Below, piece by piece: positions 1 to 64,000 of a stretch of 64,000 nt of DNA; the first letter of the stretch is position 1, and each line of letters begins with the position of its first letter. Origin of the DNA: an uncultured Thermoplasmata archaeon (GTDB lineage Archaea > Thermoplasmatota > Thermoplasmata > UBA10834); NCBI GenBank assembly GCA_963787465.1, contig CAWBDD010000015.1, positions 86,619 to 150,618 on the forward strand. The letters run 5' to 3'. The translations under genes were made by a program, and so were the position numbers. Under the pieces are notes generated by a model, which searched no databases, was not told the origin of the DNA, and saw nothing but the letters and a program-made list of their open reading frames with translations.

Positions 1-974
1 CCGGCTCGGTCAGGCCGATCGCCGGCAACATGGACCTGCACATGGAGCTGGAGACGCGCCTCGCGAGGTTCAAGGGCGCGGAGGCCTCGCTCGTGTACCA
101 GACCGGGTTCGCGGCGAACTCCGGACTGATCCCGCAGCTGGTCGATGCCGGTGACCTGATAATCAGCGACGAGCTGAACCACGGGAGCATCATCGACGGC
201 GTCAGGCTGTCGAAGGCGGACAGGACGGTCTACAGGCACGGCGACACGGACGACCTGGCCGTCGTGCTGGCCAAGTCAGAGGAGCACTCTCCGGCCTACC
301 GTAGGATTCTCATCATCACCGACGGTGTGTTCAGCATGGACGGCGACATGGCCCCGTTGGACCGTGTCGCCTCGCTGGCGCACGACCACGGCGCCATGGT
401 CTATGTCGACGACGCCCACGGCGAGGGCGTCCTGGGCGAGGGCGGCCGCGGCATAGTCTCGCATTTCAAGCTTCCGAGGGACCGCGTGCAGGTCGAGATG
501 GGCACGTTCTCGAAGGCGTTCGGCGTCGTGGGCGGCCATGTCTCCGGGAGCAGGGACCTTGTCAACTTCGCCTACAACAAGTCGAGGACATGGCTCCTCA
601 GCGGCTCGCACCCGCCCGCGGTCGTTGCGGCCGCGCTCGCGGCCATAGACGTCCTCGAGACTGAGCCCCATCACGTGAAGAACCTGTGGACGAACACAGA
701 GTACTTCAGGAAAGGTGTCCGGTCGATGGGCTTCGACACGGGCAACAGCGAGACGCCCATAATCCCGGTCATGATAGGGGACAGCGGCGCCGCGAAGAGG
801 TTCAGCCAGATGCTGTTCGAGAACGGGGTGTTCGCGCTACCGATCGTCTTCCCGATGGTCGGCCGGGACAAGGCGCGGATCAGGACGATAATGAACGCCG
901 CCCTGACCAGGGCGGACCTGGACCAGGCGCTGGGCGCGTTCGAGAGGATAGGGAAGCAGCTGAAGCTCGTCTAG
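1..974 (+). CDS. Class-II PLP-dependent acyltransferase (2-amino-3-ketobutyrate CoA ligase / 8-amino-7-oxononanoate synthase family). The 5-prime end is truncated by the window edge.
   Basis: The reading frame is open from nt 1. The motif SDELNHGSIIDG and the layout GVFSMDGD...DDAHG...GTFSKAFG are typical of the KBL/BioF family. Confidence 0.8.
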   Translation, partial: GSVRPIAGNMDLHMELETRLARFKGAEASLVYQTGFAANSGLIPQLVDAGDLIISDELNHGSIIDGVRLSKADRTVYRHGDTDDLAVVLAKSEEHSPAYRRILIITDGVFSMDGDMAPLDRVASLAHDHGAMVYVDDAHGEGVLGEGGRGIVSHFKLPRDRVQVEMGTFSKAFGVVGGHVSGSRDLVNFAYNKSRTWLLSGSHPPAVVAAALAAIDVLETEPHHVKNLWTNTEYFRKGVRSMGFDTGNSETPIIPVMIGDSGAAKRFSQMLFENGVFALPIVFPMVGRDKARIRTIMNAALTRADLDQALGAFERIGKQLKLV

Positions 975-1453
975 TCCTGCTCGTCCTTTTCCTCTTGCCT
1001 CTCCGCGATGGTCACCTTGAACTCCTCCTTCGGGGTCACGACCTCGAAGATGAGGGTGTCGACTATGCCCTTCTCCTTCAGCGACTGCTGCGGAGGGAGC
1101 AGATGGTGCTTCTCGAAGAACGTTGTGAGCTGGTCCCTGCCATCGTCGCTGAGGGCCCTCTTGATCACCGCGGGCCTCTTCCAGAATCCGGATCCGAGCT
1201 TCACGACCGTCCGCCTGCCTTCGATATGGAGGACGACCTCCTCGGAGTTCTTGAGGAAGAACCTGTCCCTCGCTATGGTGGGCACCTCGATCCCCCTCGA
1301 CCTGTTCGGCCCCTGCCAGATGGTGGCCTCGAAGGATTCACCCGATGCGGTCGTCGGGGATGTGTCTGGTGCCTTCGGCGGATATGTCAGGACGTGACAT
1401 GTCGGGCAGAAGATCGCCTCTGTCTCCTTCTTACAGCGATTGCATACCCTCAT
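971..1453 (-). CDS. Hypothetical protein with an N-terminal CxxC...CxxC zinc ribbon.
   Basis: ORF on the minus strand. The likely start is the internal M (MRVCNRCKKE...CPTCH). No family was recognised. Confidence 0.35.
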   Translation of the reverse strand: MRVCNRCKKETEAIFCPTCHVLTYPPKAPDTSPTTASGESFEATIWQGPNRSRGIEVPTIARDRFFLKNSEEVVLHIEGRRTVVKLGSGFWKRPAVIKRALSDDGRDQLTTFFEKHHLLPPQQSLKEKGIVDTLIFEVVTPKEEFKVTIAERQEEKDEQD

Positions 1454-1796
1454 GTGCCATGGTCCCCTGGTTACTGTGGTAAAAGACTCCCTGCACTTCA
1501 AGGTTTGTGCCGACTTCTCAGGCCAGCGGTTGCGATGACCCCGGGGGCTCATCTCTCGCCGTGGTCCTCCAATCCAGTGGCATACATGACGAGATGCAGC
1601 CTCATCCAGTGGTCGGACATGTCGGCCTCCTTCATGGACCCGTGCTTGGCGTACATGCGGTTCGCAACACCGAGACGAGCGAAGGCGTCGTCATGTCACC
1701 GATCATCTTGGTATGACGCAATGCCGCCTCGGTATCTGACCCTTCGGTGGGGAACCCTTAAGGGCGCAATCCACATTCCTGAGTGCGAGGGATATC

Positions 1797-2273
1797 GTGC
1801 CAAAGGTCCTGATCTGCTACTACTCGAGGAGCGGCAACACGAAGAAGATGGCCTACATGATCCAGAAAGGGGTCATGGAGGGGGATGTGGAGGTCGACAC
1901 CAAGGATGTGAAGGACGTGAAGGTCGACGACCTGCTCACGTACGATGGCATCATCCTCGGCTCTCCCACATACTACGGCGGCATGGCCTACCCGATCAAG
2001 GAGCTCCTGGACAAGAGCGTGAAGAGGCATGGCAAGCTGGATGGCAAGGTCGGAGGAGCCTTCACATCGAGCGCCAACATCGGCGGGGGCAACGAGACGA
2101 CCATACTGGGGATACTCCAGGCGATGCTCATACACGGGATGGTCGTGCAGGGAGACCACACCAAGGACCATTATGGCCCCGTCGCGGTGGACGCGCCCAA
2201 CAAGGATGTCGAGAGGTTCTGCATCCGCTACGGACAGCGCTTCGCCAAGCTGGTCCGGACGCTCCACGGCTGA
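1797..2273 (+). CDS. Flavodoxin-like / WrbA-type NAD(P)H:quinone oxidoreductase family protein.
   Basis: ICYYSRSGNTKKMA and GSPTYYGGM motifs. GTG start with GAGGGA located 7 nt upstream. Confidence 0.7.
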   Translation: MPKVLICYYSRSGNTKKMAYMIQKGVMEGDVEVDTKDVKDVKVDDLLTYDGIILGSPTYYGGMAYPIKELLDKSVKRHGKLDGKVGGAFTSSANIGGGNETTILGILQAMLIHGMVVQGDHTKDHYGPVAVDAPNKDVERFCIRYGQRFAKLVRTLHG

Positions 2274-2381
2274 GGCGGGCGCACCGTCAGGCGGTACACG
2301 GGTGGGCGAAGTGCATCGGGTAGATGTCCCCGGAGACCTTGCCGGTGTCAGCGTATCTGCATACCTGTAGATCGCGCGCAC

Positions 2382-5300
2382 TCACAGGCGGTTCAGGTCG
2401 TCCGTCCTGGACGTCTCGTGCTTCTTCTTGCGTGAGGGGGTGGGCTCTCCCTCCTCCTCATCTCCGCCGCGCTCCTCGTCCGCCTCCTCCTCTGGCTCCT
2501 CTCCCCGCGGTGCAGGGCGTTTCCTCCTCGGCTCCTTCGGCTCAGGCTCCTCCCCACTCAGCGGGGTGTTGCACCTCGGGCATCTGTCTGAGCCCCGGAT
2601 GCACTCCTTGCATAGGATCGCCTTGCACTTGCCGCACCTAGCCACCGCGATCCCGCCGTGGAACAGGCATCTCCTCCCGACGAGGTCGGAGGGGGTCTGC
2701 TGCTGGTCGTCGGCCTTGGGCCTGCCGCCTCTCGCCCGCTCCTGTGGGCGGGTCTGCTCCTCCTCGCGGGTCTTGCGCTGGGGCGGTCCGAGCCTGGACT
2801 CCTCCGCCTTCTCCTCCCGCTCGCGAGGCCCTCTCCTCGGCGTCCTCGGTTCGTCTGGGCGCTCCTTCCGCCCGCCGGCGGACCTCTCGTCGTACGCCTC
2901 GTACTGACCGTATCCCTGGCTGACGATCGACCCCACCTTTATGGACGGGGTCTCGAAGCCGCCTCCTCTGAAGCTCTGCAGGATCGTGACAAGCTGCTTG
3001 GCCTGGTACACGCCCACGCCAAGGTTCCTGATGAGTCCGAGCACGCTCTTCTGCTCGTCCGGGACGTCGAGCGCCTGCCTCAGCAGAGCGTCGGTCTGCG
3101 GGTCCGTCACCTTCGTGCCGAACTGATGCTCCTCGACCGCCTGGATGTAACTGAGCACCTTCTTCGCGGTGGCGATCTTCAGCTCCGGGAAATTGACCGT
3201 GATGTCGCAGAGCCTGAGCCCATGCTGCGCAAGGTCCCTCGTGTCCATGGTGTTCACCAGGACCTCGCGGGAGATCTTCTCGAACCTCTCGAAGTCCTCC
3301 TTCTTCATGCCGGACAGGCCGACGACCTCCTTTCCGCTGAGGTAGTCGAGCACGTCCCCAAGGAAGGCGTACGGGATGCCGCACACCTTGAACGCCTCCT
3401 CCTTGGTGACGGGCCTTCCGTTCTTGTACTCGAAGTCCAGCACGGATCGGGAGTAGTCCTCGATCTTCGTCCTGCGGATCTCGAACTCGGCGTGCTTCCT
3501 CCCCTCGGAGGCCGCCTCGAAGTAGGGGTCGATGCTCAGGGCGTGGTCGAAGCATCTGAGCGCCTGCTCGGGTCGTCCCAGCTTCGACATCACCGCCCCC
3601 TTGCTCTTCCACGCCTCCTTGTCGTTCGAGTCCAGGGCGATCGCCCGGTCGTACGCACTGGATGCATCCTCGAAGAGCTCCTGCTTCTCCATGGCATAGC
3701 CCTTGCTCATCCAGATCTTGGAGTTGGAGGAATCGACATCGATCGCCTTGTCGAAGCACGCGTCCGCCTGCTGGTATCTGCCCAGCTCCATGTGGAGCAT
3801 GCCCATCCTGTACCAGGAAGACTGGTCCTGGGGGTCCTTCTCAAGTGCCTTCGTGTAGGATGCGACGGCACCCTCCTTGTCGCCGACGGACTCGCATGCC
3901 TTCGCCCTGCTCGTCCAGAGGTCCCTGTCGTCCATTCCGAGTCTGATAGCTTCGTCGAAGCTCCCAAGGGCCTCGGAGACGCGGTTCAGTTTCAGCAGGG
4001 CCATGCCGAGGTACTTCAGGGCGGATGGGTCCTTGGGCGCCAGTCTCCTCGCCTCGTTGAACGATGCTATGCTGTCGTCGAACCTGCCGAGCGTGGCCAA
4101 CGCCCTGCCATCGTTCACGTGGAACTCGGGCACATTGGGCAGTATCTTGATCGCCTTCCTGAAGTCGGTAAGGGCCTCGTCGGTCCTCCTTAGCTCCAGG
4201 AACGCCCGGCCCCTGTTGTTGAGCACGAACGGCTGGTTCGGGTCGAGCCGGATGGCGTTGTCGAAGGCCTCGGCAGCCTGTGCGGGCTTCCCCGCCCCCA
4301 GCTGCAACAGCCCCTTCCTGTTGAGTGTGAATACATCCCTGGGATCGAGCTCCAGGGCCTCCTCGTAGCTCTTGAGCGCGTCCTCGTTGCGACCGAGCTT
4401 CTCGAGGGCACTGGCCCGGTCCGCGTGGGCGTGCTTGTTCTTGGGGCTCAGGTCCAGGATGCGGTCGCACACATGGACGACGGCCTCCTGGTCGTCCAGC
4501 TCCTTGAGGGCGTTCTTCTTGAGCTCGAGAGTGTCGAGGTCGTCCTTGTCGATGTCCAGCGCCTTGTTGAATGCGGAGAGCGCGTCGTGCGGCCTCCTGA
4601 GAAGCAGCGAGGCGCTGCCCTTGTCCACTAGAGTCTCCTTGTCCTTGGGCGAGATGGCGAGTATGAGGTCTGCTACGGCGACGACCTCGTCGTGCCGTTT
4701 CTGGGTCTTCAGCACCTCCTTCTTCCCCTTCAGCGCTGTCATGTTGTTCGGGTTGACCTTGACGGCCGCATCGTACGCGAGGATTGCCTCGTCCCCCCTG
4801 TCAAGCTTGGTGAGGATCGCAGCCTCCTTCATGCGCAGGTCCGGGGATGCCGGGTTCCAGTGCACGGCCTCCCTGATCGCGATGAGGGAGTCCTCGTGTC
4901 TCTCCAGCCATTCCAGGGCCTGGGCCTTGAGCTGCCACGCCTCGGCGTCGTGCGGGTCTAGGCCGAGAGCCTGCTCGTACGCCCCGAGAGCCTGCTCGTA
5001 TCTCTTCAACTCGGTCAACGACCTGCCAAGGGACTTGAGCGCCCCCTTGTCGTTGTGATCGAGGTCGGCCGTCCTCTTGTAGGAGTCGGCGGCGAGATCG
5101 AAGTCCTTGGCCGCGAACGCGGCCTCTCCGCGCATCCTCCAGAGCGGGGCGCTTGTCTGGTTCGAGGCGGTCCCCTGTCTGGAATAGTCGAGCGATTCGG
5201 TCGGCTTCCCCAGGCGGAGGTACAGTGCGGCGATGTTGTAGAAGATGTCCGCGCTTGCGGGGTCGTTCTTGAGGGCGACCTTGTAGGCGGCGACGGCATC

Positions 5301-6806
5301 ATCATTCCTGTCCATCCTGTCGAGCGCCACCGCCTTGTCGAAGGTCCCCTCCTTGTCGGCGGGGTCGATGGCCAGGATTCTGTTGCATGCATCGACGACA
5401 CTCACATCGTTGTTCAGCTGCTTGTACGCGTCCTTGAGCGTAAGGAGGAGAGGCAACTTCTGCGGCGCGGTCTTCAAGGCCTTCTCGAGCGTCTTCGTCG
5501 CATCCCCCGGCCTGCCGAGCTTGATCTGGGCGACGGCCTTGTCGTGCATCGCGTCGTGGTCGGATGGGTCCACATCGAGCATCTTGGTGCACCAGGCGAC
5601 GACGTCAGCGTGTCTGCCCAGCTTGATCAGGCACTCCTTCTTCAGGTTCATCGCGCCCTTGTTGTTGGGGGCCAGCTTGAGCGCCGCGTCGGCGAAGGCG
5701 ACGCATTCCTGGTGCCTATCCAGCGCATGCAGTGCCCTGGCCTTGTCCAGCAGAGCGTCGTGGTCCCTCGGGTTGAGTACGATTATCCTGTCGCATGTCG
5801 TGAGGGCGTCCGCGTATCTCGCGGTCTTCACCTGGGTCTTCCTCTTGTTGGTGAGCACGGTGAGGTCGTTCGGGTCGATGGTCAGCGCGTGGTCGAAGGA
5901 TTCGATCGCGTGGTCAGTGTCATTGACCTCCTCCTGCACAACCCCCAGCTCGTTCCAGAGCACCTTGCTGCCAGGGTCGAGCTCGGTCCCCTTCTTGAAA
6001 TGCTCGAGCGCCTCGTCGCGCCTCCCGAGCTTGTGCTCGATCCTACCCATGTTGTCCAGCACGTACACATCCTCTGGGGCTATCCTGAATGCCTGCTGGA
6101 GGGAAGCGAGGGCGCCCTCGCTCTTCCCGGTGGAGTTCAGGGCCGCGGCGTGTCCGATCCAGAGGTCCTTGTCCTTCGGGTCGACCTCCGTCCCTGCCTT
6201 GTAGGTGGCGGCAGCTTCGTCGTGCCTCCCCAGTCGTGCGAGGACGGTCCCCTTGGTCTTGATGAGGGTCGTGTCGCGCGGAGTGTGAGCGAGTATCTTG
6301 TCGTAATTACGTATGTTGTCAGGCTGTATTGTGAGGGCGCGCCTGTAACTATCGATGGCTCCCTCGACCTGCCCGATGGATTCCTGCGCGTCGCCCAGCA
6401 TCGACCATAGTTCCGGCTGGTGAGGCGCGATTGTGACCGCGTTCCTGAGCCATCCCAGGCCCGTGTCCCGGTTGCCGAGTCTCAGCGCAGCGCGTCCTGC
6501 GACGCCCATGGCCTGTGGGTTCTGAGGGTTGAGCTGCAGCGCCACCAGTGCGGCATCCTGGGCGTCGTGCGCGCGGTCGAACAAGAGGTGGCTCATCCCG
6601 AGCTCCGCGAAGATGTCGGAGAACTCTTTCCGCATCTTGGAGACGAACATCATGTTCTCCTTCAGCATCGCGGTCGTCTTCCCGAGTTCCACGATTGCCT
6701 CAGGACGGTGTCCGCTCCGGTCCAGAGCTTCCACTCTGGACAGCTCTTTCTTGGCTCTATTCAAGAGCTTGCTCTCTCTGCTGAACAAGGAGTCCAATAC
6801 GCCCAA
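2382..6806 (-). CDS. Giant TPR-repeat protein (1474 aa) with a C-terminal globular domain, a charged linker and a binuclear Cys/His zinc finger.
   Basis: Dozens of 34-residue TPR units (W-LG-Y-A-F-A-P patterns). The C-terminus is CLFHGGIAVARCGKCKAILCKECIRGSDRCPRCNTP followed by a KR/E-rich tail. Confidence 0.85.
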   Translation of the reverse strand: MGVLDSLFSRESKLLNRAKKELSRVEALDRSGHRPEAIVELGKTTAMLKENMMFVSKMRKEFSDIFAELGMSHLLFDRAHDAQDAALVALQLNPQNPQAMGVAGRAALRLGNRDTGLGWLRNAVTIAPHQPELWSMLGDAQESIGQVEGAIDSYRRALTIQPDNIRNYDKILAHTPRDTTLIKTKGTVLARLGRHDEAAATYKAGTEVDPKDKDLWIGHAAALNSTGKSEGALASLQQAFRIAPEDVYVLDNMGRIEHKLGRRDEALEHFKKGTELDPGSKVLWNELGVVQEEVNDTDHAIESFDHALTIDPNDLTVLTNKRKTQVKTARYADALTTCDRIIVLNPRDHDALLDKARALHALDRHQECVAFADAALKLAPNNKGAMNLKKECLIKLGRHADVVAWCTKMLDVDPSDHDAMHDKAVAQIKLGRPGDATKTLEKALKTAPQKLPLLLTLKDAYKQLNNDVSVVDACNRILAIDPADKEGTFDKAVALDRMDRNDDAVAAYKVALKNDPASADIFYNIAALYLRLGKPTESLDYSRQGTASNQTSAPLWRMRGEAAFAAKDFDLAADSYKRTADLDHNDKGALKSLGRSLTELKRYEQALGAYEQALGLDPHDAEAWQLKAQALEWLERHEDSLIAIREAVHWNPASPDLRMKEAAILTKLDRGDEAILAYDAAVKVNPNNMTALKGKKEVLKTQKRHDEVVAVADLILAISPKDKETLVDKGSASLLLRRPHDALSAFNKALDIDKDDLDTLELKKNALKELDDQEAVVHVCDRILDLSPKNKHAHADRASALEKLGRNEDALKSYEEALELDPRDVFTLNRKGLLQLGAGKPAQAAEAFDNAIRLDPNQPFVLNNRGRAFLELRRTDEALTDFRKAIKILPNVPEFHVNDGRALATLGRFDDSIASFNEARRLAPKDPSALKYLGMALLKLNRVSEALGSFDEAIRLGMDDRDLWTSRAKACESVGDKEGAVASYTKALEKDPQDQSSWYRMGMLHMELGRYQQADACFDKAIDVDSSNSKIWMSKGYAMEKQELFEDASSAYDRAIALDSNDKEAWKSKGAVMSKLGRPEQALRCFDHALSIDPYFEAASEGRKHAEFEIRRTKIEDYSRSVLDFEYKNGRPVTKEEAFKVCGIPYAFLGDVLDYLSGKEVVGLSGMKKEDFERFEKISREVLVNTMDTRDLAQHGLRLCDITVNFPELKIATAKKVLSYIQAVEEHQFGTKVTDPQTDALLRQALDVPDEQKSVLGLIRNLGVGVYQAKQLVTILQSFRGGGFETPSIKVGSIVSQGYGQYEAYDERSAGGRKERPDEPRTPRRGPREREEKAEESRLGPPQRKTREEEQTRPQERARGGRPKADDQQQTPSDLVGRRCLFHGGIAVARCGKCKAILCKECIRGSDRCPRCNTPLSGEEPEPKEPRRKRPAPRGEEPEEEADEERGGDEEEGEPTPSRKKKHETSRTDDLNRL

Positions 6807-7118
6807 TTACGTGTCCCACCTGGCTGTCGACCTAATACTGTTGTCGCGATAAAACAATTTCCGGTCGAGGATCAAAACGGGTCCGGTGCTCATCAAGAGA
6901 CTGTCCGACGCACATCGTGCTCGTTTCGCACCTGTAGATCGGAGTTGCGAGCATTCCAGTGCAGAAATCTCTACGAGATTTCTCATTGAACCGAAGGGCT
7001 CTAGTCAGACGATTGTGGCATGTCAACTGCGTCATTCTGCGAACCTATAAATATACCAAACGAATATTAGGCCAATCAGCTGACAAATCGTCAGACAAAC
7101 CTATTAGGATGGGATGCA

Positions 7119-7343
7119 ATGACGCGCAGGAATGCGGTGCGCCAGGCGGCGGCTGCCAACGCACAGGCGATTGACTGGGTTCAAACCCACACGCTGAGGG
7201 ACCTGGAGAATCTCGTGAACGAGATGTCCGACCTCGGAGCAGATGTCAACGACATCGTCGGTCTCTTGGATGATCTGAAGGAGATCGATCGTGGCCTGCA
7301 TCTTGGAGCAGAACCAGTTCCTGAGGCATGTGAGTACGCGTGA
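7119..7343 (+). CDS. Small hypothetical protein (74 aa).
   Basis: ATG ORF downstream of a TATA-like box at 7046-7053. No homology recognised. Confidence 0.3.
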   Translation: MTRRNAVRQAAAANAQAIDWVQTHTLRDLENLVNEMSDLGADVNDIVGLLDDLKEIDRGLHLGAEPVPEACEYA

Positions 7344-7362
7344 ATCGCGGGAAGTGAGTACA

Positions 7363-7551
7363 ATGTTTGGAACCAAGAAATCGAAACAGACGACTATGCC
7401 GTCGGAAGACGACTACGAAAGCTACGAACACAAGAGAGTCGCCGAGTTTCACCCGCACTGCTTCATCCAGCAGCTTGCGCTGGCTGAGGCGAAGCAGTTT
7501 GACGAGGTCTACGCAATGGCACACGAGCCTGCGCATGGAGAAGAGGAGTAG
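7363..7551 (+). CDS. Small hypothetical protein (62 aa).
   Basis: ATG preceded by GGAAGTGAG. Acidic small protein with no family recognised. Confidence 0.25.
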   Translation: MFGTKKSKQTTMPSEDDYESYEHKRVAEFHPHCFIQQLALAEAKQFDEVYAMAHEPAHGEEE

Positions 7552-7611
7552 ACTGTAGACCTGCAGTTACAAGATTGCAGAGGGCTAAGCTGAAACTCAA
7601 TGGAACGAAAG

Positions 7612-7725
7612 TGCAGGTGCCGGGATTCGAACCCGGGCCGTTGGCTTTCGTCCCTCTCCAATTTTTCATTCTTCTCTGGAGAGAAGTTGGAAGGCCAAAA
7701 TCCTAACCAGCTAGATTACACCTGC
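7612..7725 (-). tRNA. tRNA-Gly(UCC) with an intron of about 41 nt adjacent to the anticodon loop. CCA is not encoded.
   Basis: Folded by hand. Acceptor stem GCAGGTG/CACCTGC, D-arm ATCT..GGAT, anticodon stem TTGGC/GCCAA, loop CTTCCAA (U33, anticodon UCC, A37), T-arm CCGGG-TTCGAAT-CCCGG, discriminator A. The 41 nt between the loop and the 3-prime stem strand contain internal inverted repeats (CTTCTCT/AGAGAAG). Confidence 0.7.
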
Positions 7726-7867
7726 TCGAGTTGCGGAAACGTCTTCCCCGATAAATAGCTTGTTTCTCCCACAGGGTCGCCTGGCCGTCCACCGCATGAC
7801 GGCGGTCTCCGCCCAAAGCAGATGCTCTGCTCCATTAATATCCTGGGAACGCCTTTTCGCCATTGGG

Positions 7868-9790
7868 ATGATGGGCATCCACAACTCGTCCGAAGGCTCG
7901 GTTGCAGGAGGGGGCACTCGGATGGATGACGGCGGCGACACCGACCTTGCCAACAAGGTGCTTGAGATTGCTCTCTCGGTCCTGTATCACAGGGACGAGA
8001 ACCGGATCATCGAGATGGTCGGCCAATCCATGTTGGACCTCTTCCCGGTCTCGAAGACCGTGATCTACCTCAGGGACCCTGCGTCCGGAGAGTGGCGCGT
8101 CAGAGCAGTCTTCGGGTATCCAAAGGCCCAGGCTGACGGGATCAGGAGTGTGGCGTACTCCAAGGACAACTGGAAGGAGACGCTCAGGATATCTGAGCGG
8201 GTAGGATCTCTTTCGTACCTCGCACTCGGCGAGTACGTCCAGATGGACGATTTCGACACCGCCTTCTACTGGCATCTCCCCAAGGAGATTCCTCCCAGGA
8301 AGTCCCCGGACGATTGGCACATGCTCGATTTCATCGACACTCTGCTGTTCGACAGGGACGGCAGGGAGCTCGGGGCAATCGAGATACTGGAGACGACGAG
8401 CCGCAAGAAGCTCGGCAGGGATGTCATCGCGCAGATCGACCTGCTGGCCGCGGTCGCATCCATAGCGATCGAACTGTCGAGCATATGGAGGAACCAAGAG
8501 CAGCTCGTCACGGCGAACAGCAATCGTGCAAGGATGTTCGCGAAGATGCTGGACCTGACGACCGCCATAGTATCGATGCGTGACAGGGAGAGGGTCCTCG
8601 AGGCGGCGGTCGACTTCCTCTCGTTCGAACTGGGGTTCGCCAACTCCATCGCCGCGCTATGGGACCCGCGGGAAGGGGCATTCAGGGTGGTCGCGACCAG
8701 CAGCTACAGGCCGACCGCGCCGGCGTTATCCAGAGCCGTCGTCGACTCCGACTGCGATGTCACGTACAGGTTCACTGAGAACCTGTTCTGGGTCCCTATG
8801 GAGCAGATCGCCGAGGACAGGCTCTCGTCGCCCCCGATATCAGACGATCAGGGGGCCCGGATAAAGGAGCTCATGGACGGCCCGATCACCAATGAGACCG
8901 AAGGCACGCGCAGGAAGAACGACCTGTTCGTCGTCCCACTCAGAGGCGGCGACGATGACCTGGCTGGAGTCATCTACGGGACCGATTGGCGAGGTGCCGG
9001 AATCTTCGAGAAGGATCTGCTCGAGGTCATGAGCGTGTTCGGGTCCACCGTGTCTCTCGCCTTCAGGAACTCCGGCCTCATCGGAGAGATTATCCAGACG
9101 AACGAGAACCAGGAGGTGCTGAGCCGTCTCCTCTTCCATGACATCAGCAACTACAACACATCCCTGGACTTCTACCTCGGGATGTGCGCGAGGCCGGGGG
9201 CCAGTGACGAGGAGCGCGCCCAGGCCGTCGCCAAGGCCAGGAAGCAGCTCGAGATGAGCAACGCGCTGATCAACCGGGTCCGGAGGCTTGTCTACATCAA
9301 GGAGAAGGGGTCCGAGAACCTCGCGGAGGTCGATCTCGTGGCCGTGCTCGCGAAGTTGGCGGACGAGGTCAGGGAGATGAAGATAGAGAAGAAGGTCACG
9401 GTCACTCTCAGGACGGACGTCGACCACGCGACGGTGCGCGCGAACGACCTGGTCCACGACCTCTTCGAGAACATCATGACGAACTCGGTGAAATACACCC
9501 AGGGCGAGCAGGTGGCGGTGGATGTGGCTCTCGGGAAGACCGTGGATGCAGGCCGCGAATGGTGGGAGGTCACTGTCGCAGACCACGGGATCGGGATACC
9601 GGACGACAAGAAGGAGATGATCTTCCAGCGGTTCGCGCCGCGGCTGGCGGGCAGCAGGGGCATAGGCCTCGGCCTGTCCATTGTGAAATCGATAGTCGAG
9701 CGCTACGGTGGGCGCATCTGGGTCGACGACAGGGTCAAGGATGACCACTCTCAGGGCGCGACGTTCCACGTCCTGCTTCCGGCCGTCTGA
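7868..9790 (+). CDS. Sensor histidine kinase with two GAF domains and a HisKA/HATPase_c core.
   Basis: The C-terminus shows H-box, N, G1 (DHGIGI) and G2 (GIGLGLSIV) motifs. The leaderless start at 7868 is chosen because a TATA-like box (ATTAATAT) sits about 30 nt upstream. The ORF track starts it at 7760. Confidence 0.75.
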   Translation: MMGIHNSSEGSVAGGGTRMDDGGDTDLANKVLEIALSVLYHRDENRIIEMVGQSMLDLFPVSKTVIYLRDPASGEWRVRAVFGYPKAQADGIRSVAYSKDNWKETLRISERVGSLSYLALGEYVQMDDFDTAFYWHLPKEIPPRKSPDDWHMLDFIDTLLFDRDGRELGAIEILETTSRKKLGRDVIAQIDLLAAVASIAIELSSIWRNQEQLVTANSNRARMFAKMLDLTTAIVSMRDRERVLEAAVDFLSFELGFANSIAALWDPREGAFRVVATSSYRPTAPALSRAVVDSDCDVTYRFTENLFWVPMEQIAEDRLSSPPISDDQGARIKELMDGPITNETEGTRRKNDLFVVPLRGGDDDLAGVIYGTDWRGAGIFEKDLLEVMSVFGSTVSLAFRNSGLIGEIIQTNENQEVLSRLLFHDISNYNTSLDFYLGMCARPGASDEERAQAVAKARKQLEMSNALINRVRRLVYIKEKGSENLAEVDLVAVLAKLADEVREMKIEKKVTVTLRTDVDHATVRANDLVHDLFENIMTNSVKYTQGEQVAVDVALGKTVDAGREWWEVTVADHGIGIPDDKKEMIFQRFAPRLAGSRGIGLGLSIVKSIVERYGGRIWVDDRVKDDHSQGATFHVLLPAV

Positions 9791-9794
9791 AGCG

Positions 9795-11831
9795 TCAGCG
9801 GGCGCGATCGAGCCTGACGAGGCCAGCGCGCTCCATGTCACGCATCATTCTCAGCATGACCGCGCTGTCCGTCGGGCCGAACTCCGCGGAGACGGTGCGG
9901 ACAATCTCGTGGATGCTGCGCCTCCCGTCGGTGAAGTTCAGCACCTCGTAGACCTTCCTCGAGAAGTCCCTGTCCTTCGATTCCACGCCATCGTACCAGG
10001 AGGCCCGGTCCTCGCCTGCCCTGTCCATGAAAGTGTCCCATGAGAGCGTTCCCTTGAACCTCCTCTTCGGGACCAGCCCTCTTGATTCGCGCTCGGCCTT
10101 CGATTCCGAAGGCCTGGCGGGCAGGGTGATGTCGAGCTCATCCTCCGCGAGATCGACCATCTCCCTCAGGCACTCGAGCTCCATCTCACCCTGCGCGGCC
10201 ACGGCCTTCATCCTCTTGTCCACGTGCGCTCTGAGCACGCGGTCGTCGGCCAGCCTGAGGACCGACCTGACCGCCTCCTGTTCCCTCCAGGTCACGTGCT
10301 CAATCCGCATCTTGTGGAAGTCCACCGCTCTCGATATCTCCTCCGCCTTGGACCGTTCGCCCATGAGGTGAAGCATCTGCGCCGCGGCCTCGCGCCCGGT
10401 CATCGCCAGCCTGGCCATTCCCCTCGTGTGGGTCTCGTTGGCCATGCGGAGCCCCGTCCGCCTGTCCGCGTCGGCCATCGTGAGTAGCCCGACCGCTGTC
10501 ATCCATCCCACTCTTGCCAGGCTCTCCTCGCTGACCTTGTCGATGGTGTCCATGCTGGTGTGGTAGAATCTGTCCGGCCACTGGACGAGCCCTACACACG
10601 GGATCCCGAAGGTGGCTTCGCAGAGCTCCGCGTAGTCGCTCCCGCCACTGTACTGCGAGACTGCCGTCCTGTAGGTCCCGGCCCAGCCGTGCTCCGAGTG
10701 TGGGTTGAAGAGCGTGTTCTGCTCGTCCAGGAGTGATTCCATGAGGTCGTTCAGGAAAGAGGGGACCGAGTCGGGCGTGCGTTCGAGGGTGAGAGTCGAA
10801 CCGCACTTCTGCTGGTCCTCGCCGACCATGTCCATGTTGATGCCCGCCACGACGCTGTTCCTGAGCTCCTCGTGGTCGGCCAGGTACGCCGTGATCCCGA
10901 GGGTCTCCGGCACCCACAGCAACCTGATGGTCCTCCGTGGACGTTCGATCCTCTTTGATTCGATCAGCCTGACGATGGTCCTCGCGACCTCGAGTAGGAG
11001 CCCGCTCCCGGACGCGTTGTCGTTGGCGCTCGGCTTCGGATGGCATAGGTGCGCCATGCCGACGACCTCCTGGTCTGGGAGCTCCCGCCCCTTGATGGTC
11101 GCGACCACGACCTCCTCCTTTCCAGGGAAGAGTTCGGCATCCACCGTCGCCCTGAGCCTGACCTTCTTGCCGGACCGGAGGAGCGCCCTCAGATCGTTCC
11201 CCTGGCGCTTGCTCAACGAGAACCCGAAGGTCATCTTCGCCTTCTCCGCGGCCGTCGGCCACAGACCCTGATAAGCATGTGCATCGGGGACATCGAGGTG
11301 TTCGCGGACACCCTTGATCTCGTAGCTGAGACCGTCGGTGAGGATCCCTGCGGCACCGCGCCGCATCACTGCCTCTATCATGACCCTCCGGCCCCTGCCG
11401 CTCGCGAGGACGAGCTTCCCCTTCACCTTCTTGCCCTTGTAGTCGTCGGCCGATGTGCCGTGGCCGACGTCGACGAGATCCGCCTCGACGCCACCCTTCC
11501 TGGTCGCCTGGCTGAATGTGTGCAGTGACTGGGGGATGTCGTCGTAGCTGGCCAGTAGCTTCTCATCTGGCTCCAGGAGCCTCAATTCGGCGGATCTGGC
11601 GGTCCAGCCGATGGGGGAGACGTAGGTCCAGTACATGTGCTTCCCATCGGCCGTGAACTGCTCGATCCGGGCCTCATCCGTCCCGATCTCCTCGAGCTTC
11701 TCCTTGACATAGACGGCGGCCTCGTGGTACATCGTGGACCCCTGGATCCTGTGATATCTGGAGATGTCCGCGACGAACTGTCTCGCTCGGTTCCCTGAGA
11801 GCTCTTCCCTGACCTCGGCGCACCTGTCCAT
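9795..11831 (-). CDS. M28-family zinc aminopeptidase-like protein (DUF4910 type) with a C-terminal winged-helix region.
   Basis: NDNASGSGLLLEVAR and GINMDMVGED metal-binding motifs. Confidence 0.65.
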   Translation of the reverse strand: MDRCAEVREELSGNRARQFVADISRYHRIQGSTMYHEAAVYVKEKLEEIGTDEARIEQFTADGKHMYWTYVSPIGWTARSAELRLLEPDEKLLASYDDIPQSLHTFSQATRKGGVEADLVDVGHGTSADDYKGKKVKGKLVLASGRGRRVMIEAVMRRGAAGILTDGLSYEIKGVREHLDVPDAHAYQGLWPTAAEKAKMTFGFSLSKRQGNDLRALLRSGKKVRLRATVDAELFPGKEEVVVATIKGRELPDQEVVGMAHLCHPKPSANDNASGSGLLLEVARTIVRLIESKRIERPRRTIRLLWVPETLGITAYLADHEELRNSVVAGINMDMVGEDQQKCGSTLTLERTPDSVPSFLNDLMESLLDEQNTLFNPHSEHGWAGTYRTAVSQYSGGSDYAELCEATFGIPCVGLVQWPDRFYHTSMDTIDKVSEESLARVGWMTAVGLLTMADADRRTGLRMANETHTRGMARLAMTGREAAAQMLHLMGERSKAEEISRAVDFHKMRIEHVTWREQEAVRSVLRLADDRVLRAHVDKRMKAVAAQGEMELECLREMVDLAEDELDITLPARPSESKAERESRGLVPKRRFKGTLSWDTFMDRAGEDRASWYDGVESKDRDFSRKVYEVLNFTDGRRSIHEIVRTVSAEFGPTDSAVMLRMMRDMERAGLVRLDRAR

Positions 11832-12029
11832 GTTCCGTCTCCATGATTCGCAAGGTCTCGGACTCTAATTAACTTTTCATGGAATCTCGTGTCCCAGCGT
11901 CCTGACGAGAGCGACCGAGTCGGCAGGATACCCGGGGCATTGCCAGAATGCAAAAGATGATTGCTCCGGGTCCGGCCAAGGGGGAGCCCGAGACCGGCCC
12001 GGATGCGTTTTCGATGGTTTGATCGCGTC

Positions 12030-13346
12030 TCACTCGACGTAGACCTGCGAGAATGCGAACAGGAACTCGTCCCAGTTCGTGTCCGAGACGAAGTCCAGCC
12101 CACAGGTCAGGTAGCTCTCGTAGAGGTGCTCCCAGCAGATCGTGTAGTACACGGACATCCCGTAGGTGTTGATGCACGCACCGCTGTCGGCCACAACCGA
12201 GTCGCAGTACACAACCGCGTCGTCGAGGAGCTTGAAGGTGTTCTCAGCGAGTTCGGCTATCTCCGGTATGTTCTCTCCCAGCTCAGTCACGAACAGCCCG
12301 ATGTCTATGAACGGGAAGTTCTCGTTCATGAACTGCAGCTGGGGCGTCTGAGACTCAGACGACTGTATGGCACCTCGTAGGTAGTAGTCGTCCGCGTATC
12401 CGTACAGCGCTTTGCCCAGGGCGTCCATGCCGCCGTCCGGGTTGTCGACGCCGACCAGGTCCACGACCTTGTCGAGGTCGAAGACGCTGGAGCTCACATA
12501 CGGGAAGCCGCCGATGCCCGCTCCCGCGCAGGTCGCGTAGCTGGATATGTACGCGTCCACCGTCTCGATGCATATCGTCTCGGCATCCTTGTTCTCCAGG
12601 CCAGTAACCGCAGTCAGGAACGCGGTGTAGTCGTAGCCCGTGCCGGGCATCGTCGTAATCGATGCGACCATGTAATCGGCCAGGTCTCTGTTCTCGTAGG
12701 CCACTTCGACCATGCCCATGAAGCACGCGTCGTAGGCGATGATCCCCATGTGCTCACCGGTCGCGGTCAACGCCGACCTGACCTCGTCCATCTCGAGCCT
12801 GTCAGCCTTGCCGCTCGGCAGGAACGAGCTGTCGTCCACGCATATGGCCCACCAGCCACCGCCGTGGTTCCAGAGGTCGAGCATGTAGTTCTCTGCGGGG
12901 GCGTAATCGACTGCCGTCTCGACGAAGTACTTCAGCGTCTCTCCGTCGCCCATGTTGAGCTCGCCTGGGCACTTGTGGTCGGGCGCGATGTCCGCGCAGT
13001 CGCACTTGATGGTGCCGTCATCTAGGATGTGGTCGCTCCCCGGTGTGATGAAGAACCAGTGTGACCCTTCGAAGGATGTGTACCCGTCGAAGAGCACGAT
13101 CACGTTGACTCCTGCGGTCGAGCCTACAGCCTCCATCTCAGCCAGGTCCTGGAACCCGTTGACCTCGAGCGTGTTGTCGGCGTCCAGGTAGACCATGACC
13201 GTCCACTCGGCGTCGGCAATCGGTCCTTCCGACAGCAGCTTCGTGTCGTCAGTCACCGGTGCTGCGAGCGCCAAAGCGCTGGCTGTCAGCAGCATCGTCA
13301 ATGTCACCAGTACTACTCCCGCTAATCTAGCTTGTCTAATCTTCAT
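12030..13346 (-). CDS. Secreted clostripain-like cysteine peptidase (peptidase family C11).
   Basis: N-terminal signal peptide. VMVYLDADNTLE, WNHGGGW and AYDACFMG (His/Cys dyad) motifs. GGGGAGGA lies 4 nt upstream of the ATG. Confidence 0.75.
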   Translation of the reverse strand: MKIRQARLAGVVLVTLTMLLTASALALAAPVTDDTKLLSEGPIADAEWTVMVYLDADNTLEVNGFQDLAEMEAVGSTAGVNVIVLFDGYTSFEGSHWFFITPGSDHILDDGTIKCDCADIAPDHKCPGELNMGDGETLKYFVETAVDYAPAENYMLDLWNHGGGWWAICVDDSSFLPSGKADRLEMDEVRSALTATGEHMGIIAYDACFMGMVEVAYENRDLADYMVASITTMPGTGYDYTAFLTAVTGLENKDAETICIETVDAYISSYATCAGAGIGGFPYVSSSVFDLDKVVDLVGVDNPDGGMDALGKALYGYADDYYLRGAIQSSESQTPQLQFMNENFPFIDIGLFVTELGENIPEIAELAENTFKLLDDAVVYCDSVVADSGACINTYGMSVYYTICWEHLYESYLTCGLDFVSDTNWDEFLFAFSQVYVE

Positions 13347-13496
13347 AATCCTCCCCTCGCTGAGGGTGATTCGGTCTTTACGCTAAATAACGGTTATGGT
13401 GGCCCGGCGTCATGGGCGCAGGAGTGGGCGTGAACCATCCATCCGAGAATCACTTCGGCCCGACTGAAGGTGTGGGGCGGCTTGGTGGATTGAGAG

Positions 13497-13570
13497 TGGG
13501 GTAGGCCGGATTTGAACCGACGGTCACGTGGTCCCGAACCACGGATCATACCAAGCTAGACCACTACCCC
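13497..13570 (-). tRNA. tRNA-Pro(CGG).
   Basis: Folded by hand. Acceptor stem GGGGTAG/CTACCCC, anticodon stem CGTGG/CCACG, loop TTCGGGA, variable loop TGACC, T-arm GTCGG-TTCAAAT-CCGGC, discriminator A. Confidence 0.75.
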
Positions 13571-13810
13571 ATCCTGTCCGGGTGGATGGGGGATAGAATG
13601 GGGGCCTTATTTATTCCTAGTGCAGACGGTGCCGTCGGTGGCGCCTGAGTCCCTCGTGCCTCTTTCAGGAGCATGGCGGTGCCTGCGTTTGCACCGCGTA
13701 TCACCCCCCACGCGGGCCTCGCGAGCGGGCACGTGGGCGCGTGATTCGGGGCTATCGGCGGATGACTGGCCAAGTGGGTTCGGCTTTTGCCGTTTAGTCG
13801 GTACGGCAAC

Positions 13811-13820
13811 TATTTATAGA
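13811..13820 (+). promoter_or_regulatory. Archaeal TATA box (TATTTATAGA) serving the XRE regulator and mevalonate operon. The implied transcript is leaderless or has a very short leader.
   Basis: AT-rich hexamer about 25-30 nt upstream of the ATG at 13842 in otherwise GC-rich DNA. Confidence 0.5.
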
Positions 13821-13841
13821 GTGCTCGTCGCTCAGCCGGAC

Positions 13842-14525
13842 ATGCGCGACCAGGTGAGGGAGAAGATCGCCGGGGAGATATGCCTCTCCGAAGAGCCTGG
13901 CAAGACGATACGGAAGTGGAGGGAGCAGTTCTTCATCTCCCAACAGGAGCTGTCGAAGCATCTTGGGGTCTCCCCTTCGGTCATAAGCGACTATGAGGCG
14001 GGGCGCAGGAAGTCCCCGGGGATCGTCACCATCCGCAAGATCGTCGATTCGTTCCTGGACATCGACGAGCACAACGGCGGCAAGGTCCTGAAGCAGTACT
14101 CACTCGCGGCGAAGACGGATTCGATCATATCCATAAAGGAATACTCGCATGAGGTCCTCGCGTCCGAACTGGTGGGCAGTATCGACGGTGAGAACCTGAC
14201 ACCCGCCATCGACCTCGACAGGCACATCCACGGTTACACGGTCATCGACAGCGTGAGGGCGATAACCTCGCTGAACTCATTCGACTACCTCAAGATATAC
14301 GGCTGGAGCAGCCAGCGCGCGCTCGTGTTCACGGGCGTGCGGTTCGGCCGCTCCCCCATGATCGCCATCAGGGCGCACCCGCTGAAGCCCGCGATGGTGG
14401 TCTACCAGAAACCCGAACAGGTGGACGAGCTGGCTATCCGACTGGCGGAGCTTGAAGGCCTCCCGCTGGTCAGGACCGAGCTCGGGACCAGTGACCTGGT
14501 CGAGAAGCTGAATGCGCTTGGTTGA
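13842..14525 (+). CDS. HTH XRE-family transcriptional regulator associated with the archaeal mevalonate operon.
   Basis: QQELSKHLGVSPSVISDYEAGRRKSP helix-turn-helix. The internal ATG start is preferred over the ORF-track start at 13620. Confidence 0.7.
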   Translation: MRDQVREKIAGEICLSEEPGKTIRKWREQFFISQQELSKHLGVSPSVISDYEAGRRKSPGIVTIRKIVDSFLDIDEHNGGKVLKQYSLAAKTDSIISIKEYSHEVLASELVGSIDGENLTPAIDLDRHIHGYTVIDSVRAITSLNSFDYLKIYGWSSQRALVFTGVRFGRSPMIAIRAHPLKPAMVVYQKPEQVDELAIRLAELEGLPLVRTELGTSDLVEKLNALG

Positions 14526-14543
14526 GGTCAAGGTGGAGATACT

Positions 14544-15596
14544 ATGAATGTAGGGATCGTGAGCTACGGAGCATATGTGCCGAGATACCGGATCGCGCCC
14601 GAGGAGATTGGGAAGGTCTGGGGAGTGGATGGAAAGGCCATGGGCAAGGGGCTGATGATTCAAGGGAAGTCGGTCCCGGCCCCCGACGAGGACACGATAA
14701 CCATTTCGGTCGAGGCTGCCAGGAACATGATGAGGCGCTCGTCCGTCGACCCCAAAGACATCGGTGCCCTCTACGTCGGTTCGGAATCGCATCCATACGC
14801 GGTCAAGCCGACGGGGACGATAGTGGCAGAGGCCATCGAGGCGGCGCCGAATCTGACCGTCGCCGACCTGGAGTTCGCGTGCAAGGCGGGGACCGCAGGC
14901 ATACAGGTGTGCATGGGCCTCGTCGGCGCCGGCATGGTGAAGTACGGCGTCGCGATCGGGGCCGACACGTCGCAGGGCGCCCCGGGAGACGCCCTCGAGT
15001 ACTCTGCCTCCGCGGGGGGCGCGGCGTTCCTCATCGGGAGCGAGAAGGTGATAGCGCGCATCGACCACACCTACTCGTACACGACCGATACGCCAGACTT
15101 CTGGAGGCGGGAGGGGCAGATGTACCCCAGGCACGGAGGGAGATTCACGGGCGAGCCCGCTTACTTCAAGCACATCGTGAGCGGCGCCAAGGGGCTCATG
15201 GAGCGGATCGGGGCGAGCCCGAAGGACTTCGTGCACGCCGTCTTCCACCAGCCGAACGGGAAGTTCCCTACGAGGGTCGCTAAGCAGCTCGGGTTCACCG
15301 AGGAGCAGATCAAGCTCGGCCTGGTGGTCACGCAGATCGGCAACACCTACTCCGGGGCGGTCCCGCTGGGGCTCGCGGCCATACTGGATGAGGCGAAGCC
15401 GGGCGACAGGATATTCGCCGTCGCCTACGGGTCCGGCGCCGGCTCCGACGCGTTCGACATCACGGTGACGGACGAGATGGCGTCCTTCAAGAGGGAGATG
15501 GCGCCGACAATCAAGCAGCTCATATCGAACCCGAAGTTCCTGGATTATGCGACCTACGCCAAGTTCAGGGGCAAGATCCTTCTGGGGAGTGAGTGA
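14544..15596 (+). CDS. Hydroxymethylglutaryl-CoA synthase (archaeal type).
   Basis: N-terminal [15 protein letters not shown] and a thiolase-like fold. First gene of the HMGCS/thiolase/DUF35 triad. Confidence 0.85.
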
Positions 15597-16765
15597 ACAT
15601 GAGACGTGTGGCAGTCATAGGTGTGGGGGACACGGAGTTCGGTGAGCTCTGGGACTCCTCGTTCAGGGATATTGGGATAAAGGCCGGTCTGGCGGCCGTC
15701 GCCGACGCCAACATCAGCGCAGAGATGATCGACGCGCTGTACGTCGGCAACATGTCAGCTGGCCGGTTCATAGACCAGGAGCACATCGGCGCGCTCATAG
15801 CGGACTACGCCGGCTTGGCGAGGGATCACATCCCCGCAACCAGGGTCGAGGCGGCTGGCGCGTCCGGAGGTCTCGCGCTCAGACAGGGGTTCATGGCGGT
15901 CGCGTCGGGTCTCCACGACATAGTCGTTGTCGGAGGCGCCGAGAAGATGACCGACGTCAGCGATGTGGAGTCGGCTATGATCCAGTCGTCGGCGGCGGAC
16001 CAGGAGTGGGAGACCATCCTTGGAGCGACCTTCCCGAGCCTGTACGCCATGATCGCGACACGGCACATGCACCAGCATGGGACGACGCGCGAGCAGATCG
16101 CGGATGTGGCGGTGAAGAACCACAAGCACGGCTCGCTGAACCCGAAGGCCCAGTTCCAGAGGCCCATAACGAGGGAGACCGTCCTCGGCTCGCCCATGGT
16201 CGCATCCCCTCTGAGGGTGTTCGACTGCGCGCCCAGCTCGGACGGGGCTGCGGCCGTTGTGCTGTGCCCGCTCGACCACGCGAAGAAGTACACTGACCTG
16301 TCCGTGGAGATCATCGGGTCGGGCCAGGCGAGCGACACACTGTCGCTGCATCACCGCAGGGACATCACTACCATGGACGCAACAAGGGTGGCCGCAGAGC
16401 GCGCGTTCAAGATGGCGGGCGTGACGCAGAAGGACGTGGACGTGGCCGAGGTGCATGACAACTTCACCATAAGCGAGATACTGGCCATCGAGGACCTGGG
16501 ATTCTTCCCCAAGGGCGAGGGTGGCAAGGCGACGGAGGCGGGGAAGACCGGCCTCGAGGGCGAGGTCGCGGTGAACTCCTCGGGCGGCCTGAAGGCGAGG
16601 GGTGACCCGATCGGGGCGACTGGGCTTGCCCAGACCGTGGAGATAGTGACCCAGCTGCGCGGGAACGCCGGCAAGAGACAGGTCAAGGACGCGTCGGTCG
16701 GTCTCACGCACAACGTCGGAGGGACCGGCGCTACCGTGGTCGTCCACATATTCAGGAGGGCGTAG
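15593..16765 (+). CDS. Acetyl-CoA C-acetyltransferase (thiolase).
   Basis: Thiolase motifs. Its start overlaps the HMGCS stop by 4 nt. Confidence 0.85.
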
Positions 16766-16767
16766 AC

Positions 16768-17187
16768 ATGGCGACAGCACCGAGATACTGGCGTGAGAAC
16801 CCGAGCAGGTACAACCTTCTGGGCTTCAAGTGCAACAGCTGCGGTAAGACATACTTCCCCCCGAGGGCGATATGCCCGGTCTGCCACAGGAAGAGCGTGG
16901 GCAAGATGGAGCCGGTGAAGCTCAAGGGCGAGGGCGCGATATTCGCATTCTCAGAGGTCCATGAAGGCCTCGAGGAGCTCTCGATGCAGAGACCGTACGT
17001 CATCGCGATGATCGAGCTCGACGAGGGCCTCAAGGTGACGGGGCAGGTCATAGACTGCGACCCGTGTGACCTGAGGATAGGCACGCGCGTGCGCGCGTCG
17101 ATGAGGAAGCTGAGCGAGGAGGGCCCGTCGGGGATCATCCACTACGGCTACAAGTTCGTCCCTGTCCAGGCAGCACCTCCGAAGTGA
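16768..17187 (+). CDS. DUF35 OB-fold / zinc-ribbon protein, a scaffold partner of thiolase/HMGCS.
   Basis: CNSCGKTYFPPRAICPVCH zinc ribbon. Conserved position after the thiolase gene. Confidence 0.8.
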   Translation: MATAPRYWRENPSRYNLLGFKCNSCGKTYFPPRAICPVCHRKSVGKMEPVKLKGEGAIFAFSEVHEGLEELSMQRPYVIAMIELDEGLKVTGQVIDCDPCDLRIGTRVRASMRKLSEEGPSGIIHYGYKFVPVQAAPPK

Positions 17188-17253
17188 TCCGGTGGTTACC
17201 TCAGGTATAGATACCTGCATGCGATTAGAGGAGCGTCTCCAGGCGGGCTGAAC

Positions 17254-18807
17254 ATGGCGGCCAAGGATGAGGACCATAGGGGCAGAGTGACGGTCGACGG
17301 TTCATCGCTCACGATCGATTCGGTCGTGCGCGTTGCGAGGGGTGGTGCCGAGGCTGCGCTATCGGCGGACGCATCAGCTCGCATGACGCGCGCGCGCGAC
17401 GCTCTAGAGAAGAAGGTCGAGACCGGGGAGACGATATACGCGGTCAACACAGGCGTCGGAGACCTCGTGGACGTCAGGATACCGCACGAGGACCTTCGGG
17501 CGCTCCAGATCAATCTCCTCAGGAGCCATGCGTGCGGCGTGGGCGACCCCTACCCTGCCGAGGTCGTCAGGGGCATGATGCTGCTCCGGGCGAACGCTCT
17601 CGCAAAGGGCTTTTCGGGCGTCAGAGCCGAGGTGGCAGGCATGTTCCTGGATATGCTCAACCGCCAGGTGCATCCAAGGATCCCGCGGCAGGGATCAGTC
17701 GGGTCGAGCGGCGACCTCGCGATGCTCGCGCACATGGGCCTTGTGCTCATCGGCGAGGGCGAAGCGGACTCGGGTGCCGGCTTCGAACCAGCCTCGAAGG
17801 CCCTCGAGAGGAAGGGGCTCAGGCCGCTGGTGCTCGGCCCCAAGGAGGCCATCTCCATCATCAACGGCACGCAGGCCATGACCGCCCTTGGCGCGCTGGC
17901 GGTCAGGGACTCGGCCAACCTCGTGGACAACGCGCAGGTTGTCGCCGCCCTGTCCCTGGAGGCGCTGAAGGGGACGGCGACGGCCTTCGACGAGCGGATA
18001 TCGAAGGTCAGGCCGCATGCCGGCCAGGTGAAGGTCGCCAGGAACATGACCTCGATGCTCGTGGGGAGCGACATCATGCTCTCCCACAAGCACTGCTCCA
18101 AGGTGCAGGACGCTTACACGCTCCGCTGCATCCCCCAGGTCATGGGGGCGAGCATGACGGCCGTGGCCCACGCGAGGGATGTGGTCCAGGTCGAGATGAA
18201 TTCGGCCACCGACAACCCGCTCTTCTTCCCGGACGACGGCCTGGTCGTCTCCGGCGGCAACTTCCACGGACAACCGGTCGCGCTCGTCATGGACTATCTC
18301 GGACTCGCGGTGCACGAACTCGGAAGCTTCTCGGAGAGGCGCACGGCGAGGCTCGTCGACCACAAGCTCAGCGGACTGCCCGCCTTCCTGACTGGGCACG
18401 GCGGCGTCAGCTCCGGGATGATGGTCCCGCAGTACGTGGCGGCCTCCATCGTGTCTGAGAACAAGGTGCTCGTCCACCCGGCGTCCGCGGATTCCATCCC
18501 GACCAGCGCGAACCAGGAGGACCACAACAGCATGGGGACGACCGGAGCGTGGAAGGCGCGGACGATCATCGAGAACGTGAGCAAGGTCATGGCCATCGAG
18601 CTCATCGCGGCGGCGCAGGGCCTCGATTTCATACAGCAGCGGTCCAGCCCGCCCGTCGAGAAGGTCAGAGCGGTTCTGAGGGCCAAGGTCCCGACGCTGC
18701 AGGCCGACCGGTCGCTCTCGGCCGAGATAGAGGCGGTCGCGCGCATGGTCACCGAGGGCGTGTTCGTGGGCGCCGTCGAGGCTGAGTGCGCCTTCGAGCG
18801 CGCGTGA
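17254..18807 (+). CDS. hutH: Histidine (aromatic amino acid) ammonia-lyase, MIO-dependent.
   Basis: GSVGSSGDLAMLAH MIO region, NxxxxTGxGD region and overall HAL/PAL architecture. Confidence 0.8.
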   Translation: MAAKDEDHRGRVTVDGSSLTIDSVVRVARGGAEAALSADASARMTRARDALEKKVETGETIYAVNTGVGDLVDVRIPHEDLRALQINLLRSHACGVGDPYPAEVVRGMMLLRANALAKGFSGVRAEVAGMFLDMLNRQVHPRIPRQGSVGSSGDLAMLAHMGLVLIGEGEADSGAGFEPASKALERKGLRPLVLGPKEAISIINGTQAMTALGALAVRDSANLVDNAQVVAALSLEALKGTATAFDERISKVRPHAGQVKVARNMTSMLVGSDIMLSHKHCSKVQDAYTLRCIPQVMGASMTAVAHARDVVQVEMNSATDNPLFFPDDGLVVSGGNFHGQPVALVMDYLGLAVHELGSFSERRTARLVDHKLSGLPAFLTGHGGVSSGMMVPQYVAASIVSENKVLVHPASADSIPTSANQEDHNSMGTTGAWKARTIIENVSKVMAIELIAAAQGLDFIQQRSSPPVEKVRAVLRAKVPTLQADRSLSAEIEAVARMVTEGVFVGAVEAECAFERA

Positions 18808-18870
18808 ACCCGGACTTCGCAAGATTAAACATCATGCATCCCCTTCACCACCACTTCCAGGAGGGATCGC

Positions 18871-20265
18871 GTGGAGGACATAGCAGTCAAGGCGGTCGAG
18901 CACGCCAGGAAGCTCGGCGCGGAGTTCGCCGACATCCGGGCAGAGAATGTCACTGGCACGAACATCGTCGTCATGGATGGGAAGACGAAGACGATCGCGT
19001 CGCTCGTCGAGTCCGGATGCGGTATCCGCGCCTTCATCGGAGGGGGCTGGGGGTTCGCGGTCACCAACGACCTTGGGCAGAGCCACGTCAAGAAGGCAGC
19101 AGAGGCCGCGGTCAAGATGGCTCGTGCCTCGAGCTCGAAGGCGAAGGTCAAGTTCCGAATCCCAGAGCGGAGGGGGCTCAGGAAGACCGAGGTCTACAAG
19201 TGCAGGGAGCGTCCGAGCGAGGTGCGCGTCGAGGACAAGATCGCGTTCGCACTGGAGCAGGACGGGCTCATGCGCAGGGCGGATCCGCGGATCAAGAGCA
19301 CCAACGCCAGGTACGACGACCTGGAGGGGGAGCGCGTGGTGGCGAACTCCTTCGGGACGGTGGTGCGGACCAGAGAGACCTGGACGCTCGGCGCGTGCTC
19401 GGCCTGGGCGCGGTCAGACGGGATCATGCAGAGGGGTCACGACGCGGTCGGCAACGTCGGCGGGTACGAGTTGATGAGTACTAAGGGAGCACTTGCGATC
19501 GGCGACAAGGCCGCGTCCATGGCTCTGAGGCTCCTGAACAGCAAGCCCCCGCCAGCGGGCAACTTCACCTGCGTCCTCGACAGCAAGCTGACCGGCTTGA
19601 TGGCCCATGAGGCGTTCGGGCACGCATGCGAGGCGGACGCCGTCCTCGCTGGCGCGTGCGTCCTTGAGGGGAAGCTCGGCCAGGTGGTCGCCGATGAACA
19701 GGTCTCTCTCATAGACGACCCGACGATCGAGGGCACCTTCGGATACTTCGGATACGATTGGGAGGGAGTGAAGTCGTCGAGGCATGTGCTCATAGAGAAC
19801 GGGGTGCTGAAAGGGCTCATGCACAACCTCGAGACGAGCGCCAGGATGGGTGTCCCGACCAACGGGGCTGCCAGGTCGCAGGCGTTCAACAGCCCGCCGA
19901 TCATCCGGATGAGCAACACGTTCATCGCGCCGGGCGGATGGAAGAGGGACGAGGTCATCGAGGAGACGAGGAACGGACTGCTCGCGGTCGGCGCCCAGAA
20001 CGGATATGTCGAACCCGCCAAGGGCCAGTTCATGTTCAGGTGCGACGAGGCGTACGAGATCAAGGACGGGGAGGTCGGGAAGATGTTCAGGGATGCGTCG
20101 CTCTCCGGTGTCATACTCGAGGTCCTGAAGAACGTCAAGTGCGTCGCGAGCGACTTCAGGCTGGGCGACCCTGGCTACTGCGGGAAGGGCGGACAGACCG
20201 CCCGCACGACGGATGGCGGACCTCACATGTGCATCACGGACATCGTAGTGGCGGGGCTCGCGTAG
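18871..20265 (+). CDS. tldD: Metalloprotease TldD.
   Basis: HEAFGHACEAD motif. PmbA partner gene lies 5 nt downstream. Confidence 0.8.
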   Translation: MEDIAVKAVEHARKLGAEFADIRAENVTGTNIVVMDGKTKTIASLVESGCGIRAFIGGGWGFAVTNDLGQSHVKKAAEAAVKMARASSSKAKVKFRIPERRGLRKTEVYKCRERPSEVRVEDKIAFALEQDGLMRRADPRIKSTNARYDDLEGERVVANSFGTVVRTRETWTLGACSAWARSDGIMQRGHDAVGNVGGYELMSTKGALAIGDKAASMALRLLNSKPPPAGNFTCVLDSKLTGLMAHEAFGHACEADAVLAGACVLEGKLGQVVADEQVSLIDDPTIEGTFGYFGYDWEGVKSSRHVLIENGVLKGLMHNLETSARMGVPTNGAARSQAFNSPPIIRMSNTFIAPGGWKRDEVIEETRNGLLAVGAQNGYVEPAKGQFMFRCDEAYEIKDGEVGKMFRDASLSGVILEVLKNVKCVASDFRLGDPGYCGKGGQTARTTDGGPHMCITDIVVAGLA

Positions 20266-20270
20266 GGGTG

Positions 20271-21629
20271 ATGATGATGGTCGACATGGTTTCTCTCGCT
20301 GAGAAGACGGTTGCGAAGGTCATGAGGCTGGGCGTCACGGACTGCGATGTGATGGTCTCCGACGTGAGGCTCATGACCGCTGAGATGGAGAAGGGCTCGA
20401 TCAAGCAGGCCAGCACCCTCGGCGACCCGGGGATGTCCATCCGGGCGTACAGGGGCGGCTCTATGGGGTTCGCGTACTGCACGGGCCATTCGCCCTCTTC
20501 CGTGGCGCGCGCAGCACAGCTCGCGGCCGCGATGGCGAAGGCGGGGACGCCGGACGAGGCCTTCAAGGGCCTGCCACAGCGGTCGAAGGTCAAGCGCCTC
20601 GCCGGGCTGTACGACCCGCGCGTGGCTGACACACCTCCCGAGGCGGTCGTCGAGACGGTGATGGACGTCGCAGTGATAGCGGGCGACGACCCGCGCGTCT
20701 ATTCGGTCAACGCGGGCGCGCTCGTTGCCAGCAGCGAGGTCGCACTCGCCAACAGCAACGGGTTCAGCGCGTCCCAGCGGATGACCTCCTACGAAGTCTT
20801 CGCCGAGGTCGTCGCGAAGTCGGGCGACACGATGTTCTCCGGCGTAGAGGGGATGTCCGGGAGACGGCTCGACGAGGGGTTCATAGGTTTCGTCGGGAAG
20901 GCCGCCAGGGAGAGCGCGGTCAGGGGCCTGAGACAGGTCCGGATGGAGACGGGCGACTATCCTGTGATCATCGACCCGATCGGGCTCGCGTGGATCCTCA
21001 GCAACGGGATAGCCGGCGGAGCGAGCGCGGAGAGCGTCCAGAGGGGCAGGAGCTACCTCGCGGGCAAGAAGGGGGAGAGGATCGGCTCAGAGCTGCTGAC
21101 GATCACGGAGGACCCGCTGATCGAATGGGCCTCGGGGAGCACGGCCTTCGACGGCGAGGGCACGCCCTGCGCCCCGAAGAAGGTCGTCGACAAGGGGGTG
21201 CTGCGCACGTACCTCTACGACTCCTACACGGCCGGCAAGGATGGCGTGGCCAGCACCGGCAACTCCTCAAGGGGTGGCTCCGTGTGGAGTTACAGGGGCC
21301 CGCCAGGCATATCGATGACCAACATGGTCGTCGGCAAGAAGGGATCGTCCCTCGACGAGATGGTCGAGGAGACCAAGGACGGGGTGTACCTGCGCCTGAC
21401 CCTCGATTACCCGAACCTGGCGACCGGCGAACTGTCGGGCCTGATGATGGAGAGTTACAGGGTCAAGAAAGGCGAGGTCGGCCCCGCACTCAAGCAGTCG
21501 ACCATCGGGATAAGCATGTTCGACCTCATGTCCAGGATAGACATGGTCGGCAAGAAGCAGAGACGCGCCTACGGCGTCGTCGCGCCACCGGTGAGGATAT
21601 CGAGCGCCCGGATCGCCGGATCCGGCTAG
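20271..21629 (+). CDS. pmbA: Metalloprotease PmbA/TldE.
   Basis: The start is ATGATGATG immediately after the TldD stop. The ORF-track 5-prime extension (19758) overlaps tldD and is rejected. Confidence 0.75.
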   Translation: MMMVDMVSLAEKTVAKVMRLGVTDCDVMVSDVRLMTAEMEKGSIKQASTLGDPGMSIRAYRGGSMGFAYCTGHSPSSVARAAQLAAAMAKAGTPDEAFKGLPQRSKVKRLAGLYDPRVADTPPEAVVETVMDVAVIAGDDPRVYSVNAGALVASSEVALANSNGFSASQRMTSYEVFAEVVAKSGDTMFSGVEGMSGRRLDEGFIGFVGKAARESAVRGLRQVRMETGDYPVIIDPIGLAWILSNGIAGGASAESVQRGRSYLAGKKGERIGSELLTITEDPLIEWASGSTAFDGEGTPCAPKKVVDKGVLRTYLYDSYTAGKDGVASTGNSSRGGSVWSYRGPPGISMTNMVVGKKGSSLDEMVEETKDGVYLRLTLDYPNLATGELSGLMMESYRVKKGEVGPALKQSTIGISMFDLMSRIDMVGKKQRRAYGVVAPPVRISSARIAGSG

Positions 21630-24600
21630 AAACTGTACTTCTGACCGCAGACGGGGCACACCGCGTTCCTCTTCGCGCACGCGAGGTGGAGCGCGCTCCC
21701 GCACCTGCAGCTCACGATGTCGAAGCCGGGCTTAATCCTGCCTTGGCATGAGACGCACTTCGTCAGCTCGGAGGCTCTCGCGACCTCGAACGGCGGCCCT
21801 GGCTCGTACACCTTCAGCGAGTCCTCGAACTCGAAGGTCTGGACCCTCCCGTCGAAATGCCTCTTCGCCGAGACCCTGACCCTGAGCGGGACCGTGCCTC
21901 CGTGTCTCGGGACAAGCCTCACGCCGACCTCCGCCGCATCGGACGGCCTGATCGACCCAGGGACCGTCGCCCCCATGAGCTCGTAGTCGCCCTCGATGTC
22001 GATCTTGAGGTCCTTCGCGAGCGCGCGCCCGCTGTTGGAGATCTTGAGCGTGACCTCGCCCTCGTACCCGGCCTGCAGTCCCTGCGTCGAGATCGCCCCG
22101 GTGAGCTCAGGCGAATAGGATTCCATGGTCGTCTTGGCGCTGTCCAGCGCCTCTGCGACGAACTCGACCGCGGAGTCGTAGTCCCGCTCCTTCTCTATGT
22201 CCGCGAGCGCCAGCAGCCTCTCCGCCTCCTTGGACTGGATGCCGTACGCGGCCAGCACCTGAACGGCGCTCTCGGCCGCGAGCGCGATGTCGATGTACTT
22301 CTTGTGGATGTCCTCGATCTGTTGCAGCCTCTGGTCGGCGTTCATCAGGGCGGAGAACGCGGCCTCGGAGTCCCCCGTCTCAGCCGCCTTGTTCGCCTCA
22401 TCGAGGATCTCCTCGACCGGCTTGACGGACGCACCGATGTTCGCCAGTGCGTCGCTCTTCGCCCTCACGTCCGAGATGAGGTTCGACATCTTCTTCCCTA
22501 TGAGCTGCATGCACTGGACCCTGCACGCCTGGGCCTGCTGGTATGCGAAGTCCCAGAGCTTCTCGGCGAAGGATGTCTTCGCCACCTCCAAGAGGTCCTC
22601 GCATGGCTTCGTGTTGATGCCCATCGACCTCGCCTTCGCGATGAGTGCCTGGTTCCCGGCGACCACGTCGGTCATCGAGTTCTCGAAGAGCGATGCCGCC
22701 TTGGCGGCGCAGCGCCTCAGGGCGTCCTGCGTCCTCGCCAGGTCGTGCTTCGTGAGATGATCGTGGGCGATGTCGAGCATCTCGTCGAGGTCCGAGGTTT
22801 CTATGTTGACCTTCTTGAGCCTCTCGATCTGCTCCTTCACCGCGCTGAACTCTATGCGGACGCTGTCCAGGCTCTCCCTCATCAGGTGCAGCTCGTCGCC
22901 GCTCTCGATGGCGGCCGTCATCGCGTCCACGTACTTGCCCTCGGCCAGGAAAGCCTCCGCCTTCTCGACGAACTTGGAGAAACCGGGGCTCCTGATGCCC
23001 ATCACCGCCGCCTCCTCGAGCTTCCTGCGGGCGTTCTCGACGGCCTTGGTGCTTATCTCGCGCTGTAGCTCGGCCCTCTCCATCTCCGCCTCGCAGAGCA
23101 TCACCTGCCTGAGCGCGTCCTGGTACCTGCCGTCCCTGAACGATTGGGTCCCTTCGGATATGCACCTCTCGGCCATGCCCATCGGGGAGCCTTCCGAGGC
23201 CGCCTTGTCCACGCGCTCCTTGAGCCGCTCGAGCGTCTCCCAGATCCTCGTCTTGCTGATCTCGATGGACGCGTCTGAGGACTTCCTCGACAATTCGAGC
23301 GCTATGGCATACTGGTGACGGGTGAGGGCATCCACGGCCTGCTCGAGGAGCTCCCGGGCCCTTCCGACATCCATGTCTAGCGTCTCGGCGTCCCTGAGGT
23401 TGGACCTCGCGGTCCTTATCTCGACCGTCGCCTGCGTGCTGAGGCTCTTGACGTGGTCGATGTCGCCCTTGGCCGATTCGATGCATTTGAGCGCGTCTGT
23501 GAACTCGCCGCTCCCGGCGAGGGCCGATGCCTTCTCTGCGAGCTTCTCCGGCCCCGAAGTGTCTATGCCGACAGTTCCTCGCGTCCGTGAGGAGCCGCTG
23601 TAGGTCCTTGACCATCCCCTCGACGGCGACGGAGATAGCGGACCTGGCCTCATCGAAGCCGCGTTTCGCGACCGTGAGCGCCTCCTCGTAGCCCTTCCTC
23701 TTCATCAGGTCCTTGGCCTCGGCGAGGGACCTCTGGGGCACATCCATCGGGATCTCGTACTCCTGGGCGATGTCCAGGATCTCCTTGATCGCCAGGATGG
23801 ACTTGGCAGCAAGGTACATGGCCAGGTTCCTCTCGGCCTCGGCGAGGAGGGCGTCGAGCATCCCCTGCGCCTCGTCGACGCGCCCTTGGGAGAACACGCC
23901 CCTGGCGTCCTCGAGCTTCTTTGCCATGGAGGTGGTGTCCGCCTTCGTGCGGCCTGCCTCTTGGATGAGTTCCTCTGCCCGGCGGATCCTGTCCTTCACC
24001 GAATCGTGCTGCGCGATCCTGGACCTCAGCCCGGCCTTGATATCGAATACGATCCTGTGAGCGCCTGCGAAATCGGTAACGTCGGCTCTCGCCCTCGCAT
24101 CCTTCAGCGCGGTCTTCGTGTCGTCGACGTCTATGCCGATGGAGCGTGCCTCCTCCACCGCGTCCTTGAACGCGGAGAACTCGGCCTGGATGAGCTTCGT
24201 CATCTGCTCGTCGGCGTGCGTCGCGATGTCCTTCGCCTTCATCGAGGCCTCGTCGTAGACCCTCTTGTCCAGCGAGTCCTTGGCGCGTGTCATGAGGATG
24301 TCGAGGTCCGAGACGTCGCCTCCCATCGAGGCCAGGACGGCGAGCTTCTCTGCGGCACCGTCTATCAACCTCTTGCAGGTGTCCTCGCCGCTCCTCTCTA
24401 TGCTCTGCGTTATCTCCTTGAGGAGCACAGATGTCCTCTGGAAGTCGTGCTCGGCGAGAGCCGCCCGCGCCTGTTCGATGAGCTGGTGCACATCGCCGAT
24501 GTCCTCTCCTTCTGGATAGCCCTTGATGAACTGCTCGAGATTGTTGAGCTTGTCAGTGAACGCGCCCGTCAGGGACGCGGTGATGCCGTCCAGGCTCGCC

Positions 24601-26147
24601 TTGGCGTATCCAAGTGCCTCGGGGACCTTCTCGTCCGAGAGGGACTCCACGGCCTTCTGGAGTGCCGTCTCGGCCTGCTCCGTGTCCGCATTCATGGCCT
24701 TCGCAAGGGTGATGGCCCGGTCAGCTTCGTCGACGACCTCCTTCGCCCTGTCGTACGACAGTCTCCGGGAACGGGTCAATGCCTCGCTGGTGATCTCCGC
24801 GGTCTTCTTGTATGCCTTGTCCTCGAAGGACCTCTTCGCCTCGGCCAGGTTGGTCTTGAGCTCGGCGACGTCGACCCCGAGGTCGCCCGCCGCCTTGATC
24901 GCCTTCGCGAGTTCGACGAGGTCGTCCCTGGCCTTGTAGAAGACATCCAGGGACGATTCGATCTCCTTCTGGGCCTGTTCCGCGTATCTTATGGAGTCTT
25001 CGAACTTGCCCAGGTTGTAGCTGTCCCTTGCGGTGTTCAACAGGGTCATGGACCTGCTCATGTCCACGCCCACCTTCCTAGCGAGGATGAACTTGTCCCG
25101 CGCGCGCGAGATGACTTCCAGGACGGAATCGAACTGCCCTTTGTGCACTTTCTCCTTGGCTAGGATGAGCGCGTGGAGCGCCTCGATGTACTTCTTGTCA
25201 TTGAGGGCGGCCTGGGCTTGGTCGAGCAGCTCCTGGGGCATCGTCGCGTCCTCGTTGACGCTCTTCAGCTTCCTGATGCCCTCCCTGACCTCTCTCGAGG
25301 TCTCCTGGAACTTCGATGAGATGATGTTCTCCCCGTCGCCTATGCACCTCTTCGCGTAGGCCAGGGCTTCCTTGTATCTGAGCGAGTCCAGGGAACTCCT
25401 CGCTCGCTCCACATGGTTCCTGATGCGGGTCATGTCCGCGCCGAGCTCCTCCCCGGCGGCCACAAGCTCTTCCGCGCGTGAGATCGCGGTGGTCACCTGC
25501 GACTTGACATTGTCCCCTGCCCCCTCGATCGCCTCCTTGATGAGGGATGCGGCGGATTCGTACTCCTGGTTCTCTATCGCCGCCTTGGCCCTGGAGAGCT
25601 GGTCCTCGTATATCGAGACGTCCTCGCCCATCTCCTTAGCCTGGATGATGACCTCCTGGGCCTGGGAGAGCTGGATCGAGAACATCTCGTGGAGGGCCCG
25701 CTCGGCCGCGTCGTACGCGCCCTTGACGGCCTTCATCGCGCCCTCCAGGTCGTCCCTGACGACGAGTCCCTTGCTCTTCTCGAGCATGTCGAGGGCGCCC
25801 TTGGAATCTGCCGCCGGGACCTGTCCCAGCGTCAGGAGTGAATCGACGGAGTCGGCGATGTCGCCGATCCTCTTGATGAAAGCTGTCTTGGCAGCCTCGT
25901 TCGCCTTCCGCACCTGCCCGAGGGCGGTGATGTAGTCCTTCGAGGCCATCGATGCGGTGAACTCGGCCAGGTACTTCTCGGCTTCATCGAGGTCGACGTC
26001 GCTCTCCCTGCAGTCCTTGATGAACCGCTCAAGGGTGTCGTGCTCCCTCTCGGCGGACTCCCTGTTCTTAGAGGCCTCCTTGGCCCGCTCCTCCAGCTGT
26101 TTGGCAAGCTGGAGGCTCTTGAGGTAACTGCCGGCCAATCTCACCAA
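21626..26147 (-). CDS. Giant alpha-helical repeat protein (about 1500 aa) with a CARDB-like Ig domain and a C-terminal C4HC3 RING/PHD-like zinc finger. It is interrupted by a single 1-nt frameshift near 23575.
   Basis: Two overlapping minus-strand ORFs (22398..26147 and 21626..23653) join in frame if one base is removed at about 23573-23577, giving LLTDA-GTVGIDTSGPEK. The C-terminus is CVSCQGRIKPGFDIVSCRCGSALHLACAKRNAVCPVCG. Confidence 0.7.
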
Positions 26148-26284
26148 TCCCTTTATGCCCGAGGCTCACAACCTGGTAGCCTGCTGGCACGAATCGTTGA
26201 TGTTCTCATTTTGCTGTGCGATATTAAAGCTATCGTTATGTCTATCAAGACTGATATGACTGGGCTGGATATAAAGCCAGTCAT

Positions 26285-26914
26285 TCAGGCGTGGTGTCCC
26301 TTGCCAAGCCTCTCGAGAGCGGTCTTCGCGAGGCAGTCCCCCTTCGTCCTTGACTCTGAGACCTCCCTCCTCATGCTCTCCTTGTAGACCTCGTCCTTGC
26401 TTCCGTCGACGTTGATCATCACGTTCATGAGAGCCCCCTTGAGGCCCGCGTTCGCGAGGAGGACGGCGACCCCGATATCCGAGTACGCACTCTTGGACCC
26501 GTGCAGGGCTACCGAGTCCGCGAGCTCGAGCACCTTGAGGCACTCCGAGGCGGTCATCTGCGGGACGTCGGTCGCGTGCGCGACCGCCTGCTCGACCCTT
26601 CCCCTCGTCTCCTCGTTATCGACCTGCTTCCTCCCGCGCAGGGCCTCGACGACTTCGTCGTAGGCGTCAGAGTCCTCCTCCGAGAGCGCTATGAGCCGTT
26701 GCCTGCAGGCATCGAGCTCGGGTCTGAGCTTGTCGACCTCCGCCCATGAGGTCTCGTACCTCTTGCTCCTGCGGGTTATCGCGCACACCATGACCATGAG
26801 CGAGGCCGCCATCCCGCCTGCAGCCGCGGAGGCCGTTCCGCCCCCTGGCGCCGGCAGGTCTGATGCGAGCTCGTCACAGAACGAGCGGAGACCGTCCAGG
26901 CTCCTCATGCCCAT
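26285..26914 (-). CDS. Formimidoyltetrahydrofolate cyclodeaminase (FtcD C-terminal-domain-like).
   Basis: Cyclodeaminase family pattern (DLPAPGGGTASAAAGGMAASL). Confidence 0.7.
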   Translation of the reverse strand: MGMRSLDGLRSFCDELASDLPAPGGGTASAAAGGMAASLMVMVCAITRRSKRYETSWAEVDKLRPELDACRQRLIALSEEDSDAYDEVVEALRGRKQVDNEETRGRVEQAVAHATDVPQMTASECLKVLELADSVALHGSKSAYSDIGVAVLLANAGLKGALMNVMINVDGSKDEVYKESMRREVSESRTKGDCLAKTALERLGKGHHA

Positions 26915-27783
26915 ATCCTCCTCTCGAGCACCTGTCGGCTCGTGAAACCATCTAGCTTGAGGAACCTCGCGGCGAGGTCGCAGACTGACTCGAGCGGTAT
27001 CAGGCCTATGATCTCCCCGTTCGCGACCTCCACCCCGAGGGCGTCCGCCTCCGTTCTCACGGCCTCGAAGACCTTGGAGATCGGCGTGACCGTGTAGTCG
27101 GTGAGGTTCATCGAGACCTGGACCATGTTCTTCTCCTTGAGCGTGAATCCGAGCGCCTTGACGTGCGGCATGCCCCCGCTGCTGGCCCGGATCTTCTTCG
27201 CGATGGCCTTGGCCATCTCGACATCGGTGGAGTTCAGGTTGACGTTGAAGGCTATGAGTGGCATCCTGGCGCCGACCGCGGTCGCGCCAGCGGTCGGGTG
27301 GAGTCCCTTCGACCCGTAGTCCGGGTACCGGGAGTCGTCAGTGAGCACGGCCTCCCTCAGTCCCTCGAACTGTCCCCTGCGGACGTTCTCGAGGTTCTTC
27401 CGGTCCGGTCTCCTCGCCGCCGCCTCGTACATGTAGCACGGGATATTGAGCCCCTTCCAGATCCTGGCGGCAGTGCGGTTCGCCACCTCGACGCACTCCT
27501 CGATGGTGACCCCTGATATGGGAATGAACGGCAGGACGTCGAGAGCCCCCATCCTCGGGTGCTCCCCCTTGTGCTTGGTGAGGTCGATGAGCTCGGAGGC
27601 CGCCCGTGCCCCCCGGAAGGCGCTCTCATGGACGCTCTCCTTGTTCCCGACGAACGTGATGACCGACCTGTTGTGGTCGGCGTCGCTCTCGACATCGAGG
27701 ACCTTCGTCCCCGGCACTGATCGGATTGAGTGGACGATCTTGTCGACGACGTCCTTACGCCGCCCTTCGCTGAAGTTGGGCAC
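26905..27783 (-). CDS. Glutamate formimidoyltransferase.
   Basis: MPNFSEGRR N-terminus typical of the formiminotransferase domain. Overlaps the cyclodeaminase gene by 10 nt, consistent with an operon. Confidence 0.75.
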   Translation of the reverse strand: MPNFSEGRRKDVVDKIVHSIRSVPGTKVLDVESDADHNRSVITFVGNKESVHESAFRGARAASELIDLTKHKGEHPRMGALDVLPFIPISGVTIEECVEVANRTAARIWKGLNIPCYMYEAAARRPDRKNLENVRRGQFEGLREAVLTDDSRYPDYGSKGLHPTAGATAVGARMPLIAFNVNLNSTDVEMAKAIAKKIRASSGGMPHVKALGFTLKEKNMVQVSMNLTDYTVTPISKVFEAVRTEADALGVEVANGEIIGLIPLESVCDLAARFLKLDGFTSRQVLERRIWA

Positions 27784-27861
27784 GCACTCGATGATCGCAG
27801 CCGTTAGGATTCCCCCGGGGATGGTGAATCGCCGTGGGTTCTTATTATTTGTACCACGGGG

Positions 27862-28386
27862 TCACCTCTTGATGATGTCCACCGCGGCGACCTTCTCGAG
27901 GACCAGTTCCATCCACCTGTCGCCGGGGAGGGTGCCGAGCTCCTCTTCCGTGATGCCGAACCTGATGAGTGCACGCCTTTCCGTGAGCGTACGAGCGCTC
28001 TGGAGCTGGGTCCAGCCATCGCCTGCGGGGAAGTCCCCCGGCGAGAGCTGCGTAACGACCACCTCGGTCGTAGCTGGACCTACGGCCATCTTCTTGATCG
28101 CTGCTCCCAGCTGCCTCTCGCCCGAGATGTACAGGAGAGTCTCCATGGTCAGCGAGTCTGACGAGTTCCTCCCGTCTTCGAGCGCTCTGCGCGCGTGGTA
28201 CAGTCCCGCCAGCAAGTGATCGGAGCCGAACACGAGGTCATCTCTGAGGACGAGCAGGTCCACCCCACGCTCTCTCGCGACGGCGACCTGTTCGCTGAGG
28301 AAGCTCTCGGCCGTCCCGACGGGGACCGCCACGGTCCACGCCTTCAGCCAAGGAAGCTCCTGTCCCTTCCCTCTCTCTCCGTCCAT
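27862..28386 (-). CDS. cgi121: KEOPS complex subunit Cgi121.
   Basis: SLTMETLLYISGERQLGAAIKKMAV resembles the conserved Cgi121 core. Confidence 0.6.
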   Translation of the reverse strand: MDGERGKGQELPWLKAWTVAVPVGTAESFLSEQVAVARERGVDLLVLRDDLVFGSDHLLAGLYHARRALEDGRNSSDSLTMETLLYISGERQLGAAIKKMAVGPATTEVVVTQLSPGDFPAGDGWTQLQSARTLTERRALIRFGITEEELGTLPGDRWMELVLEKVAAVDIIKR

Positions 28387-28429
28387 CGGTCCTCACATGC
28401 CCGCCCGTATAGATTAAACGTCTTGAAAG

Positions 28430-30628
28430 TCACCTGAAGTCACCGAGGGACCGCTGCCCGTCCGGCGTCGTCGCAGGGACGGTGGGGTCTGTCTGCCCCA
28501 GCTGGTCCTTGATCCTCCTAGCGACCGTCTCGCCTATCGTCGGGATCTGCTTCAGCCTGTCGTAGTTCGTGTTCCTCAGGTCTTCGAGGCCCTTGATCCC
28601 CCTCGAGTACAAAGCCCTAGCCCTGACCCTGCCCACGCCTCTGAGCTTGACGAGTTCGAGGAGCTCCGGGCGTATCCCGTACGTCAGCCTTGTCTCCAGC
28701 TCCCTGACGGTCTCCACGGTCTCCGGGTTGAACACCTCAGCGAGCCTCGTTGTCGCGTGTATGAGCCATTTGGCGAGGTCGACCTTCGTCCGTATGTCCC
28801 CGGGGCCGACCCCGAACGCCTCCGCGATGTCGTTCTCGTGGACCTCGGTGACCCACTCCTGGAGGAGCCTCGCGGTCTTGACCTCCGAAAGGAATATCTC
28901 ATACGTTGCCAGGTCGTCCGGGGCCTCACGTATCATCTTGTCTTTCACCGAGCCGAGGTACTCCTCGATCTGCTCGTAGTCCGACTGCCGGAGGTACATC
29001 AGCTGCATGTCGGGCGTGGCGCAGACCGCATGTAGGAGCCCGAACTCGCTCTTGGAGCCAGGCTTTTCGAGGGCATCCCTGATGACCACGGCGGACTGGG
29101 GATCGATGTAGAGGTCGCTGACCCTCTTCCCGAACGGGGTCGCCCTCAACGCCTCCCCCTCCTTCACCATGCCCTCCCTGCGCAGGTACTCGACGACGCC
29201 CGAGACGGTCTCCTGAAGATAGGATGCATCCGTCTGGTGGGCCAGGAATGTCTTCTCGAAGAACCCGTTGAGGGCGACCATGTCCGGCGTCTCGTTCGTC
29301 GCGATGAGGGCGAGCACGTGCGACCTGATCGCCGGCTCCGTTCCGAGCTTCGAGTACAGGTTCTCGTCCTCCCCGAGCAGGTACTCCTCGAGCAGCAGGT
29401 CCTTCTCACCGTCGTTCTTCGCGATGAGGACCGCCTCTCCGAACTTGTCGTACCTGGGCCTCCCGGCTCTGCCACACATCTGGCGGACCTCGAGGACCGG
29501 GATGTGGGCGAAGCCGGCGTTGGCGTCGTACCTCCTCACGTCCCTGACGACGACGGTCCTGGCCGGCAGGTTGATCCCGGCCGCAAGGGTAGGGGTGGCG
29601 ACTATGCACCCCAGCAGGCCTTCCTTGAACGACGACTCGACCAGTTTCCTCTGGGCGTTGGTGAGCCCAGCGTGATGGAACGCGCATCCGTTCCTGATGG
29701 CCCTTCCGAGCCTTGCACCCAGGTCGGTCGGCTCCTCCTGCTCGCTAGCAAGCCTCTTGGCTGCTCTCGAGATCCCCTCGTCCTTCTCCCGCATGTATTT
29801 CTTGACCGAGGGCCCCAGCGAGAGCGCCAGGGACTCGCATGACCGTCTGGAGTTGACGAACACGAGGGCCTGGCCGCCCGAATCCAGAGTCTGAGAGACA
29901 AGCCCCTCGACCGGGTCGTCCGAGAGGACCTTCCTCCGGGTGTTGTCTGTGAAGAAGACCTCACCGTCGCAGTAGACACCTTGCTTGAGGGGGACTGGTC
30001 GCCAGTCGCTCTGCACAAGCCTCGCGTCCAACCACGCCGCGAGCTCGGCCGAGTTGCGCATCGTGGCGGACAGGGCTATGAGTTGGGCGCCCGGATTGAA
30101 CGTCCTGAACTTGACGAGGATGACCTCCAAGGTGGGCCCCCTGTCGGGGTCGTTTATGAGGTGCACCTCGTCCGCGACCACCACTGACAGCTGCTCGAGC
30201 CATTTGGCCCTGTGCCTCATGAGGGAGTCGACCTTCTCTGACGTCGCGACGATGACGTCGTACTTGTGAAGCCTGTTGTCCACCTCGTCGTAGTCCCCGG
30301 TGGACTCGCCCACCTTGATCCCGAGGCTCTCGAACGCGGCGAGGTCTTCCCGCTTCTCGGAAGCGAGGGCCCTCAGGGGGACGATGTAGAGGGCCTTGCC
30401 CCCTTTCAGAACGGCCTGGAGGATGGCAAGGTAGGCGACCAGGCTCTTGCCCGATGCCGTGGGTATGGCGAGCACGATGTTCTCGCGGGCGAGGGCTGGG
30501 CCGATGGCCTTCTCCTGAGGAGGATAGAGCGTCTCGATGCCATCCTCCTTGAGCTTGGCCACGATCCTGGGGTCGATGTCGAGCTCGTCCAACCTCATGC
30601 GGAACCTGTCCTTCCGATGAGCCGCCAT
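28430..30628 (-). CDS. hel308: ATP-dependent DNA helicase Hel308 (Ski2-like).
   Basis: DEAD/DEAH helicase motifs (AIPTASGKSLVAY, DEVH, SAT). The C-terminus carries the Hel308-type helix-hairpin-helix domain. The start could be 30628 or 30598. Confidence 0.85.
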   Translation of the reverse strand: MAAHRKDRFRMRLDELDIDPRIVAKLKEDGIETLYPPQEKAIGPALARENIVLAIPTASGKSLVAYLAILQAVLKGGKALYIVPLRALASEKREDLAAFESLGIKVGESTGDYDEVDNRLHKYDVIVATSEKVDSLMRHRAKWLEQLSVVVADEVHLINDPDRGPTLEVILVKFRTFNPGAQLIALSATMRNSAELAAWLDARLVQSDWRPVPLKQGVYCDGEVFFTDNTRRKVLSDDPVEGLVSQTLDSGGQALVFVNSRRSCESLALSLGPSVKKYMREKDEGISRAAKRLASEQEEPTDLGARLGRAIRNGCAFHHAGLTNAQRKLVESSFKEGLLGCIVATPTLAAGINLPARTVVVRDVRRYDANAGFAHIPVLEVRQMCGRAGRPRYDKFGEAVLIAKNDGEKDLLLEEYLLGEDENLYSKLGTEPAIRSHVLALIATNETPDMVALNGFFEKTFLAHQTDASYLQETVSGVVEYLRREGMVKEGEALRATPFGKRVSDLYIDPQSAVVIRDALEKPGSKSEFGLLHAVCATPDMQLMYLRQSDYEQIEEYLGSVKDKMIREAPDDLATYEIFLSEVKTARLLQEWVTEVHENDIAEAFGVGPGDIRTKVDLAKWLIHATTRLAEVFNPETVETVRELETRLTYGIRPELLELVKLRGVGRVRARALYSRGIKGLEDLRNTNYDRLKQIPTIGETVARRIKDQLGQTDPTVPATTPDGQRSLGDFR

Positions 30629-30776
30629 GTCCTTAAACTTGCCCCGGGACGGGCGTAAGTGCCCTTGTTCGGAAACAGGCACCCCGGCATGCTGGCTCTG
30701 CTCACCATTCGCCGACTCGCGGCGCAAGCCTTATTTAGCACTCAAGCTTAATAGCTTCGACATACTGGTGTAGCTG

Positions 30777-32759
30777 ATGCCTGAGGTTGATTCCAGGGGG
30801 GCGGAGCTCGGCCTCCCCGACATCGAGGATTGGATGAGGTCTCAACACTTCGAGACCACCGCCGACGTGAAGATTCCCGAGCATCTCGTCGATCAGGTGA
30901 TCGGCCAGGACGAGGCGGTCAACGTCATAAAGAAGGCGGCTGAGCAGAAGCGCCACGTCATGCTCATCGGGGACCCGGGCACGGGCAAGTCGATGCTGGC
31001 CCGCTCGATGATCGAGTATCCTGCCAAAGGGAGACCTCCAGGATGTCATCGCGTACCACAACCCCGAGGACCCGAACGAGCCGAAGATACGCATCGTCCC
31101 GGCCGGCAAGGGCAAGGAGATCGTCCACGCCCAGAAGCGCGAGGCGGAGCAGAAGAAGGCCCAGAAGAACTCGCTGGATCTACGGTCTGTTCTTCATGTT
31201 CATAGTCCTGTCACGTGATGATGACAATCTGGTACGGGGACCCGACCTTCCTGTTGATCGGGCTGATAGGCGGTTTCCTCCTCCTCATGCTGTTCAGGTA
31301 CACCGGGCAGAGGCAAGGAGACCCTGATGGTGCCAAAGCTGCTCATAACGCCACATGGCGGACGAGCAGCCGCCGTTCATCGACGCCACTGGCGCCCACG
31401 CCGGCGCCCTCCTCGGGGACGTGAAGCACGACCCGTTCCAGAGCGGCGGTCTGGAGACCCCGGCCCACGAGAGGCTGGAGGTCGGGGCGATCCACAAGGC
31501 GAACAAGGGCGTCCTGTTCATCGATGAGATCAACATGCTCAGGATCGAGAGCCAGCAGAGCCTGCTGACGGCCCTCCAGGAGGGCGAGTTCGCCATCATC
31601 GGGCAGAGCGAGCGCAGCTCCGGCGCGATGGTCAAGAGCGAGCCCGTACCGTGCGACTTCATACTGGTTGCGGCAGGCAACCTGGATGCCGTCTCGGGGA
31701 TGCACCCAGCGCTCAGGTCGAGGATACGCGGCTACGGCTACGAGATCTTCATGCGCAGCACCATGCCCGACACAGATGCCAACCGGGAGAAGCTCATACG
31801 GTTCGTCGCCCAGGAGGTGTCGAAGGACAAGAAGATCCCGCACTTCGACAAGGGCGCGGTCTCCGAGATCATCCGGGAGGCGCAGCGCAGGTCCGGGCGT
31901 CGCGGCATGCTGACACTGCGGCTGCGTGAGCTCGGCGGGCTGGTCAGGGTCGCCGGAGACATAGCCAGGGAGCGGGCGGCCGACATCGTCGACGCCATAC
32001 ATGTCACAGATGCGAAGAAGATTGCCAGGTCCCTGGAGCAGCAGGTGACCGACCGCGCGGTCGAGCGCAGGAAGGACTACAAGACCTGCCTCACCGAAGG
32101 GTCGATCATCGGCATCGTCAACGGGCTGGCGGTCCTCAACGCCGAGTCGTCGATGTCCGAGTATTCCGGCATCGTCACCCCGATAGTGGCCGAGGTGACG
32201 CCCGCCCATACCAGGGAGGGCGGGAAGATCATCGCCACCGGCAAGCTCGGTGAGATCGCCAAGGAGTCGGTGCAGAACGTCTCCGCCCTCATCAAGAAGT
32301 ACACTGGCGAGGACATCAGCAACCACGACGTCCATGTCCAGTTCATCGGCACTTACGACGGCATCGAGGGCGACAGCGCCTCCATCTCGGTCGCGACGGC
32401 GGTCATATCGGCGTTCGAGGAGATCGAGGTGGACCAGACCGTCGCCATGACTGGGCAGCCTCAGCGTGAGGGGCCAGGTGCTTCCGGTCGGAGGCGTGAC
32501 AGCCAAGATCGAGGCGGCGGCCGAGATGGGCCTCAAGAAGGTGCTCATCCCCGAGCAGAACATGAAGGACGTGCTGCTGGAGGACAAGTACCTTCAGAAG
32601 ATAGCGGTCGTGCCCGTGCGCACATTCAACGACGTACTCGCGCATGCACTCGTAGGCGCGCGCAAAGAGGGCCTGCTCGACAAGCTTGCCCTCCTCGTCG
32701 CGAGCAAGAGGACCCCACCGGCCCCGGTCGTGGAGAGGGTGTCGGTGAACCGGGCATAG
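30777..32759 (+). pseudogene. lonB: Archaeal membrane-bound Lon protease (LonB) disrupted by at least 5 frameshifts.
   Basis: The AAA+ Walker A ([14 protein letters not shown]), two TM helices ([26 protein letters not shown]), the FIDEIN Walker B and the proteolytic domain ([16 protein letters not shown]) are each intact. However they lie in five different frame segments. One shift is clearly an extra G in a GG run (actggg/c). Confidence 0.7.
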
Positions 32760-32771
32760 GAGGATGCTCAC

Positions 32772-33308
32772 ATGCGTGGTCTGGTGATCGGGCGTTTCCA
32801 GCCCTTCCACAAGGGACACCTTTCCGTCATACGGGAGGTTCTGGGCGAATGCGATGACTTAGTCGTGGTCATAGGCAGCGCCGAGGAGTCCCACACGGCC
32901 GTGAACCCTTTCACCGCGGGCGAGAGGTATCAGATGATCTACTCGTCGCTCACGCCATCGGAGCGCGCCCGGGTCCACATGATCCCCATCCGTGACGTCA
33001 ACAGATACGCTGCATGGGTGAACCACGTCGAGTCCTATGTCCCCCCGTTCGATGCCGTCTACTCCAACAGCGCCCTCACGCGCTCACTGTTCTCAGAGGC
33101 GGGTTATGCCGTCAAGAAGACCCGTGAGTACGACATGACGAGGTACTCCGGTACGGAGATACGCAGGAGGATAGCCTCCGGAGGGAAGTGGCAGAGCCTT
33201 GTCCCCGAGCCCGTCGCCCATATCGTCGAGGCCATCGAGGGCCGACAGCGCCTGCGTGATGCGGGTCTTCAGCCGAAGAAGAGCGGAAGGAAGTGCCTTG
33301 CTCGCTGA
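32772..33308 (+). CDS. nadM: Nicotinamide-nucleotide adenylyltransferase (archaeal NMNAT).
   Basis: [10 protein letters not shown] motif. Confidence 0.8.
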
Positions 33309-33771
33309 TGACGTCGGCAGGGCGATGAGGGACCGTGGACTGACCGTATCCGTGGCCGAGTCCTGCACCGGTGGGCTCCTGGGGGATATGATCACCGATG
33401 TCCCTGGTAGCAGCGACTACTTCCTGGGCGGTGTCATATCGTACAGCGACGAAGCCAAGGTGTCGCTCCTTGGAGTCGACGAGGGCACACTGAGGTCCAA
33501 GGGGGCTGTGAGCGAGGAGGTCGCACTCCAGATGGCTTCCGGCACCCGTTCGAAGTTCGGGTCCAAGATCGGGGTGGGGATAACTGGGATCGCCGGCCCT
33601 GCCGGAGGGACCGAGAGCAAACCCGTGGGGCTCGTCTACATCGCGGTGAGCTCCGGGTCATCATTGGCCTGCAAGCGGAAGGTCTTCGACGGGTCGAGGG
33701 ATTCGGTGAAGAGACAGGCCGCCGAGACCGCGCTCGAGATGCTCCTCGAGATGGTCACGAAGACGAGTTGA
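33296..33771 (+). CDS. CinA C-terminal-domain protein (nicotinamide-nucleotide amidohydrolase, PncC-like).
   Basis: SVAESCTGGLLG motif. Probable TTG start overlapping the nadM stop. Confidence 0.6.
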
Positions 33772-33874
33772 CCTCGGTCGCGTCCTCGTGTGCGACGGAA
33801 TGCGCGCGCGTGGCCTGAGAATCTCGCCGTTCCCCAAAGCTTCAATATCACGCAATCTGATGCGAGCCCCGTTT

Positions 33875-34732
33875 ATGTCAGAAGGGGATGTGCCCAGGAT
33901 ACCCACCGGGGTCGCGGACTTCGATTCCATAATTGGAGGCGGCGTGCCAGTGGGCTCGGTCGTGCTCCTCCTCGGGGACGTCGGCGGCGGCGCGCTCGAG
34001 TTCGCGCTCACGTCCGCTGCGAAGCTCGGGATCGTGAAGGACTTCCCTGAGACGAGGTCGTTCATGCTGGGCCACGCGGGCAAGGACGCCATCCTCCCAG
34101 AGAAGATGGCGTACATCACATTCTCCAGATCGAAGGACGACCTCCTACGCGAGGTCAAGCTCTCGTTCAACAGGGACTTCCACGACGCCCTCTCGGGTGG
34201 CCTCCTCTTCAGGGACTTCTCGAGCCGGTACTTCATGCGGACCGTTGTTCCGACGGCGTGGGTCGAGCCGAACAGCGAATCCAATGGGCAGGGGCTGTTC
34301 TCCGAGAAGAAGGAGGACGGCGTCCTCGAATCCCTCGTGAATTTCCTCGACGCGAACGCCCCGAGGAGCATGGTCATCATCGATTCGCTGACCGACCTCG
34401 TCGTCTCGGATAGCGTGAAGTTCGAGGATGTCGTCTCCCTCCTGAAGGGGATCCAGCGCATGGCCAAGAAGTGGAACGCGGTCTTCTACGTCATCCTCAC
34501 GGACGACGTGCTCGACAGCAGGCGGCAGCAGATCATCATCGACAGCGTGGACGGCGTCCTGAGGTTCGAGTGGGCCAAGTACCACCACACCTCGAAGAGG
34601 CAGAGATATCTCTACGTCGAGAAGTTCATGAGCGTGCTCCCGCACTTGGACCAGGAGCGGATCGCGCGCTTCGCAACGCTGATCACATCCCAGAGCGGGT
34701 TCGTGGTCATCAACACCGAGCGGGTCGGGTGA
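33875..34732 (+). CDS. KaiC/RecA-superfamily ATPase-like protein with a degenerate Walker A (predicted inactive).
   Basis: IPTGVADFDSIIGGGVPVGSVVLLLGDVGGGALEF. The P-loop lacks the Lys/Thr. The rest of the fold is conserved. Confidence 0.6.
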   Translation: MSEGDVPRIPTGVADFDSIIGGGVPVGSVVLLLGDVGGGALEFALTSAAKLGIVKDFPETRSFMLGHAGKDAILPEKMAYITFSRSKDDLLREVKLSFNRDFHDALSGGLLFRDFSSRYFMRTVVPTAWVEPNSESNGQGLFSEKKEDGVLESLVNFLDANAPRSMVIIDSLTDLVVSDSVKFEDVVSLLKGIQRMAKKWNAVFYVILTDDVLDSRRQQIIIDSVDGVLRFEWAKYHHTSKRQRYLYVEKFMSVLPHLDQERIARFATLITSQSGFVVINTERVG

Positions 34733-34736
34733 CGAT

Positions 34737-35438
34737 ATGCCAGAGAACAGGGTCAAGACGGGCATAGTGGGTCTGGATGAGATGCTTCAGGGCGGCCTCC
34801 CGGAGGGCCACATAGCGGTCGTCATGGGCTCGTTCGGAACCGGCAAGACCACGTTCGGGCTCCAGTATCTGGTCGAGGGACTGAGGAACTCGGAACCATG
34901 CCTGTTCATCTCCCTGGAGGAGGACAAGGACTCGGTCATCGCCAACGCGAAGGGTTTCGGGTGGGACGTGACCCCGGCACTGGAGGCCAAGAAGCTCGGA
35001 ATATTCAAGCTCGAGCCCTCTGACGCGAAGACGACGGTCACGCGGATCAAGAGCGACCTGCCCAAGTTCGTGAAGACCTTCGGGGCGAAGCGCGTGGTCA
35101 TCGATTCAGTCTCCCTGCTCAACATGATGTTCGAGGACGAGGCGGAGCGGCGGTCCAACCTGTTCAACCTCTGCCAGCTCCTGAGGAGCACTGGCGCGAC
35201 CACGCTGCTGACGGCCGAGGTCAAGGACGAGAATCCGAGGTCGTCGAGGGACGGTCTCGCGGAGTACACCGCCGACGGCGTCATACTCCTGCAGTCCGAG
35301 GAGCCCAAGGATGGCGGCGAGGTCCAGCTCACGGTGCGGATACTGAAGATGAGGCGCTCGCCCCACTCGCGCAGGGTCAAGCCCTACTCGATCACCGACA
35401 AGGGGATAGTCGTCCACGCTGGAGCGGACGTCTTCTAG
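34737..35438 (+). CDS. KaiC/RecA-superfamily ATPase with an intact P-loop.
   Basis: GIVGLDEMLQGGLPEGHIAVVMGSFGTGKTTFGLQY. Lies 5 nt after the degenerate paralogue. Confidence 0.7.
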   Translation: MPENRVKTGIVGLDEMLQGGLPEGHIAVVMGSFGTGKTTFGLQYLVEGLRNSEPCLFISLEEDKDSVIANAKGFGWDVTPALEAKKLGIFKLEPSDAKTTVTRIKSDLPKFVKTFGAKRVVIDSVSLLNMMFEDEAERRSNLFNLCQLLRSTGATTLLTAEVKDENPRSSRDGLAEYTADGVILLQSEEPKDGGEVQLTVRILKMRRSPHSRRVKPYSITDKGIVVHAGADVF

Positions 35439-36679
35439 GACTTCCCGACGAGGTCGCCGCGGACAGCTTCGTGTATCTTCTTCCCGTCGGCGTCGCCCGA
35501 GCGGTCCCACATGGAGACCATCTCCTGGTTGACGACGGCGCCCAGGCGCTTGAGCCCCTCCGTGATGAGCTCGTCGGTCGGGTGGGTGAAGTTCAGGCGC
35601 ATATACGGCGCACCGTCCTTGGGGTCGGGGAAGAACGCCCTGCCGGAGACGAAGGCGACGCGCTTCTTGAGGGCGCTCTCGAGCAGATCTGGGGAGTTGA
35701 GCCCCTTGGGCAGGGTCGCCCAGAGGAACATCCCTCCGTCGGGCCGGATCCACTTGACGCCCTCGGGCATGAACTCCTCGAGCCCGCGGAGCATGAGGTT
35801 CAGCTTCCTCGCGTAGAGCTGCCTGATCCTGACGATCTGCTGGTCGATGTGCCCCCGGACTATGTACTCGTGGGCGATGCGCTGGCTGAGGACGCTCGCG
35901 CAGACGTCCGCGGACTGCTTCGCTATGACCAGCTTCTTGATGATCTCCTGGTCGGCGAGGACGTATCCGACGCGTAGCCCTGGTGAAAGGATCTTGGAGA
36001 ACGAGCCCATGTAGACGACCCGCCCCTCCGTGTCGAAGCTCTTTATCGGCCTGATGTCCTCACCAGTGTACCTGAGTTCCCTGTACGGGTCGTCCTCCAG
36101 GATTATGAAGTCGTACTCGGAGGCGAGGTCCACCAGGCGCTTCCGGTTCTTCTCGGGCATGGTGACCCCGGCTGGGTTGTGGAAGTTCGGGAGGACGTAG
36201 ACTATCTCCGGGACGGTCGCTCTCTTGGCGAGCCTGTCCAGCTTCTCCTCGAAGAGGTCCATGCGCATGTTGTCGTTGTCGATCGGGACTGTCTCGAAGG
36301 TGGCCTCGTACACCGAGAAGCCTGTCAGCGCGGTGAGGTATGTCGGGGCCGAGATGAGCACGATGTCCTGCGGGTCGACGAAGACCTTCCCCATGAGGTC
36401 GATGACCTGCTGGGAACCGCTCACTATGAGCACGTTGTCCTTCTCGACCGCCATCCCCCTCGCCCTCATGCGCTCCGCGACCGATTCCCTCAGGGGCGCG
36501 TACCCCTCGGTTATGCCGTACTGGAGCGCCGCGGCTCCGTCCTTCTGCAGGACGTCGTTGACAATCTGTCGGATGATCTCCGTGGGGAACGATTCCGGGT
36601 TCGGGAACCCACCCGCGAAGGAGATCATGTCCGGGAGCTGGAGCAGCTTCAACAGCTCCCTCACGTCGGAGGCTCTCAT
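35435..36679 (-). CDS. PLP-dependent aminotransferase, class I/II (LysN / aminoadipate aminotransferase-like).
   Basis: SFSKILSPGLRVGY lysine region and overall fold-type I pattern. The internal ATG start is preferred over the ORF-track start. Confidence 0.65.
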   Translation of the reverse strand: MRASDVRELLKLLQLPDMISFAGGFPNPESFPTEIIRQIVNDVLQKDGAAALQYGITEGYAPLRESVAERMRARGMAVEKDNVLIVSGSQQVIDLMGKVFVDPQDIVLISAPTYLTALTGFSVYEATFETVPIDNDNMRMDLFEEKLDRLAKRATVPEIVYVLPNFHNPAGVTMPEKNRKRLVDLASEYDFIILEDDPYRELRYTGEDIRPIKSFDTEGRVVYMGSFSKILSPGLRVGYVLADQEIIKKLVIAKQSADVCASVLSQRIAHEYIVRGHIDQQIVRIRQLYARKLNLMLRGLEEFMPEGVKWIRPDGGMFLWATLPKGLNSPDLLESALKKRVAFVSGRAFFPDPKDGAPYMRLNFTHPTDELITEGLKRLGAVVNQEMVSMWDRSGDADGKKIHEAVRGDLVGKS

Positions 36680-36885
36680 CTTCCCGGCCCGCTGGGAGAA
36701 ATGTGCAGCAATCCCTTCCGCCAAATCCGGTCCCTCGAGCCTTTGAGGGGTAGGTGCGCGCTTAATGGTTTTCACCTTACACGGGTGCAGGAGCCCCGCG
36801 GAGTGATTGCCTCCAGACGCAGTCAGTATGCGCATTCGCACCAAAACCATTAAAAGCCATTATGGATTACACGCAATCGTTCTGT

Positions 36886-37788
36886 ATGAAACTCATCCGC
36901 CAGGGAAAGGTGAAGGATGTCTACGAGGTCGACACCCGCACCTTGGAGTTCGTCTTCTCGGACAAGATCTCCGTATTCGACAAGATAATCCCATCGCTGA
37001 TCCCGCACAAGGGCGAGTCCCTCTGCAGGTCGAGCGCGTTCTGGTTCCAGGTGGCGCGGTCATGCGGCGCGAAGACCCACTTCAGGGAGTTCATCCCGCC
37101 GAACAGGATGAGGGTCCAGAAGGTCCAGGTCCTTGAGTACGCCAAGATCAACAAGAAGACCACCAACTACCTGATCCCGCTCGAGGTAATCTGCAGGCAC
37201 TACGTCGCGGGCTCGTTCTGGGACCGGATCTCCAAGGGCGAGGTCAAGCCCTCGAAGCTGGGATTCCCGGCCGGCAAGGAGGTCAAGTACGGTGACAAGC
37301 TGCCGGAGCCGTTCATAGAGCTCACCACCAAGCTCGAGGAGGTCGACAGGCTCCTCACCAAGGCGGAGGCCATGAAGATGGCCGCCCTCACGAACGACGA
37401 GTACAAGGAGATCGTCGAGTCGGTCCTCAAGATCGACGACAAGATCGCCGAGGAGGTCGAGAAGCGGGACCTCATCCATGTCGACGGGAAGAAGGAGTAC
37501 GCCTACGACGAGGAGCGCGCCCTCATGATCGTCGACACGTTCGGCACGGCCGACGAGGACCGCTGGTGGAGCTGGGACAGCTACTCCAAGGGCGAGTTCC
37601 TGGAGCTGAGCAAGGAGAACGTGCGGCAGTACTACAGGAAGCTCGGCTACTACGACAAGCTCTCGGAGGCGAGGAAGCAGGGGAAGGCCGAGCCGAAGAT
37701 ATCGGCGCTCCCAGAGGCCAAGATCAAGGAGGTCTCGGCCCTGTACATGGAGATGTACGAGCTCATAACGGGCGAGAGCTTCAGGTGA
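36886..37788 (+). CDS. purC: Phosphoribosylaminoimidazole-succinocarboxamide synthase (SAICAR synthetase).
   Basis: LIRQGKVKDVYE N-terminus. Confidence 0.8.
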   Translation: MKLIRQGKVKDVYEVDTRTLEFVFSDKISVFDKIIPSLIPHKGESLCRSSAFWFQVARSCGAKTHFREFIPPNRMRVQKVQVLEYAKINKKTTNYLIPLEVICRHYVAGSFWDRISKGEVKPSKLGFPAGKEVKYGDKLPEPFIELTTKLEEVDRLLTKAEAMKMAALTNDEYKEIVESVLKIDDKIAEEVEKRDLIHVDGKKEYAYDEERALMIVDTFGTADEDRWWSWDSYSKGEFLELSKENVRQYYRKLGYYDKLSEARKQGKAEPKISALPEAKIKEVSALYMEMYELITGESFR

Positions 37789-37852
37789 GACCCGACAGGG
37801 CGCAGGACCGAAAGGATGATGTTCTCAGGCGCCTTGAGAACTGTCGCTGGAC

Positions 37853-38338
37853 ATGGATTTCCACGGAATAGACGAATTCATGTGGTATCTGAAGACCCGC
37901 TACGACGAGAGCGAGCGCAAGCAGGAGTGGCGCGCGCTCAGCGGCAGGAACCACGTCGACGGGAGCCATGACACGTTCATCTTCACCGATTCCAGGGTCT
38001 ACCAGATCAAGGCGGCCGAGGTCTCACGCACCGGCAAGGTCGCCGTCGGCAAGGAGCTAGGCAGCTCCGCACCGGACATGCTCGAGCTCATCAAGGGCGG
38101 CTCGCCGGTCCCACTGAGCGTCATATCGCAGGCCATGGGCTCGCCGTCCGTCGTGATGTTCGGGACACAGCAGTACTCTTCGGACATAGCCGACACGTTC
38201 AGACGGGAGTTCTTCCACGACCGCCAGGGGGACCTGAAGGCCGAACTCGACAGGAAGGTCGACGCGGTCGTGAGCCGTCCGGAGTTCAGGCGCGCCTACC
38301 GCGAGCTGCGCGAGGGCCAGGACTCCTATTTCGCATGA
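37853..38338 (+). CDS. Hypothetical protein (161 aa).
   Basis: Clean ORF in a coding-dense region. No family recognised. Confidence 0.35.
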   Translation: MDFHGIDEFMWYLKTRYDESERKQEWRALSGRNHVDGSHDTFIFTDSRVYQIKAAEVSRTGKVAVGKELGSSAPDMLELIKGGSPVPLSVISQAMGSPSVVMFGTQQYSSDIADTFRREFFHDRQGDLKAELDRKVDAVVSRPEFRRAYRELREGQDSYFA

Positions 38339-38439
38339 CCGCGCTGTGCGGGCCAGCAAGATGGCATTAAAGCTGGGTTGAAAGAAGTGAAATGAGTTTG
38401 AGCCGGGGTCCATTCCGCGGCCCTGTGCATGGGTTTCCT

Positions 38440-39750
38440 TCAGGCCATCTTGCCGTCGAGGAACTGCTGGTATCCAGCGAGGTCCAGCAGGCCGTGTCCG
38501 GAGAGGTTGAAGGCTATGACCTTCTTCTCGTTCTTCTTCTTCGCCTCGAGGGCGCAGTCGACGGCCGCCTTTATGGCGTGGCTGGCCTCGGGCGCGGGGA
38601 CGATTCCCTCGGCCCTCGCGAAGAGCAGAGCGGCTTCGAAGACCTCCTTCTGCTCGTAGGCGACCGGCTTGACGATGCGGTGCTTGACCAGTGCGCTGAC
38701 CGTCGGTGCTGCCCCGTGGTACCTCAGCCCGCCCGCGTGTATGGGTGACGGGATGAAGTCGTGGCCGAGCGTGTACATCAGGAGGAGCGGGGTCATGCCC
38801 GCCGTGTCCCCGAAGTCGTACTCGAACTTCCCGGCGGTGAGGCTCGGGACCGACTTCGGCTCCACGGCGATGAACTCGGTGTCGAGCTTCCCCTTCAGCT
38901 TCTGACCGATGAACGGGAACGTGAACCCGGCGAAGTTGGAGCCTCCGCCGACGCAGCCGATCAGGGTGTCAGGCTTCTCGCCTAGCTTCTGGAACTGGAG
39001 CATCGTCTCCTGTCCGATGATGGTCTGGTGCAGCATCACGTGGTTCAGGACGCTCCCCAGGCTGTACTTCGAGTTGCCGTCCTTGACGCAGGTCTCCAGC
39101 GCCTCGCTGATTGCGATGCCCAGGGAACCTGGGTGCTTCGGGTCCTTCGCGAGCAGCTTCTTGCCGAACTCGGTCAGCATGCTCGGGGATGGGCTGACAT
39201 CCGCTCCGAAGATGCGCATCATCTCGCGTCTGTAGGGCTTCTGGTCGTAGCTCGCGCGGACCATGAAGACCTGGCACTTGAGCCCGAAGTAGCTGGTCGC
39301 GATGCTCAGTGCGGTCCCCCATTGGCCCGCCCCGGTCTCGGTCGTGAGCTTCTCGACTCCCTCCTTCATGTTGTAGTACGCCTGGGGGAACGCCGTGTTC
39401 GTCTTGTGGCTCCCCGCGGGGCTGAGATCCTCACGCTTGAAGTATATCTTGGCCGGTGTCTTGAGCGCCTGCTCGAGCCTGAATGCGCGCTGGAGCGGGC
39501 TGGGCCGCGTGGCCATCATGTAGGATTGGAGGACCTCGTCCGGGATGTCGATGTAACTCTCGGTGGAGGCCTCCTGGGCTATGAGCGCCTTCGGGAATAT
39601 GGGCTCCAGGTCAGCGGGGGTGATCGGCTTGTTCGTCGCCGGATGCAGCGGCGGGGCCAACGGCTCTGGCAGGTCGGGGGCTATGTTGTACCATTTCTTT
39701 GGCATCTCTTCAGGTGTGAGCGTGGTCCTAATCGGCCTCATGGGGATCAT
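38440..39750 (-). CDS. trpB: TrpB-like PLP enzyme (tryptophan synthase beta paralogue TrpB2).
   Basis: PAGSHKTN lysine motif. The long N-terminal extension is typical of TrpB2. Confidence 0.8.
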
Positions 39751-39857
39751 CCTCTGTCAGCCCCGAATTGCTGTACACTATTTATCTGTTGCGAGCATTG
39801 ATGTATAGAAATGGCCTTAATAGTGTGATGCGACGTGCCTATGTGAGCACTGCCCGG

Positions 39858-40835
39858 TCACTTCAGGTATATCAGCCGGCCCAGGCGGTGGTCCCAGACC
39901 CAGTCGTCCTCGGTCACGGCATCCCTGCGCTTCGCCACCATGTAGTCGAGCTTCGCATCGAGGTCATCCGCCTCGTGCACCGCGAGCGCCTCGGGCATCA
40001 TCGGCTCCACGGGGGATCCCCACTCCTTCCTGCCGTGGTGCGATAGAAGTATGTGCCTGAGCTTCTGAGCGATCTCCTCTGGGAACCCGTCGATCTTGGA
40101 GATGCGTGCCATGAGCTCCTCGTCCCCGAGCGTTATGTGCCCCAGCAGGTTCCCCTCGGTGGTTGCGTTGATGTTGGTCGTCACGGTGAAGTTGCGCACC
40201 TTGCCGATGTCGTGTAGGAGCGCCCCGGTCATGACTAGGTCATGGTCGAGCTGAGGGTGGAGCTGGATGATCTTGATGCAAATCTCGGCGACGTTGACCG
40301 TGTGGTGTATGAGACCGCCGAAGGCGGCCGAGTGGAGCTGGATGGACGCGGGGCACAGCATGAACTCCTTGAAGAAGCCAGGGTCCCCGAAGAAGCTCTC
40401 GAGGAGCCTCTTCATGTGCGGCTCCTCCACGGTCTCCATGATCTCGAAGAGCCGCTTCTCGAGCCTCTCCGTGTCCTCGATCCGGTCAACGAGTTCGGAG
40501 AGATCGTACTCGCCCTCGCCCATGCGCGTGACGGTGCCCCCGTTCTTCTGGCTGACGGATATCTCGATGGCCCCCCTGTAGTCCACGGCCTCGGCCCTGA
40601 GCCTTACGACATCGCCCTTGTCGAACGAGTCGTGGACCCTCTGGACCGCCTGTTTGTCGTCCCCGCCCCAGAACTTGACAGTGGCCTGGCCGCTCCTGTC
40701 AGCGACCCGGAACTCGAACATCGAGCCGTACTTGTAGTCCGACACGGGCTTCTTGTACGTGACGGAGAAGTAGCTCTCGACCTTCTCGCCAGGTTTCAGT
40801 CCACGGATCAGCTGTTTGGGCTCGGTAGCGACCAT
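39858..40835 (-). CDS. OB-fold plus HD-domain phosphohydrolase (YhaM-like 3-prime to 5-prime exonuclease family).
   Basis: N-terminal OB fold. HD motif LLHDIGK. Confidence 0.6.
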   Translation of the reverse strand: MVATEPKQLIRGLKPGEKVESYFSVTYKKPVSDYKYGSMFEFRVADRSGQATVKFWGGDDKQAVQRVHDSFDKGDVVRLRAEAVDYRGAIEISVSQKNGGTVTRMGEGEYDLSELVDRIEDTERLEKRLFEIMETVEEPHMKRLLESFFGDPGFFKEFMLCPASIQLHSAAFGGLIHHTVNVAEICIKIIQLHPQLDHDLVMTGALLHDIGKVRNFTVTTNINATTEGNLLGHITLGDEELMARISKIDGFPEEIAQKLRHILLSHHGRKEWGSPVEPMMPEALAVHEADDLDAKLDYMVAKRRDAVTEDDWVWDHRLGRLIYLK

Positions 40836-41145
40836 GTGCGTGGGCAGGGCGTGCCCCTCACTCCTGCTGGTTATTGGCATTGGGAGGTATATGCGCTTTA
40901 TGAAAGATGGGCCGGAGGCCCTCCCCCTCATCTGGAGCACCGCGGTATGCTCAATCGCCGTCCCCGCGGCGAGCTCCGATGGCACATCCGAGGGCCTCCT
41001 GCCGCACATGAGCTGGTCAGGCCCTCCGATCTACATACATGCTGGGACTACGTGCAGGCTACCCTCGGCTAGAGAATAAAATTGGGCTGGGCCGGCCACG
41101 CATCCCCAGGCCGGCCAACAGCGCGATTCCCCTTTTTCGTCCTGT

Positions 41146-44100
41146 CTACCAGCACTTCGAGTACCCGCAGGTCCTGCAGACGACGCAGCCTTCGACGTAC
41201 TCGACCATGCTCCCGCACTCCGGGCACTCTGGGCAGATGTCCCCCTTGTCCACATGGTTCTGCTTCTCGACATGCCCATCGGACGACAGCTGCGCACTTC
41301 CGTTGGCAGCCTTCGCCGATGGCGAGTCCTTGAGGTACCTCTCGATGGCCTTGGCCACGGCGTCGCTGCAGGAGAGGACCATGCCACCCGGCTGCCAGAG
41401 CGGCGACGGGCACCTTATGCCCCTCAGCTGCCTGACTATGCTGTCAGGGTCGATCCCAGAACGCAGGGCGAGGGATATCAGCCTCGCCACGGCCTCGGAC
41501 TGGGACGCCGTGCACCCTCCTGACTTTCCCATCTGGGTGAAGACCTCGCAGAGGCCCTTGTCGTCCTGGTTTATCGTGATGTAGAGGTGGCCGCATCCGG
41601 TCTCTATCCTCTGGGTCGCCCCCCGCGTGAGGTAGGGCCTCGCCCGGGGCGCCTTGGAGTCGTCGTCCTCCGGTGCCAGGGCCTTCTCCTTCTTCGCGGC
41701 GTCGCCGCCGACGCTGAGGACCTGGTCCTCGCGGCTCCCGTACCTGTAGACCGTCACGCCCTTGCACCCGAGCCTATAGGCCATCAGGTAGACGTCCTCG
41801 ACATCCTTCGGCGTCGCCTCGTTGGGGAAGTTGACCGTCTTCGAGACAGCGTTGTCCGTGTGCTGCTGGAAGCCGGCCTGCATCTTGATGTGCCACTCGG
41901 GCTTGATGTCCAGCGCGGTGACGAACACCCTCCTGATGTCCTCAGGCACCGCTGTGATCTCCTTCACGGAGCCCTTGGTCGCTATCTCCTTCATCAGGTC
42001 GTCAGTGTAGAACCCGCGCTCCTTCGCAACCTCGCCGAAGAACGGGTTGACCTCGGGTAGGATGTCCTTGTCCATGACGTTCCGCACGTAGGCGACGGCG
42101 AATATCGGCTCGATTCCGCTGCTCGCGGCTGCGATGATGCTGATCGTCCCCGTCGGGGCGATGGTCGTCACAGTGGCGTTCCTGATCTTCGGGTACTTGG
42201 ACGCGAGAGTGCTCACGGCGAAGTTCGGGAAGCTGCCCCTCTCCTCCGCCAGCGCGACTGATGCGCGGTGCCCCTCGTCATCTATGAACTTCATTATGCT
42301 TGCGGCCGAGGTCGATCGCATCCTCGGTGTCGTACGGTATCCCCATCACGAGGAGCATGTCCGCGAAGCCCATGATCCCCAGCCCGACCTTCCTGTTGGA
42401 CCGGGTCATCTTCTCTATCTGGGGGAGCGGGTACTTGTTCATGTCTATGACGTTGTCGAGGAACCTGACCGCCCAGTGGACCGTCTCTCTGAGCTTGTCG
42501 TAGTCAACCTCGTACCTGTCCCCCTTGAACACGAGCATGTTCGCTAGGTTGATCGAGCCGAGGTTGCACGACTCGTAGGGCAGCAGCGGCTGCTCCCCGC
42601 ACGGGTTGGTGCTCTCGATCTCACCGACGCTCGGGGTCGGGTTGTCCCTGTTGATCCTGTCGATGAACACGATGCCTGGCTCGCCGTTCCGCCAGGCCAT
42701 GTTGACGATCATGTCGAAGACATTCCTCGCGTGCATCTGGCCGGAGGTCTGCTTGGTCCTCGGACTCAACATGTCGTAGTCCTTGTCCTCTTCGACTGCC
42801 TTCATGAACTTCTCGGTCAAGGCCACCGAGATGTTGAAGTTCGTGAGCTTCGCGCTCTCCTTCTTCGCGGTTATGAAAGAGATGATGTCAGGGTGGTCGA
42901 CGCGCAAGATCCCCATGTTGGCCCCGCGTCTGGTCCCTCCTTGCTTGATGGTCTCGGTCGCGGCGTTGAAGACCTCCATGAATGAGATCGGGCCGGACGA
43001 CACACCTGCTGTGCTCTTGACCGAGTCGTTGGCGGGGCGCAGCCGAGAGAAGCTGAAGCCGGTCCCTCCCCCGCTGTTGTGGGAGATGAAGCCGTTCGCG
43101 AGGTACGCGTGACGCTGGGGGATGGTCAGGTCCACGACCTCCCGCTTCCCTGCCGGCCGGACCTCCTTCACCTTGACGAAGTAGTGCCCTTCGTCATCTG
43201 GCTCGGCGTGCGCCAAGCCCTCCTTCTCCAGGGCGCTTACCATCGTCTCCTGGTCGATGCCATGGAGCCTCCTGCGCAGGATGATCGAGTCGAACCCGAT
43301 CTTGTCCCTGAAGACCATCAGTCCGGACCTGGTGCAGATGGTGAGCCTGTCTAGCCGCCTGCCGAGCGGGACACCTATGTAGAACATCATCGTCTGGATG
43401 TCCCTCGCGGACTCCTCCGACGGGCACTTGACGCTGACGACCCCCTCGGGGCTGATCCATCCATGCTCGGTGAAGGTCCTTCGCAGGAACGCGCAGATCG
43501 CCGGTTCGTCCCCGTGGATGAGCCTCGGGTCCACGGTCGAATCCGAGAACTCCTCGATGGCGTGTGGTACCTCGGCCTCCGTCCCCCCGAGCCATCCGCC
43601 GAGCTTCATCACCAGGGTCGCACCGGGCCTGAGCTGGCCTATCTTCCTCCAGTCGAAGTCACCGTCGTCCACCCTTGCCATTAGCCTGTGGAGGGCGGTA
43701 CCGGTGATGGTGTTGCCCTCCTCGGTGATTACCGAGAAGACCTCCTGGACTCCGTTCGAGTGACTCTCCTGTACCTGGTCCATGCCCTCGTGTGTCTCGA
43801 TCCAGGTTCCGCTCTCGATTGTGCCCAGGGTCCTGCACCCAGAGTCGGTCATGACGAGTGTCTCTGGCACAAGGCACTTGTGGATGAGGGCCGTATACTT
43901 TATCGCATCGAATATGTCCTCCATCGAGTCCCCTATCGGGAGGACGAAGCACGCGGAGAGCTGGCCGAGCTCCCTCCCTGCGTTCATCAGGGTGGGGCTG
44001 TTCGGCATGAACTCCAGCCTTGCCATCATCTCGTAGAACCTCTCGGCCACCTTGTCGACTTCGGTGTCTGTCTTGCCGTAGTTCTTCTCGGCGAGCGCGA

Positions 44101-44324
44101 TCGCCCTGGAGACACGCTCAAAGAGCTGTTTGGGTGTCTCGACGGGCTTGCCGTCATCGTCCTTCTTGAGGTATCTCCTCTCAAGGACCGTCCTCGCATT
44201 GGAGGTTATCTGGGGCTCGAGTTCCCATCCTCTCGCCGTGGCTGAAGCCTTGTTTCCTGGGGCGACAATGCCCCCTCTTCCGTTACTCGATGGAGACGCT
44301 ATTACTCCCCCTGTTGATCTTCAT
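41146..44324 (-). CDS. nrdJ: Adenosylcobalamin-dependent class II ribonucleotide reductase (NrdJ) carrying an intein. The assembly has two 1-nt frameshifts in this gene.
   Basis: N-extein ...FMPNSPTLMNAG...ALIHK, then the intein, then SGGGTGFSFSRLRP. The C-terminal half is in ORF 41146..42321. The N-terminus (MKINRG..WELEPQITSNARTVLERRYL) is recovered only by removing one C from the CCCCC run at 44307-44311. A second shift at about 42295-42305 is an extra G in ctcGGccgc. Confidence 0.8.
43076..43876 (-). mobile_element. Intein (267 aa) inserted in NrdJ.
   Basis: Begins with Cys (CLVPETLVMTDSG), ends with HN, followed by Ser. It splits the conserved ALIHK | SGGGTGFSF region. Confidence 0.8.
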
Positions 44325-44766
44325 TCCTCATCCAGGCCTAGATTGTCGGTCAGCCAGCGATGGCCCTGCCCTTCATTCACGGAAGAGAAGTTTCATGCCG
44401 GTCCCCCTCCACCTCTGCCTGGACTCCGCTCTGAGGTGTGACGCGCTACCGAAACGCGGGATGCACTAATCCACGTTTCTCGCTTAAAGAGCTTTTCGAA
44501 CAAGACCTGATAACACATTTCGCTTGGTGTTTCCGGTCCATCGAGTCCATGACGTTCGGATTTGTTATCAGGTTATTTATCAATTGCCATTGCCAGTATG
44601 TTTCGAAGGCGCGTCGACAATTGGTGCGCCGCAATGAACTCTGTGATTGGTCGTGGTCAGGAACGCTTCCGGTGCATCCACTCGACTCCCTGACCCTGTC
44701 GTCTTTGCAGGCGATGAATTGAATACGCTCGCTCGCATCTCCCCACCGGAAGCGTATCGGCTTCAG

Positions 44767-45021
44767 GTGCTTAGTCTGAAGGTCAAGGTCAAGCTGTTCG
44801 CGGTTTTCAGGGACATAGTGGGTTCAAAGGAGGATGACCTGGAGGTCACCCCTGGGACGACCGTCCAGGGGCTTCTCGATCAGTACATACAGAAGTTCCC
44901 CCAGATGGCAAAATTCAGGGATCACATCATCCTCTCGGTGAACAAGGAGTATGGGGCCCCGTCCAGGACCCTGAAGGATGGCGACGAGGTGTCCTTCCTC
45001 CCGCCCGTAAGCGGCGGGTAA
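44767..45021 (+). CDS. MoaD/ThiS-family ubiquitin-like small protein (SAMP-like) ending in Gly-Gly.
   Basis: KVKVKLFAVFRD beta-grasp start and C-terminal ...LPPVSGG followed by the stop. GTG start. Confidence 0.7.
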   Translation: MLSLKVKVKLFAVFRDIVGSKEDDLEVTPGTTVQGLLDQYIQKFPQMAKFRDHIILSVNKEYGAPSRTLKDGDEVSFLPPVSGG

Positions 45022-45128
45022 GGGCCGTCCCGCCCAACTGGCTAGGGGAATCAGTATATACGGGTCCGCCCAATTGCTTCTAGATGCTCGGAGGGGAGTC
45101 CACTTTGAGTGTACTGTCTCGCGTGACT

Positions 45129-46865
45129 ATGCGTTTCCAGGTGCGCATGTGTGCCGTCCTTCTACTGTCCGTTCTCTTCGCTGTGTCGGTTCTTCTGCCG
45201 GCGCTCGCACCTGGTTCGGACGAGCCGGATGTCATCGCCCACGCTGAGGCAGGCCCTCCCGTGTACTACACATACCATGACTACGGCCAGGTCAAAGACG
45301 ACCTCTACACGGTCCAGGGGCAGCACGGCGACATCATGAAGGTGTACGACATAGGCGACAGCTGGGAGAAGGTCAACGGCACGGCCGACCGTGACATCCT
45401 GGCGGTCAAGATCTCCGACAATGTGGAGGTCGACGAGGACGAACCTGAGACAATCATAATCGCCCTCCACCATGCTGGAGAGTGGCCCGGGATGGAGGTC
45501 GCCCTGTCATACATCGAGAACGTGACGGACGACTATGGGAACGACACCCGAGTCAGTTGGCTGGTCGACAACAGGGAGACCTGGATCGTACCCGTCGTCA
45601 ACCCTGACGGCCTGGACTTCGCGATGCATGACACTGACAGCTGGCGCAAGAACAGGCACTGGTTTCCAGCCGACGCCACCTATGGCGTCGACCTCAACCG
45701 CAACTACGACGGCTCGCAGAACGGCGACCCAGACGGGGAGTGGGGTGGCGCCGGGACCTCGCACGACCCGTCATCCAGCACCTACTGCGGAGAGTCACCC
45801 TTCTCGGAACCGGAGACACAAGCGGTCCGCGACCTCGTCGAGGCGCACGACTTCCAGATTGGCATCGACTTCCACACTTCGGGCGACCTTGTCATGTGGC
45901 CGTGGAACTACGACTACGTCCTCGCGCCTGACGACGCCGACCTCGTGAGGATAGGCGAGGAGATGGCCGCCCTCAACGGCTACACCCCCGAACAGGGGGT
46001 GGTCCTGTACGCGACGACCGGTGATTCCACTGACTGGATGTACGGCGGGGCGGATGTCTACCCCTACTGCATCGAGATCGGGTCCGAGCAGCATCCGGAC
46101 CTTTACGATGAGGTCATACCGCTCCTCGATGAGAACTACCCCGTCATCCTGCTCGCCATGGAGCTAGCCGGGGACAGGGAGGAGAGGCAGTTCGACATAT
46201 CGCACACCCCCGTCGCATCCATGGACTACTCGTCGTCCGGTTTCACGCTCACCGCAGACATCACAGCCGGGAGGGGCGTGGACACGGCCGCGGTCGATGT
46301 CGTCTACAGCGTCGACGGCGGAGCGTGGGAGAGCGTGCAGATGACTCAGACCGCATCGAACGACACCTACGAGTCGGTCATCCCGTCCCAGGTCGCTGGG
46401 AGCGTGATCGACTACTACATCGTGGCCCATGACCTCGCAGGCGTCGAGAAGATGTCACCGACCTACGCCCCGTACGACATACACACATTCACGGTGACCT
46501 CGACGGGGACTGCACCCACGGCGAACGCTGGTGTCGACATCGATTCGTTCGTCGGGACCGCGGTCGCCTTCGACGGCACGGCCTCCTCTGACGACGTGGC
46601 CATCTCGAGCTACGAGTGGGAGTTCACCTACAACGGCTCGACGACGACCCTGACGGGAGCCGAGCCGACATTCACCTTCTGGACCCCTGGCGTCTACGAC
46701 GTGACGCTCACGGTAACCGACGGGGACGGGCTGACGGACGAGGACCATGTGACGGTGACGGTGTACGACACGGCCATACCGGAGTTCGGCACGGTCGTCG
46801 GACCCGTCGTCGCGACGGTCATGGTCTTCTTCGCGGTCATGTACGCCCGCAGGCGTGCGACCTAG
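45129..46865 (+). CDS. Secreted M14 zinc carboxypeptidase with a PKD-like domain and a PEF-CTERM archaeosortase sorting signal.
   Basis: Signal peptide. HAGEW...E zinc motif, NRNYD and IDFH motifs. The C-terminus is IPEFG + TM helix + RRRAT. Confidence 0.75.
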   Translation: MRFQVRMCAVLLLSVLFAVSVLLPALAPGSDEPDVIAHAEAGPPVYYTYHDYGQVKDDLYTVQGQHGDIMKVYDIGDSWEKVNGTADRDILAVKISDNVEVDEDEPETIIIALHHAGEWPGMEVALSYIENVTDDYGNDTRVSWLVDNRETWIVPVVNPDGLDFAMHDTDSWRKNRHWFPADATYGVDLNRNYDGSQNGDPDGEWGGAGTSHDPSSSTYCGESPFSEPETQAVRDLVEAHDFQIGIDFHTSGDLVMWPWNYDYVLAPDDADLVRIGEEMAALNGYTPEQGVVLYATTGDSTDWMYGGADVYPYCIEIGSEQHPDLYDEVIPLLDENYPVILLAMELAGDREERQFDISHTPVASMDYSSSGFTLTADITAGRGVDTAAVDVVYSVDGGAWESVQMTQTASNDTYESVIPSQVAGSVIDYYIVAHDLAGVEKMSPTYAPYDIHTFTVTSTGTAPTANAGVDIDSFVGTAVAFDGTASSDDVAISSYEWEFTYNGSTTTLTGAEPTFTFWTPGVYDVTLTVTDGDGLTDEDHVTVTVYDTAIPEFGTVVGPVVATVMVFFAVMYARRRAT

Positions 46866-47290
46866 TCGAGGACCACGGCCTTCAGCTTCTGGGCCCTCGG
46901 GCACTCGACGTCGGCCTCCTCTATCGAGAGGATCCTCAGCTTCATCCCCTCTGAGGCGCCCTGGGCGTGGCAGAGCCTGTAGTTGGCGCACCCGATCCAC
47001 GCGCAGCGGCTCTCCTCGTAGGTGAGGGTCGCCCCTTCCATCGCGGACCGAGCGGGCACGGCGACCCTGGTCGGGACGCGCTCCACCTCGACGACGCGCA
47101 CGCCACCTTCGTGGAGCTTGCACTCGTGGTGGACCTCCCTTATCTGGGTCACCCTGTACCTCCTGCCCGCCTCCAGGTGGAAGCAGACGTTCTTGACCTT
47201 GCATTCACGGCACTCCGCGTTGGGACCGCCGAACACGAACTCGAACCCCGCCTTGCACTGGGTCTCACCGACGACCGTCACGAGCACCAT
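46862..47290 (-). CDS. UPF0179-family archaeal protein.
   Basis: Size and Cys pattern (CRECKVKNVCFHLE) resemble UPF0179. Confidence 0.45.
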   Translation of the reverse strand: MVLVTVVGETQCKAGFEFVFGGPNAECRECKVKNVCFHLEAGRRYRVTQIREVHHECKLHEGGVRVVEVERVPTRVAVPARSAMEGATLTYEESRCAWIGCANYRLCHAQGASEGMKLRILSIEEADVECPRAQKLKAVVLD

Positions 47291-47306
47291 GGTAGAATCC
47301 TCCTCG

Positions 47307-48341
47307 TCAGACCACTTTGGTCACAGTCGCCAGGCGCTCTGCGGCTTCGGGTGTCAGCCCCCGGTCGCCGAGTACGGTGTACCTGTCCCTCCGTATCTCA
47401 TGCGCGTGCACGAGGGCTTCGATGATCTGCTCATTGGTGACGCCTAGCTCCTTGGCGCACGTGGGCGCGCCTATCTGCGCGAGGGAGTCCCGTATCCTCT
47501 GCCAATCTCCCCCGTGCAGGTACATCATCATGATCGACCCGACGCCGCACTGCTCCCCGTGGAGAGCCTTGCCTGGCGCGATCTTGTCGAGAATGTGAGA
47601 GAACATGTGCTCCGAGCCGCTCGTGGGCCTCGAAGTGCCAGCGACGGCCATCGATATCCCGGATATGATTATCGGCCTTATGGCCACCCATACGCTCTCC
47701 TCGAGGTTGGGCTTGATCGACTTGGCGTTCTCTATGATGGCCTCGGCCGCGTACTTCGCGAGGTTCGCCGCGCTCGAGCTGAACATCTCGGTCCTGAGCC
47801 TCTCGGAGAGCTCCCAGTCGAGGACCGCCGTGGAGTTCGATATGACATCGGCGCAGCCGGAGGCGAGGAGCCTGTAGGGTGCCTTCACGATCAGCGCGGT
47901 GTCGGCCACGACCCCCAGGGGTACTGTCGCATTGAGAGAGAGCGAGTTCCCTCCCTCCTTTATCGACGCGCGCGGGCTCGCGAGCCCGTCATGGGACGCG
48001 GAAGTCGGGACGCTGAGGAATGGGATCTTCAGGTGGGCGGATGCCAGCTTCGCGAGGTCGATCTTGCTCCCGCCGCCAACACCGAGGAGGAATCCCGCCT
48101 TGACCTCCTTGGCCAGCTCCTCCACCTTGACGAGGTTCGACTGGCTCGCCTCGCCTACGACTATCTGCTGGACGTCGTAGCTCTCATGGACGAGGATGTC
48201 GCGGAGCTCGTTCGCCGCAAGCGTGCCCGTGGTCTGTCCCGTCACGATCAGGGCGTTCCCGTCGAGCTCGAAGTCCCTGCACATCTTGCCCGTCTCGTGC
48301 AGGACGTCGTGGCCGGCAAGGACCTGCCTGGGAAAACTCAT
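47307..48341 (-). CDS. egsA: Glycerol-1-phosphate dehydrogenase [NAD(P)+] (the archaeal lipid backbone enzyme).
   Basis: SFPRQVLAGHDVL N-terminus. GGGSKIDLAK and iron-ADH-like metal ligands. Alternative upstream start at 48413. Confidence 0.85.
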   Translation of the reverse strand: MSFPRQVLAGHDVLHETGKMCRDFELDGNALIVTGQTTGTLAANELRDILVHESYDVQQIVVGEASQSNLVKVEELAKEVKAGFLLGVGGGSKIDLAKLASAHLKIPFLSVPTSASHDGLASPRASIKEGGNSLSLNATVPLGVVADTALIVKAPYRLLASGCADVISNSTAVLDWELSERLRTEMFSSSAANLAKYAAEAIIENAKSIKPNLEESVWVAIRPIIISGISMAVAGTSRPTSGSEHMFSHILDKIAPGKALHGEQCGVGSIMMMYLHGGDWQRIRDSLAQIGAPTCAKELGVTNEQIIEALVHAHEIRRDRYTVLGDRGLTPEAAERLATVTKVV

Positions 48342-48443
48342 CGTGCGGGCCTTGGTGAAGCCATTGGTAGTCAAAGCGCACAACCTTGGTCCCAATATGA
48401 TTGGCCGCTTCATCTACTTATCGGTTTGTATCCGACGGATGCC

Positions 48444-48451
48444 ATATATTT
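48444..48451 (-). promoter_or_regulatory. TATA box (AAATATAT on the minus strand) for egsA. It is the last recognisably archaeal element before the junction.
   Basis: AT-rich octamer 30-100 nt upstream of the egsA start candidates. Confidence 0.4.
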
Positions 48452-48477
48452 GCCAGGCGCGGGCCGGGTCACGGAGG

Positions 48478-48668
48478 GGTAAGAGCTTCGACCAGGTCGA
48501 GCAGGACCGTCTGAAGACGGTGCCCGCCGGCCGCTTCGGCAATCCCGAGGAGTTCGGTCAGCTGTGCGCATACATCTGCAGCGCGCAGGCGAGCTACGTG
48601 ACCGGGCAGAATTTTCTGATCGACGGCGGGAACGTATCCGGGCACGATGTGACCTGCGGTCACATCGT
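48478..48668 (+). pseudogene. 3-prime fragment of a bacterial short-chain dehydrogenase/reductase (FabG-like). It has no start codon or N-terminus.
   Basis: ...PAGRFGNPEEFGQLCAYICSAQASYVTGQNFLIDGG matches the SDR C-terminal consensus. Begins abruptly about 25 nt after the archaeal promoter. Confidence 0.6.
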
Positions 48669-48813
48669 GCGAGGCGTGAGGCGTGAGGCGAGAGGCGAGA
48701 GGCGAGAGGCGAGAGGCGAGAGGCGAGAGGCGAGAGGCGAGAGGCGAGAGGCGAGAGGCGAGAGGCGAGAGGGGAGGCGAGAGGCGAGAGGCGAGAGGCG
48801 AGAGACGGGAGGT
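48669..48813. repeat. Tandem heptanucleotide repeat (GAGGCGA/GAGGCGT)n, about 20 units.
   Basis: Read directly from the sequence. In the SDR frame it would encode an (EARGERR)n repeat. Confidence 0.9.
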
Positions 48814-48820
48814 GGGAGAT

Positions 48821-48940
48821 GATTAAACCTCCCCTCCCCTCGTGGGAGAGGGCTGGGGAGAGGGGGCTGGGTGGCGTCTGCTTCCCCGTTCCCCGACCTC
48901 TCCATAGAGGGCGTGGAGAGGGGGTTCTTTTCGCGTCCCT
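48821..48940. repeat. REP-like GC-rich palindromes (CCTCCCCTCGTGGGAGAGGG; CCTCTCCA-N9-TGGAGAGG).
   Basis: Inverted repeats with a CCTCTCC/GGAGAGG core. The same family recurs at 56755-56815 and 58420-58690. Confidence 0.6.
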
Positions 48941-49032
48941 CGCGCCTTGCCTCTCGCGCCTATAATTGCTTGATCCGAACACACCGCGAGGTCAACCCAT
49001 GAACGCTCCCTACCGATCCCAAGCAGTTCCGC

Positions 49033-50500
49033 ATGCAGCTCAAGGACGCGAAGCTGTTCCGCGAGCAGTGCTACGTCGACGGCGCAGTGGGTCGACGCCG
49101 ACAGCAGGCAGACCATCGCCGTCACCAACCCCGCGACCGGCGAGCGTGATCGGCACCATCCCGAACATGGGCGCGGCCGAGACGCGCCGCGCGATCGAGG
49201 CCGCCGACCGCGCGCTGCCCGCCTGGCGCGCGAGGATCGCCAAGGAGCGCGCAGCGATCCTGCGCAAGTGGTTCGAGCTGATGATGGCCAACCAGGACGA
49301 CCTCGGCGCTCATCATGACCACCGAGCAGGGCAAGCCGCTGGCCGAGGCGAACGGCGAGATCGCCTACGCCGCGTCGCTTCATCGAGTGGTTCGCCGAGG
49401 AAGCGCAAGCGCGTCTACGGCGACATGATCCCGCACGCATCAGGCCGACAAGCGCATCGTGGTGATCAAGCAGCCGGTCGGCGTGTGCGCCGCGATCACG
49501 CCGTGGAACTTCCCGACGGCGATGATCACGCGCAAGGTCGGCGCCGGCGCTGGCGGCCGGCTGCACCATGGTGGTCAAGCCCGCGACGCAGACGCCGTTC
49601 TCGGCGCTGGCGCTGGCCGAGCTGGCCGAGCGCGCCGGCATGCCGACGGGCGTGTTCAACGTCGTCACCGGCACGCGCCGACGGAGATCGGCGGCGAGCT
49701 GACCGCGCAACCCGATCGTGCGCAAGATCACCTTCACCGGCTCCACCGAGGTCGGCAAGATGCTGATGGCGCAGTGCGCCGCAGACGATCAAGAAGGTCT
49801 CGATGGAGCTGGGCGGCAACGCGCCGTTCATCGTGTTCGACGACGCCGACCTCGACGCCGCGGTGGAGGGCGCGATGGCCTCCAAGTACCGCAACACCGG
49901 CCAGACCTGCGTCTGCGCCAACCGCATCCTGGTGCAGGACGGGGTCTACGACGCCTTCGCCGAGAAGCTCGCCGGCGACGGTGCAGGCAGCTCAAGGTCG
50001 GCCCCGGCACCGAGGCCGGCGTCAACGATCGGCCCGCTGATCGACGACGAACGCCGTGGAGAAGGTCGAGGAGCACATCGCCGACGCGGTGGCCAAGGGC
50101 GCGCAGGTCGTGGTCGGCGGCAAGCGCCACGCGCTCGGCGGCCCGTTCTTCGAGCCCACCGTGCTCACCGACGTGACACCGGCGATGAAGGTGACCACGC
50201 GAGGAGACCTTCGGCCCGGTCGCGCCGCTCTTCCGCTTCAAGACCGAGGAGGAGGCGATCGCGATGGCCAACGACACCGAGTTCGGCCTGGCCTCCTACT
50301 TCTACGCGCGCGACATCGGCCGGGTCTGGCGCGTCGCCGAGGCGCTCGAGTCCGGCATGGTCGGCATCAACACCGGCCTCATCTCCACCGAGGTCGCGCC
50401 GTTCGGCGGCGTCAAGGAATCGGGCATCGGCCGCGAGGGCTCGAAGTACGGCATCGAGGAGTACCTCGAGATCAAGTACCTGTGCATGGGTGGTGTCTGA
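49033..50500 (+). pseudogene. gabD: Succinate-semialdehyde dehydrogenase (GabD). Contiguous homology with at least 10 frameshifts.
   Basis: MQLKDAKLFREQCYVDGA.., [42 protein letters not shown] and GQTCVCANR motifs, found across all three frames. Confidence 0.7.
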
Positions 50501-50556
50501 GGGGAGGGCGGGACTGGTATGGGAGCATTGGAAGGGACGGGGCTGTAGCGGGGGCG

Positions 50557-51060
50557 GTGGTGCATCGCGGGGCGCAGATCATTGCCGACCCCAAGCTTTC
50601 GGATCTGCCCTATACGATCGAGCTGGACGAGTGGGGAGACATAAGAATGACACCAGCGGCGAGCCCCAAGCATACGGAGATCGGCTTCTCTCTGGCGTTG
50701 ACCCTGCGTGCCGCCCTGGGAGGCAAGGCTTTCCAGGAAGGTGCGGTCGTGACGCCGCATGGGGTACTCACGGCGGATGTTGTGTGGTGCTCACCCGGAT
50801 ATGTTGGTCGCCATGACGATGTGTTCGCGGACGGTGCACCCGCCATGCCTGAAGCGCCCGAGATCTGCGTCGAGGTCGTGTCGCCGTCCAACTCCATAGG
50901 AAAGCTGCAACAGAAGATGGCAGCCTATCTCGCTGCAGGGGCGATCGAGGCCTGGATGGTTTTGGAAGATCTGTCGATTCGTGTATTCAGCCCTGACGGT
51001 GAACAGAAGGAGTCACGGTTCGCTGTCGACCTCGCGACATGGCGGCGCGGTCTGGCCTGA
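50557..51060 (+). CDS. Uma2-family (DUF820) putative restriction-endonuclease-like protein.
   Basis: [26 protein letters not shown] and [12 protein letters not shown]...[12 protein letters not shown] motifs. The start is uncertain. Confidence 0.55.
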
Positions 51061-54000
51061 CTCGCCGCGGCGCGCCGGTCTACTGCGTGGCACCGGGTTT
51101 GGATGGCGGAGCCGGCGCAGGAAGTGCCGTTGCATTGCCACTTTGCATCGCTTCCGGCACGAGCGCTTCGCGCAGGTTGAAAGGAGTCTTCAGGGTTCGC
51201 TCCAGCACTCCCGAGGATTCTGCGGCCACCGCCGTCGGCGCCACCGGGACGATCTGCGGATTGAGAGCTTGCCGCTGCACGCCCACCGGCACGGCGTAGG
51301 CGCCGCCGCCCAGCACGTACCCGAGGAACGGCAGGAGCTTCAGAATCGAGTTGACCGCCTGCACCGGTGCGACGGCCACGGTCATGTCGACCGAGTCGTG
51401 GAACCAGTCGACCTTGCCGCGTGCGCACCACGTCGAATGGCTGCGCGTCGAGCACGACCGCGTCGATCAGGATCGCGCCGCTTTCCAGCCTGCCGGTCGC
51501 CTCGAACTTGCTGTAGGCAAACCCGGAGTCCCGCAAACCGAGTTTGTTGCCGCGCAGCAGCTCGCTTGCATTGATCAGGTTGAGTACCTGGGCCAGCCCG
51601 GTCATGCGATCTACGCGTCCATCGCGGGCCACCAGGTGGAAGGGTCCGGTGATCCGTTGCGGCACCTCCCGGTACGGACCGGTGGCGGTGGCGTGAATAT
51701 CGGCATTCAGGCGGCCGGTGACGATGGTTCGCTCATTGGACAGACACCGCAGTGCGGGTGCGGCGTCGAGGTCGCGCGCTTGCAGCACGACATCGAAGCT
51801 CACCGTCTCGGGCTGCATGCGTCCTCCTCCCGCCATCGAGATACCGCACAACCTCGCCTCCTTGACCGCGAAATCGATGTGGCCGGGCGCGATGTCCAGG
51901 GCGGCGAGCAGCGGCTCGACGTTATAGGGGTGATCGACCAGGGACTGGATGGCCAGCCGCACCTTGCCCTCGACCGGGAAATCCCATGACATCGGTTTTT
52001 CCTCGGCTGGTTTCTCCCCGGCTGCGTCGCGAGCAGCCGAGCAGCCGTTTCACGTCGACATGATCCGATTTGACGTCGAGGTCGAGCGCATAGCGCTGGT
52101 CCGTGCCGCGGATCGTGCCGCTGACGTCGAAGTTCGTGTCTCGCAGCGTAAAGGATGTGGCAACACGCAAGGAGCGCTCGTCCGCCGTGAGCTGGGCGTT
52201 GTGCACTGTCAGGTCGTGCCCATGCGACCCAGCCTGGTCGACGTTATCTCGTTGATCCGAAGCTGCCCGTTGGCGCGAAAATCACGCGGCTGTTGAATCG
52301 GCACTCGGTAGGTCAAGTCGCCCGACAGGCGAGCGTCGGGTCGCTGTACGGTATGCCCGATCCGGACCAGCGAGGCTCCCGGCCAGGTTGCCGGCGAAGC
52401 TGCCTTCGATCACGTCCTGCTTCCAGCGAACGGACATCTGCGCGTTCGGACTGCTCGTCCTGGACGGCGAGTTTGCGGACATCGACCACCTTGGGTTGGA
52501 TCAGCGCGTCGAAGCTGCACGGTCGTCTTGCCGGCGAACATCAGCTCGCCCCGGGTCTCGAAGCCGTTGTCCACCGGCCAGCGCAGCGCCGCCGGGCGAG
52601 CCTCGAAGGGCGCGATACGAGCCGCTTCGTGACTCGATCCCGGCGCGCTCCCACCCCCACGCGAGCAGCTTCTCGCCGACCGGGCCGCTGGCCTGCACGT
52701 CCAAGCGCGGTTTGCCGTCGCGCAGACCCGACACGTTCCCGCTTACCTGCAGAGCGGTATCCAGTACCTCGACCTTCACGCCTTGCACGGTCAGGGAGCT
52801 GAGATCTCCTCGAACGCTCCCCCCGTCCAGGCGCAGCTCTCCCGGGGGCTCCGGATGACGTCAGACGCACGGCCTTGGGCGTCACGCTGATCGTCGCCGG
52901 ACCACTTGGCCGGATCTGCCAGCGCGCCGGTGACGGTGCGCGCCTGCACGAGGCCGCGTCCCGGCGAGCACGCGCAGACCCTTGGCAGCATCGGGTAGCT
53001 CGAATCGCTTTGTTGCCCAATCGAACAGCTCGACCAGCGCCAGATCGGCGTCGCAGCTGCTGATCTGGAGCCTGGACGCGGCAAGCGTGATCTGGCCGCT
53101 GCACTGGTTGAACCCGCTGTTTCCCACGGTGCCGGCCAGCCCTTGCACGGCGAGCTCGCTGCCGTCGAATCGTGCCTTCGCAGCCGTGATCTGATCGGCC
53201 AGGGCAGCTGCTCGAGCGAAGCTTGCGCACGGATCGCGTCGACTTCGGCGCGGATCTGCAGATGTGTCGAACGTACCGTCCAGCGCGACGTTGCCGTGGC
53301 GCGTTCCCGGTCAGCTCGCGCAGCGCGTCCAGCTTCGCGCGGTCGCGAGGCGCGAGCTGGCGTTTGGTGAAGCGCCAAGACCTGCGCCAGGATCGGCCCG
53401 CCATTGGAGTCGTGGCAGCGACCGTCTCCGTCCGGTGAAATCCAGGTCGATGCGGCCGTCGTGAACCGCGCTGTTGCCGCTGGCTGCTTTGACCCCTTTG
53501 CGCGCTGCAGCTTGCCCTGCACCAGCGCCAGGCGTGGCGCTCAGATCGCGGATCGGGAGGTCCGGTTGCTTCAATGTCATCGCACACGCCGGCCAGCGTT
53601 CCGCGAACCTCGATGGCTTTTTGCCACTGGTCGATCTGGTCCAGCTGCAAGGTCGCCTCGAGCCCGCTCAGCTGGCCGGCCGTGATCATCCGGGCGTACT
53701 GCTCGACCTCCGGCGTGTCCGTCGTCCACGGCAGGACCAGCTGCTTCACGGTCTCGAGCTCGGCAGGCTGCATCTTGACTTCCAGACGCTGCTGGTTCCA
53801 GTCCGGGCTGAAGGTCAGCACCGCCGCAGCTTGCAGGGCCGGCATCCGCCGCGCGGATGTCCTGCGGCGGCGATCCGCAGCCCGCCGTCGGTCCACTGCG
53901 CCTCGCCCGCAGATCTCGAGTCCTGGATATCGAGCTTGCTGTCGCCGCTGGCGATCGACAGGGTGTTCGAGCTCGCCTCGAAGGTCCCGCGCAGCGCCGG

Positions 54001-54773
54001 CGAGCTGTCGGCGGTGAATCTGCGCGCGCAGCGAGACCAGCCCGTGAAGCTTGCGTATCTCCCTGCACGCCGGCCACCGCCAGCAGCGTGGCGAGATCGA
54101 TGCCCGTCGCATTGAGCTGCGACGCTGCCCTCGAAGCGCTCCGGGTCGAGGCTGATCTTGGCGTCGACCCGGTGCGCGACGTCCGACGCGGTGGTGACCT
54201 CGATCTCGAAGCGGCCGGAGCGGTTGGCGGCGCGGCCGTTGATCTCGCTCAGGGTCAGGCTCGCCTGATCGGGCACCGAGAGGACGAAGCGGCCGCGCTC
54301 GATGGTGAGTCGAGGGACGCGCAGGTCGACCGCCTTCAGCCGGGAAATGCTGGCGAGGGCCGCGCGCAGATCCGAGACCGTGAAGGTGCCGGAGGGCCCG
54401 TGGACTGCAGGAGTGGGCGCCGACGATGACGGTGATGTCCGGCGCAACCAGCGCTATGTGGCTGAGGCGCACGTCGCCCCACAGCAGCGGCAGCAGCGCG
54501 GTGGTGAGGGTCAATGCTTCGACCTTGCCCTTGGCGCGTGCCGGCGGGATGCTGAACGGAGGCGCCCTCGACGCTGATCTTCGGTGCCGGGAACCAGTCG
54601 AGCTCGAGGCGAGCGACGCGCCACTGCCCGCCGGTGGCACGCGCCAGATGCCGCAGCGCCGCCGCCTTGACCGACTCGGAGTCCAGCAGCAGAGGCAGCG
54701 ACAGCAGCAGTGCCGTCAGGACGACCAGGAGAGTGGCCGCGCCGAGCGCAACCCACTTCAGTATGCGCCGCAT
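51060..54773 (-). pseudogene. asmA: AsmA-family outer-membrane biogenesis protein, heavily frameshifted.
   Basis: N-terminus MRRILKWVALGAATLLVVLTALLLSLPLLLDSESVKAA (ORF 54336..54773). An AsmA-type C-terminal region lies in ORF 50925..51992. The interior is a mosaic of frames. Confidence 0.5.
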
Positions 54774-54953
54774 GCCTGCATGGAACGTGAGATCGGGATT
54801 GTTGACTGGCCGGCCGTGATATTACGCGAAGCCGCCCGGCAGGGCGCGGCGTGCTGCGGCACGAGGACGCGATCTGTGACGCAGCTCGAAGTGTGGCCGT
54901 TCCCGTCAGCGGAGGTCTGACCCCGCACTGGCTAGCCCGGGTAGACTAGCAGC

Positions 54954-56668
<1,715 letters not shown>

Positions 56669-56754
56669 GAGCGTGGGCGACGTCAGAACGCGGCAGGCCA
56701 TCGCCGCTTGCGCTGCGACTCTGTCTGACGCATGCACCCGAATCGTCTCCCGAC

Positions 56755-56815
56755 GCACACCCTACCCTCTCCCGCTAGCGGAGAGGGGGACCTTCTCTAT
56801 CGCGGAAGAGGGAGT
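56755..56815. repeat. REP-like palindrome (CCCTCTCCCGCTAGCGGAGAGGG).
   Basis: Perfect inverted repeat downstream of dgoA. Confidence 0.6.
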
Positions 56816-56879
56816 ATTGTGGCGCGCCTCCCGAACGCCTGTCTTTGTGCAACCAGCCCTTCGCAGTAGAAGCCAGCAG

Positions 56880-57497
56880 CTGCACCGCCGCCCGGAACTT
56901 GGCCGCGCTCTTGCGTCACTTGCGCGGCAGTGGCGCCGGGCTTGTAGAGCGCAGAGCCGAGCCCGAAGCCGCTGGCGCCGGCCGCCCAGTACTCGCCCAT
57001 GTTCTCGACGCTGATGGAGCCCACCGGGATGACCGGCACGGCCTTTGGCAGCACCGCGCGCAAGCGCCTTGAGCACTTTCGGGGGGCTGGCCTCGGCCGG
57101 GAACAGCTTGAGCCCGTCGGCGCCCGCTTCGAGCATCGCGAACGCCTCGGTCGGCGTGCGCGAAGCCGGGCAGGGCAGTGAGCCTGAGCGCCTTCGCTTC
57201 CACGACGACCTTGGCGTCGGCGTGCGGCATGACGATCAGCCGGCCGCCCGCTTGCGCCACCTCGTCCACCTGTTGCGGACTGGTCACCGTCCCGGCGCCG
57301 ACCAGCGCCTGCTCGCCGAGCTCGCGCGCGAGCAGTGCGATGCTCTCGAACGGAGCCGGGGAGTTGAGCGGCACCTCGACGATCGCGAATCCGGCATCGA
57401 CCAGCGCGCGGCCGATCTCCAGGCACTCGCCGGGTTCGACCCCGCGCAGAATGGCCACCAGCGGACAGGCCGCCAGCGCCTCAGTGAAGGCGAGCAT
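56880..57497 (-). pseudogene. dgoA: 2-dehydro-3-deoxy-6-phosphogalactonate aldolase (DgoA), frameshifted near the C-terminus.
   Basis: MLAFTEALAACPLVAILRGVEPGECLEIGRALVDAGFAIVEVPLNSP. The 3-prime end is approximate. Confidence 0.6.
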
Positions 57498-57499
57498 CG

Positions 57500-58377
57500 T
57501 CAACCTCCTGTGAGTTGCGTGCCGAGTCGAAACAGCCCGCGCACGACGGCATCCGGATCGAGTACGGTGGCGTCGCGGCCGAACTGGCGCAGCGCATGCT
57601 GGTACAGATCCACGAGGGGCTTGGCGCCGAGCAGGAAGACGGCTGTCGCGGCGCTGCGCGCCGCCACCAGCTCGTGGCCGATCAGGATGCCGGACAGATA
57701 AGACGCGGACACATCGTCCGGCACTTCGCCGAACAATCCGCGCGCCCGCACGCCGAACAGGTGATGCAGGAGCCCGCCGGCATCCTGGGCGCGCCGCACG
57801 CCGGCGGCGAACCACTGCAGATCGGTGGGCCCGTCGTGCATCATGCGTCCAAGAATGCTGTGCGCCTTGAGCACGGCGAACGCCTCGCCGGTCATGTGGG
57901 TGGAGAAGCGCACCACCGTGCCGTCGCGTACTTCGACCCATTTGCTGTGCGTGCCGGGCAGGCAGATCCAGGCGCTCGCGGGCAGCTCATCGAGCACACC
58001 GAGGATCTGCGTTTCTTCGCCGCGCATGACGTCGGGCACGCCGGCCGCATCGCGGCTCGACAGGCCGGGGCAATCCAGGCGCGCCGCTCGCCCCAGCGCA
58101 CTTCGCGCAGCCCCGCGCCGATCTCCGTCGCACCAGCCGGGCAGCTCGCGTAGGGCGCCTCCACCCAGCCCTGGCGGCTGCCGATCATGCCGCTCATCAC
58201 GACCGGCGCCTCGCCCGCCGACAACCAGTCGCCGACCTGAGCTTCCAGGGCCTCGGCGAAGCGGCTGCCCTCGACCTGCATGATCCCGAGCGGTGCGCCG
58301 CGCCGCTCGACCACGCTGCCGTCCGCGTCCAGACGGTAGGCGCGGAAGCTGGAGGTGCCCCAGTCGATGGCGATCAT
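57500..58377 (-). pseudogene. dgoK: 2-dehydro-3-deoxygalactonokinase (DgoK), frameshifted.
   Basis: MIAIDWGTSSFRAYRLD N-terminus. The C-terminal half is in ORF 57500..58039. Confidence 0.6.
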
Positions 58378-58419
58378 GCTGCAGGCCGCAGAGCAGCCAC
58401 GGGACTACTGACCCGACGG

Positions 58420-58690
58420 GTGAATGGGAACTCCCTCTCCCCTCGCGGGAGAGGCAACAGACTCAAAGGTCCCTCTCCCCGCGCGGGAGAGGGTAGCGTG
58501 AGGGCCGGGAGAGGGGAACGTACTTCTAGAGGCAACTCATCCGTGTCCGTCACGGGTAGAAGCATCTGTCGTGCTCTGACTCCGCCGTGAGGTCTCGCAA
58601 CACATCCCCCTCTCCCCCGCCCTCTCCCACGAGGGGAGAGGGAGTTTTCTTTAAGCCGCCAGCCGATCCACACCCTCTCCCGCAAGGGCG
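58420..58690. repeat. Cluster of at least 4 REP-like palindromes (CCTCTCCC-N4-6-GGGAGAGG variants).
   Basis: ctctcccctcgcgggagagg, ccctctccccgcgcgggagaggg, ccctctcccacgaggggagaggg and ccctctcccgcaagggcgagag, all in an intergenic region. Confidence 0.65.
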
Positions 58691-58697
58691 AGAGCGA

Positions 58698-59507
58698 TCA
58701 GGCCGTCTTGTACGCGAGCGGGATGGCGGCTTCCGGTGCCAGCACGCGGAAGGTGAAGCTCTCCTGCAGGTACAGCCGCACGGTTGTGGCGCTGTGGTCG
58801 AGATAACCGATGGAGAAGTCCTGTCCCACCGTCAGCTCGAAGTCGCCGCCGCGCGTGGACAGCACCACCGCGCCGTTGACCGCCGGGCGCCCACACGATC
58901 GGCCCGTCCAGCAGCCGCCGCACGTGCTCGATGACCGGATACCCGCCTTTGGTCGTCTTGGTGAGCCCGGTGTAGCAGCGCGGGCCGAGCGCGATCCCAT
59001 ACGGTCCATTCACGCCGGTCTGCGCAGGCGATTCACGGCGTCGGCGACGATCCGCCGGATACGACTCGTAGTCGCTCGGAATGCTCAGGGTCTCTGCCGC
59101 CGCGGCCTGGGCGATGCCGGTGATGCCGCCCTCGGCATAGCCGTGGAACACCGCGCGGTCCTCGGCCAGCCCGGCGTTGCGGGCCGCCTGCCTGACCGCG
59201 TGAGATCCGGGTCAGCTGCGCCGCGCCCGACGGCTTCCAGCTCCTCGCGGGTGAGCTCGAACGGCACGCGCAGCTCCACCAGCGGCTGCACCTCGCGCAT
59301 GCGCGCCTCCACGCCCGGCTCCGGTCCGGCGCTCAAACGGCGTGCGCGCCCGTTGCTGACCGCCGACGCGTCCCAGCCCAGCGGCCCGCGGAAATCCACC
59401 AGCTTGCGCGCCGCCAGCGTGAGCTTCAAGGTGCGCCTGGCCTCCTCCTCGATCGTCGCCCAGGCGGCCTCCGAGATCGGCGCGAGGTCGCGCAGCAGGT
59501 CGTTCAT
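58698..59507 (-). pseudogene. Family 1 encapsulin shell protein (Linocin_M18), frameshifted.
   Basis: N-terminus MNDLLRDLAPISEAAWATIEEEARRTLK. C-terminus GQDFSIGYLDHSATTVRLYLQESFTFRVLAPEAA. Confidence 0.65.
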
Positions 59508-59886
59508 CACGGCACCTCCGCGCGCAGGCTGCCGATGCCGAGCGATCCGTCGGCTGCCCCGCGCCGCCGCCCGACGCATCGCCCCTGGCTCCTCGATCTC
59601 CAGGACGGACTTGTCCGCGAACAGGTAGGTGCGCAGCTGCTCGTCGAGGTGCGCGTCGTGGCGGCGCAGCCACTCCAGGACCATCGCCGCGTGCTCTTTC
59701 TCCTCGTCCCGGTTGTGCGCCAGGATGGCGCGCAGCTCGTCATCGTGAGCGGCGTGCACGCGCTGGTCGTACCAGTCGACCGCCTCCAGCTCCTCCATCA
59801 GGGACACGATGGCCCGATGGCGGTCGATGGTTTCGGGTTTGAGCACATCGGGGCTTTCGTGAAGCGTTGCGCTGGAAGCGCGCCAT
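59507..59886 (-). pseudogene. Encapsulated ferritin-like cargo protein (EncFtn) with a C-terminal cargo-loading peptide. One frameshift near the N-terminus.
   Basis: AAGGAGA SD-like sequence 5 nt before the ATG. IVSLMEELEAVDWYDQRV...HNRDEEKEHAAMVLEWLRR ferritin-like core. The C-terminus DGSLGIGSLRAEVP matches the encapsulin targeting peptide consensus. Confidence 0.6.
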
Positions 59887-60202
59887 GCTGATCTCCTTCG
59901 GCAATCGAGAAAGTCTGTTTCGAGAGTAAGCCGGAGCGGACGTGCGGTCAAGCCGCCGCGGCTGCGGTTGGGCGCGCGGGCCGGCTCTGGCGCCCAAGCG
60001 ACGAACCGCTTCACCGCCAGAGGACACAGAGGAACACCGAGGAAAGCAAAAGCTACGAGCGCAGGCCGCACGACGGGTCGATCGCGCGCACGGCCGATCC
60101 GCGAGCAGCCACTGGCAGATTGAAAGCGCTTGCATGTCCTCTGAGTGCCTCTGTCCGTCAATGAGGTTGCGCTCTTTGCCCTTGCGGTTCAAGCGAGCAC
60201 GT

Positions 60203-61049
60203 TCAAGGCGCGAGCAGAAAATCCCGCACCACCTCGATCTGATCCACCGACATCAGCGCCGGGCGCGTGGCCGATGCCGTCGAACTCCTTGAGCTTGGCC
60301 TTGGGGCCGCGCTGTGTCATCTGCTGCGGCGGTCTCGCGCAGCAGCAGATCCGACTGCGCGCCGCGCAGCACCAGCGTCGGGCAGGCGATCGCGTCCCAC
60401 ACCGGCCACAGCACGACGTCCTTCAGCTCGCCTGCGAAGGCCGTCGCGATTCCGGGATCGTACGCCGGGCCGAAGGTGCCGTCGTCGTTGCGCTGCGCCG
60501 AGGTCGAGGCGAGATGCCGCCACTGCGCATCGGTGAGCGGGCCGAAGGGCGCGCAACACCTGCCGCAGGTACGCCTCGAACTGGTCGAGATCGCTGCAGG
60601 GCGGTGCCTTGCCGACGTACTGGGCCAGTCGCTCCAGCGCGGCCTTCGGCACCAGCGGACCCACGTCGTTGACCACCAGCTTGCGGATCGGGTTGCCGGG
60701 TTGCGCAGCCAGCATCATGCCGATCAAGCCGCCCATGGACGTGCCTACCCACAGCACCGAGTCGACACCGGCGCGTGCGATCAGCGCGGTGAGATCCGAC
60801 AGATACAGCGGATAGCCGTAGTCCGGCCTTGTGCGCCAGCCAGTCGCTGCGTCCGCGGCCGACGACGTCGGGGCAGATGACGCGGAAGTAAGGTGCAAGC
60901 GCCTGCGCGAGCACATCGAAGTCTCTGCCGTTGCGCGTCAGGCCATGCACGCAGATCACGACCTGCGGGTTGGCGGGATCGCCCCACTCCCAGTAACGGG
61001 TGCGATGGAAGCCGTGTGGCCCCAGGTTGCGAAGTTCACCGCCGCGCAT
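60203..61049 (-). pseudogene. Alpha/beta-hydrolase fold protein, frameshifted.
   Basis: VICVHGLTRNGRDFD and VGTSMGGLIG (nucleophile elbow GxSxG). Confidence 0.55.
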
Positions 61050-61747
61050 GGAAACGGGCCGCCCGGCCGTCAGGACTCGCCCCGCGCCGGCGTGCCGATC
61101 GGCGCGACGGCCTCGCCTGGCTGGTCGCGCATCTCCGAGACCGGCTCGGAACAGGAAGTACATCGCGATCATCTGGATGACTCGGAACAGGTTGGAATGA
61201 TCGAACTGTGGATGCAGCGTGACGCGTCCTTGCTGGACGAGCGCGGCCACCAGCGACACCAGGATGCCGGCGAGGACCCAGGGTGCGGCGGCCACCCGCT
61301 TGCTCCATCCGCCCCAGGCCGACAGCGCCAGCACCGGGAGCATCGGTCGCGACGATATCGTAGACCACGTAGCGCAAGTCGTCATGGTCGGCGATCCACA
61401 CCGCCAGCAGGGCGAACTTGGCCGCGGCGAGCGTGAGCAAGGCAACGCGCAGCCGGCCGGCGGTATAGGCGTGAACGATCGAGCACAGAAACAGCAGGCT
61501 GGCGGCGCCCGCAAGGCACAAGGTCGCGCGCCACAGCGACTGGGCGACGCTGGCGTCCAGTCGCGCCGCGAAGCCTTCGTGCGTTCCGCCGGCGAGGGCG
61601 CATAGCGACAACCGCGGCGAACGCCGCTGCCCACAGCCGTGGCGCGAGGTCGGGGCGATGGCGGGCGGCGGCGCCCAACCGCCAGGCGAAGTAGCCGGTG
61701 AGCGCCGCCAGTGCGTAGTGGGTGATCAGCGTCATCGGCGTACTCAC
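61050..61747 (-). CDS. Hypothetical integral membrane protein. Probably contains frameshifts.
   Basis: Multiple hydrophobic helices (MTLITHYALAALTGYFAWRL, LLAVWIADHDDLRYVVYDI). Family not identified. Confidence 0.3.
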
Positions 61748-61806
61748 GGCTGATCACCTGGCGCATGGCAGTGTCGATGCAGACCGGTCGCAGGCCCGTC
61801 GGGCGC

Positions 61807-62396
61807 TCAGTTCAGGTTCGTGATGTACTGCGCGAGCGCGTCGATCTGCTCGTCGGTCAGGCTCTTCGCGTACGCAGTCATGCTGCCGGCGTCGTTGGTG
61901 CGGCGCCGCTCGCGAAAATCCTTCAGCTGCTTGACGACGTAGTCGTAGTGCTGGCCGGCCACGCGCGGCACCTCGTTCTGCCCGGAGAAACCGCCCAGGT
62001 GGCACATCGGGCACAGGGCGGCGTCGGCGACCTGCTTGCCTGTCGGTGACCTTGGCCGATTCGACCGGGTAGTTGCTCGGCAGCGGCTTCTGCTGCGCGA
62101 AGTATGCGGCCAGGTCGTACATGTCGTCCTTGGACAGGTTGACGGCCATCGGGCTCATCAACGGGTCCTTGCGCCGGCCCTTCCTTGAAATCCTTCAGCT
62201 GCAGGTACAGGTAGCGGGGGGTCTGACCCGCGAGGATGGGGTACTGCGGCACGGTGGCGTTGCCGTCCGGGCCGTGACAGGCGGCACACACGGCGGCTTT
62301 TTCCTTCCCGGCCGCCGGGTTGCCCTGGGCGTGCGCGGACAGCGCGCTCGCGCCGAGCAGCCCCGCGGTGCATGCAATCGTTACAAATTGTTTCAT
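61807..62396 (-). pseudogene. Dihaem cytochrome c4-like protein, frameshifted.
   Basis: Signal peptide MKQFVTIACTAGLLGASALSAHA. CAACHG and CHLGG haem-binding motifs. Confidence 0.6.
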
Positions 62397-62504
62397 CGTC
62401 CTGCTCGAGATCGAGCGCCGCCGTTCCGGTGAACGGGCAACAAAAAGGCCGCGCCTAGTATAAACGGACCAGGCGCGGCCCAGATGACTCGGACAGAGAA
62501 GCGC

Positions 62505-64000
62505 TTACGGCAGCGAGAACACGATGACGCTGTTGCCGCGCTTGGAGTCGATCTGCTCGTTGCCGCCGGCCGCGACGGCGATGTACTGCTTGCGGCCGAC
62601 CATGAAGGAGGTGGCGGGAGCGTTCACGCCGGCGCCGCGCCTGGAACGACCACAGCTTCTTGCCGGTGCGGGCGTCGTAGGCGGCGAACTCGCCGTTGCC
62701 TTCACCGTTGAACACCAGGCCGCCGGCCGTGGCCAGCACGCCGCCGATCAGCGGCTGAGGCGTGTCGTGCTGCCAGGCGATCTTGCCGGTGTCGAGGTTG
62801 ACCGCGGACAGCCGGCCCCACTGCTTCTCGCTCGGGATCACCTTGAAGGCGCCGCCCAGCCACAGCTTGCTGCCGCCGGGATACTCGGAGGACTCGACGT
62901 GGTAGGTCATCGGCTGGTGCAGGTTGGCGGCATAGGCCAGGCGCAGCCTCGGGTTGATCGGCCATCGGCGACCATTCGACGCCACCGTTGGCGCCAGGCA
63001 GCATGCGCGCACCTTCCGGCGTGGGCAGCACCCACATGTTCTCCTGCGGGATCATCGCGTCGGAGAAGCGGATCAGCGACAGATCGTCGCGACGGTGCAC
63101 GTAGACGTGGCCGGTCTTGCCGCCGTGGATCGCCACCGGAATGGTCTTGCCATCCTTGCCCTGCGCTTCCGGTCAGGATGACCGGGCTCACCGCGTCCAG
63201 ATCCCACACGTCGTGCGCGACGTACTGGAAGTGCGCCTTGTAGGTGCCCGGTCTCCAGGTCGATCGCGACGATCGAGTCGGTGTAGAGGTTGTCGCCGGG
63301 GCGGATGTCGCCGTACAGGTCGGGCGAGGGGTTGCCCACCACGAAGTAGACGGTCTTGGTCTTCGGTCCACCGCCGGAGTCATCCACACGCCGCCGCCGA
63401 GGGTCTGGTAGAAGCTGCCGCCCATCTGCGCGAGAAGCTGCTTCTCCCTGGGGATGTCGCGCTTCATGTTGCGGCCGGTCGCGTCGTTGGCTGCCCACAC
63501 GCCTTCCTGGCCCTTCTCGGGGATGGTGTAGAAGGTCCACAGCAGGGCGCCGGTGCGGGCATCGAAGGCCTTCACGAAGCCGCGGATGCCGTACTCGCCG
63601 CCGTTGGTGCCGATCATCACCTTGCCGTCCACGGCGACCGGCGCCATCGTCTCGGAGTAGCCCTTCTCGGGATCGGCGATCTGGGTTCTCCCACAGCAGC
63701 CTGCCGGTCTTCGCGTCGAGCGCGACCAGCTTGGCGTCGAGCGTGCCCATGTAGACCACGTCGCGGTAGATCGCCACGCCGCGGTTGTTCGGGCCGCAGC
63801 AGTAGGTGGTGACCGGCCCCATCTTGTGCTTGTAGTGCCAGAACTCCTTGCCGGTCGCCGCGTCGATCGCGTGCACGTGGTTGTACGAGGTGGTGACGTA
63901 CATCACGCCGTTGTTGACGATCGGCGCGGTTTCCATCGACTCCATCACCGCGGTCTGGAAGATGTAGGCCGGCCGCAGCCTGCTGACGTTGCGCGTGTTG
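62505..64000 (-). pseudogene. PQQ-dependent alcohol dehydrogenase (quinoprotein). The 5-prime end lies beyond the window. Frameshifted.
   Basis: TYCCGP vicinal-disulfide motif and W-rich PQQ beta-propeller repeats. Stop at about 62505. Confidence 0.65.

Follow-up and report, generated by a model that had tools for sequence, protein, structure and literature searches.

Archaeal and bacterial halves of the window

The window, the whole stretch of 64,000 nucleotides analyzed here, carries DNA from two sources. Positions 1 to 48477 derive from a Thermoplasmata archaeon and hold essentially intact genes, and positions 48478 to 64000 are Burkholderiales-like DNA, from an unrelated bacterium of soil type, that remains colinear with bacterial contigs to the last base. 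The features around the junction and to its right are collected in Table 1.

Table 1. Features on either side of the join, from egsA to the end of the window
Feature	Position	Strand	Remarks
egsA (glycerol-1-phosphate dehydrogenase), 368 aa	47307..48413	-	Pfam Fe-ADH_2, 1e-35
Archaeal intergenic region with egsA promoter	48414..48468	-	TATA-like AAATATATGG and conserved ATACAAACCGATAAGT
Receiver gene stump: last two codons and stop (CCT CCG TGA = P P *)	48469..48477	-	Comparison with L102-L104
Breakpoint	48477..48478	.	Blunt; no adapter, no shared repeat, microhomology at most 1-2 nt
SDR gene 3' fragment, codons ~203-259 of 259	48478..48652	+	No start or promoter; Pfam adh_short_C2 185-234/236
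Perfect 13-bp stem with 3-nt loop, overlapping the SDR stop codon	48642..48670	+	Inverted-repeat pair I2, 100% complementary
GAGGCGA heptamer array, x20.6	48671..48812	+	Tandem Repeats Finder, 94% matches, score 242
REP-like imperfect palindrome and short mirrored (TCGCCTC-like) right arm	48813..48960	+	Upstream of the gabD promoter
gabD (succinate-semialdehyde dehydrogenase)	48999..50503 (end approximate)	+	15 frameshifts, all insertions
AsmA/YhdP-like outer-membrane biogenesis gene	51080..54773	-	26 frameshifts; 81% aa identity over 1220 aa (frameshift-aware)
AidB-like acyl-CoA dehydrogenase gene	54955..56602	+	24 frameshifts
KDPG/KHG aldolase and 2-keto-3-deoxy-galactonokinase (DGOK) genes	56859..58377	-	4 frameshifts
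Cytochrome c and PQQ-dependent dehydrogenase genes	61813..64000	-	8 frameshifts; bacterial synteny up to the window end

The GC content is 62.3% to the left of the join (positions 1 to 48477; computed left of 48450) and 68.3% to its right. Tetranucleotide frequencies correlated at 0.92 to 0.96 among archaeal chunks (n = 6), at 0.97 between two bacterial chunks, and at 0.65 to 0.84 across the join. Both measures of composition, whose comparison on either side had been suggested as a check, split at the join. These values, together with colinearity with Thermoplasmata on the left and with Burkholderiales on the right, agree with the original prediction of an abrupt switch from archaeal to bacterial DNA.

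The archaeal markers claimed for the left side were confirmed, namely, egsA, a Hel308-type helicase with archaeal domain 4, and an intron-containing tRNA. The tRNA is 114 nt long (positions 7612 to 7725, minus strand) and covers the full 71-position model in Rfam, which implies an intron of about 40 nt; it was not called by ARAGORN. No complete archaeal gene follows egsA before the join. When species-representative genomes were scanned for egsA, the only matches were MAGs of Thermoplasmata and Methanomassiliicoccales, the best of them at 85% amino acid identity. A TATA-type promoter for egsA lies at about 48440 to 48455, in agreement with the TATA box claimed at about 48450, and is kept in eight relatives (alignment A1).

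Between 37 and 48.46 kb, the window is colinear with nine Thermoplasmata MAGs, and this colinearity ends at about 48460 in all nine. Upstream of egsA and on the same strand, each of the nine carries a gene for a 120-aa CheY-like receiver and a further 9 kb of conserved genes; neither the body of the receiver gene nor any of these further genes was found in the window. More than 10 independent Thermoplasmata assemblies share the gene order receiver-egsA-UPF0179-M14-ThiS-RNR, and all of them lose similarity to the window at 48458 to 48479. Contig L087 from JGI, 90% identical at the nucleotide level, aligns continuously with positions 45578 to 48479 and then extends through 5.3 kb more of the conserved upstream genes.

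To the right of the join, the window was compared with four Burkholderiales contigs (L083 to L086), in which the gene order is MlaA, SDR, gabD, AsmA (only in L084), AidB-like acyl-CoA dehydrogenase, KDPG aldolase, DGOK, RraA, cytochrome c, and PQQ dehydrogenase. The window keeps this order from 48478 to 64000. It ends inside the bacterial block, and statements about the bacterial side refer to this interval; the relatives with which the bacterial parent was compared are all at 81 to 88% amino acid identity. Searches of the right half against 80 archaeal loci revealed no significant similarity, and the only BLASTN hits among plasmids were generic matches to gabD and acyl-CoA dehydrogenase (67 to 85% identity).

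The gabD gene has a TATAAT promoter at 48961 to 48966, is about 80% identical at the nucleotide level to proteobacterial gabD genes, and is matched by them in all three frames. When the inserted bases were deleted relative to the reference, GabD became full-length and free of stops, and the best database matches of the corrected protein, at 85% amino acid identity, included proteins named Burkholderiales bacterium, which L083 to L086 encode. The AsmA protein of L084 was likewise matched in several frames of the window by tblastn. One open reading frame farther to the right (59085 to 60161, minus strand) combines an EncFtn-like domain with the N-terminal part of an encapsulin shell protein (Linocin_M18); this is probably not a true fusion but two adjacent bacterial genes joined by a frameshift error.

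The breakpoint and its surroundings

The 142-aa UPF0179 protein of the window has exact matches in the Logan assemblies of runs ERR4334725 and ERR4334726. Exact-protein look-ups with the egsA, M14 peptidase, and PALP proteins of the window found no identical protein on record. Short-read contigs of these two runs (L093/L094 and L102/L103) and one from JGI 3300037042 (L104) were compared with the window. L093 and L094 are 99.1% identical to positions 42593 to 47544 with no gap, and L102, L103, and L104 are 99.3 to 99.6% identical and ungapped over positions 47526 to 48477, with L104 starting only at 48064. Against L102 and L103, egsA is 99.6% identical at the nucleotide level with zero gaps. 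The intergenic region that follows is the same as that of L102 letter for letter, and in a base-by-base comparison, the last 78 bases before 48477 are exactly those of L102. The same archaeal species, at 99.1 to 99.6% nucleotide identity, is therefore represented in at least three other public data sets (contigs L093, L094, L102, L103, and L104).

Past 48477, L102 reads CGCGATCTTCTCGATC..., the end of the receiver gene (...EKIAPP*), and the window reads GGTAAGAGCTTCGACC.... All three contigs that reach this position (L102, L103, and L104) run on into the 120-aa CheY-like receiver gene (P0241), as does L087. Since L102 to L104 match the window up to 48477 and then diverge completely, the breakpoint lies between 48477 and 48478. 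Only a stump of the receiver gene is retained, and its 118 other codons are missing from the window.

The bacterial sequence begins equally sharply. The SDR gene is complete (259 aa) in four of four bacterial relatives, L083 to L086. The fragment in the window showed 84 to 93% amino acid identity in tblastn to residues 201/203 to 257 of the SDRs of L083, L084, and L085, and nucleotide identity to the L084 SDR (89%) begins at GGTAAG, at window position 48478 (alignments A2 and A4). The expected start-less 3' fragment of an SDR gene within about 25 nt of the egsA promoter is thus present, as seen both from the Pfam match and from these residues. Both genes are cut internally at arbitrary positions, the receiver gene two codons before its stop and the SDR gene at about codon 203 of 259.

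The join itself was scanned for SMRTbell, Illumina, Nextera, ONT, and 454 adapters, with negative results, and no direct repeat or tRNA was found there. No segment is common to both parents at the join; identity to the archaeal contigs extends through 48477, and identity to the bacterial SDR gene begins at 48478. An exact search of JGI metagenome contigs showed the 64-nt junction to be absent from them. The same junction in a closed genome or in independent data had been named beforehand as a finding that would speak for a real join; it was looked for and not found.

An archaeal strain might in reality have acquired 15.5 kb or more of Burkholderiales chromosome very recently, with its receiver gene destroyed or replaced. 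Such an insertion would account for the contiguity of the given sequence, and the far side of the inserted block would lie outside the window. Transfer between domains occurs in Thermoplasmatota in general. However, the junction is missing from three same-species assemblies. The genes of the block belong to the core of a bacterial chromosome and keep their bacterial order; among them is AsmA, an outer membrane biogenesis gene useless to an archaeon. The first 6 kb of the block are colinear with L084 and contain no integrase, IS element, tRNA target, or direct repeat. No tRNA was found anywhere on the right side of the window, and the composition of the block is unadjusted towards that of the host.

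The original prediction placed the join at the heptamer tandem repeat. The comparisons above move it: the real join lies 193 nt to the left of the start of the array at 48671. Nor does the SDR gene run straight into the repeat, as had been supposed. The apparent read-through is due to one inserted G near 48629 (+1), and its removal gives a normal C terminus (...DGGTYPGTM*) with a stop at 48650 to 48652. The hairpin that overlaps this stop is present in both the MFE and the centroid folds. The predicted number of about 20 GAGGCGA copies was accurate (20.6 by Tandem Repeats Finder), and an imperfect palindrome follows at 48837 to 48911; inverted repeats I1, I3, and I5 also fall in this block. 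The heptamer and palindrome block is intergenic, placed between the SDR stop and the gabD promoter, and as single-stranded DNA the region is more stable than 100 of 100 shuffles (z = -3.5).

At the position of the array, L084 has about six heptamers of degenerate sequence (GGCACGA, GGGGCGA, and similar; alignment A3). The sequence that follows the array, up to 48960, is homologous to L084 positions 4790 to 4960, with the core CCCCTCTCCCCTCGTGGGAGAGGGCCGGGGAGAGGGGG common to both (A3), and L084 carries mirrored CGCCTCG-type units on the far side of this core. L084 is homologous to the window across a single block, from the 3' end of the SDR gene through the array and the palindrome to the gabD promoter. 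By this homology, the GAGGCGA array is native bacterial intergenic DNA and the expanded left arm of a palindromic element. Within the spacer between SDR and gabD (48671 to 48960; 4750 to 4960 in L084), the left arm has 20.6 units versus about 6 in L084, and the right arm is short.

Palindromes of the REP/BIME type and heptanucleotide VNTRs are known bacterial intergenic repeats. The element in the window resembles the former in being a GC-rich imperfect palindrome between two same-strand genes and the latter in its flanking tandem units, whose copy number varies between relatives (about 6 in L084 and 20.6 in the window); on sequence grounds, the array is a lineage-specific VNTR. An imperfect intergenic palindrome is present, as predicted. 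REP elements are defined by genome-wide repetition, and the roughly 15 kb covered of this bacterial genome contains one copy of the core. The core is single in the 15.5 kb of the window and occurs elsewhere among the four bacterial loci only at the orthologous site in L084.

Low-complexity arrays are a classic cause of false overlaps, and the array lies less than 200 nt from the switch, so that an assembler jump through the GAGGCGA array or the REP-like element has to be weighed as a source of the join. The breakpoint, however, falls 193 nt before the array and within SDR coding sequence. The SDR fragment, hairpin, array, palindrome, and gabD belong to one L084-homologous block, and the same-species archaeal contigs have no such repeat at or near the break. 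A graph error through a repeat would need sequence common to both parents at the join, and there is none; it is therefore excluded, and we give this explanation practically no weight.

A step in sequence quality at the join

The whole right half of the window is full of single-base insertions, a feature that the original prediction did not include. Frameshift-aware protein-to-DNA alignments of eight bacterial genes with their closest homologues revealed 78 frameshifts in 10.5 kb of bacterial coding sequence. Of these, 67 are +1, 3 are +2, and 8 are -1, which makes 70 of them insertions. The frame-corrected proteins are 69 to 88% identical to their homologues. The first frameshift on the bacterial side occurs 150 nt from the join.

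The flanking archaeal sequence from 38.4 to 48.5 kb (about 10 kb) contains a single +1 frameshift, in the RNR gene, when full-length proteins are aligned; the same archaeal control with best-matching segments gave none. Over about 5.9 kb, the archaeal sequence shows no indel relative to the same-species short-read contigs. The frameshift density is therefore about 1 per 10 kb on the archaeal side and 1 per 135 nt on the bacterial side, a step of about 75-fold exactly at the join. Gap counts from plain nucleotide alignments are unreliable below about 85% identity, since compensating gap pairs appear also in clean archaeal genes. A homology-free track of the GC3 phase showed about 2.5 frame switches per kb over 48.9 to 64 kb versus 0.25 to 1.25 per kb on the left, where, in a finer-resolution track, nearly all switches fall at gene boundaries.

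The RNR gene (41148 to 44302, minus strand) contains an intein and is 89% identical at the amino acid level to a 1052-aa protein of contig L099. It is split by one +1 frameshift at about 42297, an extra C in AAG[C]ATAATGAAG. This extra C is probably a residual sequencing error, of the same non-homopolymer insertion type as those on the bacterial side. Elsewhere on the archaeal side, two long open reading frames on the minus strand (21626 to 23653 and 22398 to 26147) overlap by 1.25 kb, with a switch of the GC3 phase at about 23.57 kb. Neither has a Pfam match. They may represent a second archaeal-side frameshift (around 23550 to 23650) within one gene of about 1500 aa.

On the bacterial side, the frameshift density falls with distance from the join. 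Between 49 and 56.6 kb (gabD, AsmA, and AidB), there is about 1 frameshift per 70 to 140 nt, and between 56.9 and 64 kb (aldolase, DGOK, cytochrome c, and PQQ dehydrogenase), about 1 per 210 to 870 nt. Consensus depth may rise away from the junction. The inserted bases between 48820 and 64000 avoid homopolymers, with 13 of 63 equal to a neighboring base versus a background of 40% and only 4 in runs of three or more; their G+C content of 68% matches the local composition. To our knowledge, homopolymer-avoiding insertions are the textbook error profile of no platform. The avoidance might reflect a run-length or homopolymer-compressed consensus step.

Natural pseudogenization of the right half was also considered and was rejected, since 90% of the indels are insertions, every gene is affected, the GC3 periodicity is intact, and the genes read through once corrected.

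The step in quality also bears on the possibility of a real insertion. The bacterial block has about 75 times more frameshifts than the flanking DNA, which is impossible for one molecule sequenced at one depth, and its genes are intact once the insertions are removed, so there is no sign of decay. What would be expected of a genomic island, namely, mobility or integration genes or an att/tRNA target at the boundary (the first 6 kb next to the join) and a sequencing quality equal to that of the flank, was not found. We consider a real insertion highly improbable. If the join were real, the quality step would then stem from polishing with data of a population lacking the insert, and we regard that as just as improbable.

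Origin of the join and consequences for the source record

No 75-fold step in indel frequency at one base is possible in one molecule at one depth, and same-species genomes from three independent data sets lack the join. For these reasons, we conclude, with a probability of about 0.93, that the join at 48477/48478 is a technical chimera, one that would exist in no cell. The lineages on either side are unrelated, the junction is absent from independent assemblies, and the breakpoint is arbitrary and without the hallmarks of integration. The original prediction had favored an assembly or binning chimera or a concatenated template over a natural fusion. The same-species contigs without the junction, the more than 10 Thermoplasmata with receiver and egsA side by side, the complete SDR gene in the relatives, and the count of 78 frameshifts versus 1 all speak for that choice.

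In the origin proposed here, a high-support Thermoplasmata consensus would have been joined bluntly to a low-support Burkholderiales-like consensus from the same or a co-processed sample. The connection may have been a chimeric long DNA molecule or read, formed by fragment-to-fragment ligation in library preparation, or else a false link in the assembly graph. An assembly of noisy single-molecule long reads would have extended the high-coverage archaeal contig into low-coverage bacterial sequence, and the single-base insertions there would be residual read errors that remained where consensus depth or polishing was insufficient. The same type of error occurs on the archaeal side about 75 times more rarely. 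The heptamer array, the hairpin, and the REP-like palindrome are genuine parts of the bacterial spacer between SDR and gabD and had no role in the join.

The noisy long-read assembly route is the most likely one. The platform and the chimeric read were both deduced from errors that are dominated by insertions outside homopolymers and from the lack of parental sequence shared at the join. The step of about 75-fold at the join points to unequal consensus depth. The dominance of insertions, the intactness of the genes after their removal, and the rarity of the same error type on the left suggest one noisy single-molecule platform, with a deep consensus for the archaeon and a shallow one for the bacterium.

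A join of this kind could also arise if two separate contigs, one archaeal and one from a low-coverage bacterial contaminant of the same bin, had been placed end to end by concatenation or scaffolding, with no N spacer between them, during construction of the record or template. The join is blunt, with nothing shared and no adapter, and both genes are truncated, as at contig ends. The frameshift density peaks near the join, as it would at a thinly covered contig end (about 1 per 70 to 100 nt in gabD and AidB and 1 per 250 to 870 nt in PQQ dehydrogenase and DGOK). The bacterial part, at about 0.7% indels, has far fewer of them than raw long reads and must therefore be the consensus of several reads already; such a multiread consensus is explained equally well by a low-coverage contig assembled on its own and by a chimeric read. 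The evidence on the join comes from sequence comparison, in which the absence of an adapter remnant counts against the chimeric-read route. On the other hand, the archaeal side has no errors as far as 48477, which lies in unique, nonrepetitive sequence where a high-coverage contig has no obvious reason to end. The two halves differ strongly in composition, and composition-based binning should have kept them apart; there are also no Ns at the join. We judge the end-to-end concatenation of contigs to be unlikely, if a good deal less so than a real insertion, and prefer a chimeric molecule or read, given that the archaeal sequence is flawless as far as a position that is both arbitrary and unique.

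Chimeric contigs between genomes, in prokaryotic genome and MAG assemblies, are the target of GUNC (PMC8201837). The window resembles such contigs in that one contig holds two unrelated lineages with a sharp boundary, which is absent from other assemblies of the same species. Here the lineages differ at the level of the domain (Thermoplasmata and Burkholderiales). In contrast to those cases, the join in the window is placed to the exact base and coincides with a change in indel rate of about 75-fold. Most reported chimerism of MAGs is between contigs, as a result of binning, whereas that of the window lies within one contig.

A second comparison is with chimeric long reads and low-coverage, unpolished consensus, as in PacBio CLR-type data. 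The likeness lies in the blunt join without shared sequence, the dominance of single-base insertions, and the restoration of genes upon their removal. Unlike chimeric single-molecule reads, the window has no SMRTbell or other adapter at the join, and its insertions avoid homopolymers.

The join is within-contig genome chimerism and not a biological feature, and it is a quality flag on the source record. From 48478 on, this record contains at least 15.5 kb of foreign, low-quality bacterial sequence, which should be trimmed. Used in combination, a step in frameshift density and the divergence of same-species short-read contigs from the window at one base provide a test for chimeras that does not need the reads. 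The data sets that yielded L093, L094, L102, L103, and L104 could be drawn on for validation or repair of the source genome on its archaeal side. If the record is left untrimmed, bacterial genes (gabD, AsmA, encapsulin, and PQQ dehydrogenase) enter the gene inventory of the archaeon, false claims of transfer between domains are invited, and the true neighbor of egsA, a receiver/kinase module, stays hidden.
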